A stretch of DNA of 64,000 nucleotides. Origin: an uncultured Chlamydiales bacterium. GTDB taxonomy: Bacteria > Chlamydiota > Chlamydiia > Chlamydiales > JAAKFR01. The notes below the pieces were generated by a model. That model made no database searches, was not told the DNA's origin, and worked only from the letters and a program-made list of their open reading frames with translations. The DNA is taken from positions 1,707,779 to 1,771,778 of the forward strand of contig CAWHVD010000001.1 of NCBI GenBank assembly GCA_963832835.1, in the 5' to 3' direction. Below, piece by piece: positions 1 through 64,000 of this stretch; within the stretch, counting starts at the first letter, position 1; the number at the start of each line of letters is the position of its first letter. The position numbers were made by a program, and so were the translations under genes.

Positions 1-200
1 AAATTTATTAAACTCATGCAATCATTATAGCAAATCTATATTAATTAATTGTTTAATTAAAATTATTTTTGCATTAATTTTTAATGAGCTTTTCTTTATA
101 AAAAAATTTCCTAGAAGACAGGATAATTCACGAGTTGATTTTACGACCAATAAAATCCTCTTCCGGTGCTGAAAGGGGATTTTTTTTGGAGAAAGTGTTA

Positions 201-361
201 TACCATTTCCAGAAAATAAAGCCATGAAGTGGCGCTGGCTAAAATGACAGATTTGGATGATCGTTTCGAAGCCTATGTTTTTGCGCCTAAGCGAGAAAGG
301 ATCGTTCAAAAATGGCGTGTTATACAGTGCCAATTTGTGGCTTTATTTTCTGGAAATGGTA
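201..361. mobile_element. MITE-A copy 1 (161-bp palindromic non-autonomous element)
   Basis: Ends TACCATTTCCAGAAAATAAAG ... CTTTATTTTCTGGAAATGGTA; near-identical to 8 other full copies; flanks TTA / TAA. Confidence 0.9.
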
Positions 362-703
362 TAAGTGGGTATAATCAAAGGGGTCCAAGTTTGCCTGATT
401 ATTCCGATCTGAAAAGTGAAAAGTGAATGAGAAAATGAGAAAAAGGGGAACGAAAAGCAGCTTATAGTCTCCCGACTTTGACAGTTGCTAGTGAAAATAA
501 TTTTATCACCTAATCGTTAACGGAATAGGAAAATAATGCTGTGCATTGTCGATCGATTTGAATTGATTGTTGAAAAAGCGAGCCTTTTAGGCATCTAATC
601 AGTCACTATTATTACTCCAAAAGACTAACAAACAGTAATATAGAGTTTATCTTAATAAGCTAATCCTGTAAAATTAACTATAGTTAATAATAAGGAGCAG
701 TTA

Positions 704-1399
704 ATGACATACCCAATTATATTCATTAAAGATATTTTTGCACCCTCAAAAGCTCGTGAAGATTTATCCAAAAATTCTGACGATTCCCTAGGAGGGCTCA
801 TTACAGATATGGTAGTTGCCATCCTAATGATGACAACTGCAGGCTGTGCTTTAGGTCACGTCGGTTATTTAGCAAACCTTTCTGAGATAACGTCCATTTC
901 AATGACGGTTGCTGCAGGCACCATCATTGTGGTTGATTGGACCCTATTTACTTTCAAAAAATACAATCCCGACACACTTTCGGATGAATTATTAATTGAG
1001 ACTCCTCAGCCTGCTTCAACTAGCAAACCATTTCGCGACCCTATTGAAGCACCTAAAAAAGAAGGTTTAGAAGTTATCCAACAACGAAAATTGCTAGATC
1101 AAGCTCAATTTCGTCTGCTTGCTGGCAAAAAATACAACATGACACAGATGACATCTAACAAGCTTGCAGATGTGCACAAAGTAGGAATTCATTGGGAGCT
1201 GGTTGCAGCAGATGTGAACCAATTGAGTGATCTTATCAGTGAAGGCCAAGGCAAACTGGGCACATTGACAGCTGATAAGTTAGAGGAAATTGCAAACATG
1301 AGCAACATCGTGTACAACCATGCACAGGGTATTTATGCAGGAATGAGAGCCTCTACTGCCGCCGACCCAGTTGTTTTATTTGAATCACTGTTCAGATAA
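704..1399 (+). CDS. Inc-like membrane protein, putative T3SS effector
   Basis: 231-aa ORF, AAGGAG RBS, bilobed hydrophobic segment at aa ~30-83; N-terminus nearly identical to 1929..2657. Confidence 0.75.
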   Translation: MTYPIIFIKDIFAPSKAREDLSKNSDDSLGGLITDMVVAILMMTTAGCALGHVGYLANLSEITSISMTVAAGTIIVVDWTLFTFKKYNPDTLSDELLIETPQPASTSKPFRDPIEAPKKEGLEVIQQRKLLDQAQFRLLAGKKYNMTQMTSNKLADVHKVGIHWELVAADVNQLSDLISEGQGKLGTLTADKLEEIANMSNIVYNHAQGIYAGMRASTAADPVVLFESLFR

Positions 1400-1445
1400 A
1401 TATGGCCGACGAACAATTACGTTCCTTCGTTGTTTGCCCACTTAA

Positions 1446-1739
1446 TACCATTTATCAAAAATAAACCACGAATTGGTACTTTATAACACGCCATTTTTGA
1501 ACGATCCTTTCTCGCTTAGGTGCAAAACATAGGATTCGAAACGATCCTTCAAATCTAGCATGTTACCCAGTGCCAGCAATTCCCACTGGAGGTATTTCTG
1601 TTTGAGAAGCAATGGGTTGGAAAATGCCGTTTCGTAAACTTTTTTCATTATTTTCTTTGGCAATCAAATACTTAACGTCATTTTCAGTGGGAACCGCTGA
1701 CCCAGTGCCACTTCATGGCTTTATTTTCTGGAAATGGTA
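1446..1739. mobile_element. MITE-A copy 2, interrupted by a nested element
   Basis: MITE-A sequence in reverse orientation, split at ACCCAGTGC by a 126-bp insert; flanks TAA / TAA. Confidence 0.85.
1574..1699. mobile_element. MITE-C, 126-bp element with 9-bp target duplication
   Basis: Imperfect TIRs CAGCAATTCCCACTG / CAGTGGGAACCGCTG; ACCCAGTGC repeated at 1565-1573 and 1700-1708. Confidence 0.85.
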
Positions 1740-1928
1740 TAATTTGCCAATTCAGATGCAAATAACAGACAGCTGCCGTTTTTTGAATTGATTGTGTAAG
1801 AAGCTAGTTTTACAGACATCAAATCAGCGTCTATAATTAATCTATAAGACTGAAAATAAAAACGATACAGTTTACATTAATAAACAAATCCTGTAAAACT
1901 AACTATAGTTAATAATAAGGAGCAGTTA

Positions 1929-2657
1929 ATGACATACCCAATTATATTCATTAAAGATATTTTTGCACCCTCAAAAGCTCATGAAGATTTATCCAAAAAT
2001 TCTTACGAAGACCAAGGGGCACTCATTACAGATATGGTAGTTGCCATCCTAATGATGACAACTGCAGGCTGTGCTTTAGGTCACGTCGGTTATTTAGCAA
2101 ACCTTTCTGAGATAACGTCCATCTCCATGACGGTTGCTGCAGGCACCGTCATTGTGGTTGATTGGGTTCTATTTACTTTCAAAAAATACAATCCCGACAC
2201 ACCTTCAGATGAATTACCAATTGAGCCGCTTAGCGAAATGTCCTCAGAAAACGAAGAAACACTGGTCACCGGTACGCAGAATACAACTAGTGCCAATATA
2301 TCAGCGGTTCCCGTTGAAAATAACGTTAAGCCTTTGAGTACCAAAAAAAATAAGGAAAAAAGTTTACGAAATGAAATTTTGCAACTCGTTGATCTTCAGA
2401 CAGAAAAACCGTCAGCGGGAACTGCTGCCAAGATATCAAACACTAACCGAATATTAAATACTCTATCTGCTCTTCGTAAAAAAAGTCTATATGCTTCACG
2501 TAAAAATAAGCCGAAGTTCACAGTAAGTGCTGCCCAAAAACGCTTGAAGAGCCTACTGCAAGAAGTAAACATGGAAAAGCCCCAGTCAAAATACAGAAAA
2601 TTAACCCGCAACCCCTCGATAAGTCAGCAAAAGGAGTTCCAGGTTGATAAAGAGTGA
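1929..2657 (+). CDS. Inc-like membrane protein, paralog of 704..1399 with a different, basic C-terminus
   Basis: 242-aa ORF, same RBS context and first ~99 codons as 704..1399. Confidence 0.75.
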   Translation: MTYPIIFIKDIFAPSKAHEDLSKNSYEDQGALITDMVVAILMMTTAGCALGHVGYLANLSEITSISMTVAAGTVIVVDWVLFTFKKYNPDTPSDELPIEPLSEMSSENEETLVTGTQNTTSANISAVPVENNVKPLSTKKNKEKSLRNEILQLVDLQTEKPSAGTAAKISNTNRILNTLSALRKKSLYASRKNKPKFTVSAAQKRLKSLLQEVNMEKPQSKYRKLTRNPSISQQKEFQVDKE

Positions 2658-2979
2658 TTTATAAAGAACTTCGAAGGGTAGAAGGCGAACAGATTTGACC
2701 CTCGATTCACTAAATTTTTTCGCATGACACCCAATAGATCTTGCCTCCTATTTTTTGTGTGATGTTTTTTAGCCTACTCGGACTAAACCTATACATTCAT
2801 ACATTCCTTCGTAGTTTTTACGCATTTATTTACCCTGCAGAACCCAGAAATGGCACCCTTCTCACAGTAAAATTTATTATTATTTATACCGCAAAATATT
2901 AATTAATATCACTTTGCTGTTTACCATAATAAAAGAATGCTTTAAAATTATTAAAAGAAACAATTAAAAGGACAACCAT

Positions 2980-4386
2980 ATGGCATATTCAATAACCCTA
3001 CTTGTAAACTCATACTACCCTCCTAAAGCTGAAGAGGGCACTGAAGCTCCCAAAAATCCACTCAATGAGAAGGGCGCCCTCATCATGGATTTGGTGCTCG
3101 CAAGTATTGCTTTGGCAACAGGAGCTTTGGCACTAGCAGCAGGAGCGCATGATCTTGGCCCCCTTAACTTTTTAGGTAATCTCTCCCAAGCATGGTCAAT
3201 TTCTCTCATTTCAGCAGGTGGTGGTATGATCCTCGTTGACCTATCTATCCTTGCCATCAAAAACTGCAAAAAAGAAACCTCAGAAGCACCACTATTACCA
3301 CCCAGAGGCCCAAAAGAAGTAGGTGCTGGTTCAGAAATACAATCTGCTGCACGCCCTAGATCCCCTTCTGCCCCAGCGACACTAAACAGTCCCGATCAAA
3401 CAACGATGCAGTTGAAACAATCTGCTACTCCGCCTAACAATCTAGATAGAGACCCGTTGCCTACCGCACCACTTTCAGGGGATGAGATTCCCCTGGATGA
3501 GCAGGGAAAACAAGAACTGCTGAAACTGGTAGCCTCCCTACCACCTCCTCCATCAATGGAATACGTACAAGATAACATTGAAGATCTCCATGCGAGCTTG
3601 GGATTATTCGTCAAGAAACAGTTGGCGGCTCCTCAAATCGCAACTAATCCTGCTATTGTTCAGGCATCACTTGCTAATATCATCCAAAGAAATGAAGTTA
3701 ATGAAGCCCTCAATTATGTGCGTGAATACTTTGAGAAAAAAGCTAACGCAAAGGTCATTACCCCTTCGGGAGATTTGGGAGCATCCATCATTGATGCTGC
3801 AGCAACTGAAATCGATAGTGCGGACTTACCAGAGTGGCTCGGGTCTTACTTGATAGCCTTGAGCAATTTCATGTACGCAGGAGAGACACAAGAGAGCATA
3901 AAAGCTCGCTTACCTGCTATTTACGAAGCACTTACTAAACTCGAAGCTCAGATTATGGCAGCAAACCGAATAGCGACTGGCGATCCTGAGGCTAACGCAA
4001 TGCGCAAACAGGCAGAGGCAGAGGCGGCTAATAAGGCACGTACTGAAGCTCAATTCAAAAAGCAAACTACAATCTGTAAAAAGGCCCGATGGTTCAAGCC
4101 TTTTAGCGATAAGAAATATGATCTGACAACGATGGATCTCACCAAACTCAAATCGAACGGAAAAAATGTACTAGTAGGGTTAGTCGACTTAGGTGACGTC
4201 TATCGAGACGTCGAAAAACTCCGCAGGCGTCTCGAAGCCGTTAAGCCAGATCAGCTTTTAGACGAAGCCAAATTACAAGAAATTGAGGCACAGGGCACTA
4301 AAGTTACTGAAATTGCCAAGAAGATCAAGAAAGCGCTCGAGGGCCTACAACAGGGACTCGCGCAATTTGAAGGATTATTTGCTTAA
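2980..4386 (+). CDS. Inc-like membrane protein with Pro-rich linker and helical/coiled-coil C-terminus
   Basis: 468-aa ORF, AAGGA RBS, hydrophobic hairpin at aa ~33-93. Confidence 0.8.
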   Translation: MAYSITLLVNSYYPPKAEEGTEAPKNPLNEKGALIMDLVLASIALATGALALAAGAHDLGPLNFLGNLSQAWSISLISAGGGMILVDLSILAIKNCKKETSEAPLLPPRGPKEVGAGSEIQSAARPRSPSAPATLNSPDQTTMQLKQSATPPNNLDRDPLPTAPLSGDEIPLDEQGKQELLKLVASLPPPPSMEYVQDNIEDLHASLGLFVKKQLAAPQIATNPAIVQASLANIIQRNEVNEALNYVREYFEKKANAKVITPSGDLGASIIDAAATEIDSADLPEWLGSYLIALSNFMYAGETQESIKARLPAIYEALTKLEAQIMAANRIATGDPEANAMRKQAEAEAANKARTEAQFKKQTTICKKARWFKPFSDKKYDLTTMDLTKLKSNGKNVLVGLVDLGDVYRDVEKLRRRLEAVKPDQLLDEAKLQEIEAQGTKVTEIAKKIKKALEGLQQGLAQFEGLFA

Positions 4387-4393
4387 GCGAGAG

Positions 4394-4416
4394 GAAGGCG
4401 GCCTTTGGCCGCCTTC
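4394..4416. terminator. Hairpin between convergent genes
   Basis: GAAGGCGGCC-TTT-GGCCGCCTTC perfect 10-bp stem. Confidence 0.65.
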
Positions 4417-4420
4417 TGAT

Positions 4421-5533
4421 TTATAGGGCTTCTAGGCGTTTGATTGCTTCTACGATGAGCTTGATGGCGGCATCGATTTCGGCTCTGGTTGTGAACCTGC
4501 TAAGAGAAAAGCGGAGTGAGCTACGAGCCAGGGTGGGGCCAAGTCCCATGTTAAGCAGGACGCGGGAGGGCTCTAGAGTACCCGATGAACAAGCAGCTCC
4601 ATGAGAGCTCGCCAAACCCGCAAGATCAAGTGTCATTAAAAGAGTTTCTCCGTCTATCCCCGGAAAAGCGATGTGCGAGGTATTACAAATCCTCGGCTGA
4701 TCTTGGCCATGTACCACCATATTGGGAATGGCAAGGGAAAGCTGTTTTTCAAAATGATCCCGTAATTGAGTCATCTGATGCATCCATTTTTCACCATGCT
4801 GGCTAAGCAGATCGAGGGCTTTGGCAAAGCCAACAATCGCAGGGATGTTTTCGGTCCCTGCGCGAAGACTGCGCTGTTGCGCTCCTCCTACAATCAACGG
4901 ATCGGCTTTATGTGTTTTACGGATGATAGCAATCCCTATTCCTAGAGGTCCGTGGATCTTATGACCACTAAAGCTGGCAGCCCAAATGCCTTTTGGTAAT
5001 AAGACGGGCTCCTTACCTAGCAGTGCAACACCATCGAGCACAAAGGGAATGGACATGCGCTCTGCAAGTGCCGCAATAGGGACATAATCTGTTTTAACTC
5101 CCGTCTCATTATTGGCCGCAGTCAAAATGATCATGCGGGTGTGTGGTTGTAGAGCCCCGCTCACTTGGGCTAGAGTGACCGATCCTTGGTTCTTCTCTGG
5201 GGAAAGATAAGTAACCTGGCATCCGGAAAGTTTTAAGGGCTCGAGCACCGCAGCATGCTCTAATGTGCTCGTGATGACATGTGAACCTCTCGGTACGCTG
5301 CGAATCACTAAATTAAGGGCTTCGGTAGCACCTGAGGTAAAAATGAGCTCATCGGTACGGACGTTAAAAAACCGGGCACATTGGCGAGTGGCTTCAGTGA
5401 GAGCCCCTTTAGCTTGTTGACCCAATCGATGGACACTCGATGCGTTGCCGGTTATTGAGCTGAGAAAAGGTTGCATCGCATCCAACACTTCAGGATCAAG
5501 AAGTGTCGTAGCGTTATTATCGAGATAAATCAT
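4421..5533 (-). CDS. Cysteine desulfurase (NifS/IscS family)
   Basis: IYLDNNATT, FTSGATE, SGHKIHGP (PLP Lys), GAACSSG (catalytic Cys). Confidence 0.95.
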   Translation of the reverse strand: MIYLDNNATTLLDPEVLDAMQPFLSSITGNASSVHRLGQQAKGALTEATRQCARFFNVRTDELIFTSGATEALNLVIRSVPRGSHVITSTLEHAAVLEPLKLSGCQVTYLSPEKNQGSVTLAQVSGALQPHTRMIILTAANNETGVKTDYVPIAALAERMSIPFVLDGVALLGKEPVLLPKGIWAASFSGHKIHGPLGIGIAIIRKTHKADPLIVGGAQQRSLRAGTENIPAIVGFAKALDLLSQHGEKWMHQMTQLRDHFEKQLSLAIPNMVVHGQDQPRICNTSHIAFPGIDGETLLMTLDLAGLASSHGAACSSGTLEPSRVLLNMGLGPTLARSSLRFSLSRFTTRAEIDAAIKLIVEAIKRLEAL

Positions 5534-5538
5534 ATATC

Positions 5539-6294
5539 CTAAGTATAACCAGCTTCTACCAAAACAGCTGTGACGTTATCTCCTCCCCCATTTTCATTAG
5601 CTACGTCGATCAGCGCCTGTCCTTTAATGTCTAAAGAGCCGCTGGCTTGGATAATTTCGGTGATTTGCTCGGGTGTCACATAGTTGCTCAGACCATCTGA
5701 ACACAGGAGAAAAACATCGTGGGGTTCTACTTGAACAGTGGCAAGGGAAGGTTCTATATGGGGCTGTGTCCCGATGGCACGGGTTAAAATGTGTTTATAA
5801 GGAAAAGAATCGGCTTCAGCCGACTCAATTGCCCCCAGAGCCGTTAGCTCTGCGACAAGGGAATGGTCTTCGGTTAATGGCTCTAGCACCCCTTCGCGAA
5901 AACGGTAAATACGGCTGTCGCCTACATGTGCTACGATTGCCTCCTTTCTCAAGAAAAAAAGAGAGCAGAGGGTTGTGCCCATCCCTTTTAAGTCATCGTC
6001 ATGTTGTCCTTGTCTGTAGATATAGGCATTTACTTTGAGAAAGGCCTCTTGAAAAAAGGCTTTTGCTTTACTGGCAGGAACCTCTTGGTTGGTCTTCCAT
6101 TCGTTGAATAGTCTGTAGAGGTACTCGACCGCCTCGCTAGCAGCTACTTCTCCACAAGCATGACCTCCCATTCCATCTGCTAGAAGGAAAAGTCCAACAT
6201 CCGGATAGGCTGCCCACACATCTTCGTTGTGATCGCGCACAAGCCCGATATCGGTCATCCCAAAACTTTCTAAATGTAAAGTCTTATAAGGCAT
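5539..6294 (-). CDS. PP2C-family Ser/Thr protein phosphatase
   Basis: R-x-x-NED, ADGMGGH, HVGDSR, LCSDG, GGGDNVT motifs. Confidence 0.95.
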   Translation of the reverse strand: MPYKTLHLESFGMTDIGLVRDHNEDVWAAYPDVGLFLLADGMGGHACGEVAASEAVEYLYRLFNEWKTNQEVPASKAKAFFQEAFLKVNAYIYRQGQHDDDLKGMGTTLCSLFFLRKEAIVAHVGDSRIYRFREGVLEPLTEDHSLVAELTALGAIESAEADSFPYKHILTRAIGTQPHIEPSLATVQVEPHDVFLLCSDGLSNYVTPEQITEIIQASGSLDIKGQALIDVANENGGGDNVTAVLVEAGYT

Positions 6295-6347
6295 ATTTTA
6301 GGCTATTATACCTCAAACCACCTTCTAAATCGAATAAAAAAAAATTT

Positions 6348-6626
6348 GTGACTATTCATGAGCCAGCAGAATCCTTAAGGCAGGCCAAGTTTGCCAAGCT
6401 GGGAGTGGATAGTCACCACAGAAAGGCTTTCAACCGAAAAGATGGGTTATACCATTTCCAGAAAATAAAGTCATGAAGTGGTACTGGGTAACATGACAGA
6501 TTTGGACGATCGTTTCGAAGCCTATGTTTTTGCACCTAAGCGAGAAAGGATCGTTCAAAAATAGTGTGTTATACAGTGCCAATTTGTGACTTTATTTTCT
6601 GGAGATGGTATTACCTGAATAGTTAC
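6348..6626. mobile_element. MITE-B copy 1 (internally deleted, carries MITE-A copy 3)
   Basis: TIRs GTGACTATTCA / TGAATAGTTAC; AAAATTT on both sides; homologous to 22475..22663. Confidence 0.75.
6450..6610. mobile_element. MITE-A copy 3
   Basis: 161 bp, TIRs as in copy 1; flanks TTA / TTA; lies inside MITE-B. Confidence 0.9.
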
Positions 6627-6986
6627 AAAATTTTCGACTCTCAACGAACCGCCAGAGCACTCTGGGAAAAACATACTTTGCCCATTTAGATCCATGCACC
6701 CAAATATATAAATAAAGTTCTAAGTCTATAAAGACTAGCGTTAAAGAAACGAATTTGTTATCTTCCCTGCCAACAAGCTTGGTGCGTTTGCACTTTAAGA
6801 AAAATGCCCTGAGGAATTCACTGGAATGCCTTTTTGGGAACTTTTCTAATTAAGACCGCGCCCTTAAACTTAATGAACTACCTATCAAGCATTTAGGTTT
6901 TCTTTGGGTACAAAGGCGTCGGTCTTGATGCGTGCAGCACTAGGAATGAAAAACGAACTACGCTAATCAGATATTATTTTACCGAG

Positions 6987-7829
6987 GTGAGAATGAAAAA
7001 ACTCTTTACAACATTATTAACTGTTCTAGCTTGCGGCTCGGTTTATGCCTTGCCCGTGGGAAACCCCTCTGACGCCAGCTTGCTTTGCGACGGACTGCTT
7101 TGGGAAGGCCATTGCGGAGATCCTTGCGATCCTTGCTTAACATGGTGCGACGCATTTAGCCTCCGTGTTGGCTTTTACGGCGACTATGTTTTCAACAGAC
7201 ATTTGGAAATTGACCGCCACGAAGATGGTAGTGACATCGAAAGCGCCCAGCTTTACACAAATGCCGGCATGGTAGTTGCAAACTTCTGGGACCGCATGGA
7301 TGTTTTTGCAACATTTGGTGCTACTAATCTCCTTCTCGAAACCAACGCATCTGCCTTCGGCGGTACTAATGGCAGCCGCTTCGTCTTAGAAACTGAGACA
7401 AACTTCTCTTGGAGCGTGGGTGCACGTGGAACGATTTGGGAATGTGGATGCACAAGCTTAGGTATTGAAGGACAATACTTCTATACAAAACCTGATGTAC
7501 GCCGCGTCACAGTAGGTGCTACAGACAGTGCCTATCTTGACAATACCGTCTCTTCCAAATACCGTGAATGGCAAGTTGGGGTGGGTCTTTCCCATCGTAT
7601 CAACATTTTCGTTCCCTATGTTGCTGTAAAGTGGAGCCGTGCTCGCTTTACTTTTGACAATGCAATACCCGGAGTTGACGCTACTACTCTTCATAACCTA
7701 GGGAATAAGAAGGACTGGGGTTACGCTGTAGGTGTTTCGATTGTTGATTGCGAAAAAGCAAGTTTGACTGTCGAAGGACGCTTTGGCGATGAAAAAGCTG
7801 TTCACGTGAACGGCCAAATCCGCTTCTAA
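6987..7829 (+). CDS. ompA: Chlamydial major outer membrane porin (MOMP/OmpA family), short form
   Basis: Signal peptide, then LPVGNP...WEG..GDPCDPC.TWCDA...VGFYGDYVF; C-terminal GQIRF. Confidence 0.9.
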   Translation: MRMKKLFTTLLTVLACGSVYALPVGNPSDASLLCDGLLWEGHCGDPCDPCLTWCDAFSLRVGFYGDYVFNRHLEIDRHEDGSDIESAQLYTNAGMVVANFWDRMDVFATFGATNLLLETNASAFGGTNGSRFVLETETNFSWSVGARGTIWECGCTSLGIEGQYFYTKPDVRRVTVGATDSAYLDNTVSSKYREWQVGVGLSHRINIFVPYVAVKWSRARFTFDNAIPGVDATTLHNLGNKKDWGYAVGVSIVDCEKASLTVEGRFGDEKAVHVNGQIRF

Positions 7830-7858
7830 GCTTAGACTAAGATTCATTCCAATGTTAG

Positions 7859-7891
7859 CGGGGCGCATGCACAATGCGCCCCGTTTTTTTT
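7859..7891 (+). terminator. Rho-independent terminator of ompA
   Basis: CGGGGCGCAT-GCACA-ATGCGCCCCG followed by a T run. Confidence 0.85.
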
Positions 7892-7906
7892 GTACTCAAG
7901 TTGTGA

Positions 7907-8067
7907 TACCATTTCCAGAAAATAAAGTCATGAAGTGGCACTGGGTAACATGACAGATTTGGATGATCGTTTCGAAGCCTATATTTTTGCACCTAAGTGA
8001 GAAAGGATCGTTCAAAAATGGCGTGTTACCCAGTGCCACTTCATGACTTTATTTTCTGGAAATGGTA
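7907..8067. mobile_element. MITE-A copy 4 (perfect 44-bp inverted arms)
   Basis: 161 bp; flanks TGA / TAA. Confidence 0.9.
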
Positions 8068-8089
8068 TAAGCAGAGTCCGGTATGATCT

Positions 8090-8965
8090 CTATTGAGCAA
8101 AGGTGATGACAAGGATGTTAAGGCTATTGAAGGTCGCATGCAGCGCTACAGGAGCCCATAACGTGCGCTCCCTTTCATAAATAAAGCCCAAGAAGCACGA
8201 AAGCACCAGAAGAGATAAAATGAGTTGAAAATTTCCGGTACCTTGGCTGGAAGAATAGTGGAAGCAAGAAAAAATCAGTGCTGTCAACGCAATTGCCCAG
8301 CGTCGATTCAGGTATCTCTTGAGAACGTTTTGTAATAGACCTCGGAAGAGAAGCTCCTCCATAAAGGGGACAAAGAGACTTACCACAAGGATCATCGATA
8401 TGAAAAGTGGAGTATTATCCATAGTCATTTTCAGCTGCTTGACGGCCACCTGCTCTAAGTGGCTCTCTCCCCATAGCCATTTCGCTAGAGCTGTAGAGAT
8501 GACTGTTGATACAAGGACAAAAGGATAACTTACAATCCATCCGACAAATCCCATACCGACACTCTTAGCAAAGCGTACCCAGCTCGCCTGTTTTTCTCCC
8601 CAGAAAATAAAATGACGCGTTTGAGGGGAAATGAGAAAGCAATAGAGGACCAGTATAAGAAGAAGGAGGCATAAGCCACCCAATTGGCCCCAACCTTTCC
8701 ACAATGGGGATAGATCTTTGAAGGAGATAACCGATCCATTGACCAGGTAAACCACTAGGGTAATTACAAGCGGTATGATGACCGAAGCAGCAACAAGGTA
8801 GCTAAGTGCTCCACCTGCAAGATGGACCCAGGTTACAGGAGAGCTGCGAGTGGGTTGAGGGAGACGAAAAAAACCATTTTGTTTGGCAACCCAAATGACA
8901 AAAGTGAGCAGCAGTAAGAGGTAGAAGAAAGTTCCGACTGACTGCTCACTTCTGATGAGGTCCAA
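8090..8965 (-). CDS. CPBP/Abi-family intramembrane glutamic protease
   Basis: Multi-TM; EELLFRG, F-x-x-x-H and H-x-x-x-N motifs. Confidence 0.9.
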   Translation of the reverse strand: MDLIRSEQSVGTFFYLLLLLTFVIWVAKQNGFFRLPQPTRSSPVTWVHLAGGALSYLVAASVIIPLVITLVVYLVNGSVISFKDLSPLWKGWGQLGGLCLLLLILVLYCFLISPQTRHFIFWGEKQASWVRFAKSVGMGFVGWIVSYPFVLVSTVISTALAKWLWGESHLEQVAVKQLKMTMDNTPLFISMILVVSLFVPFMEELLFRGLLQNVLKRYLNRRWAIALTALIFSCFHYSSSQGTGNFQLILSLLVLSCFLGFIYERERTLWAPVALHATFNSLNILVITFAQ

Positions 8966-9604
8966 TTATTGCGATGCCTCTATGTAAGCTTCCACTCGGC
9001 CAACCAGCTCTCGCACCAAGCGATTATGTGCTATGCCCATGGGCGTGTAGTTAAAGGCATCGGTGCCCCATGCCATTTTTTCATAATCACAATGCATGTA
9101 GGGTCTTGCCACTACATAGTCCTTATCTAATACTTCTTGCAAGATGACCTTTGGGGTAGATTGACGCAAGTCAAGAACGCGTACTCGCAACGCAAATGTC
9201 AATATGGCGCCCAGCTCTGAGCGTGCCCTAAACGCTTTTTCTTTCTGCTCGATCACTTCGGTGATAATTGCATACTCAGCTTCTCCCAAGCTCTCCGAGG
9301 CGCTGCGAGAGATAGACTGGGGATTGGGAACACTGAGCAACTGGGCCAGTTCTAGGCTGGTGGGCTCCCGATGTAAGTAGATTCTATTCGACTCATATAC
9401 TTTCTTGCGGATTTCATCTGTCAGCTCCTGAGATAAATCCCATGGAATATCTGCCATAACGGTTTGGTTGATGACAGGAAGAACTGCGACAACTGCTTTT
9501 TGCCTTCCAGAAATTTGATAAAGCGAGGTATCGCCATAGTGTCTTACACATCCTCCGCAAAGCAGAGCGGCTGCGGTTATTGCTAAAATCAGTCGTTTCA
9601 TCAT
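8966..9604 (-). CDS. Conserved chlamydial lipoprotein (CT253-like)
   Basis: Lipoprotein-type signal ending GGC; VAVLPV and W..DAFN.TPMG.AH motifs; next to the CPBP gene as in Chlamydia. Confidence 0.7.
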   Translation of the reverse strand: MMKRLILAITAAALLCGGCVRHYGDTSLYQISGRQKAVVAVLPVINQTVMADIPWDLSQELTDEIRKKVYESNRIYLHREPTSLELAQLLSVPNPQSISRSASESLGEAEYAIITEVIEQKEKAFRARSELGAILTFALRVRVLDLRQSTPKVILQEVLDKDYVVARPYMHCDYEKMAWGTDAFNYTPMGIAHNRLVRELVGRVEAYIEASQ

Positions 9605-9777
9605 GAGGTCCTTGTCGTTGGTCTTAATTGACGGGGATTATAATTTCCACAATTATTGAACACAAGACACGCTTTGATGGCAGCAATGTACTTTCGCGCC
9701 AAATCGAGATTGGTCAAAGCAGCGTAGGGTAAATTTTCAAGAGGGAGATACTGGCATTAACAGTGGGAGAAGAAAAA

Positions 9778-9874
9778 GCCGGAGAGTGTCTTGAGGCAAA
9801 AGACTAAATCCTTAAGGCTGCTACCTTCCGGTTCTGACCTGGTTCGGACCGTCCCCTTCCACAAGGTCCCCGGC
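9778..9874 (-). ncRNA. ffs: Signal recognition particle RNA (4.5S)
   Basis: Minus strand GCCGGGG...CAGGTCAGAACCGGAAGGTAGCAGC...CTCCGGC then TTTTT: SRP domain IV with GGAA tetraloop and paired ends. Confidence 0.9.
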
Positions 9875-9875
9875 G

Positions 9876-10757
9876 TCAAACATTGTATACCATTTTCTTC
9901 TTTCGGGCCAGGACTATCATATGAGTCATCGCAGAATTCCCCCATAGAAGCTTAGACAGGTGCTCTGCTTGCAAAAGAAAGAAGCGGCTGTTTTTGATCC
10001 GGTTCTTAAGACCTGAGAGGAGCCATGCAATAGGATTCCATATAGATGCTAAAAATGGACACGAATTCAGTGCGAACCACAAGCGTCCAAACCCATCCCT
10101 TTTTTGAAGCTGAGCTCGGCGATATTCAGAAGATTTTCCGGCTCGTACAAAACGAGTAGGAGCCTCGAGCCATCGAGATAGGTGAAAATGGAGGCGATGG
10201 TAGCTATAAACAGTGGCCATAACCTCAAATTCTGTTTCCACAAGCTGGAGAAAGTGGGAATCAGGATCCCAGGAATAGACATCGAGAGGAGTAGAGATAA
10301 GCAGCCAGCCTTCACGCTGCACAAGACGGGCCAATTCAGAAAGGGTGAGGCGGTGTAGATGCGTATCAATCGAGGCAATGGTGTCGGTCAGGACCAAACC
10401 ATCAAAGCTCGCATCCACAAAAGGAAGGTGGGGAATATAGGCCTGTTTACACACAACCTGAGGATGATTGAGACGCTGCAAAAACGACAAAGACGCATCA
10501 ACCGCAGTGACATGCGCTTGCAGATCCGCCAACTTTAAAGCGATGGAACCGGTGCCACAACCGATGTCTGCAATGCGTGTGCCGCACATTTCTGTATATT
10601 GAACCAATAGTGTTAGTGTACGGTGAACGCGCTCTCTCTCTAAGACCGTTCGATTGGGATCGAGCTTGTCAAAGGGGATTTTTTCACACGCTTGGCGCAC
10701 CCTTTCTGCATAAAGTTGCTTTTGCGATAAGGGCTCAATTAGATTGAGGTTGCGCAT
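9876..10757 (-). CDS. Class I SAM-dependent methyltransferase
   Basis: IADIGCGTG, VTAVD, LPF.DASFD, L.ELARLV..EG motifs. Confidence 0.85.
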   Translation of the reverse strand: MRNLNLIEPLSQKQLYAERVRQACEKIPFDKLDPNRTVLERERVHRTLTLLVQYTEMCGTRIADIGCGTGSIALKLADLQAHVTAVDASLSFLQRLNHPQVVCKQAYIPHLPFVDASFDGLVLTDTIASIDTHLHRLTLSELARLVQREGWLLISTPLDVYSWDPDSHFLQLVETEFEVMATVYSYHRLHFHLSRWLEAPTRFVRAGKSSEYRRAQLQKRDGFGRLWFALNSCPFLASIWNPIAWLLSGLKNRIKNSRFFLLQAEHLSKLLWGNSAMTHMIVLARKKKMVYNV

Positions 10758-11394
10758 TTTCCCAATTCCGAAAAGCTCGTTCTTGATTCACCATTTCTTT
10801 TCTAAGGGCCATTTCAGGATTGATTTTTCTGTGCCGCGCTTGCCTAACAAGTTCCCAAAGTAGCTCTCCTAATTCCTCTTCGCTTGTAAACAATTTCTGA
10901 TCTTCGTTGACATCAAACCCAGCCTTGTCCATTTTTCCCGTTATTTTGTAGGCGCGACTCAATGCTGGCAATCCTTTTGGAATCCCATCAAGAAGGCTTT
11001 TACGATGGCTTTTTTCTTCTTGCTTGATCTTCTCCCATTGCTCCATCACAGCAGCGCTATCAGCTAATTTATTCTCCCCAAATACATGGGGATGACGGAG
11101 GATCAGCTTGTCACAGATTCTACCAATGGCTTCTTGAGTGGTAAACCGCCCCTCCATTTCCCCAAGTTTACAAAAAAATATGACATTATAAAGCAAATCG
11201 CCTAGCTCCTCGATCAGGTCAATATCACTTCCCTCATCGACCGCCTCGATCACTTCGCACGCCTCTTCTAAAATGGACTCGCGCATGGATACCAATGTTT
11301 GCTGCCGGTCCCAAGGGCACCCATCGGGCCCCATGAGCGTATCCGAAAGATTGAGTAATCTTTTAAAAAATTCTGAAGCAACTTGATTTGTCAT
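10735..11394 (-). CDS. mazG: MazG nucleotide pyrophosphohydrolase
   Basis: GCPWDRQQT, EE..EV.EA, EELGDLL, RHPHVF. Confidence 0.95.
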   Translation of the reverse strand: MTNQVASEFFKRLLNLSDTLMGPDGCPWDRQQTLVSMRESILEEACEVIEAVDEGSDIDLIEELGDLLYNVIFFCKLGEMEGRFTTQEAIGRICDKLILRHPHVFGENKLADSAAVMEQWEKIKQEEKSHRKSLLDGIPKGLPALSRAYKITGKMDKAGFDVNEDQKLFTSEEELGELLWELVRQARHRKINPEMALRKEMVNQERAFRNWENAQPQSN

Positions 11395-11471
11395 GGCTTT
11401 TCTTTAATTGTTTTCTACGCAAAAATCTGGTATCAGTTTAGATGCTAACACTTAAATAGAAAGTAAAATTT

Positions 11472-14400
11472 ATGTTTGATCCTGGTATACGTGACCAACT
11501 AGATGTTGAACAAGCCCGAAGTAACTCGTCTGTGTTTTCAACGGCGTGGGGCTATGTTCCAGGCAGAGAATCATTGGGAACAGCTTGGAGTTATGTTCCA
11601 GGCAGAGAGTCATTGGGAAGAGCTTGGAATCATATGCCTAATATCCCAGGGGTAGGGACCGTTCGTGCGGTCATGCAAACTTCCCAGAAAGTACAGGAAG
11701 TAATAGCTGATCCCACAGAATTTGCTACGCAAGTTGCAAAAGGAACGGGTCTAGGTATTATGGCTGCTCTTCAAGTACCGCCCCAGGCGCCAGGTGAACC
11801 CACTGCCGAGGATGAAGACACTGTGTCCTTAGCTCCCGCTGCTTTGTCTTCTCGCCTCTCCCAGATCTTGATGGGTGGTGTTTCTGCTGGCTCTTCGTTT
11901 GTGATGAAACAACTACTCGAAAATTCTGAAACCTATGATCTAGACCAGGAAGATGTCAATCTCCAAGCTGAAGCTATAAAAACCTTAACCAAAAACCAAA
12001 ACGTACAAAAATCACTTCCGGAAACGGCAAAGAGTGTGTGGAATACACTGAACAAATACCATATTCTTATTGGCGGGATTAACCTTAATATCAAAAACTC
12101 TTCCGACGAAAAAATGCGCGATGAGCGTGTAAAATCAGAGGGCCCCAACTTGGACGGTTACAGCCCGATCCACTCTTTGATGCAATGCCAGGAATCTTGG
12201 CGCACACTCCGTACTAACCATGCATTGAATTTAGTCAATCCCTCCCCTACCATCCCCTCTTCTAATTCCCGAAGAACACGCGTTCTTCAAACAGCAGAAG
12301 AGAAAGCACAAATAGAAGCCTTAGTGACTAAAACCGATACTTTGGTCAGCAATTTTTCTCAAAAGACCGTTCATTACGCGACGATGTACATCATACACCG
12401 TATCTGTAATCACAGCTTTGACCCTGCCATCTATCAACAAATCTTACAAGAGGGTGGAAACATTGAAGAGGCTTATCTCAAGAAATTTGACGGTCCGGTG
12501 CGTCGGATTTTATACAAAGCAGCATTCCGCACTATTGCTTGGTTCATCCGTCCCCTGATCGGCAAAACCATCGAAGAGGTTATTACCCATTTGCGTAAGT
12601 TCCTCAATAGCGACGTCGATCTTCTTCAACTTGTTCAGAAAAAAATGGGAGATATGGCTGACTACTATGGCAGGATTGAAAAAGCACGCTGCGATTATAC
12701 CCAACCCAATCGAAACGACGAATGCGGCACCTTTGACAATTTTCTTAAACACACAATCCAGGCTTATGGTCAGCAAAAATTGACTGAGGAAGAGCTCATG
12801 AAGATTTTTGGCGACTATATCGTCGATAACTTTGTTCCTCGACCCCAAATCAAATTTTTTGGCTACAAAATCCCTCTTATATCCAGTTTTTTCGAATGGA
12901 TCGGCCATTCGATCCGTAAAGCCGTTGTGCGGCATGCCATGAATAAAGCGGGCATCGTCAAAAAAATGCTCACTCAAGGAACCGATTCTGTTCATTATGC
13001 GCAGCTAGGACTTAAGCGCCTTTTGGCGCAAAAGCTAGATCAAGTCCTCAAGATGGTGCAACGATCGCGCTCACGCCCTGTTGTAGTTATGGATCCCCTG
13101 GTTGCTCAACCGGTGCAGCCTACCTCTCTTGATCTGGAAGCAAAAAAAACACAGCTCATCTCACGTCAATTGCATTTGATCATCCAACAGCATAGTTCCA
13201 AATTGCTTCGCTTTATTGATATTGAATCCTGCAATGGCGATGAGAGGAAGCTGGCCGATCTCGATAACCGTGTGAGCGCTCTTGTCTCAGAGATCATGAG
13301 CACCGCCAGTAACGTCTACAAAGGGGAGCCCTTCTCAATCGGTAAAGTTCTAGAAGATGCCTCCACACATGCGATGGAGACAGCCCTACTTGCCCTTTTC
13401 GAGGATAAGGAAAAGCAAATTGAGGAAAACCTACAAACCATTTTTGATGTTTTAGATAAATCCTACACTTACGTTCCCGAAAATGAGAGAGCTGATAGCG
13501 AAAGACAGTTTTTAGAAGAATGCGCACAGGTGGACCAAAACCTCAGCTCCTTGCAAGATCAACTCTCTCGGGCCGCAGTTGCAGCAGCTTTAGAATCGCA
13601 CTTAAAAAATGTGAGCGGTGAAAAGCACAATAACATTAAAAGTTATGTTCAAAATGAAAAAGAATTATATGCAAATTTCGTTCAAGAGCTAACACAGCTA
13701 GGTAACCAATTCAATATTGCCGACACTACTCAATCCAGCTCTTCTCCCCTCAAGGCAAGCGTCTCAAGAGCCATTTCGTTGATCGAGCAATACTTGTCCC
13801 ATATCTCAGCTCAACTGCCCAGTCCCGAATTAGAAGCTTGCTATAGTGATGTAAGAGGTGATTTGCATAATATTTACGCCTCTGCAATTGTCCATCTCAA
13901 TAAGCTGCACGAGAAAATGAATCAGATAGCCATCGCGATGAATACGATCAACAAAACAGAAGGTGAGATTGTAGACACAAACACCTGCGAAAAGGCGTTA
14001 CACAATTTTTCACTGGAGCGACCATTTCAAGAGACAATAGATACCTGCAAAGCTATCCAAACTCAACTTCCCCCTAGCATCCAAGAGGAGCTTAAGCAAA
14101 AATTAGAAGCTGTCATTGGGGATCGAGATACGCTTGAAAACACGATCGCCGAACTTACGACATTTGATCTTCGTGCAAAAGTAAATAAGACTCTGGGTGG
14201 ACTGAAGGAAAAACAAGCATTATTCGCACAAGCTAAGAACGAATTGGACTCCCTCAAACTGGAAAGCCGAGAATATCACGATTTACAAGGAACGAATAGT
14301 ACCTACCTAACACAAGAAGCTGTGGACCTAAGGAAAGCTGACTTGCTCGAAACTATCCAAAAACGCAGCAATTGGCTGAATCAAATTCAAGATGTTGATT

Positions 14401-14993
14401 TTAAGCGTGATATATCCCCTCATTTAGCTATTAAAATTACCAATCAGTTATACACTATTTTCTACCCCTCCTTTTTTGCCACAAAAGTTCCTATCTTTTC
14501 TAATTTGAGCGCATTGCAAGCCGGCGTCCAACAATGGATCGAAAAAAAAGAAACGGAGTTGGCAGAGCTTCCAGAAACTCCATCTATAAGAAAAGAGATT
14601 GAAGACAAAGAAGTGAAGCTCAGCGATCAGATCTTGAAGAGCATCAAAGCGATTCAAGAGAGACTACAGCAAAATCGGATCGCGCAACAGATGCAAGGGG
14701 ATGAGTTAAAAATTTTAATTACACAAATTCAAAAAGAAGCTTTTGAAGGCGAGAGCTTTACATCTTTGAGCCAGCTCACTGAGCATTTTACAGTCAAAGG
14801 GTGCATCTCTGTAGGAGAAATTAAACTCCACAACCGATTAGCCCCAGAGATCACAGCCCACATCGCGCCTAAAATTATCAAAGGAACACGCACCATGATT
14901 GATGCCATGGGAAAACCCTTTCACTACAAACAGCTTGTACTCAGGCTGCTCTTTCTTGACATTGCCGACCGTAGAGCCACTGACCAGGAATAA
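11472..14993 (+). CDS. Large helical/coiled-coil hypothetical protein, candidate effector
   Basis: 1173-aa ORF; N-terminal 13-aa tandem repeat; no recognisable enzyme motif. Confidence 0.8.
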   Translation: MFDPGIRDQLDVEQARSNSSVFSTAWGYVPGRESLGTAWSYVPGRESLGRAWNHMPNIPGVGTVRAVMQTSQKVQEVIADPTEFATQVAKGTGLGIMAALQVPPQAPGEPTAEDEDTVSLAPAALSSRLSQILMGGVSAGSSFVMKQLLENSETYDLDQEDVNLQAEAIKTLTKNQNVQKSLPETAKSVWNTLNKYHILIGGINLNIKNSSDEKMRDERVKSEGPNLDGYSPIHSLMQCQESWRTLRTNHALNLVNPSPTIPSSNSRRTRVLQTAEEKAQIEALVTKTDTLVSNFSQKTVHYATMYIIHRICNHSFDPAIYQQILQEGGNIEEAYLKKFDGPVRRILYKAAFRTIAWFIRPLIGKTIEEVITHLRKFLNSDVDLLQLVQKKMGDMADYYGRIEKARCDYTQPNRNDECGTFDNFLKHTIQAYGQQKLTEEELMKIFGDYIVDNFVPRPQIKFFGYKIPLISSFFEWIGHSIRKAVVRHAMNKAGIVKKMLTQGTDSVHYAQLGLKRLLAQKLDQVLKMVQRSRSRPVVVMDPLVAQPVQPTSLDLEAKKTQLISRQLHLIIQQHSSKLLRFIDIESCNGDERKLADLDNRVSALVSEIMSTASNVYKGEPFSIGKVLEDASTHAMETALLALFEDKEKQIEENLQTIFDVLDKSYTYVPENERADSERQFLEECAQVDQNLSSLQDQLSRAAVAAALESHLKNVSGEKHNNIKSYVQNEKELYANFVQELTQLGNQFNIADTTQSSSSPLKASVSRAISLIEQYLSHISAQLPSPELEACYSDVRGDLHNIYASAIVHLNKLHEKMNQIAIAMNTINKTEGEIVDTNTCEKALHNFSLERPFQETIDTCKAIQTQLPPSIQEELKQKLEAVIGDRDTLENTIAELTTFDLRAKVNKTLGGLKEKQALFAQAKNELDSLKLESREYHDLQGTNSTYLTQEAVDLRKADLLETIQKRSNWLNQIQDVDFKRDISPHLAIKITNQLYTIFYPSFFATKVPIFSNLSALQAGVQQWIEKKETELAELPETPSIRKEIEDKEVKLSDQILKSIKAIQERLQQNRIAQQMQGDELKILITQIQKEAFEGESFTSLSQLTEHFTVKGCISVGEIKLHNRLAPEITAHIAPKIIKGTRTMIDAMGKPFHYKQLVLRLLFLDIADRRATDQE
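11541..11627 (+). repeat. 39-bp coding tandem repeat (about 2.2 units)
   Basis: TAWGYVPGRESLG / TAWSYVPGRESLG / RAW. Confidence 0.85.
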
Positions 14994-15154
14994 TACCATT
15001 TCCAGAAAATAAAGTCACAAATTGGCACTATATAACACGCCATTTTTGAATGATCCTTTCTCACTTAGGTGCAAAAACATAGGCTTCGAAACGATCATCC
15101 AAATCTGTCATGTTACCCAGTACCACTTCATGGCTTTATTTTCTGGAAATGGTA
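14994..15154. mobile_element. MITE-A copy 5
   Basis: 161 bp, begins right after the TAA stop of 11472..14993; flanks TAA / TTA. Confidence 0.9.
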
Positions 15155-15160
15155 TTATTC

Positions 15161-16240
15161 CTAATGATAGAGGGCTTCCATCTGATCGAGCATGTGATTG
15201 AGGGTAAAACGCTCTTTTACTAGGGCATGTGCAGCTTCTCCCATAGACTGACGTAAATGAGGGTCATTGGCCAAGCGCAAAACTGCTTCTGAGACGCCTT
15301 GAGGGTTATATTTCGGTACTTGAAATCCTGTTTGTCCCTCTAAGCACACTTCCGGTAGCCCACCTACATTTGTGGTCACCAGAGGCTTTCTAAGCCACGC
15401 GGCTTGCAAGCTCGCTTGGCTCACTCCCTCATGACCACGACTAAGCAGCGCAAAAACATCCATTGCTGCCAACGCCGTGTAGGGTGATGAGAGATAGCCT
15501 GTAAAGATGACGTTTTTTTCCAACCCCAACATCTTCCATTCTGCCCGCAACTGATCCCCGCTCGGACCAGACCCGACCACCACCCATTTCAAATGGGGGA
15601 CATGCTCAAGCAACTTGGCTGCATGCAATAGATCCGTTACACCTTTCCAACCTCGTAAGACACATAGCGTTCCGACCAAACAATCGGTTTCACTAATGCC
15701 ATGCTCTTTCCGAAATTGCAAGGCTGCTTGGGGGTCATCAGTAATTTGCGAAGGATCAATCCCCGTTGGCACTGAAAAGCAGCGCTCCGGTGATAGATGA
15801 GCCTGAGCACGAATGGTGGTAGCTGTCTCTTCACATGTTGTGACGACATAATCGGCAAGCCAGTTATAAAGAATACGACTGTTAAATCCTCTACGGACAG
15901 CTGTAGAAAGATGGCGGGTACGAATCACCAGACAACCACTCATTTTTCCTGCAAGACCTGCGAGCCATGCATCTAAAGATGAGTGGGTATTAATAATTTC
16001 TATGCCCTCGGTGCGGATCATGCGCATCAACTGGTAAAAGATCTGAGGAGCCTTAGCTTTTTTGAAAGGGATTTCGTAAACAGATAGTCCACTTGCCCGA
16101 GCAGGCTCTACAAGTCCGCCACCTTCTTGGACTGCAAGAATCACCTCATGGCCACGCTTACGCATCCCTTCCGCCTCACGTAAAATCCGTAACTCTTGTC
16201 CACCCCAACCTGGAGAGGCTTCGGTATGCAAAATTTTCAT
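15161..16240 (-). CDS. GT4-family glycosyltransferase
   Basis: MKILH...GGQE start overlapping the mutY stop (ATGA); KG, EG and TNVGGLPE GT-B motifs. Confidence 0.9.
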   Translation of the reverse strand: MKILHTEASPGWGGQELRILREAEGMRKRGHEVILAVQEGGGLVEPARASGLSVYEIPFKKAKAPQIFYQLMRMIRTEGIEIINTHSSLDAWLAGLAGKMSGCLVIRTRHLSTAVRRGFNSRILYNWLADYVVTTCEETATTIRAQAHLSPERCFSVPTGIDPSQITDDPQAALQFRKEHGISETDCLVGTLCVLRGWKGVTDLLHAAKLLEHVPHLKWVVVGSGPSGDQLRAEWKMLGLEKNVIFTGYLSSPYTALAAMDVFALLSRGHEGVSQASLQAAWLRKPLVTTNVGGLPEVCLEGQTGFQVPKYNPQGVSEAVLRLANDPHLRQSMGEAAHALVKERFTLNHMLDQMEALYH

Positions 16241-17385
16241 ATATCCATTCCTGCCTTGATCAAATACGCCTTGCCTCGACATTCCGGCGGCTCGTGAATA
16301 GTGACAAAATACTGCTCTAAAATCCGTTTATGCCCGGAGGAAAAAGGAAGCTTTTTCATTTCCTCCTTAGTTTTCCATAAATAGGTTTCCAAAGGAGCAC
16401 TCGTTTCCAGCACATGAGGAAATAGCTGTGCTCGGTAACGTGTAAATGAATGTCGCTGCATAGGTAGGGCTCTCTGATAGTTTAATGGCATTCCACAAGC
16501 TCTTTCAAATTGCTCAGTGAGCCGAGAAACAGACTCTTTTGCCAGTTCCTGCCCATTTGCTTGCTCAATAAAGGGAAATTCATATAGGTCGGCCATCAAT
16601 TTACCTGCTACTCCTTTTTGCACAGCATACCTCTGAGCGCATTGGATGACTGCCACATGGCGCCTCAGCTCTATGCACTGCGGCCGAGCTCGCTTTTTGG
16701 GCAGTATGTCCTGCAACTGATTACGGTAGGCCCCACAATCTTTTTGTAAAGGACAATCGCTACACTTGGCTTTTTTTGTACAGATGAGCGCGCCCAGCTC
16801 AATTAACCCCTCACTCAAAAGCCACGGTTCTTTTTCGGGCAAAATACCTTCGGCATAAGCTTGGAGCCTTTTCTTAACCTGTGGCAGATCAATTTCCTCC
16901 TCACAGGCTAAAAACCGACTCAACACCCTTAAGACATTACCATCTACAGCCGCCGCTTTTTGCTTAAAAGCAAAGCTCAAAAGTGCGCCCTGTGTATAGG
17001 GTCCTATGCCAGGTATTTCTGATAAGGCTTCCGCGCTGCTTGGAAACTCACCACCAAAGCAATCGACAATCTTTTTGGCACCTTGGTGTAGATTGCGAGC
17101 GCGTGAATAATACCCCAATCCCTCCCAACATTTCAGCACTTTTTCAAGGGAAGCCTCCCCAAGCGCCCCAATCGTAGGAAAAGCCAGCATCCATTTTTCA
17201 AAATAGGGTACTACTACAGCTACCTGGGTTTGCTGCAGCATCACCTCTGAAATCCAGACCCGGTAAGGAGTGGGACGCTCGCGCCAGGGCAACACCCGCC
17301 TGTTGGCAACAAACCATTCTTTGAGAACATCAGTTGGAAATTTTAGCAAATTTTGGTACCTTTCCGAGGTCCAAGAGTATACCAT
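16237..17385 (-). CDS. mutY: A/G-specific adenine glycosylase (start uncertain)
   Basis: LPWR, WISEVMLQQTQV, WEGLGYYSRARNL, HhH PGIGPYT, VDGNV, 4-Cys FeS motif. Confidence 0.95.
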   Translation of the reverse strand: MVYSWTSERYQNLLKFPTDVLKEWFVANRRVLPWRERPTPYRVWISEVMLQQTQVAVVVPYFEKWMLAFPTIGALGEASLEKVLKCWEGLGYYSRARNLHQGAKKIVDCFGGEFPSSAEALSEIPGIGPYTQGALLSFAFKQKAAAVDGNVLRVLSRFLACEEEIDLPQVKKRLQAYAEGILPEKEPWLLSEGLIELGALICTKKAKCSDCPLQKDCGAYRNQLQDILPKKRARPQCIELRRHVAVIQCAQRYAVQKGVAGKLMADLYEFPFIEQANGQELAKESVSRLTEQFERACGMPLNYQRALPMQRHSFTRYRAQLFPHVLETSAPLETYLWKTKEEMKKLPFSSGHKRILEQYFVTIHEPPECRGKAYLIKAGMDI

Positions 17386-17393
17386 ACTTTTTT

Positions 17394-18479
17394 ATGGCAA
17401 GAAAAGCGATTTTTGTAGCTGCAACAGGGCAAAATGTAGGTAAAACGACTATCTGCCTGGGGATGATTGCTACCCTAAAAAAACGTTTTCCCCTTCTCGG
17501 TTTTATGAAACCGGTCGGCCAGCAGCATGAAAAGGTCATTGGTAATCTCCTTGTCGATAAAGACGTCGTTCTCTTTAAGGAATATTTCCATCTTCCATCA
17601 CGCTATGAAGACATGAGTCCCGTCATTTTTCCAAGGGGGTTTACGCGTGATTTTCTTGACGGTAAAATCCAGGAATCGGATTTAAAAGCAAAAATCCATG
17701 ACGCATTCGACACTATCTCTTCATCCAACGATTTTACCATCGTAGAGGGAACCGGACATGTGGGTGTCGGATCGATTGTGAATCTCAACAATGCCCGCGT
17801 TGCAGCCTCTTTAGGACTAGATGTGGTGATTATTGCAAAAGGTGGTCTTGGTAGCGCATTTGACGAACTGGCACTCAACAAGGCTTTATGTGACCAATTA
17901 GGAATTAAAATCGGGGGAGTGATTCTTAACCGAGTCCTGGACGACAAACGGGAGATGATCCTGGGCTACTTCAATAAAGCCTTAAAAAGATGGAACATCC
18001 CTTTGATCGGTTGCGTCCCTTATGATCAATTCCTTAGCACACCTTCTATGGAAGATTTTGAAACCCTTTTTAAAACAAAATTATTATCAGGTGAGCAGTA
18101 CCACTATCGCCACTTCCAAACAATCCGGCTAGTGGCCACTTCTTTAGAAACCTTTCGAGAAAGAATCTTTCCCAACCAGCTGATCGTCACTCCAGCCACA
18201 CGCGAGGACATCATCCTGGAATTAATTGCGCAGCGTCATGATCTGTCCCATGAACCGCAGCAGGGATTGATCCTGACAGGACGCCATCCTCCCAAACCCT
18301 CTCTTGTAGAACTTTTAAAAAAAACTCATCTTCCCAGTCTTTACGCAGCCCATACCAGCTTCGATGCGATGCGGATGATCACTTCATTTACCGCTAAAAT
18401 CCGTAAAGAAGATATTTCAAAGGTCAAAAAAGCAATTGAAGTAGTTGAAAAACACCTCGACTTTTCTTTAATTATCTGA
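17394..18479 (+). CDS. BioD-like AAA_26 + DRTGG protein (phosphotransacetylase N-terminal-like)
   Basis: ATGQNVGKTT P-loop, MKPVG, VEGTGH, GVILNRV, LILTG. Confidence 0.85.
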   Translation: MARKAIFVAATGQNVGKTTICLGMIATLKKRFPLLGFMKPVGQQHEKVIGNLLVDKDVVLFKEYFHLPSRYEDMSPVIFPRGFTRDFLDGKIQESDLKAKIHDAFDTISSSNDFTIVEGTGHVGVGSIVNLNNARVAASLGLDVVIIAKGGLGSAFDELALNKALCDQLGIKIGGVILNRVLDDKREMILGYFNKALKRWNIPLIGCVPYDQFLSTPSMEDFETLFKTKLLSGEQYHYRHFQTIRLVATSLETFRERIFPNQLIVTPATREDIILELIAQRHDLSHEPQQGLILTGRHPPKPSLVELLKKTHLPSLYAAHTSFDAMRMITSFTAKIRKEDISKVKKAIEVVEKHLDFSLII

Positions 18480-18513
18480 TATATTACGACTTAAATGAAA
18501 TTAGGGGCGGTAT

Positions 18514-19323
18514 TTGATGAGTTCAATTGAACAAACATCTTCAGAATCCATAATAACTCCGCCCCCTAATACCCTTTGGGAAACTCATTCGCCAACCTGT
18601 GGTACAGATCTTGTGCTCAAAAAAATAGCTGTCGCCATCATTGGCCTGCTCAATTTGGCGGCTCTGGGTACCGCCCTTTACTATATTATTTCCTATTGTC
18701 CTATCCCCTCTCAAGCTATTGTAGCCTCTCCATTTATAGTGGGGGTACTGGGAGCCTTAACGTACATTAAATTCCCGACCTGTAGTATTACAGAGAAAAA
18801 TTACACCTCTTATGTCAACCCTACCGCTTTGATCGGAAAGGGACTGGCCTACCTTTTCTTTGGACCTCTCATGTATGCCGTTAAGCATATCGATTGGACT
18901 CCCTACCACGATCCTATTTGCGCAACCCGTGTCTCAAACGACCTGAAAGAACTACCATTTGATCAAGTTACAAGAAAATACGGGGACAACTTCAACAACC
19001 TCATTCGCTACGGTTTTATTCCCGAGGATAAGCGAGTAGAACTTCAACATCTCCATAAAGAATATCAGCCTATAAAAGACGCAGTAGACTTCTGGCAACA
19101 GGAAAAGATGGAAAAAAGTGAGGTTTACGCGCAGGCAATGGTAAATCAAGCGGCAATTGAAGAGAAGTGGACGGATTTTAAGCAAAACACTGTGCATCCT
19201 TTCCCCTCACCCGATTTGCCAGATTATGATTTTACGCAATCATCCACGCACGTGATGCTCTGGATGCGCCAGCATTTCTGCTTCAACCAGCCGATCGATG
19301 TCTTGAGTGCTCTTGAGACATAA
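18514..19323 (+). CDS. Hypothetical membrane protein, Inc-like hydrophobic hairpin
   Basis: 269-aa ORF, S/T/P-rich N-terminus then two hydrophobic segments. Confidence 0.7.
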   Translation: MMSSIEQTSSESIITPPPNTLWETHSPTCGTDLVLKKIAVAIIGLLNLAALGTALYYIISYCPIPSQAIVASPFIVGVLGALTYIKFPTCSITEKNYTSYVNPTALIGKGLAYLFFGPLMYAVKHIDWTPYHDPICATRVSNDLKELPFDQVTRKYGDNFNNLIRYGFIPEDKRVELQHLHKEYQPIKDAVDFWQQEKMEKSEVYAQAMVNQAAIEEKWTDFKQNTVHPFPSPDLPDYDFTQSSTHVMLWMRQHFCFNQPIDVLSALET

Positions 19324-20292
19324 TCCTGTCGCGCATGTTCTCAATTGAGGACATCTCTTTTCAAAATGAACTCCATAAGGACACACCCCCTGGATAGTAC
19401 TGTGGCGGCTTCCAAGAGGACGGTACTTTTCAGCAGATGAGGGGCCAAAAAAACTCAGCGTTGGCGTTTTTGTCGTACCACATAAATGCAGCGGCAGCGA
19501 ATCCATCGCTATAACCAAGCGGCTACGAGCCATCACATGCTGAAGAAGTGGTAAGCTCAATTTCTCCAAAACAGAACTGGCTGGAAAATGAGCTGCAAGA
19601 CGAATCGCTTGGCTCCTCTCGGCCAGGTTGCCCCAGACAAACCAATAAGGACCTTTATTCACCCGGCGCAGCACCTGTACTAGCCCCTCTTCAGATAAAC
19701 ATTTATTGGACCAGGCCGCAGAAGGACACACCAAAGTGGGCTGAGAGTCTTGAGAAAAGAGATCGGAGAGTCTCTGCTGCTGCAAAGAGTCGACTTTTAA
19801 AGAAAAGGGTCTTGGCCGGTAGGGCTCGGGATCCTTAAAATACCCTTGGGCGAGCGCTAGATAATCCTCACGGATATTACGACCAGCCGGCGGATTCATC
19901 TTGTGATGGGTAAAGAGGCACGCCGGCCATTCTGCTGCCGTTTTCCATCCGAATCCCACTTTATTATTTGCCCGTGCACTTGCCACTATCAGGCTCGATT
20001 TGACGTTACCCTGGAAGTCAAAAAGAACATCATAAAAAGTTTCGCGCACGGCCCTGCGCGAAATGAGCATCTGTTGAATGGACCCTTTGCTTAAAGGGGC
20101 ATGGCGCCACTTCTTGCTATCGATCGTCAAAACCCTGTCGACAAAGGGGTGAGCTCGCACCAGCTCAGCAAACGCACTTTCCACAACCCAATGCACCTCC
20201 ATTTCAGGAGAGCGTTGCTTCAGATAATCAAGAACCGAAAAAGTCTGGATAATATCGCCCAGACTCGATGTTTTGACAATTAAGACTTTCAT
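19240..20292 (-). CDS. waaC: GT9 glycosyltransferase, heptosyltransferase I-like
   Basis: MKVLIVKTSSLGDII, DFQG..KS, MDSLPLHL, FFGPS. Confidence 0.8.
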   Translation of the reverse strand: MKVLIVKTSSLGDIIQTFSVLDYLKQRSPEMEVHWVVESAFAELVRAHPFVDRVLTIDSKKWRHAPLSKGSIQQMLISRRAVRETFYDVLFDFQGNVKSSLIVASARANNKVGFGWKTAAEWPACLFTHHKMNPPAGRNIREDYLALAQGYFKDPEPYRPRPFSLKVDSLQQQRLSDLFSQDSQPTLVCPSAAWSNKCLSEEGLVQVLRRVNKGPYWFVWGNLAERSQAIRLAAHFPASSVLEKLSLPLLQHVMARSRLVIAMDSLPLHLCGTTKTPTLSFFGPSSAEKYRPLGSRHSTIQGVCPYGVHFEKRCPQLRTCATGLCLKSTQDIDRLVEAEMLAHPEHHVRG

Positions 20293-20314
20293 CGCGTAGA
20301 ATTTTAAACCATTA

Positions 20315-21115
20315 ATGACTAGTTGGAAAGTTAAGAATACAAACCGTCTACTCACTGAAATAAAAACCAAACTTTCAGGGTTTTACACTGTCAAAGATAT
20401 CCGGTGGGCAATCGACCACAACCGGTGTTTTGTCAACCAAACCCTTGAACGCTTTGGTTCAACTACTGTCAGAGCAGGCGACACCATCTCGATCTTAGTT
20501 GAAAAACGCCCTTTATTTCAAAAAGATCCACTACGTGTTCTTTTTGAAGATGACCAAATACTTGTCTATGATAAAGCCCCTCTTATTTCTTCCGAACAGT
20601 TGGGTAAACTCACTCAATGCCTCCTTGTTCACCGCCTTGATCGCGACACCAGCGGGGTAATGATTCTTGCTAAAACACAGGAAGCTCAAAAAAACCTGGA
20701 GGAGCAATTCCAGAGCCGTACCATCGTAAAAGAATATATGGCTCTTGTCGAAGGAAATCCAGGTGAGGGGGGTACCATTTCTGGAAAAATGGCCCCCCTC
20801 TCTAGACGTGAAGGGGCGGTCACCTGGGGCATGTCTTCTACCGGCCTCTCATCCCAAACAAACTGGCTTTGCCTCTCCAATCGAGGTAACCGAACTCTAC
20901 TACGCTGTATTCCCCTCACAGGTCGAACCCATCAAATTCGGGTTCATCTAGCCCATATTGGCCATCCCATCATCGGAGACGCCACCTATGGGCGCCGTTC
21001 CCACACAAAGGCTCTACGCCCTTTACTGCACGCCCACACCATCCAGTTCCAGCACCCTACCACCCACACTCCCCGCCACTTCACAGCTCCTATCCCTTCC
21101 GATTTTCTATTTTAA
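20315..21115 (+). CDS. RluA-family pseudouridine synthase
   Basis: VHRLDRDTSG, TGRTHQIRVH, GHPIIGD..YG, LLHA. Confidence 0.95.
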   Translation: MTSWKVKNTNRLLTEIKTKLSGFYTVKDIRWAIDHNRCFVNQTLERFGSTTVRAGDTISILVEKRPLFQKDPLRVLFEDDQILVYDKAPLISSEQLGKLTQCLLVHRLDRDTSGVMILAKTQEAQKNLEEQFQSRTIVKEYMALVEGNPGEGGTISGKMAPLSRREGAVTWGMSSTGLSSQTNWLCLSNRGNRTLLRCIPLTGRTHQIRVHLAHIGHPIIGDATYGRRSHTKALRPLLHAHTIQFQHPTTHTPRHFTAPIPSDFLF

Positions 21116-21169
21116 TTATTCGGTCAGCATGATACCTTAGCTCCTCTAAATCTAGGAAAGAGGTTCAAG

Positions 21170-22084
21170 ATGCTACAGATCAACCTAAAAGGTAAAAAAG
21201 CTTTTATCGCCGGAATCGGTGATGATCAAGGATTTGGATGGGCTATTGCCAAAGCGCTGGCAGAAGCCGGAGCCGAAATTATCGTCGGTACCTGGACCCC
21301 TATTTTCAAAATTTTTACAAGTGCCCTGGAAGCTGGCAAGTTTGATGAATCCCGCCGTCTCAGCGATGGGTCGATGCTTACCTTTTCGAAAATCTACTCT
21401 TTGGATGCTGTGTTCGACACTCAGGCCGATGTGCCACAAGAAATTCGAGAAAATAAACGGTACAAAGATGTTGAAGGTTACACCATTTCAGAGGTCGCTG
21501 CAGCGATCAAAAAAGATTTTGAACACATCGACATCCTCGTTCATTCTCTTGCGAACGCTCCAGAAGTGAAAAAGCCCCTTCTCGAAACATCCCGTCAAGG
21601 CTACCTAGCTGCGATGAGCTCTTCAGCCTATTCCTTTATTAGCCTGCTGGCTCATTTCGGACCCTTCATGCCTCCTGGCAGCGCCACTCTCTCGCTTACC
21701 TACCTCGCTTCAGAATGGGCAGTTCCCGGCTACGGTGGAGGAATGAGCTCAGCCAAAGCAGCTCTGGAGAGCGACACACGCACACTCGCTTTTGAAGCGG
21801 GTCGCAAATGGGGCATCCGTGTGAACACCATTTCTGCCGGCGCCTGGAGAAGTAGAGCTGCGAAAGCTATTGGCTTTATCGACCGCATGATCGACTACGC
21901 ACGCGAAGGATCGCCTCTTCAAGAACCTATTGACGCACAAGAGGTGGGCAACTCGGCCGCTTTCCTTGTCTCGAACTTAGCATCCGCCATCACCGGCGTG
22001 ACCCTCTATGTCGACAAAGGGATGCACGCCATGGGTGTGGGCCCCGAAATGCTCCGCCCAGAACCGCCGCCACCTGCTCCGTAG
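21170..22084 (+). CDS. fabI: Enoyl-ACP reductase (chlamydial/plant type)
   Basis: [35 protein letters not shown]. Confidence 0.95.
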
Positions 22085-22200
22085 GCAAACCATGTATAAA
22101 ACAATCCTTTAGTTATCACATGTTTCGCACTCAATTGACCGGCGATCCTGGCATGCTAATTGCTTAGCATATTTTTCCTAAATGAAAAAAGGAGAAAAAT

Positions 22201-22461
22201 ATGATCCATTCCAGAAAACTTGGCCTCGCTGGGGGAATACTATGGGGTTTCTGCATGTTTATTTGTACAATCATCGCGATTTACACTGGATATGCTGAAC
22301 AATTTCTAAATGTTATGTCTAGCATCTACCCTGGATACACAATTTCATGGTGGGGAAGCCTAATCGGCCTCATTTATGGGTTTTTTGACGCTTTTATCGG
22401 GTTGTTTCTTCTCGGATGGATTTATAATTTACTAAACCACCAATCATTACAAAAAAAATAA
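22201..22461 (+). CDS. Small membrane protein (holin-like family)
   Basis: 86 aa, AGGAG RBS, hydrophobic, YPGY...GSLIG..YGFFD motif. Confidence 0.7.
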   Translation: MIHSRKLGLAGGILWGFCMFICTIIAIYTGYAEQFLNVMSSIYPGYTISWWGSLIGLIYGFFDAFIGLFLLGWIYNLLNHQSLQKK

Positions 22462-22474
22462 AGCAACAATTTTG

Positions 22475-22663
22475 GTGACTATTCTCGAGCCGGCAGAATC
22501 CTTGAGGCAGGCTCAGTTTGCCAAGGACAAGGTACCTCACAGAAGCTCCAGTGGAGCTTTTTTGATGGATTGTCCGAGAGTTGACGCAGTTAACCGAGGG
22601 GGAGTGGATAGCCACAATAGATAGGCTTTTAACCGAAAAGATGGGGATTGCCTGAATAGTCAC
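22475..22663. mobile_element. MITE-B copy 2 (189 bp)
   Basis: TIRs GTGACTATTC / GAATAGTCAC; CAATTTT on both sides; internal hairpin AAGCTCCA-G-TGGAGCTT followed by Ts. Confidence 0.75.
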
Positions 22664-22756
22664 CAATTTTTCCCGTGTGTGCCTTAAGTTGAGGCCGTAC
22701 ATGGATAAAATGGGCAATAACACCGGAACGCAAGGGTGCTTCAGTCATTCTTGTTA

Positions 22757-22917
22757 TACCATTTCCAGAAAATAAAGTCACAAATTGGCACTGTATAACA
22801 CGCCATTTTTGGACGATCCTTTCTCGCTTAGGTACAAAAACATAGGCTTCGAAACGATCCTTCAAATCTACCATGTTACCCAGCACCACCTCATGGCTTT
22901 ATTTTTGATAAATGGTA
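22757..22917. mobile_element. MITE-A copy 6
   Basis: 161 bp; flanks TTA / TAA. Confidence 0.9.
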
Positions 22918-22998
22918 TAACACTGAAACCAAGAAAAAATATTTGTCTAAAAAGAGCTCATGCCACACAGTTTTTCGTGAACTTAAACGAGATATAGC

Positions 22999-25900
22999 AT
23001 GATTCCCTCTGATTCAAAATTCCCTAACTCCCAAATGCCTTGGTGCATGAGCCAGGAGATCTCCCAACGGCTGCAACCTGCTAACGCCCAATTCAAAGCC
23101 GCCCTTATTTTAGCCACTGATCCTGAATACATTTTTATTTCACGTTATTTCATGGCAAATAAGCCCCCCGGCTACAACATCGGTAAAATTACCTGTGTCT
23201 ATAACAGTTCTTTGCATACTGAGTTTGTAGCTCACTTACATACGATAGAAGAAAATGCCAAAAAGTTTCCTCCCACTTGGCATACTGAAGCATTGCCTCA
23301 AGAAAGAAAGGGCATTATCGCGAGCTGGAGAGCCCTGACACGCCCCTTTTCACCTCTTTCAATACAGGTAGAGGAGGAGAAAAAGACCCTGAGCTCTTCC
23401 AAAGTTCTTCCTCTTTGGTATGGCACCTCCTCTAAAAAAGCCCAATCGATCAGCTCCTCAGGCTTTACTAATTGTGAAAAGGATGGTTATTTTGGCAATG
23501 GTATGTATTTTACAGACAGCGCCCATTATGCCTCCATGAACAATAAAGGTTTTTTGCTCCTTTCGTGGGTCAGCATGAGGGAACCGTTTCCTGTTGTCAG
23601 CGATACGATCCCTCCCAGGCTGTGCGCAGATATTATGGCCCTCAAAGGAAAAGAGGCCTATCAATACTACGATACTCATTTTATTCCCGTTGCTTCATGC
23701 CTGCCAGCTAGTGCAGATACAATAGACTATTTCCCCTGCACCCCAAACCAAAAACCGGATTGCCATCAGATCGTCGTTTTCCAAAAATCACAAGCCTTGC
23801 CCTCTTTTATCATTGAGCTCACAGCGGACCTTCTCCCTTCCCCTCCTATCTGTGATCTCGAGTATGTGGAGCTTTCCAAAGACATCGAGGGTTACTACTG
23901 CAACAGGCTTCTTCAAGCAAAAAAAGCAGAAGACGTCCAAGAGCAGATCTCTTGCCTAGAAAAGCTCGGTGATCTTTACTTAGAAAAACACAATTGGGTA
24001 CAAGCAGCAAAAATCCTCAACGGAGCACTCGCCATTCTAGAAAAACAGGGCGGTAATCCAACACATCTTTTAACAAGACTAGAGCAGATACCAGCCCTCT
24101 TTCTTAAGAGTAGGGGTTTCACCATTTCAGCTGCACACCAAAAATCCATCGTCCGCTATCGCACCCAGCTTAGAGAGGCACGCTCTCGTTATTCTGAGCA
24201 ATTCCAGAAGGGAGCGCCTATAAGAGGGATACAGAGATACCTCACGGCCTTTTTCATAAAAATCTTAAACTCTTTAATTTTAGATTCTCAAGAATGCTTA
24301 GGAGCTCCTCCCGTAGAATGGGCATGTATGGGAATGGGCTCGATGGCAAGGGACGAAATGTGCCCCTACTCCGATCTCGAATTCGCCTTTCTCGTCGCGG
24401 CGAAGACAGAAAAAAGCCTTCAATATTTTACGACTCTCACCCAGCTCCTAGAATTGAGAATCATCAACTTTGGAGAGACAAACTTTCCTCTTTTCGGCAG
24501 GTTGTTTGGAGAGAAATCAGCTCAAGCCAGCCCCACCCCTAGCGGTTTTTCTATGGATTCAGGAGGCAATAGCCCCTTGGGTAAGCCCGGGTTTTATGAG
24601 CTCATCGATACACCAGAAGAGCTTGCCCAATTCCAACGTGTTGAGTGGATGGAGGCTGACATTATTGTCACCAATGCCCTCTCTTCCGTTTGTTATATTG
24701 CTGGCAGTGAAACACTCACAAATGCCTATCACACAGCTAAAGAGGCACAATTCAATAAAGCAGATTATAGCCTTTTTTTTGCAGGACCCCCTTTTCGCGA
24801 AAAGCTTGCCATGAGGCTCTTGGAAGGGCACCTACAAGAATTTAAACCCGATTTATCCCAAGAGAAACAAGAGACCAATGCCTTCGGCATTAAAAAAGAG
24901 CTCTACCGTCCTTTTCAATCCCTGCTGGCCAGCCTCACTCTTTTTTGTGGGCTCAAACTCCAATCTTCTTTCGGAATGGTTGAGCAACTTCTACAAAACA
25001 AAATCCTCTCTCAGGAAGGTTCCAGAAGCTTGACACAAGCTCTCCAACAAGTCCTTGCCTTACGTTTCGAAGCCCATACCTTTTACCAAAATGAAGAGGA
25101 ATTGCTCCTCCATGCGGACAAGGAACAACCTCAAGACCCCCACTATCTTTACCTCGAAGAAAAACGCCTCTCAGTCCTGAATGAGATTTACAGGGTACTG
25201 ATTCCCTTTCACCGCTGTGGAGAAGAGTTTTTGTGCACAGAAGATCCCAAAGTATTTGCAAAAGCTCTCTTTTATGATGAAAGCCCGTCTGTCCAAGGAG
25301 AAGCCTTTGATAAAAACCTGCAGTATAAAAAGGCAAAAAAGGCGCGCCAACAAGCCGTCTCTCTTAACCCCAATGATATTGTTGCTCAGGTGCAGCTCGG
25401 TGAAATTGAATTGAGAGTGGCTGGAGATAGGAAAGCTATATCAAGAAGTCTGAAGGCACTAGCACTGGCCCAGGACAAATATGGTGAAAACAGTCTCCCT
25501 GTAGTTAGAATCTGTAATCTTATCGGACATGGTTATTTACGCATGGGGGAGAATGTTAAGGCTCTCGAATATTTCCAAAAGGCCCAGAAGATTCAGATCC
25601 TGCTTCTGGGCGAAAACAATCTCGATGTAGCTATAAGCTATAACAGTTCGGGCATTGTTTATAAAAACCTCGCAGAGATCCCAAAAGCAATCGAATGTCA
25701 CAACAGGGCTTTGAATATTTTGCTACAGATGGTGAAAAACCTTCCTGATATGGCTGTAATGGAACAAGTAGTCGCAACTCTCAATTACGTCTGCTCTATC
25801 CACAGACATCGGGGTGCACACGCTGAAGCTCTTGAGCTCCACCAAAAGGCTCTCAAGATTCAGCTCCAGTTCTTGGAGGAAAAAAATCCCAATGTAGCCA

Positions 25901-26856
25901 ATAGCTACATTGATATTGGTTCTGACTATAATAGCCTCGGCAAACACGACAAAGCCCTCGAGTTTTACCACAAGGCTCTCCGGATTCAGCACGAGATATT
26001 AGGTAAACATCATCTTGATGTAGCTAGAAGCTACGGCTACATGAGCCATGCCTATAAAGACCTTGGGGAGTATGGCAAAGCTCTAAGGTATTCTCAAAAA
26101 ACTTTAAAATTACAGCTCCGCCTTTTGGATGAAACCAATCCCGTTATCTCTACTAGCTACAACAATATTGCCACGGCCTATATGAAGCTTGGGGAATATG
26201 GCAAAGCACTAGAATGTTCTCAAAAAGCCTTGAAGATTCAGCGACAAGTTTTGGTCGAAAACCATCCTGATATAGCCACAAGCTATAATAGTCTTGGCCT
26301 TGCCTACAAAGGTCTCAGCCAATATGACCTATCCCTCCAATCATACCAAAATGCTTTGAAGATCCAGCTTCAGATCCTAGAAGGCAATCATCTCCATATC
26401 GTCATCAGCTACAATGCGATTAGCATTGGCTATTTGGACCTCAAGGACTACGAAAATGCACTAGAATATTCTCAAAAAGCCTTGAAGATTCAGCGACAAG
26501 TTTTGGTCGAAAACCATCCTGATATAGCCACAAGTCATGAATACAGGGGATTTCTTTATCAACAACTTGGAAAAAACGAAAAATCTCATGAATCTTATCA
26601 AGCTGCTTTAAAGATTTTGCTTCCCCTATATGGCCCTGCCAACGATCGTGTAAAATCAATCAGCGCACGTATGAATCAAATCCCAAATAATGGGAAACCT
26701 ACACCTCATGCAGCACAAATTGTAGAGGATCATGGATGTTGCTTTTACTGTTTTGTATGCACATCCACCTGTCTATTCCTTCCTTGCTATTGGTGTTGTT
26801 GCGCAAAGAATACTGAAGAATCTGAAAAATTGATTATAAATCAAACGCTGAAGTAG
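22999..26856 (+). CDS. Multidomain protein: PARP/ART-like + GlnD/DUF294-type nucleotidyltransferase + TPR array + Cys-rich tail
   Basis: LWYGTS...GYFGNGMYFT...QIVVF; GSMARDEMCPYSDLEF; 42-aa TPR units; terminal CCFYCFVC..CL..PCYWCCC. Confidence 0.8.
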   Translation: MIPSDSKFPNSQMPWCMSQEISQRLQPANAQFKAALILATDPEYIFISRYFMANKPPGYNIGKITCVYNSSLHTEFVAHLHTIEENAKKFPPTWHTEALPQERKGIIASWRALTRPFSPLSIQVEEEKKTLSSSKVLPLWYGTSSKKAQSISSSGFTNCEKDGYFGNGMYFTDSAHYASMNNKGFLLLSWVSMREPFPVVSDTIPPRLCADIMALKGKEAYQYYDTHFIPVASCLPASADTIDYFPCTPNQKPDCHQIVVFQKSQALPSFIIELTADLLPSPPICDLEYVELSKDIEGYYCNRLLQAKKAEDVQEQISCLEKLGDLYLEKHNWVQAAKILNGALAILEKQGGNPTHLLTRLEQIPALFLKSRGFTISAAHQKSIVRYRTQLREARSRYSEQFQKGAPIRGIQRYLTAFFIKILNSLILDSQECLGAPPVEWACMGMGSMARDEMCPYSDLEFAFLVAAKTEKSLQYFTTLTQLLELRIINFGETNFPLFGRLFGEKSAQASPTPSGFSMDSGGNSPLGKPGFYELIDTPEELAQFQRVEWMEADIIVTNALSSVCYIAGSETLTNAYHTAKEAQFNKADYSLFFAGPPFREKLAMRLLEGHLQEFKPDLSQEKQETNAFGIKKELYRPFQSLLASLTLFCGLKLQSSFGMVEQLLQNKILSQEGSRSLTQALQQVLALRFEAHTFYQNEEELLLHADKEQPQDPHYLYLEEKRLSVLNEIYRVLIPFHRCGEEFLCTEDPKVFAKALFYDESPSVQGEAFDKNLQYKKAKKARQQAVSLNPNDIVAQVQLGEIELRVAGDRKAISRSLKALALAQDKYGENSLPVVRICNLIGHGYLRMGENVKALEYFQKAQKIQILLLGENNLDVAISYNSSGIVYKNLAEIPKAIECHNRALNILLQMVKNLPDMAVMEQVVATLNYVCSIHRHRGAHAEALELHQKALKIQLQFLEEKNPNVANSYIDIGSDYNSLGKHDKALEFYHKALRIQHEILGKHHLDVARSYGYMSHAYKDLGEYGKALRYSQKTLKLQLRLLDETNPVISTSYNNIATAYMKLGEYGKALECSQKALKIQRQVLVENHPDIATSYNSLGLAYKGLSQYDLSLQSYQNALKIQLQILEGNHLHIVISYNAISIGYLDLKDYENALEYSQKALKIQRQVLVENHPDIATSHEYRGFLYQQLGKNEKSHESYQAALKILLPLYGPANDRVKSISARMNQIPNNGKPTPHAAQIVEDHGCCFYCFVCTSTCLFLPCYWCCCAKNTEESEKLIINQTLK

Positions 26857-26871
26857 TCTGAGCTCACCTAA

Positions 26872-27032
26872 TACCATTTCCAAAAAATAAAGTCACAAAT
26901 TGGCACTGTATGACACGTCATTTTTGGACGACCCTTTCTCGCTTAGGTACAAAAACATAGGCTTCGAAACGATCCTTCAAATCTACCATGTTACCCAGTG
27001 CCACCTCATGGCTTTATTTTCTGGAAATGGTA
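26872..27032. mobile_element. MITE-A copy 7
   Basis: 161 bp; flanks TAA / TAA. Confidence 0.9.
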
Positions 27033-27277
27033 TAAGTTATAGACCAAAAGCGCCAGCAATCTCGATGTTTTGACCGGTGATGTAGGCTGTTTTGAGATCG
27101 AAAAAGGTGGCAATGATGCGGGCTACTTCTTGTAGGGTTGCAAATCTTTTCATGGGCAAAAGATCAGGGTCTGAAAGGTCGATTGCATTTTCCATATAGC
27201 CGGGGGAGACCATGTTAACCCGGATGTTATCTGGAGCAAGCTCTTTGGCAAGGGATACTGTGTAAAAATGCAACGCT
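26956..27277. repeat. Left copy of the 322-bp target duplication of the IS1634-family element
   Basis: Matches 29101..29422 with one mismatch seen (27205 G vs 29350 A). Confidence 0.95.
27037..27277 (-). pseudogene. Duplicated 3' fragment of the SDR gene
   Basis: ALHFYTV...GAFGL identical in protein sequence to the C-terminus of 29182..29892. Confidence 0.85.
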
Positions 27278-29100
27278 CCTGAGTTTGACACTTGCTTCAC
27301 AAGTGTCAAATAATTAGGTTTTTACGATCGAAATTTCAGGCACAACATTCAGTTTTCAGGGCAGTGCCTCGTTTGGTCGAAATCCCAAGTACCTGAAAAA
27401 TTTTCTCAGCATCTGGCGAAAGCATAGATTGCATTTTTCCCTCGCGTTTCGTCGATTGATCTTCAAAAACTGTTGTATGTACTTGAGCTAACGCGTGTCT
27501 GATGCGGTCAGGGGTAAGATCAAAGCGCTTCTGTCGAAGCAACCACTCTAAAAATCTTTCGAAAAATAAATTCATGAAGCAGAGTAAAACGTGTGTCTTG
27601 ATCCGATGAGTGGTCCAGTGAAAAATTGGACGTGCCTTGAGGGTACATTTGGCAATTCTGAATGCTTCTTCGACATGCCATAAATCGCGGTAGCGCGCTA
27701 AGGCCTGTCCCACACTTAGTTGTGCGCTATTTGAAACAGTAATACCATGAAAACCATCCCAGCTTGCATCCTCTTCGATTGTTTTCTCGTTTAGTGTGAG
27801 CAATGAGCCTTCTTTTACAGTGGTATATTTTTTGTACCCGCCATTGCTTATCACTTTTTTGACAGAAGTTTCGTTTGTTGTATCGGATAGCTTCTGTTTT
27901 AATTTTTCGACCAAGCGTTCCCTATCACCTTTGTCTTTCTTGGCTCTGCTAGGACTATAGGTTGCAATCAGCTGGGTATCAGCATACTGCGGGTGCTGCA
28001 TCACACGAAAGCGTACCCTATCTTCTTCCGGAATGGCTTCTTGGCCTGGCAAAAACTGATAAGCTGCTAAATCATTAATTTTTAATTTTTGAGACATAGA
28101 GCGAAGCTTTGCCGCTATTACAAAATGGAATTGTGCCTCTTGAAGGGCTATCACGTTTTGCTGGCTTGCCAAACCTCGATCACATACCACAGTGACATTG
28201 TTAATTGAAAATCGACTGCGTAATTTTTCAAGAACGGGAATGAGTGTTTTTGTTTCCGCTAAATTACCCTTAAAGACCTCATAAGCAATTGGCAATCCCT
28301 GGGAATCAACAACTAGAGCCAAGACTATCTGGACCGAATGATGCTTCTGATCCTTGCTGAAGCCAAATTCTTTTAAGTCATCTTGCGTAACACTTTCAAA
28401 ATAAAGGGTTGTAACATCAAAGAAAAAACAGTCAACAAGTCCTCCTAAAGCCTTGGAAACAGTATCGAAAGCTTGTGCTTGAATCGCGTCATCTAGGGAT
28501 GCGATAGCATCCATAGAGCGATAAATATGCTGTAAATCAATCCCTTCAAAACCATGCTCTTCCTGGCGCTCGTAAGTGCGTAGTTTGCTGCTAGGCAAGT
28601 CAAATCGTTGGACAAGCATCAATTTGATGATCTCCTGGACATCGAACTGGTGCTTGCCTTGAGCAGATTGAATGATTTTTCCAAAGCCCGATACAGCCAT
28701 TAGCCGGTCTACCACCAGGCCAAAACCATCGTAGATAGTTTGTTTGTGTTTGAGGTCATTGAGGGCCACTTTGGGATCGATTTCCAAACCCTCTTTCTCT
28801 AATCTCTGAATAATCTTATCAGCTAGATCCTTAAGCCGTTCTAAATCTTTTTTGCTTTTGACAACTCCTAAATGGGCGATAGTACGCTGTCTTACCTTTT
28901 TGCCTTCCCGAATACCCTCCACGATTTGAAGAGTAGGATATTTAGCCTTCTTGGATGTCTTCATTCTGATATACATGCATAACATTATGGCACAAATAAA
29001 CGAGATAGTCAACATTAATTCCATGCACAACATTAAAATCTAAAAAAAATTGAACATCAAGCCCTTAGCGTTTTTGAAAGACCCAACTGTCAAAGTCAGG
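27278..29100 (-). mobile_element. IS1634-family insertion sequence (1823 bp)
   Basis: TIRs CCTGAGTTTGACA / TGTCAAAGTCAGG, single transposase, long flanking direct repeats. Confidence 0.9.
27336..28976 (-). CDS. IS1634-family DDE transposase
   Basis: MYIR...R.GKKVRQRTIAHLG, FFDVTTLYFES, FGFSKD, GN.AE..T, VCDRG, Y..LWHVEEAFR..K, RPIFHW. Confidence 0.9.
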   Translation of the reverse strand: MYIRMKTSKKAKYPTLQIVEGIREGKKVRQRTIAHLGVVKSKKDLERLKDLADKIIQRLEKEGLEIDPKVALNDLKHKQTIYDGFGLVVDRLMAVSGFGKIIQSAQGKHQFDVQEIIKLMLVQRFDLPSSKLRTYERQEEHGFEGIDLQHIYRSMDAIASLDDAIQAQAFDTVSKALGGLVDCFFFDVTTLYFESVTQDDLKEFGFSKDQKHHSVQIVLALVVDSQGLPIAYEVFKGNLAETKTLIPVLEKLRSRFSINNVTVVCDRGLASQQNVIALQEAQFHFVIAAKLRSMSQKLKINDLAAYQFLPGQEAIPEEDRVRFRVMQHPQYADTQLIATYSPSRAKKDKGDRERLVEKLKQKLSDTTNETSVKKVISNGGYKKYTTVKEGSLLTLNEKTIEEDASWDGFHGITVSNSAQLSVGQALARYRDLWHVEEAFRIAKCTLKARPIFHWTTHRIKTHVLLCFMNLFFERFLEWLLRQKRFDLTPDRIRHALAQVHTTVFEDQSTKREGKMQSMLSPDAEKIFQVLGISTKRGTALKTECCA

Positions 29101-29422
29101 CATAGGCTTCGAAACGATCCTTCAAATCTACCATGTTACCCAGTGCCACCTCATGGCTTTATTTTCTGGAAATGGTATAAGTTATAGACCAAAAGCGCCA
29201 GCAATCTCGATGTTTTGACCGGTGATGTAGGCTGTTTTGAGATCGAAAAAGGTGGCAATGATGCGGGCTACTTCTTGTAGGGTTGCAAATCTTTTCATGG
29301 GCAAAAGATCAGGGTCTGAAAGGTCGATTGCATTTTCCATATAGCCGGGAGAGACCATGTTAACCCGGATGTTATCTGGAGCAAGCTCTTTGGCAAGGGA
29401 TACTGTGTAAAAATGCAACGCT
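29101..29422. repeat. Right copy of the 322-bp target duplication (includes partial MITE-A at 29101-29177)
   Basis: Starts immediately after the IS end; matches 26956..27277. Confidence 0.95.
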
Positions 29423-29892
29423 GCTTTGGAAGCTGCATACGCTGTTGTTTTGGTAAAACCGCGTTTGCTTTCCAATCCTGTCACTCCCACATTCATGATA
29501 CAGCCCTTTGATGCGCGCAAAGCGGGCAAAAGTGCCTGCGTTAAAAAGACAGGGGTAAAGAAATTGGTTTGGAAGAGCTCCAACCATTGGCCTTGAGTAG
29601 TGTCTTGAGAGGAGGCCATCAAATAATTGCCTACGTTGTTGACAAGGCCTTTTGTGTGTGGATAAAGCTGTGTGTATCTAGAAATAAAATCGTTTAACCC
29701 ATCTTGGTCACTAAAATCACCTTGAATCACCTCTGCCTTGACTCGGAAATTGCGGCACTCTTTGGTAAGAAGATGCGCCGCTACCTGACTCGAACGGTAA
29801 TGGATCACTACATCATGACCTTGGTAGGCAAGCTCAAGGCAAAGTTCTGCACCGAGCCCTTTGGCTCCACCGGTTACCAGAATCGGTTTCAC
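29182..29892 (-). CDS. Short-chain dehydrogenase/reductase (FolM/pteridine reductase-like)
   Basis: TGGAKGLG, IHY, VNNVG, YAASK; coupled to folB. Confidence 0.85.
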   Translation of the reverse strand: MKPILVTGGAKGLGAELCLELAYQGHDVVIHYRSSQVAAHLLTKECRNFRVKAEVIQGDFSDQDGLNDFISRYTQLYPHTKGLVNNVGNYLMASSQDTTQGQWLELFQTNFFTPVFLTQALLPALRASKGCIMNVGVTGLESKRGFTKTTAYAASKAALHFYTVSLAKELAPDNIRVNMVSPGYMENAIDLSDPDLLPMKRFATLQEVARIIATFFDLKTAYITGQNIEIAGAFGL

Positions 29893-48924: not shown

Positions 48925-50754
48925 ATGTCATCTGTTTCTGATCAAGTAAAAATCCGCACAGAGGTCCTGAAAGAAGACCAATGGAATGTTGCCGCTCTTT
49001 TCCCCTCCTTCGAAGCGTGGGAAAAAGATTTTTCCGCTGTTTGTGAAAAGCCCGCCTCCCCTTATTGGCCGAGCCTACAAACCTATCGAGGGAGACTACA
49101 GGAGGGTCCTGCCGTTTTGAAAGAGGCTCTGGACGTTTCATTCTCTATTGCCCGCAAGCTTGAAAAACTCTACACCTATGCCCATTTGCGACATGATGAA
49201 GAGATCACCAACGACAAACATAAAAGTGCATTCCAACGTATTTCTGCCCTCTTATACGATTTTCAGGAAGAATGCGCTTGGATTGAACCTGAAATCCTAG
49301 AGATCCCCGATGCACTCATCGAACAATACCTGAGCTCCTCTCTATTAAAAGAGTTTCGATTCCACATCGAAAAAATTGTGCGAATGCGCCCTCACACACT
49401 CTCGGCCGATAAAGAAGAATTGCTCGCCATGGCCGGAAAGCCCATGCAAACCCCTCCAAAAGCCTTTTCAGCGTTAAATAACGCCGATATCAAACTGGGC
49501 AAAGTGAAAGATGGTACAGGCCAAGAGAGGGAGCTATCGCATGGGCTCTACCAAATGTATCTACGCTCTCCAGACCGTACCCTACGCGCAAATGCTTTTC
49601 AAGGCATGCTCAGTAAGTATTCCGATCTGGAAAACACCATGGCAGAGCTGCTCTACGGCGAAGTGCAAAGTCATATTTTTTCAGCAAAAGCGCATAAATT
49701 CTCTTCCAGCTTAGATGCTGCACTATTTCCCAAAAAAATTCCTCAGGCCGTTTACCGCTCATTAATCGATGCCGTACGCGCTGGTCTTCCCTCACTCCAT
49801 CGTTATGTCAAGTTGCGCAAAAAGCTTCTTCAGTTAGATCAGATCCATCTTTATGATATGTACGTCCCACTGATCCCCCAAGTTGAGATCCACATGAGCT
49901 ACAGGGAAGCTGAAGAGCTCGTGATCGAATCAGCAGCTCCTTTAGGGAAAGAGTATCAGGAAATTTTGCGCACAGGGCTCAAAAATGATCTATGGGTCGA
50001 CAGATTTGAAAATAAAAATAAAAGATCAGGAGCCTACTCCAGCGGCTGCTTCGATAGCTTCCCCTATATATTGATGAATTTCCGGGGAATTCTACGTGAT
50101 GTGTTCACCCTCGCACACGAAGCGGGACATAGCATGCATTCCTATCTCAGCAACAAAAACCAGCCCTATCACTACAGCCGCTACCCTATTTTTGTCGCCG
50201 AGGTCGCTTCGACTTTTAATGAAGAGCTCCTCATGCACCTACTACTCCAGAGGCGAGAGAAAAAAGAAGAAAAGCTCTTCCTCATCAATGAAAAAATTGA
50301 AGATATTCGAGCCACCTTCTTCCGCCAAGCAATGTTTGCCGAATTTGAGCTAAAAATTCATGAACTTGTCGAAGCGGGTACTCCGCTGACTCCTGCTCTT
50401 TTAAGCGAGATCTTTCTTCAATTGAATCGAGATTATTTTGGCCCTGACGCCACAATTGACCCTGAGATAGCCATCGAGTGGGCCCGCATTCCCCACTTCT
50501 ATTATAATTTTTATGTTTATCAATACGCGACAGGCATCAGCGCCGCTCTGTCTTTAGCGGAAAAAACGCTGCAAGGTGATACTCATGCCAGGGATAACTA
50601 CCTCTCCTTTATAAAAGGAGGCGGCTCACTCTTTCCGATCGACCTGTTAAAATTAGCGGGAGTCGATATGACTACACCCGAGCCTGTGCAGGCGACCCTG
50701 CGCAAATTCGACTCTTTAGTTACTGATTTAGAACGACTAACTGACGCAAGTTGA
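48925..50754 (+). CDS. pepF: Oligoendopeptidase F (M3B)
   Basis: KRSGAYS, TLAHEAGHSMH, AEVAS, HFY..FYVYQYA. Confidence 0.95.
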   Translation: MSSVSDQVKIRTEVLKEDQWNVAALFPSFEAWEKDFSAVCEKPASPYWPSLQTYRGRLQEGPAVLKEALDVSFSIARKLEKLYTYAHLRHDEEITNDKHKSAFQRISALLYDFQEECAWIEPEILEIPDALIEQYLSSSLLKEFRFHIEKIVRMRPHTLSADKEELLAMAGKPMQTPPKAFSALNNADIKLGKVKDGTGQERELSHGLYQMYLRSPDRTLRANAFQGMLSKYSDLENTMAELLYGEVQSHIFSAKAHKFSSSLDAALFPKKIPQAVYRSLIDAVRAGLPSLHRYVKLRKKLLQLDQIHLYDMYVPLIPQVEIHMSYREAEELVIESAAPLGKEYQEILRTGLKNDLWVDRFENKNKRSGAYSSGCFDSFPYILMNFRGILRDVFTLAHEAGHSMHSYLSNKNQPYHYSRYPIFVAEVASTFNEELLMHLLLQRREKKEEKLFLINEKIEDIRATFFRQAMFAEFELKIHELVEAGTPLTPALLSEIFLQLNRDYFGPDATIDPEIAIEWARIPHFYYNFYVYQYATGISAALSLAEKTLQGDTHARDNYLSFIKGGGSLFPIDLLKLAGVDMTTPEPVQATLRKFDSLVTDLERLTDAS

Positions 50755-50781
50755 GAGCAAAAACTCTCAACTTGCATTAAT

Positions 50782-50808
50782 CTGGCACTCCAAGACAAAA
50801 AGTGCTAA
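50782..50808 (+). promoter_or_regulatory. CIRCE element (HrcA operator)
   Basis: CTGGCACTC-N9-AAGTGCTAA vs consensus TTAGCACTC-N9-GAGTGCTAA, upstream of groES. Confidence 0.85.
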
Positions 50809-50813
50809 TTTCA

Positions 50814-50842
50814 TTGTCTAAAAACCCCCCTTTTGATATCTT
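50814..50842 (+). promoter_or_regulatory. Putative sigma66 promoter of groESL
   Basis: TTGTCT-N17-TATCTT with TG upstream of the -10. Confidence 0.45.
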
Positions 50843-50886
50843 CACTACCTTACAAAAAACCTATTAACTAGTAGGAGCGCACAGAC

Positions 50887-51195
50887 ATGACAAATCAAGC
50901 CACACAAACCAAGTTAAAACCACTTGGCAACCGCATCTTAGTTAAACGCCTAGAATCCGATGAAAAAATGAAAGGAGGGATCATCCTTCCTGACACAGCT
51001 AAGAAAAAACAAGAAACAGCGACTGTCATTGCCATCGGTACGGGCAAGAAAGACAAAGCAGGGGCATTCATTCCCTTTCCAGTCCAAGTCGGCGATAAAA
51101 TCTTGATGGAAAAATACTCCGGCCAGGAAGTGACTCTCGATGGCGAAGAGCTTATCATCCTGCGCGCTGACGACATCATTGCAATCGTTGAATAA
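50887..51195 (+). CDS. groES: Co-chaperonin GroES
   Basis: KPLGNRILV, GGIILPDTAKKK, GDK.L..KYSG. Confidence 0.97.
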   Translation: MTNQATQTKLKPLGNRILVKRLESDEKMKGGIILPDTAKKKQETATVIAIGTGKKDKAGAFIPFPVQVGDKILMEKYSGQEVTLDGEELIILRADDIIAIVE

Positions 51196-51204
51196 TTAAT
51201 CTAG

Positions 51205-52842
<1,638 letters not shown>

Positions 52843-52862
52843 TCTCGACACCCTGTCAAGAC

Positions 52863-52892
52863 AAAAAAGCCCCTCATTCGAGGGGCTTTTTT
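52863..52892. terminator. Bidirectional intrinsic terminator after groEL
   Basis: AAAAAAGCCCCTC-ATTC-GAGGGGCTTTTTT. Confidence 0.9.
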
Positions 52893-53026
52893 GTTGATTA
52901 AGCCTATTGCAAAACTCCTGATTCTAGGAGACTCAAAGATTTTCAGAGCTACTGGCTCAACACGCCATGCCAACGAGAACTACCCGAATGGGTAGGTAAT
53001 GCACGCACCATTTACGTCTAAATTAA

Positions 53027-53187
53027 TACCATTTCCAGAAAATAAAGCCATGAAGTGGCACTGTATAACACGCCATTTTTGAACGATCCTTTCTTGCTTA
53101 GTTGCAAAAACATAGGCTTCGAAACGATCATCCAAATCTGTCATGTTATACAGTGCCACTTCATGGCTTTATTTTCTGGAAATGGTA
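53027..53187. mobile_element. MITE-A copy 9 (perfect 44-bp inverted arms)
   Basis: 161 bp; flanks TAA / TTA. Confidence 0.9.
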
Positions 53188-53189
53188 TT

Positions 53190-53950
53190 ATTCTCTAATC
53201 GCGCACTTGCATGTTGCGTATAGTTCTTTAGATAAGGAATCAGACCACAAAAATAGCCTAGGGCTTTTCGTAATGCTGATTTGGGAGTATCTTTACCTTC
53301 CATCGGCATCCCTTTGATACGCAGGATCAGCTCATCTGTGATCGGGATCTCTTTTTCTTGCCGAATTCTAAGTCTATCTTCGGGGCTCCGCTTCCAGGCT
53401 ATCCTCTCGAGCATAAAGAGGTACCGTATCTTGCGTAAAACCCAGTCTCTAAATGGAGGGTCTGTATGGGCCCAAAAAAATGACGCCGGATGTGGGCAAA
53501 ACGGGGTGACCAGTTGATCTCTTTTTTCTGTGCTAAGATCTCGTAAGCCCCATGCTTATCTGAATGGACCACCCCTTTGTAGTTTTTGAGAATTTCAAAA
53601 GCGTGCTCATAGCAGCGACTTTCTCTAAAATCATAAAGCCTGTAACCATTGCTTCCTGCAAGGACCCACATAAAAACTGTTTTGGCCTTATCCTTCTCTT
53701 GCATCTTGAGAGGGCTTTCATCAATAAACAGAGACTCACCTTCCATTATCTTGCGTCGCACAGCATTATAGAGCGGCTCTAGCTCCAAACCCACGCGTAC
53801 AACCCATTGGGAAAGAAGCTTTCGGCTGATCCTTAAACCATTTCTCTCATACATTTCGCTGATGCGATAGAGGGGCATATGGTCGGCAACTTTTTGGGTA
53901 ATGACCGCTGCTAAAAAGCTTTCGTCGCAAGCAAAAACCAAAGAAGGCAA
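53190..53950 (-). pseudogene. IS66-family transposase (TnpC) fragment, frameshifted
   Basis: K.ADHMPLYR, G..ISR..LS.W, IDESP, HSD...AY, AHIRR.F; second frame R..IRQE...P...LRKALGY. Confidence 0.85.
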
Positions 53951-54497
53951 GATCCTCTATCATAGAAGTACAACGAATGCAGAGGAAAATCAAAAAGGAG
54001 TCTACAGGTCTCCCGGGATACCAACACAAATTTTAAAAAGTAAAAAGGTTATTCTGTGAATTTTCAAATTGTAGTGTTAAATCCGACAAACTTCGACACC
54101 CTTTCTCGATAGTAACTCGCTGAACTTGAGCTAATTGTCGCCGCGCAATTCTCAAGGCTTCCAATCTCCACCGACCTTTCCTTACATGAGTTGGGGCTCA
54201 GGGATTACACCCCGATTCAATTATTCAGGACTCAATCCACTCATTTATTATTCTCAAGGTGATTCACAACAAAAGATCCAGCTATCCCAAAAAAATCAAA
54301 TTGCCTACAAGATGCTCCTTGATGAGAAAGGAATTCACTATCATAAGCGATGGGGTAATTTTCATCTCAGTACACACGAGGGTTTTAAAAGTGGATACCT
54401 GTTTCCACACTTAAAAAAAGCTCCAAATAACCCGCCCAGTTTTTTTGACGAATCCATTGCATTTAAATCCCCCGCTTCTTAAGATTTGCCCTTCTAT

Positions 54498-54569
54498 TCC
54501 GGGTTAGCTCAGTGGTAGAGCAGTGGACTGTTAATCCATTGGTCGCAGGTTCGAATCCTGCACCCGGAG
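54498..54569 (+). tRNA. tRNA-Asn(GTT)
   Basis: TCCGGGT acceptor stem, D arm GCTC-AGTGGTA-GAGC, anticodon loop CT-GTT-AA, GGTTCGAATCC; CCA not encoded. Confidence 0.97.
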
Positions 54570-54619
54570 TCTCTAGACTAGAGGCAGTTACAGCAAGAGT
54601 TGTAGCTGCCATTTTCAAC

Positions 54620-54775
54620 GATGGTGCACTGATGGTGCACTCACCCACAAAAAATGGCGACGACTCTTGTTGCCAACAATACGCTTCAATCTAAGGACAA
54701 AAGGGACAATAGGGACAAAACTCATTTGAGTTTTGCCTCATAGTTTTTCCTTGAATGCACCATTAGTGCACCAAA
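54620..54775. repeat. Putative integrase arm-type sites
   Basis: GATGGTGCACT x2 (54620-54641) and an inverted pair AATGCACCATT-AGTGCACCAAA (54754-54775). Confidence 0.65.
54693..54720 (+). repeat. Triple (G)GGACAA iteron cluster 1
   Basis: AAGGACAAAAGGGACAATAGGGACAAAA. Confidence 0.8.
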
Positions 54776-54904
54776 GGAAAGGTCGGTGAAGATTAGACGC
54801 CTTGAGACTAACCTCTCAATGAGAAATCAGAGCTTCCAACCGATGATTAGCAATCCATTGTCGTAACCTTTTGTGAATTGTTAAGATTTATTGGAGCAAC
54901 TACT

Positions 54905-55969
54905 ATGGCATACATTCAAGAACGTAAAAAAGATGATGGTAAAACTCATTACCGGGTTCAAGTTAGGTTGAAAGGATATCCGACAGCCACCGCTACATTT
55001 GAGAGGAAAACGGACGCAAAGCAATGGGCTCAACAAACAGAAGCGGCTATGCGCGAGGGGCGCTATTTCAAGACCTCAGAATCAAAAAAGCACACGGTTG
55101 GCGATTTAGTCGACCGCTACATAGAAAACGTCATTCCAACCAAACCCAGAAATGCCCCCGCCTGCACAGCCCAGTTGAAGTGGTGGAAAGAACAGTTGGG
55201 CTATTGCCTACTCTCTGACCTCTCCCCTGCTCTCATCGCAGAACAACGCGACAAACTCCTAAAAGGAATAACGCCCAAAGGGACCGTCCGCTCCCCTGCC
55301 ACTGTTGTCCGATATCTTGCTGCCCTCTCACACGCCCTTACTACCGCGACCAAGGAGTGGGGCTGGCTCGACGACTCACCTATGCGTAAAGTTACCAAGC
55401 CAACCGAACCACGTGGCCGCGTTAGGTTCCTCAGCGACACTGAAAGAGTCGCTCTTCTTACCGCCTGTAAAGAAAGTAGCAATCCCTATCTCTACCTTGC
55501 CTTCGTCCTCTCTATTTCAACTGGCCTCAGACAGGCAGAATTAATGACACTCCGGTCAGAAAATGTTGATATCTTCAAAGGACGAATTATCCTCCATCAC
55601 ACCAAGAATGGAGAAAGAAGGGCAGTCCCACTCAAAGGGCTTGCCTTACAGTTACTGCAAGCTCATCTCTCGTCCATGCAACAAGATATAGGCCTACTAT
55701 TCCCTTCTAAAGAAAATCCACAAAAACCAATGGACCTCCGTTTTCCATGGGAACAAGCCCTAAGACGAGCTGCAATTAAAAATTATACTTGGCATGATAA
55801 CCGCCATTCTTGTGCAAGCTATCTCCTTATGGCTCAATGCTCTCTTGCAGAAATCGCAGAGGTTCTTGGTCACAAAACGCTCGCCATGGTCAAAAGATAC
55901 GCCCACTTATCAGAAACCCACACAGCCCAAGTTGTGGAACGCATGAACCAACAAATATTTTGTACATAG
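54905..55969 (+). CDS. Tyrosine recombinase (integrase)
   Basis: GGAG RBS; TGLR..E, TKNG, HDNRH, LGH, RYAH catalytic residues; N-terminal arm-binding-like region. Confidence 0.95.
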   Translation: MAYIQERKKDDGKTHYRVQVRLKGYPTATATFERKTDAKQWAQQTEAAMREGRYFKTSESKKHTVGDLVDRYIENVIPTKPRNAPACTAQLKWWKEQLGYCLLSDLSPALIAEQRDKLLKGITPKGTVRSPATVVRYLAALSHALTTATKEWGWLDDSPMRKVTKPTEPRGRVRFLSDTERVALLTACKESSNPYLYLAFVLSISTGLRQAELMTLRSENVDIFKGRIILHHTKNGERRAVPLKGLALQLLQAHLSSMQQDIGLLFPSKENPQKPMDLRFPWEQALRRAAIKNYTWHDNRHSCASYLLMAQCSLAEIAEVLGHKTLAMVKRYAHLSETHTAQVVERMNQQIFCT

Positions 55970-55977
55970 GATAGACT

Positions 55978-56631
55978 ATGAAGATCAAATCAAAGGACCA
56001 AACTTTTTTCAATTACCTCCTCGAAAACTACCCAGCGAATGAATTTCGCTGGTCCAAAACACGCATTCTGACGTTACATCAAGGAGTGTTTTTGGCTTAT
56101 GGTATTGAGCCTGGGGATAACGATGAAAATGCTTTCCAGCTTCTTCATTTTGAGAAATTTCTCAAAGAAGTCGACGAGTTTTTAATTTTTGAGCTCTCCA
56201 TGAATGCCATACAAGCAGGTACCCTACCCATGTATGATAAGTTTCATATAGACGCTAAGGATTTTGTAGGATGGGCTAAGAAAATAAAAATCCCCATTAG
56301 AACTGAATTCTTTTATGAAGACCTCCCCAACGAAAGCATCAAACAAAAGGCAAACATTCGTGCTCGAAGACCTGACAATGAGGAGCTAAGAAAGAAAATT
56401 ATGGGCTTAATGGGACAAATTACACGCAATAGAGAAGAAAAAGAAGTGGCTGAAGGCAAGAGAAACAAAGCATCAAGCAAGGCTGATTACACACGGAATA
56501 AAGATATGCTAAAACTTATCGAAATCATCAACAAACTGGGAGGCCTTGAACCAGTGCAAGGGGACATTGATCCCGAATGGTTTAAAGACCTAGAAGATAG
56601 TCGTAATATAAAAAACAAACCAACTAAATGA
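55978..56631 (+). CDS. Hypothetical protein downstream of integrase
   Basis: 217-aa ORF starting 8 bp after int. Confidence 0.75.
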   Translation: MKIKSKDQTFFNYLLENYPANEFRWSKTRILTLHQGVFLAYGIEPGDNDENAFQLLHFEKFLKEVDEFLIFELSMNAIQAGTLPMYDKFHIDAKDFVGWAKKIKIPIRTEFFYEDLPNESIKQKANIRARRPDNEELRKKIMGLMGQITRNREEKEVAEGKRNKASSKADYTRNKDMLKLIEIINKLGGLEPVQGDIDPEWFKDLEDSRNIKNKPTK

Positions 56632-56979
56632 AATGATTCGCGTTGGCTTCATTACTCTACCTGAATCCCTGATGCGGATACTCTAAAGGAGTGTGTCTCC
56701 GCATTAACACAAAAAATCCGAATAAACCCGCTAAATTTCCTTATCCTTATCTTGCAAAAGTTACCGAATGACCGCTTAGGCGGATTCAAACTATTTAGTA
56801 AAATTGCTTATTCCCCTAGAGAAATACTACCGCATCAAGTCCATGCGGAAACAATCAAGCCTCGCCCGCTGTAATAAAACATTCTTCTTCATACTTTTTT
56901 GTCAAAAGTGAGCGAAATGGCTTGGCAACGTGCCGGCACGAGCGAGCTTGTTAAACAAGTCATATAGGCAAAAAAAATT

Positions 56980-57207
56980 ATGTCTGAAGATGAAAGTTAC
57001 CCTAAGAAAATAAAACTTATCCCTTTAACCGACTGGCCAAAACATCACCCCTGGCCTCCTTTAGGCGGGTTACGCCACTTGGTCTTCCACGCTAAGACAA
57101 ATGGCTTTGACCTAGTAATCAAACGCGCGTCAGGAAGAATTTTAATTGATGAGGCGGCCTTTTTTCGGTGGGTGTCTGAAAACAATACCAAGGGAGGTAA
57201 GGTATGA
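56980..57207 (+). CDS. Excisionase/AlpA-like small DNA-binding protein
   Basis: 75 aa, ...LR.L.F....NG....IKR.SGRILIDE..F.RWV wing motif. Confidence 0.6.
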   Translation: MSEDESYPKKIKLIPLTDWPKHHPWPPLGGLRHLVFHAKTNGFDLVIKRASGRILIDEAAFFRWVSENNTKGGKV

Positions 57208-57551
57208 TAAACCATTTTCATATCAAAACCCCTCGACAAAAAAGGGCTCTCGAAGTCCTTTTAGACAGATCAACCTCCGTAAACGACTTAGGTCCTGAAA
57301 TCGGCGCACTTAATCCACGACAAATCATCTTCGAGTTACGGCAGCAAGGCTTTCAGGGTATCATCCAAACCCGACGCTTTGAAGTAACTGACCGGGACGG
57401 CAATCAATGCCGTCCTGGCGAGTACTACATACCACTTGAACTAAAACCAATCGTGGAAAGGGCTGTACAAGAATATGTCCTCAAGGCGCGGACCAGGCGC
57501 ACAAGAGAGACTGAGAAACTAAACAATACCGATTGTAGCCGGGAGGTTTAG
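57204..57551 (+). CDS. Winged HTH protein
   Basis: GGAGG RBS, ATGA coupling; R.LE.LL.....V.DL...IG.LN....I.ELR..G. Confidence 0.6.
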   Translation: MINHFHIKTPRQKRALEVLLDRSTSVNDLGPEIGALNPRQIIFELRQQGFQGIIQTRRFEVTDRDGNQCRPGEYYIPLELKPIVERAVQEYVLKARTRRTRETEKLNNTDCSREV

Positions 57552-57554
57552 TAA

Positions 57555-59039
57555 ATGCAAGACCTCTATCCTAACAATGATGAATGGGGAGAGCCTCTCT
57601 CTTTAGTGGGGAGGGCTCTCCCCTCCTGGCCTCAGAATGTATTTCCTGATGCTATGGAAGATTTTGTTCGTGAGCTTGCTCGTTTCACAGAAACTCCAAT
57701 TGAACTCAGCGCGATGCTTGCTATCACCGCTGTTGCCACTGCTAGCCATAAAAAGTATCAGGTTCAAGTTAAAGAAGGTTACTGCGAGCCCGTCAATCTC
57801 TGGACAATAGGGATACTGCCTCCGGCCTCCAGAAAGTCTAGCGTATATAAAGAGATAGCAGCACCTCTTAAAGAATGGGAACGTGATCAGAAAGCTGCTC
57901 TCGAGCCACTCATTCGATCCGCAGAAAGCAATCTCAAAACTCAAGAGGCTCGACTCAAAATATTGAGAATGCAAGCTGCTAAAGCTTCCAATGATCATGA
58001 TTACGCTATTTTACAGGAGAAGATAGAACAGCTAGAAAGCGCATTGACAGCAATCCCCGGCTATCCTCGAATTTGGGCTAGTGACGTGACTAATGAGCAG
58101 CTTGGGGTGATCATGGCAGCCAACGGAGATGCCATGGCATTACTGAGCGATGAGGGTGGTATATTCGACATCATTACGGGTCTATATTCTGACGGTCAAA
58201 GCAATATTGACCTCTTCTTGCAAGCCCATGCGGGAAGTTCTTTCCGTGTAGATAGAGGCTCTCGCCCTCCTATTTTTATGGAACGAGCGGTATTGACCAT
58301 GGGACTAACCGTCCAGCCGCATGTGATAAAAAAAATCACTAGCAACAAGACCTTTAGAGGAAGAGGGTTGCTTGGTAGATTCTTGTATGTATTACCCAAG
58401 TCTAATATTGGTTCGAGAACATTGGACGAGCCTCCTATGTCACCTGAATGCTCTGCGCGTTTTCGAGCGATCATCACAGCGATTCTAAATCAGCTAACAC
58501 CTGCTACGGATACGATTGGAATACATACTCTCCAACTGGATGGAGAGGCATATGGAAAATGGCTAGAGTTTGCGAAATGTATTGAGACGTTGATGGGCGA
58601 AGATATAGGGTTTCTATCGCACATTACGGATTGGGCTGGAAAGCTCCCTGGAGCCGTAGCGCGCCTTGCCGCTTTGTTACATATTGCTCGTTACGCTCAT
58701 CAACACCCCCATGAACGTAAGATATCCCTTCATGACATGTCTGCCGCCGTAAAAATAGGACATACCCTGTTGCATCATGCATTAGCAATTTTCGACCTAT
58801 TGCAAGAAGATGATGCAATGCAGATAGCGCGTTCCATTTATCATTGGATAAAAGAGCAAAACCTAGAGCAATTTTCTTTACGGGATTGCAAGAGAAAATT
58901 CAGACGCCTTAAGGATAGTGTCCCAGCTGGTCTTTTAGTGCTTGAAGAAGCAGAGATTATTCGAGGATGGGAGAAAGCTCCATCCGTGGGACGCCGTTCC
59001 GATATGTATTCAGTCAATCCCAAGGTTCTAGAAAAGTAG
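57555..59039 (+). CDS. DUF3987/YfjI-family replication-associated P-loop protein
   Basis: PVNLW.....PASRKSS, DVT.E.L, SDEGG.F, VDR, G.TVQP, RGLLGRFLY. Confidence 0.85.
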   Translation: MQDLYPNNDEWGEPLSLVGRALPSWPQNVFPDAMEDFVRELARFTETPIELSAMLAITAVATASHKKYQVQVKEGYCEPVNLWTIGILPPASRKSSVYKEIAAPLKEWERDQKAALEPLIRSAESNLKTQEARLKILRMQAAKASNDHDYAILQEKIEQLESALTAIPGYPRIWASDVTNEQLGVIMAANGDAMALLSDEGGIFDIITGLYSDGQSNIDLFLQAHAGSSFRVDRGSRPPIFMERAVLTMGLTVQPHVIKKITSNKTFRGRGLLGRFLYVLPKSNIGSRTLDEPPMSPECSARFRAIITAILNQLTPATDTIGIHTLQLDGEAYGKWLEFAKCIETLMGEDIGFLSHITDWAGKLPGAVARLAALLHIARYAHQHPHERKISLHDMSAAVKIGHTLLHHALAIFDLLQEDDAMQIARSIYHWIKEQNLEQFSLRDCKRKFRRLKDSVPAGLLVLEEAEIIRGWEKAPSVGRRSDMYSVNPKVLEK

Positions 59040-59069
59040 CCGGCGCATATGCACATGATATGGAATAGA

Positions 59070-59098
59070 TTTTGTCCCTATTGTCCCATTTGTCCCTA
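59070..59098 (-). repeat. Triple GGGACAA iteron cluster 2 (inverted relative to cluster 1)
   Basis: Minus strand TAGGGACAAATGGGACAATAGGGACAAAA. Confidence 0.8.
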
Positions 59099-59131
59099 AG
59101 CAATTAAAATCAAAAAAAGGAACATACAAAC

Positions 59132-59815
59132 ATGAGCAAAGAAGAGAAAATCGAAAAAACCAAAGATGACATCAAACAAGTTGCACAGTCTTCGACAGAT
59201 AAGGAGATGATCACTGAAAAGAAAGAGCAGATAAGACAACTAGAAGAAAAAATCAAGTTAGCCAGCCAAACGTTGCTAAAGGGTAAATCCCCGATTTGGC
59301 TGAGAGAGGACCAGGGAAAAATTAAATGGGAATATCCGATTTTAAAGGACCCCCACAACTCCCTGTCTGATGTTTTGAAATACCTTACAGCCACAACAGA
59401 TTTTGAGCTTGCCGCCGAAATATTCGATAAAGGCAGGAACGCTCTTCCAGGCACAGAACGCCCCGGTCGAAATGCAAATCTAGCTCTTCAATCTCTTGCC
59501 GACAGTAGTCCAAGGGATGCTACAGAAGCTAGGCTGTGCCTACAGGCAACTGCTCTCTATTCCCAGGGTATGCATTACCTTTCTAGGGCAGAAGGTTCAA
59601 ACATGCTCTTCCATAGTGAGTTTTATATGAAATGTGCGATCAAGCTCCTACGCCTTCATAACGAAACAGTCGACGCAATTAGCAAGTATCGTAGAGGTGG
59701 CGAGCAACGTGTCCTTGTACAGCACGTCAATGTGAACGAAGGAGGTCAAGCCATCGTCGGGACAATCAACCATGGGGGCGGGGTAAATAAAAAAACTGAC
59801 GAGGTAATCCCATGA
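59132..59815 (+). CDS. Mobile-element hypothetical protein
   Basis: 227 aa with C-terminal GGEQRV.VQHVNV.EGGQAIVG; coupled to the HGGxSTG gene. Confidence 0.75.
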   Translation: MSKEEKIEKTKDDIKQVAQSSTDKEMITEKKEQIRQLEEKIKLASQTLLKGKSPIWLREDQGKIKWEYPILKDPHNSLSDVLKYLTATTDFELAAEIFDKGRNALPGTERPGRNANLALQSLADSSPRDATEARLCLQATALYSQGMHYLSRAEGSNMLFHSEFYMKCAIKLLRLHNETVDAISKYRRGGEQRVLVQHVNVNEGGQAIVGTINHGGGVNKKTDEVIP

Positions 59816-60069
59816 TACGAGAGTGCGGAGCAAAGGCCAGAACACATGGACACCAGCCATGCCGGCGTATAGCAATGGCCAATGGGCGCTGTCACCTTCA
59901 TGGCGGTAAAGTTCCTAAGCACAATCCTGGTCCAAAAACGGAAGAAGGCAAACTGCGCCAAAAAATGGGTTCATGGAAGCATGGCATGCGATCAAAAGAA
60001 GCTACTGCTGAGAGGCGGACCATTCGTGAAATAGTAAAAGATTATAAAAATGCGCTTGCAGGTTTATAG
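59812..60069 (+). CDS. HGGxSTG-domain protein
   Basis: CGAK.R.....PC...AM.NGRC.LHGG......GPKT.EG.......WKHG. Confidence 0.85.
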   Translation: MIRECGAKARTHGHQPCRRIAMANGRCHLHGGKVPKHNPGPKTEEGKLRQKMGSWKHGMRSKEATAERRTIREIVKDYKNALAGL

Positions 60070-60142
60070 CTTGCCCTTTTTTAAGAGATAATCATTTCCT
60101 AGAATGGCGCAAAACTTCTAAGTTGTTAAAGGCATGCATTTT

Positions 60143-61195
60143 TTATAGTTCAGTATTAGGGGTCAAAAGTAGAGCGCATTGCTTGTTATTTCGAAGACCA
60201 GAGCACAGAATTTGACCGGAATCATTTATGAAAAGGGCTACTCTCAACGAAATATCCTTTGGTAAATCAGGAATCAAGGCCATTAAATCAATCGGTCTTC
60301 CCGCTTTCCAAAGAATGGCTTTTGTTACATAGGCAAGGACCTGTGGATTATGGTTTACTAACCTTTGGCTGTTAATTGTTGATAAGCCAACAATATCTCC
60401 ATTATCATTTACGTCGCACGCTTCGGAGACTGGACCACCGAATCCATCTAACAATATATAGGTATCCTTTTTCCATACGAAGGCCATTTTATGAACCGCA
60501 TTATGAAAACCTTCTGAATTTTTCAGGCTGCCATAGTAATTTTCATTGTGCCAAAGGTTCTTTCCACAGTTGAAAATAATGCGTCCCGAAGGGATATTTC
60601 TATATCTCTCAATATCAACAGAAACAAATTGATTTAATTTTAGAGGATTTTCGGCCCAGCCTACCACCTGCTTTAAATTATTTACCGCATTTGCTTCTGA
60701 ATAAGCTGTCATAATAACATTATTGTTGAGTGTAGCATAGTTTTTATTATATCTATTGGAGTATATGGAGCCTACTTGGTCACCAAGGCTATTTCGCCCA
60801 TATGAAGCACCACTTGCGGGCGCCCGTTCAAACAAGAAGTTACTTTGCTCATCAAGTCGCCAGACTAATTTTGATGTAAAAGCAAGTTGGCTATTCAAAA
60901 CGACCCAAGGCATGGTAGCGCGTCCAAGCATGTCAGCAAGATCATTGATGTCATAAGTCGTGGAGGGTCGTTGGTCATTCGGACCAACAATCTGAATTCC
61001 TCTCGATGATTCCCAAAGAAATGCTTCACCTTTTGATGTTATTCCTACGATTTGTCCATGGTTATTCATGGCCATAGGAAAGACTTCGCCAAGAATTTCA
61101 AAACTAAAAAATTCCGCATTAAGGGCTAGAGGAATAAGTGTTAAGGCAAAAAATATACCTCTAATAAAACACGTAACTATTGGGCAGAATATCAT
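60143..61195 (-). CDS. Secreted HAF-repeat (beta-propeller-like) protein
   Basis: Signal peptide; repeated (I/V)N(D/N).G.(I/V)VG and AF.W units. Confidence 0.75.
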   Translation of the reverse strand: MIFCPIVTCFIRGIFFALTLIPLALNAEFFSFEILGEVFPMAMNNHGQIVGITSKGEAFLWESSRGIQIVGPNDQRPSTTYDINDLADMLGRATMPWVVLNSQLAFTSKLVWRLDEQSNFLFERAPASGASYGRNSLGDQVGSIYSNRYNKNYATLNNNVIMTAYSEANAVNNLKQVVGWAENPLKLNQFVSVDIERYRNIPSGRIIFNCGKNLWHNENYYGSLKNSEGFHNAVHKMAFVWKKDTYILLDGFGGPVSEACDVNDNGDIVGLSTINSQRLVNHNPQVLAYVTKAILWKAGRPIDLMALIPDLPKDISLRVALFINDSGQILCSGLRNNKQCALLLTPNTEL

Positions 61196-61314
61196 GAGGT
61201 TAAAATCTCCTATGCGACTTCATGATATTTTAATTAAATGCCATATTTACAAGAAGTTAAAACGTATTTTTTGCAAAATGCTGAGCACAAAATGCTACAA
61301 ATAAATCCCTGCAG

Positions 61315-61842
61315 TTGTTACGCTTTATCAATCTTAACATAAACAATTTACAAAGTTTTATGAAAATGATTATAAGACAAGTAGTCTTAGGTTTATTTCT
61401 TTTGGCGGTGTCGTCATTCAATTTCTTGCCTAATCATCTAAATGCCGCAGAGGTCGATAAGGGGTTGATGATAATAGACAACAAACCTTGGAAAATATCT
61501 TGGGTCCAAGAAAATGACATTCTCTGGGTGCTGATTGCACAGTTTGACAATGGAACACTTAGAACATTCTTTAAACGGCCTCCCCCCTCTAAAGGTTTGG
61601 GACTCTCTCCTGATAATCAGCCTACCAAACAAGAGTTCGAATTCTATTTAGGAAAAAAATTCACCAGTACCAAAAGTCAATTTGAACAGTGGCTAGATGG
61701 TGCGAAGTGCTATGCATTTATATATGAAGAAAAATTTGAGAGAGAAGGTAGGCAATTAGAATTTGGGACCACCGCGATAATTGAAGAAGTGGATAATGCT
61801 GAGAATGAAATAAGGTATGCAATGTTCAAAAGATTTAATTAA
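61315..61842 (+). CDS. Hypothetical secreted protein (true start probably near 61360)
   Basis: ORF with a signal-peptide-like segment. Confidence 0.65.
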   Translation: MLRFINLNINNLQSFMKMIIRQVVLGLFLLAVSSFNFLPNHLNAAEVDKGLMIIDNKPWKISWVQENDILWVLIAQFDNGTLRTFFKRPPPSKGLGLSPDNQPTKQEFEFYLGKKFTSTKSQFEQWLDGAKCYAFIYEEKFEREGRQLEFGTTAIIEEVDNAENEIRYAMFKRFN

Positions 61843-61861
61843 AAAGGCTTGAGGTAAGAAT

Positions 61862-62278
61862 ATGTTTAGAAAACATCTAATTTTAATACTAATTGTCTTG
61901 GCTCCAGCGGTTTTACATGCCGCTCCGACATATATCGGGAACTACAATACAAACAAGTATGACCCAAATTCGGTAAACAATCCATATGGCACTTCGGGGA
62001 GTCCATATAATTCGAACAGCATTAATAACACCTATGGGCGGTATGGAAGTCCTTACAGCAATAAATCAGCGACGAACCCCCACGCAACAGATGCGCCCAA
62101 ACTCTATGACCAAAATGGGAATTACAGGGGTAAGCTGAGCTCAAATCGTTATGACCCCGACTCCGTGTCTAATCCCTACGGTAGATATGGGAGCCCATAC
62201 TCCTCTAAAAGTATCAATAACCCTTATGGTGCGGGCAGCCCTTACTCTTCTGATGTAATTCAAATTTTTGGCGAATAG
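61862..62278 (+). CDS. Secreted protein with NPYG.YGSPYS repeats
   Basis: GAGG RBS, signal peptide, several S.NNPYG..GSPY units. Confidence 0.8.
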   Translation: MFRKHLILILIVLAPAVLHAAPTYIGNYNTNKYDPNSVNNPYGTSGSPYNSNSINNTYGRYGSPYSNKSATNPHATDAPKLYDQNGNYRGKLSSNRYDPDSVSNPYGRYGSPYSSKSINNPYGAGSPYSSDVIQIFGE

Positions 62279-62339
62279 AGGGGAAAATAGAACTACATAG
62301 ATAGCTATAAAGACTGAAATAAAGACAGGAATATTAATC

Positions 62340-63011
62340 ATGAGTAAGAAAATCAGCGGCCTATTTACAACCATTTGTATATTAACATTATGCCCAGCAT
62401 TACCAATGCACGCCATTGTGATACTCCCTGCCCAGGAAAGCGCTGCAGCAAAATTCGGAAGGAGTTTGGGAGAAGGTTTTTCAAAAGGCATGGAACAAGC
62501 TCAGTCAATCGCACGTGAAAGACAACATCGCGCAGAATTAGAAAAAGAGAATAGAGTGGCTGCTGAGATTGATTATTATAATCGCGTTGTAAGTCAATTG
62601 TCTTGTGAACCATCTCATCAAACACTAACACTACCTCAAGAGATTTCCCACCCGTTCATACATAGAAATCGCTTAAAAATGTGGGATGGGGAAATAATAA
62701 ATTACGAGTTCAAAAGAAAATTTAATAGAGTGTTGGCTATGGATAACTTAATTGAATGGCTCTGGTCCTTAGACATTTTAAATGAAACACCTAAGAAATT
62801 CCTTTCTTCAGGCAACATGGATTACCCAAAGCTCAGATTAGAGATTGAACTGCTCGATTCAAATAATTTTGTGCTTTCATCCTGTGTTATATATACAAAT
62901 TTGTCTTTAAAACGAGGCGAAAGCAAGGAGTTACAAGGGAAGTGGATTCTTCCATACGATCAAGTCTCACGAGTATCAAATTACAGAATATGTCTTGGGG
63001 GTACGATTTAG
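62340..63011 (+). CDS. Hypothetical secreted protein
   Basis: 223-aa ORF with signal peptide. Confidence 0.7.
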   Translation: MSKKISGLFTTICILTLCPALPMHAIVILPAQESAAAKFGRSLGEGFSKGMEQAQSIARERQHRAELEKENRVAAEIDYYNRVVSQLSCEPSHQTLTLPQEISHPFIHRNRLKMWDGEIINYEFKRKFNRVLAMDNLIEWLWSLDILNETPKKFLSSGNMDYPKLRLEIELLDSNNFVLSSCVIYTNLSLKRGESKELQGKWILPYDQVSRVSNYRICLGGTI

Positions 63012-63018
63012 GACGTCT

Positions 63019-63342
63019 TTACTGGTCGTCCGTTGCGTTGACCCCAAATAATTGAAATGGTCTTACTCTACTTAACGAAAATAGATAATCCTTGTCTGAG
63101 TTATTTTCGATGTACATCTGTACAGGATAATAACCATTGCTAATGACGTCCCGATCCAGATACTTCTTACACTCCTTCCTATCAAAAGTCTTTACGTAAA
63201 CAATAACATCCTCATGCACACCCGTGGTGCCTCTCGTAACCATAACTGGAAACAAATTATTCAAAGACGAGGCTTGATAACTGGCACAACTAGTTTAACT
63301 AACGCAGACTGATAGCAATAGAAATTTAAACACTGTCTTCAT
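63019..63342 (-). pseudogene. Lipoprotein pseudogene with nonsense codon in the signal peptide
   Basis: GGAG RBS, MKTVFKFLLLSVCVS*TSCASYQ..., TAA at 63295-63297, in frame with ORF 63019..63264. Confidence 0.7.
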
Positions 63343-63534
63343 TTCGCTTACTCCAAGTAATAACACCCAGAGATACTAATTGAGTTCGTGATTTAGAATA
63401 AGATAGAACCAATCTTTTTTTTAATATTTCTTATTTCTTATCCATCACAATTCAAAGGGTTGGATTTCTTTGAGCTCATGGAAAATTGAAAAGAAATATT
63501 TTGATTATTTAGGCATATCTGATTAGAATTTGAA

Positions 63535-63774
63535 ATGTTAGAGGATACAAAGAGCAAAATAAAATTGGAGAATTCAATGTCAAGTGAGAACGAGATGAGG
63601 AACGTCGCATCAGCGCTGCATGAAATTGCAAAGTCCATAAACATTCTTGCAGAATCTATACAGTACAAGGAAGAAACAGGGAAAAATTCATTGACCGGTG
63701 CATTAAATAATATTTCGAGCAGCATGAATGCCATTGCTGTGGCTCTTGAGCAATTTGTAACAAAAAAGAGTTAA
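63535..63774 (+). CDS. Small helical hypothetical protein (start possibly 63577)
   Basis: GGAG before ATG 63577; amphipathic repeats AL.EIA.SI / AL.NIS.SM. Confidence 0.45.
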   Translation: MLEDTKSKIKLENSMSSENEMRNVASALHEIAKSINILAESIQYKEETGKNSLTGALNNISSSMNAIAVALEQFVTKKS

Positions 63775-64000
63775 GATGACACTATCAAATTATCCTTTGT
63801 AGCAATAAAGGGATCATAGACGAATTTGTGGGTCATGCTCTCCTGCTGAATCCTAATATTTAGAAACTGAAGCTACTATCAATGCCACAATTGATACAAC
63901 AACACTCAAAAATGAAAAACAAATTGCAAAAAGACTAATTAATTGACCAAAGCGTGTTTGAGCATATTCTCGCATACCCCTTACTAATTCTTTAACATTT

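Follow-up and report, generated by a model that had tools for sequence, protein, structure and literature searches.

A chlamydial multidomain protein with a PARP-like head, a DrrA/GlnE-type adenylyltransferase module and a cysteine-rich tail: a candidate type III effector

The closest described systems are the Legionella pneumophila effector DrrA (SidM), the glutamine synthetase adenylyltransferase GlnE of E. coli and the NEX2 proteins of Neochlamydia. In DrrA the nucleotidyltransferase motif is G98-S99-L100-X11-D110-X-D112, and D110 and D112, together with D150, bind Mg2+ and are required for AMPylation (PMC7815794). According to the available text of the NEX2 account (PMC4209131), a tested family member, of F-box-DUF294-TPR architecture, carried a working type III signal, and computational secretion prediction was positive for only two members. 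S-palmitoylation by the host is documented for the injected effectors SspH2, SseI, GobX and LpdA (PMC5780409).

In the window, that is the whole stretch of 64,000 nucleotides from an uncultured Chlamydiales bacterium, a frame of 1285 codons (P0001) runs without interruption. Its N-terminus, MIPSD..., agrees with the MIPS[ND] start of about 22 paralogs, and because this start is common to them the ATG start codon is supported. The leader is conserved across paralogs, including one without the PARP-like domain, and the ORF sequence shows no hydrophobic leader of the Sec type. Directly 3' of the stop, two inverted copies of a dispersed repeat form a long hairpin (-60.4 kcal/mol, z -8.8, with none of 200 shuffles equally stable), possibly a terminator or mRNA end. 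The ORF is followed, 480 nt downstream, by an IS element. The features are as follows.

22841..22920, no strand: one copy of the dispersed repeat of ~80 nt, 5' of the start codon, in the flank outside the protein
22999..26856, + strand: whole ORF (P0001), 1285 aa, ATG start, stop codon included
22999..23088, + strand: N-terminal leader, MIPSD...PW, aa 1-30, candidate type III secretion signal
23086..23838, + strand: PARP-fold ADP-ribosyltransferase-like domain with degenerate triad, aa 30-280 (Pfam, model, Foldseek, VIA)
23419..23421, + strand: Y141, in the triad-His column (His in 129 of 151 relatives)
23506..23508, + strand: Y170, the triad Tyr, kept (GNGMYFTD; aligned paralogs and outside homologs)
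23767..23769, + strand: Q257, in the triad-Glu column of H-Y-E relatives
23866..24153, + strand: TPR-like helical hairpins, aa 290-385, preceding the transferase core (model helices 7-82)
23971..25245, + strand: DrrA/GlnE-type adenylyltransferase module, aa 325-749, modelled as a Pol-beta-fold core plus helical "substrate-binding" domain
24337..24381, + strand: catalytic motif G447-S448-x10-D459-L-E461, HMMER-aligned with the GS...D-L-D segment of DrrA
24475..24477, + strand: E493 (GET), candidate third metal-binding carboxylate, invariant in 28/28 and 20/20 rows
24556..24558, + strand: D520 (GFSMDSGGN), alternative third carboxylate, invariant or nearly so
25534..26667, + strand: nine TPRs, aa 846-1223, each of 42 residues and of kinesin-light-chain type (TPR_12, 42-residue register)
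26734..26805, + strand: Cys-rich hydrophobic segment G1246-A1269, candidate S-acylated cysteine string or tail-anchor helix
26806..26853, + strand: polar, acidic end KNTEESEKLIINQTLK; NTEES recurs in the sister paralog, with EEEE at this place in P0035
26868..27036, no strand: two inverted copies of the ~80-nt dispersed repeat, the long hairpin

A preliminary description had pointed to PARP/ART motifs at the N-terminus, and LWYGTS, GYFGNGMYFTD and HQIVVFQ are all found there. The Pfam PARP family (PF00644) matches aa 128-274 with 29.3 bits over a cut-off of 26.7 (E 7.5e-7). As a single query against solved structures the sequence gave a weak match, PARP13 at E 0.13. In its structural model (pLDDT 90.5) the N-terminal domain is a PARP-type ART fold: the top Foldseek match is PARP13 (2x5y, E 3e-10), and VIA gives Z 18.6 and rmsd 2.0 over 169 residues for tankyrase-2, Z 18.1 for PARP12 and Z 17.6 at 26% identity for PARP13. 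PARP13 is itself catalytically inactive and has a Y-Y-V triad. The replacement of the triad His and Glu by Tyr and Gln, also claimed earlier, is seen when P0001 is aligned with its paralogs and with homologs from outside: the columns that hold H, Y and E in most relatives are occupied by Y141, Y170 and Q257. The H-Y-E triad is present in 21 of the 24 genome paralogs with a PARP-like domain and in 129/151 database representatives, and Y-Y-Q is limited to P0001 and its sister paralog (P0002). Among 64 family-conserved positions (at least 85% conserved among H-Y-E sequences) 55 are retained in P0001, and the nine altered ones include H141Y, E257Q, F159C and G160E. The last two sit in the loop preceding the second PARP motif; this FGK loop is altered and shortened, and Y181 is lost. 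The domain appears to be derived from an H-Y-E form, which 21 paralogs have kept intact. Because the triad His and Glu and part of the second-motif loop are gone, ADP-ribosylation has most likely been lost, and the domain is most likely a non-catalytic binding or regulatory one instead. The ART fold and the altered triad of the earlier proposal are borne out. The "dual-modification" of its title is the less probable interpretation, as both the triad and the loop have changed.

For the centre of the protein a motif of the Pol-beta superfamily, of GlnD/GlnE/DUF294 type, with a following helical domain had been proposed, and both are recovered. The nucleotidyltransferase motif GSMARDEMCPYSDLEF is found in the ORF, Pfam DUF294 matches aa 399-490 (32.6 bits, cut-off 21) and DUF294_C matches aa 620-693 with 21.4 bits, slightly below its cut-off of 22.5; NCBIfam GlnD matches are weak and far under their cut-offs. 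Comparison of the transferase model (pLDDT 93.6) by VIA with DrrA (6yx5_B) gave Z 29.8 and rmsd 3.5, with 322/339 residues aligned over DrrA residues 14-344, followed by GlnE (1v4a, Z 25.8; 3k7d, Z 24.7), the next, unrelated rows being at Z about 10. All four Foldseek matches at E<=1e-3 were DrrA or GlnE. The single sequence searched against solved structures matched DrrA weakly (E 0.28), and a family profile of the domain only, made from 20 sequences, matched it at E 1.5e-11. The hairpins of aa 290-385 are found in the aligned paralogs, and KLC and LGN TPRs match residues 1-95 of the transferase model with Z about 9-10. Of the 34 genome paralogs covering this region, 31 have an unbroken GS...D-x-E motif, and G447, S448, D459, E461, E493 and D520 are invariant in 28/28 aligned relatives. 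E493, by its position after the helix following strand 2, is a candidate counterpart of DrrA D150. By fold and family profile, the central module is a complete DrrA/GlnE-type protein adenylyltransferase with an apparently intact catalytic motif.

The long array of 42-residue TPRs that had been noticed comprises nine repeats fitting this register across aa 846-1223. TPR_12 matches with 221 bits over seven stretches, and the best natural solved relative is KLC2 (5fjy, E 1.3e-23). The Pfam search found no NTPase or sensor domain in P0001. Equally real is the reported tail with nine Cys in about 23 residues (1247-1269), a density that none of 20,000 protein shuffles reaches; the frames of P0001 and its sister take the top two places for Cys density when the 3686 stop-to-stop frames of 100 aa or more in the genome are ranked. 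Over 19-residue windows, the hydrophobicity of P0001 peaks inside this segment (Kyte-Doolittle 1.62), a value that is borderline for a membrane helix, and the corresponding value over 19 residues in the P0035 tail is 2.27. A like tail follows the TPR array in P0002 and in P0035, which comes from a different contig and is without the PARP-like domain; only these three of the 222 proteins compared have it. At E<=10, Pfam assigns none of the three tails to a family, CYSTM included. The tail can be compared with those of CSP and CYSTM proteins, the CYSTM layout being a Cys-rich C-terminal helix. The tail probably attaches P0001 to membranes, and a transmembrane helix of tail-anchor type is as plausible as an acylation site.

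The architecture, first taken as uncharacterised, does not belong to an orphan: the gene comes from a set of 39 paralogous ORFs, which make up 6.0% of the 2.6-Mb chlamydial genome and contain ankyrin, TPR and PARP-type domains, and its DUF294-TPR core is known from NEX2. What remains peculiar is the subtype, since Y-Y-Q, absence of ankyrin repeats and the Cys tail are combined in P0001 and one sister copy only; the inspected H-Y-E copies among the 24 PARP-bearing paralogs also have ankyrin repeats. The expansion is patchy and lineage-specific, and matches in G082, where the expansion is largest within the phylum sample, share only about 30% identity. In a quick tree (midpoint-rooted for drawing only; 4/35 rows, shorter than 300 aa, omitted) the sister pair has support 95 within a clade of 20 (support 100), of which the remaining PARP-bearing members are H-Y-E, and on this rooting the combined state looks derived. 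The sisters are ~56% identical overall, with the PARP-like domain best conserved (70.6%), the transferase core at 66% and the TPR part at 38.5%; their dN/dS of 0.09-0.29 is only a hint of purifying selection, weakened by a saturated dS (0.9 to 4.9). The type III export gate SctV was found above its cut-off in the genome and a secretin model matched under its own (91.4 vs 238.45 bits), and neither VirB4 nor TraC was found in the genome search. The 39-ORF family probably represents host-targeted proteins of an environmental chlamydia.

We lean, with somewhat better than even confidence, towards a type III effector with a membrane anchor at its C-terminus, in which a pseudo-PARP domain is joined to an active AMPylase; its secretion, catalysis, target and anchoring are what we infer. 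The adenylyltransferase, with its G447-S448...D459-x-E461 centre and E493 or D520 as third carboxylate, would be the working enzyme; with a nucleotide triphosphate as donor, it would attach AMP or a different NMP to a hydroxyl-bearing side chain in a host protein. Target selection or scaffolding would fall to the kinesin-light-chain-like array as the protein-binding part, the pseudo-PARP domain would most likely act as a non-catalytic binding or regulatory part, and the Cys segment would anchor the protein to a host membrane either as a cysteine string S-acylated by host acyltransferases or by insertion as a tail-anchor helix. That the tail of this same protein is a genuine, CYSTM-like transmembrane helix, inserted into the host or inclusion membrane without acylation, is a tentative possibility: the 24-residue segment is the hydrophobic maximum of the protein (still more hydrophobic in P0035), lies 16 residues from the C-terminus with a polar stretch after it and resembles the CYSTM layout, but its borderline hydrophobicity is partly due to the high Cys value of the scale, a Pro stands mid-segment and the Pfam search gave no CYSTM match. 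True dual modification, in which the Y-Y-Q domain would bind NAD+ and ADP-ribosylate non-canonically alongside AMPylation, is in our opinion unlikely, since His, so widely kept among the relatives, is replaced too, the FGK loop is shortened with loss of Y181, the outside relative nearest to the ankyrin-less subtype, P0070, has Y-E in place of the family H-G, and the closest solved sequence relative is the inactive PARP13. The intact fold, the 55 conserved positions kept, the strong identity of the sisters in this domain, and the retained middle Tyr and GxGxYFT motif speak for it. Gln at the third triad position is also not necessarily a dead residue, because the mono-ART VopU, in the available part of a preprint, is reported active with H-Y-Q, and the available text of a Legionella ART survey (PMC12522546) describes mono-ARTs that are active with their last acidic residue replaced.

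A role within the bacterium, as a GlnD/GlnE-like regulatory NMP-transferase or a conflict/immunity system with sensing TPRs and responding enzymatic heads, is rather improbable. Enzymes of the DUF294, GlnD and GlnE kinds usually have regulatory roles inside the cell, GlnD models do match weakly, far under their cut-offs, and only two NEX2 members are predicted as secreted; however, structure and profile comparisons both place the protein closest to the secreted effector DrrA and not to GlnD, an NTPase or sensor domain was not found, and ankyrin, KLC-type TPR and PARP-type domains in 39 patchily expanded copies resemble NEX effector families, of which a tested NEX2 member has a type III signal. 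Very improbable is a redundant paralog decaying into a pseudogene, with a functionless odd triad and tail. The long terminal branches of the sister pair (0.29 and 0.35 vs a paralog median of 0.1), the divergent TPR part and the nearby IS element would fit decay, but the frame is unbroken, the transferase has kept its active centre, the PARP-like domain has changed at few positions, and two copies that have otherwise diverged so far both retain Y-Y-Q, the ankyrin-less architecture and the Cys tail with NTEES.

Compared with known systems, the favoured candidate effector shares with DrrA and GlnE the same fold across the whole transferase domain, the G-S...D-x-[DE] centre (PMC7815794) and the post-core helical domain (3l0i_C, Z 13.1), at only 16% identity. 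The second carboxylate is Glu instead of the Asp of DrrA, the GEF and PI4P-binding domains of DrrA are absent, the module is flanked by the PARP-like domain, TPR hairpins, KLC-type array and Cys tail, and the predicted secretion route is type III as against Dot/Icm. The PARP-like domain has the ART fold of the PARP13/ZAP C-terminal domain, tankyrase, PARP12 and PARP14 (Z 17.5-18.6, rmsd 1.9-2.4); PARP13, the best sequence match, also has Tyr at the His position and differs in the third triad residue, Gln in P0001, where the domain stands N-terminally in a bacterial multidomain protein with an extra helical part (aa 1-120). Kinesin light chain has the same 42-residue TPR_12-type repeats, and its heptad-repeat region for kinesin heavy chain binding is absent from P0001. 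SspH2, SseI, GobX and LpdA use Cys for reaching host membranes (PMC5780409), one or few in these known acylated effectors versus the dense cluster in a hydrophobic stretch near the terminus in P0001. As far as the available text of Domman et al. (2014, PMC4209131) describes it, NEX2 has a mid-protein DUF294 and a C-terminal TPR array as in P0001, has likewise expanded massively within one lineage (50 members, against 39 ORFs here), shows purifying selection and is proposed to have a type III effector role, and the nucleotidyltransferase-TPR core of P0001 matches this published family; no Cys tail was found in that text, the NEX2 head is an F-box (plus OTU) in contrast to the PARP-like head (plus ANK in inspected paralogs) here, and the chlamydia that encodes P0001 belongs to a different family-level group from Neochlamydia. 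Within the known DUF294-TPR type of proposed effectors, P0001 is set apart by its PARP-like head, the absent triad His and Glu and its Cys tail.

The open reading frame proved to be the one of the preliminary description in its coordinates, strand, start codon and length:

22999..26856, + strand, whole ORF with an ATG start, 1285 aa

All four parts that had been observed in its product, P0001 (PARP-like domain, nucleotidyltransferase, TPRs and Cys-rich tail), were confirmed by Pfam, the repeat register and a shuffle test. The protein is not an orphan and belongs to a paralogous family within the same genome (2,610,102 bases in four contigs, 97.9% complete). Among genome ORFs of at least 250 aa the PARP-like domain was found in 24 and the transferase module in 36, and the family carrying one and/or the other comprises 39 ORFs with 52,097 residues, or 6.0% of the genome. 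Named homologs of P0001 come from Rhabdochlamydiaceae, Parachlamydia and Neptunochlamydia, which identifies the organism as an environmental chlamydia. In the inspected paralogs (e.g. P0004-P0008, P0010, P0011 and P0017) the order is PARP-like domain, ankyrin repeats, transferase and TPR array, and their C-terminal ends are of the ...QLIQLIARKT kind, without a Cys cluster. About 22 copies begin with MIPS[ND]...PW, one of them a copy without the PARP-like domain, and this recurrence supports the start codon of P0001; the shared N-terminus has the look of a secretion leader and is a putative one. Three short ORFs of the genome (441-497 aa) possess the PARP-like domain without the transferase module, and in four family copies the transferase is joined to apparent WD40-type repeats instead of TPRs, as judged by eye from their C-terminal sequences.

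The central enzyme was matched by the Pfam DUF294 nucleotidyltransferase family at aa 399-490 (32.6 bits, cut-off 21), and by DUF294_C at aa 620-693 with 21.4 bits, slightly below the cut-off of 22.5, which the relative P0035, a transferase-TPR protein from another contig, passes with 27.8. NCBIfam matches to P0001 were all far under their cut-offs, and with aa 1-760 as a single query, solved structures were matched only weakly (PARP13 with E 0.13, the Legionella effector DrrA with E 0.28). A domain-only alignment was made of 20 sequences, namely the window copy, four of its paralogs and 15 loci of other chlamydial genomes; its profile matched DrrA with E 1.5e-11, once in the catalytic core and once in the helical domain, and HMMER pairs the GS...SDLEF segment of the family with GS...SDLDAF of DrrA. 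AlphaFold2 modelled aa 290-760 with confidence (pLDDT 93.6, pTM 0.91), and with this model Foldseek retrieved just four chains at E<=0.001, namely DrrA (6yx5_B) and three chains of E. coli GlnE, the glutamine synthetase adenylyltransferase. VIA-align superposes DrrA 14-344 on aa 325-749 with Z 29.8 and an rmsd of 3.5 for 322 of 339 residues, followed by GlnE (Z 25.8 and 24.7); the ranking continues with DrrA fragments (Z 14.3 and 13.1) and then, at about Z 10, with matches that cover N-terminal TPR-like hairpins only. DrrA is the model for AMPylation by an effector with the adenylyltransferase fold.

The nucleotidyltransferase motif that had been read from the sequence is intact as G447-S448-x10-D459-L-E461, and G447, S448, D459, E461, E493 and D520 are all invariant in the 28 aligned relatives, and of the 34 genome paralogs that cover the region, 31 have an unbroken GS...D-x-E motif. 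The corresponding motif of DrrA is reported as G98-S99-L100-X11-D110-X-D112, with Mg2+ held by D110, D112 and D150, and the D110A/D112A mutant is described as AMPylation-deficient (PMC7815794). Candidates for the third metal-binding carboxylate, the counterpart of D150, are the invariant E493 and D520, of which E493 is probably the better one in the model because its place behind the helix that comes after strand 2 corresponds to that of D150 in DrrA. Since both the fold and the catalytic residues are retained, the transferase looks competent and its activity is predicted; by analogy with DrrA and GlnE, AMP transfer to a protein hydroxyl would be the likeliest chemistry.

The preliminary description had let its case depend on an N-terminal ART fold, and by Foldseek and VIA-align the head does model as a PARP-type ART fold. 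Pfam PARP (PF00644) matches aa 128-274 above the gathering score but marginally (29.3 against 26.7 bits). An AlphaFold2 model of aa 1-289, built from a 27-row alignment, is confident (pLDDT 90.5, pTM 0.89) and retrieved 365 solved chains at E<=0.001, which are all PARP catalytic domains among the matches listed, with PARP13/ZAP (2x5y, E 3e-10) on top. In VIA-align the closest structures are tankyrase-2 (Z 18.6, rmsd 2.0 over 169 residues), PARP12 (Z 18.1), PARP14 (Z 17.9) and PARP13 (Z 17.6 at 26% identity). PARP13 is not known to be catalytically active.

The catalytic triad H-Y-E is changed at two of its three positions, in agreement with the replacements of H and E noticed before: paralog and database alignments both place Y141 and Q257 there, and only the triad Tyr is kept (Y170, in GNGMYFTD). 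When aa 1-289 were searched against 1.84 billion representative proteins, 743 were found at E<=0.001 and 151 at E<=1e-30; the domain begins within the first 60 residues in 136 of these 151. Y141 sits where 129 of the 151 have the His that binds NAD+, and Q257 occupies the column of the catalytic Glu, which is E in 129/129 H-Y-E relatives and in most other variants. Besides the 129 H-Y-E sequences there are two with Y-Y-Q (P0001 and its sister paralog P0002, at C1:1916301-1920224), three with Y-Y-E, four with Q-Y-E and two with R-Y-E, the remainder being single variants or truncated. Within the genome 21 of the 24 PARP-like domains are H-Y-E, one degenerate copy is C-C-E, and Y-Y-Q again occurs in P0001 and P0002 only. 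H-Y-E sequences have 64 positions with a conservation of at least 85%, and P0001 retains 55 of these; the nine changes (H141Y, F159C, G160E, I169M, Y181N, M212I, A226T, D256H and E257Q) include residues of the triad and of the loop that precedes GxGxYFT. Compared with H-Y-E paralogs, this loop is also shorter, by about 14 residues.

Because two of the three triad residues are replaced, the head is not classified as an active PARP. The earlier interpretation of the protein is supported in part. We read the head, from its residues, as a putative pseudo-enzyme with a retained non-catalytic role. It is the best-conserved part between P0001 and P0002, with 70.6% identity (transferase core 66%, tail 51%, TPRs 38.5%), and its closest non-self relative, the truncated outside protein P0070 (669 aa, 59% identity), is ANK-less and has Y-E in place of the H-G of the family but retains the Glu, a state in keeping with a canonical NAD+ site that was lost step by step in the ANK-less subtype. 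Against a dead head speaks a preprint in which a mono-ART with an H-Y-Q triad, VopU, is reported to be active. PARP-like toxin domains with an intact H-Y-E triad are recorded in actinobacteria and in Legionella drancourtii (PMC3482391).

The long array of 42-aa TPRs was borne out as nine repeats in a clean 42-residue register at aa 846-1223, with 221 bits for Pfam TPR_12 in seven stretches, and among natural proteins of solved structure kinesin light chain 2 matches aa 761-1230 best (E 1.3e-23). Protein binding is the standard inference for TPR arrays. Two amphioxus (Branchiostoma) proteins, P0067 and P0068, one of them labelled 'KLC4' at its source, match the transferase region at E 1e-14 to 1e-16 and possess both DUF294 and kinesin-light-chain-type TPRs, thus the two-module DUF294-TPR chassis is also found in an animal genome.

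The Cys-rich tail is likewise real, with 9 Cys in 23 residues (1247-1269). Shuffling the protein 20,000 times never gave this density, and the segment also contains the 19-residue window in which P0001 is most hydrophobic (Kyte-Doolittle 1.62). When the 3686 stop-to-stop genome frames with 100 aa or more are ranked by Cys density, the frame of P0001 and that of one paralog take the first two places. P0002 has 10 Cys in 25 residues and shares GCCF, LF.PC.WCC and NTEES with P0001, and in P0035 (1105 aa, without the PARP-like domain) the Cys tail comes directly behind the TPR array and is followed by acidic residues; at least six Cys in 25 residues were found only in these three among the 222 proteins gathered. 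The tail therefore appears to behave as a small portable module, since the same placement recurs in P0002 and in the PARP-less P0035. Pfam gave no family for the three tails alone at E<=10, a search in which such short and biased sequences are easily filtered out, and a homolog search with aa 1140-1285 returned 10 proteins by their TPR part only, none of the eight new ones with a Cys tail, although this search is a weak measure of tail frequency as it did not even recover the sister paralog. In another member of the family (C1:933465-937301, - strand, 1278 aa) a Cys cluster lies N-terminally (...MFGCCCSS...) and may be another lipidation-type motif.

Two mechanisms fit the tail. S-acylation by host enzymes has precedents among injected effectors (SspH2, SseI, GobX and LpdA, as reported in PMC5780409), and insertion as a tail-anchor helix fits equally a Cys segment of this kind; either would put the C-terminus of P0001 on a membrane. 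The acidic end was also considered as a type IV secretion signal and was dropped, as the VirB4 and TraC models found no match in this 97.9%-complete genome.

On a quick maximum-likelihood tree of the transferase module (31 of 35 rows, four rows below 300 aa being left out, midpoint root for drawing only) P0001 and P0002 are sisters (SH-aLRT 95) nested in a 20-member clade (support 100), the other PARP-bearing members of which are H-Y-E, as are those of a further clade outside it. Since the sisters nest among H-Y-E members, the Y-Y-Q, ANK-less and Cys-tailed state looks derived. Their terminal branches are long, 0.29 and 0.35 against a median of 0.1. Ratios of dN/dS by domain between the two are 0.09-0.29, values which are only indicative because dS is saturated, and which give only a hint of purifying selection.

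The gene is flanked by copies of a dispersed element and, downstream, by an insertion sequence, and a further segment of note lies near the end of the window:

22841-22920, no strand assigned, copy of a dispersed element (about 80 nt long), some 80 nt before the ORF
26868-27036, no strand assigned, inverted pair of the same element immediately past the stop codon, a long hairpin
27336-29033, - strand, IS-type DDE transposase ORF, within 26956-29400
57555-59039, strand not given, DUF3987 protein adjoining a low-GC stretch

The hairpin folds with -60.4 kcal/mol (z -8.8). The element occupies more than 110 sites on both strands of contig C1, in copies that are 88-97% identical, several of them no more than about 200 nt away from an end of another family paralog. 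The transposase ORF is bracketed by two perfect direct copies of a 300-nt stretch (26956-27255 and 29101-29400), which duplicate the 3' end of a short-chain dehydrogenase gene and could be either a real long duplication or an assembly effect; a second copy of the IS element, 99.9% identical, is at C1:783970-785792. A promoter and terminator consensus scan of 22100-27400 showed nothing convincing near the gene, and a sequencing-run search with the gene listed no RNA run and one DNA run with 0.30 of the words. G+C is 0.36-0.38 at the ends of the window (1-2000 and 60001-64000) and about 0.45 elsewhere, and the low-GC stretch with the DUF3987 protein may be a foreign or mobile segment. No Pfam family was found at E<=1e-5 for the ORFs 11472-14993 (1173 aa), 2980-4386 (468 aa) and 35950-37263 (437 aa), all on the + strand.

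About 9 kb before the window the genome encodes the type III export gate SctV (944.6 bits, cut-off 692.25), and the secretin model TIGR02516 gave sub-threshold matches only. The transferase module is present in 12 of 149 other genomes of the phylum (E<=1e-10), with large candidate counts in a few, and in none of the 26 genomes of one family (f19), those listed being of 1.0-1.2 Mb; of 40 relatives searched for the PARP-like head, three gave a match, all at 45% identity or less. Such a patchy spread corresponds, on the sequences compared, to the birth-and-death pattern described for chlamydial effector families. By analogy, we infer that P0001 is secreted.

From these results the domain identities are near certain, and the predicted activity, the predicted secretion and the putative anchoring of P0001 are each plausible. 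We lean, with middling confidence, towards a composite mechanism of a candidate secreted AMPylase with a pseudo-PARP head and a C-terminal membrane anchor. A more far-reaching picture, speculative and in our view unlikely, is that of an injected PARP-ART/DrrA-AMPylase fusion, amplified to 6% of the genome, whose head would here serve, without catalysis, as a sensor or docking site of NAD+, ADP-ribose or a host protein that has been ADP-ribosylated, gating or aiming the AMPylase, with the cysteine-string-like tail bringing it to host membranes. From a sensor or docking head it would follow that P0001 and P0002 act after the 21 paralogs with an intact catalytic triad, or compete with them, and read the marks that those write.

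The more striking fact is the PARP/DrrA-type AMPylase fusion at the level of the family, of which P0001 is an offshoot with a putative pseudo-PARP head and a candidate membrane tail. The locus presents a full-length structural relative of DrrA in an environmental chlamydia, in dozens of copies and joined to a PARP-type head. In the literature searched we found no description of this combination, no link between PARP domains and environmental chlamydiae among the matches listed, and a single paper that mentions DUF294 together with chlamydia. P0001 can be regarded as a natural experiment in which the ART centre of the paralog scaffold was replaced and a Cys-rich, putatively membrane-bound tail added; with it one can try to tell apart what each of the two enzymatic heads contributes, and can ask how symbiont effectors get redirected to host membranes.

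Among known systems, the central enzyme of P0001 is alike to DrrA and GlnE, with a fold that spans both the core and the helical domain. For the whole architecture the comparison is with NEX2, a Neochlamydia gene family of 50 members with an F-box (with or without OTU), DUF294 and C-terminal TPRs, for which a dN/dS of 0.29 is given in Domman et al. 2014 (PMC4209131); the same source reports a functional type III signal in a Shigella assay for tested members of each of four families, NEX2 included. No F-box was found in P0001 among the best 25 of 28 Pfam families at E<=1. P0001 and NEX2 share a DUF294 module in the middle followed by a C-terminal TPR array, but most NEX2 members have an F-box at the N-terminus where P0001 has its PARP-like domain, which widens the picture drawn from NEX2, as the DUF294-TPR chassis evidently takes different N-terminal heads.
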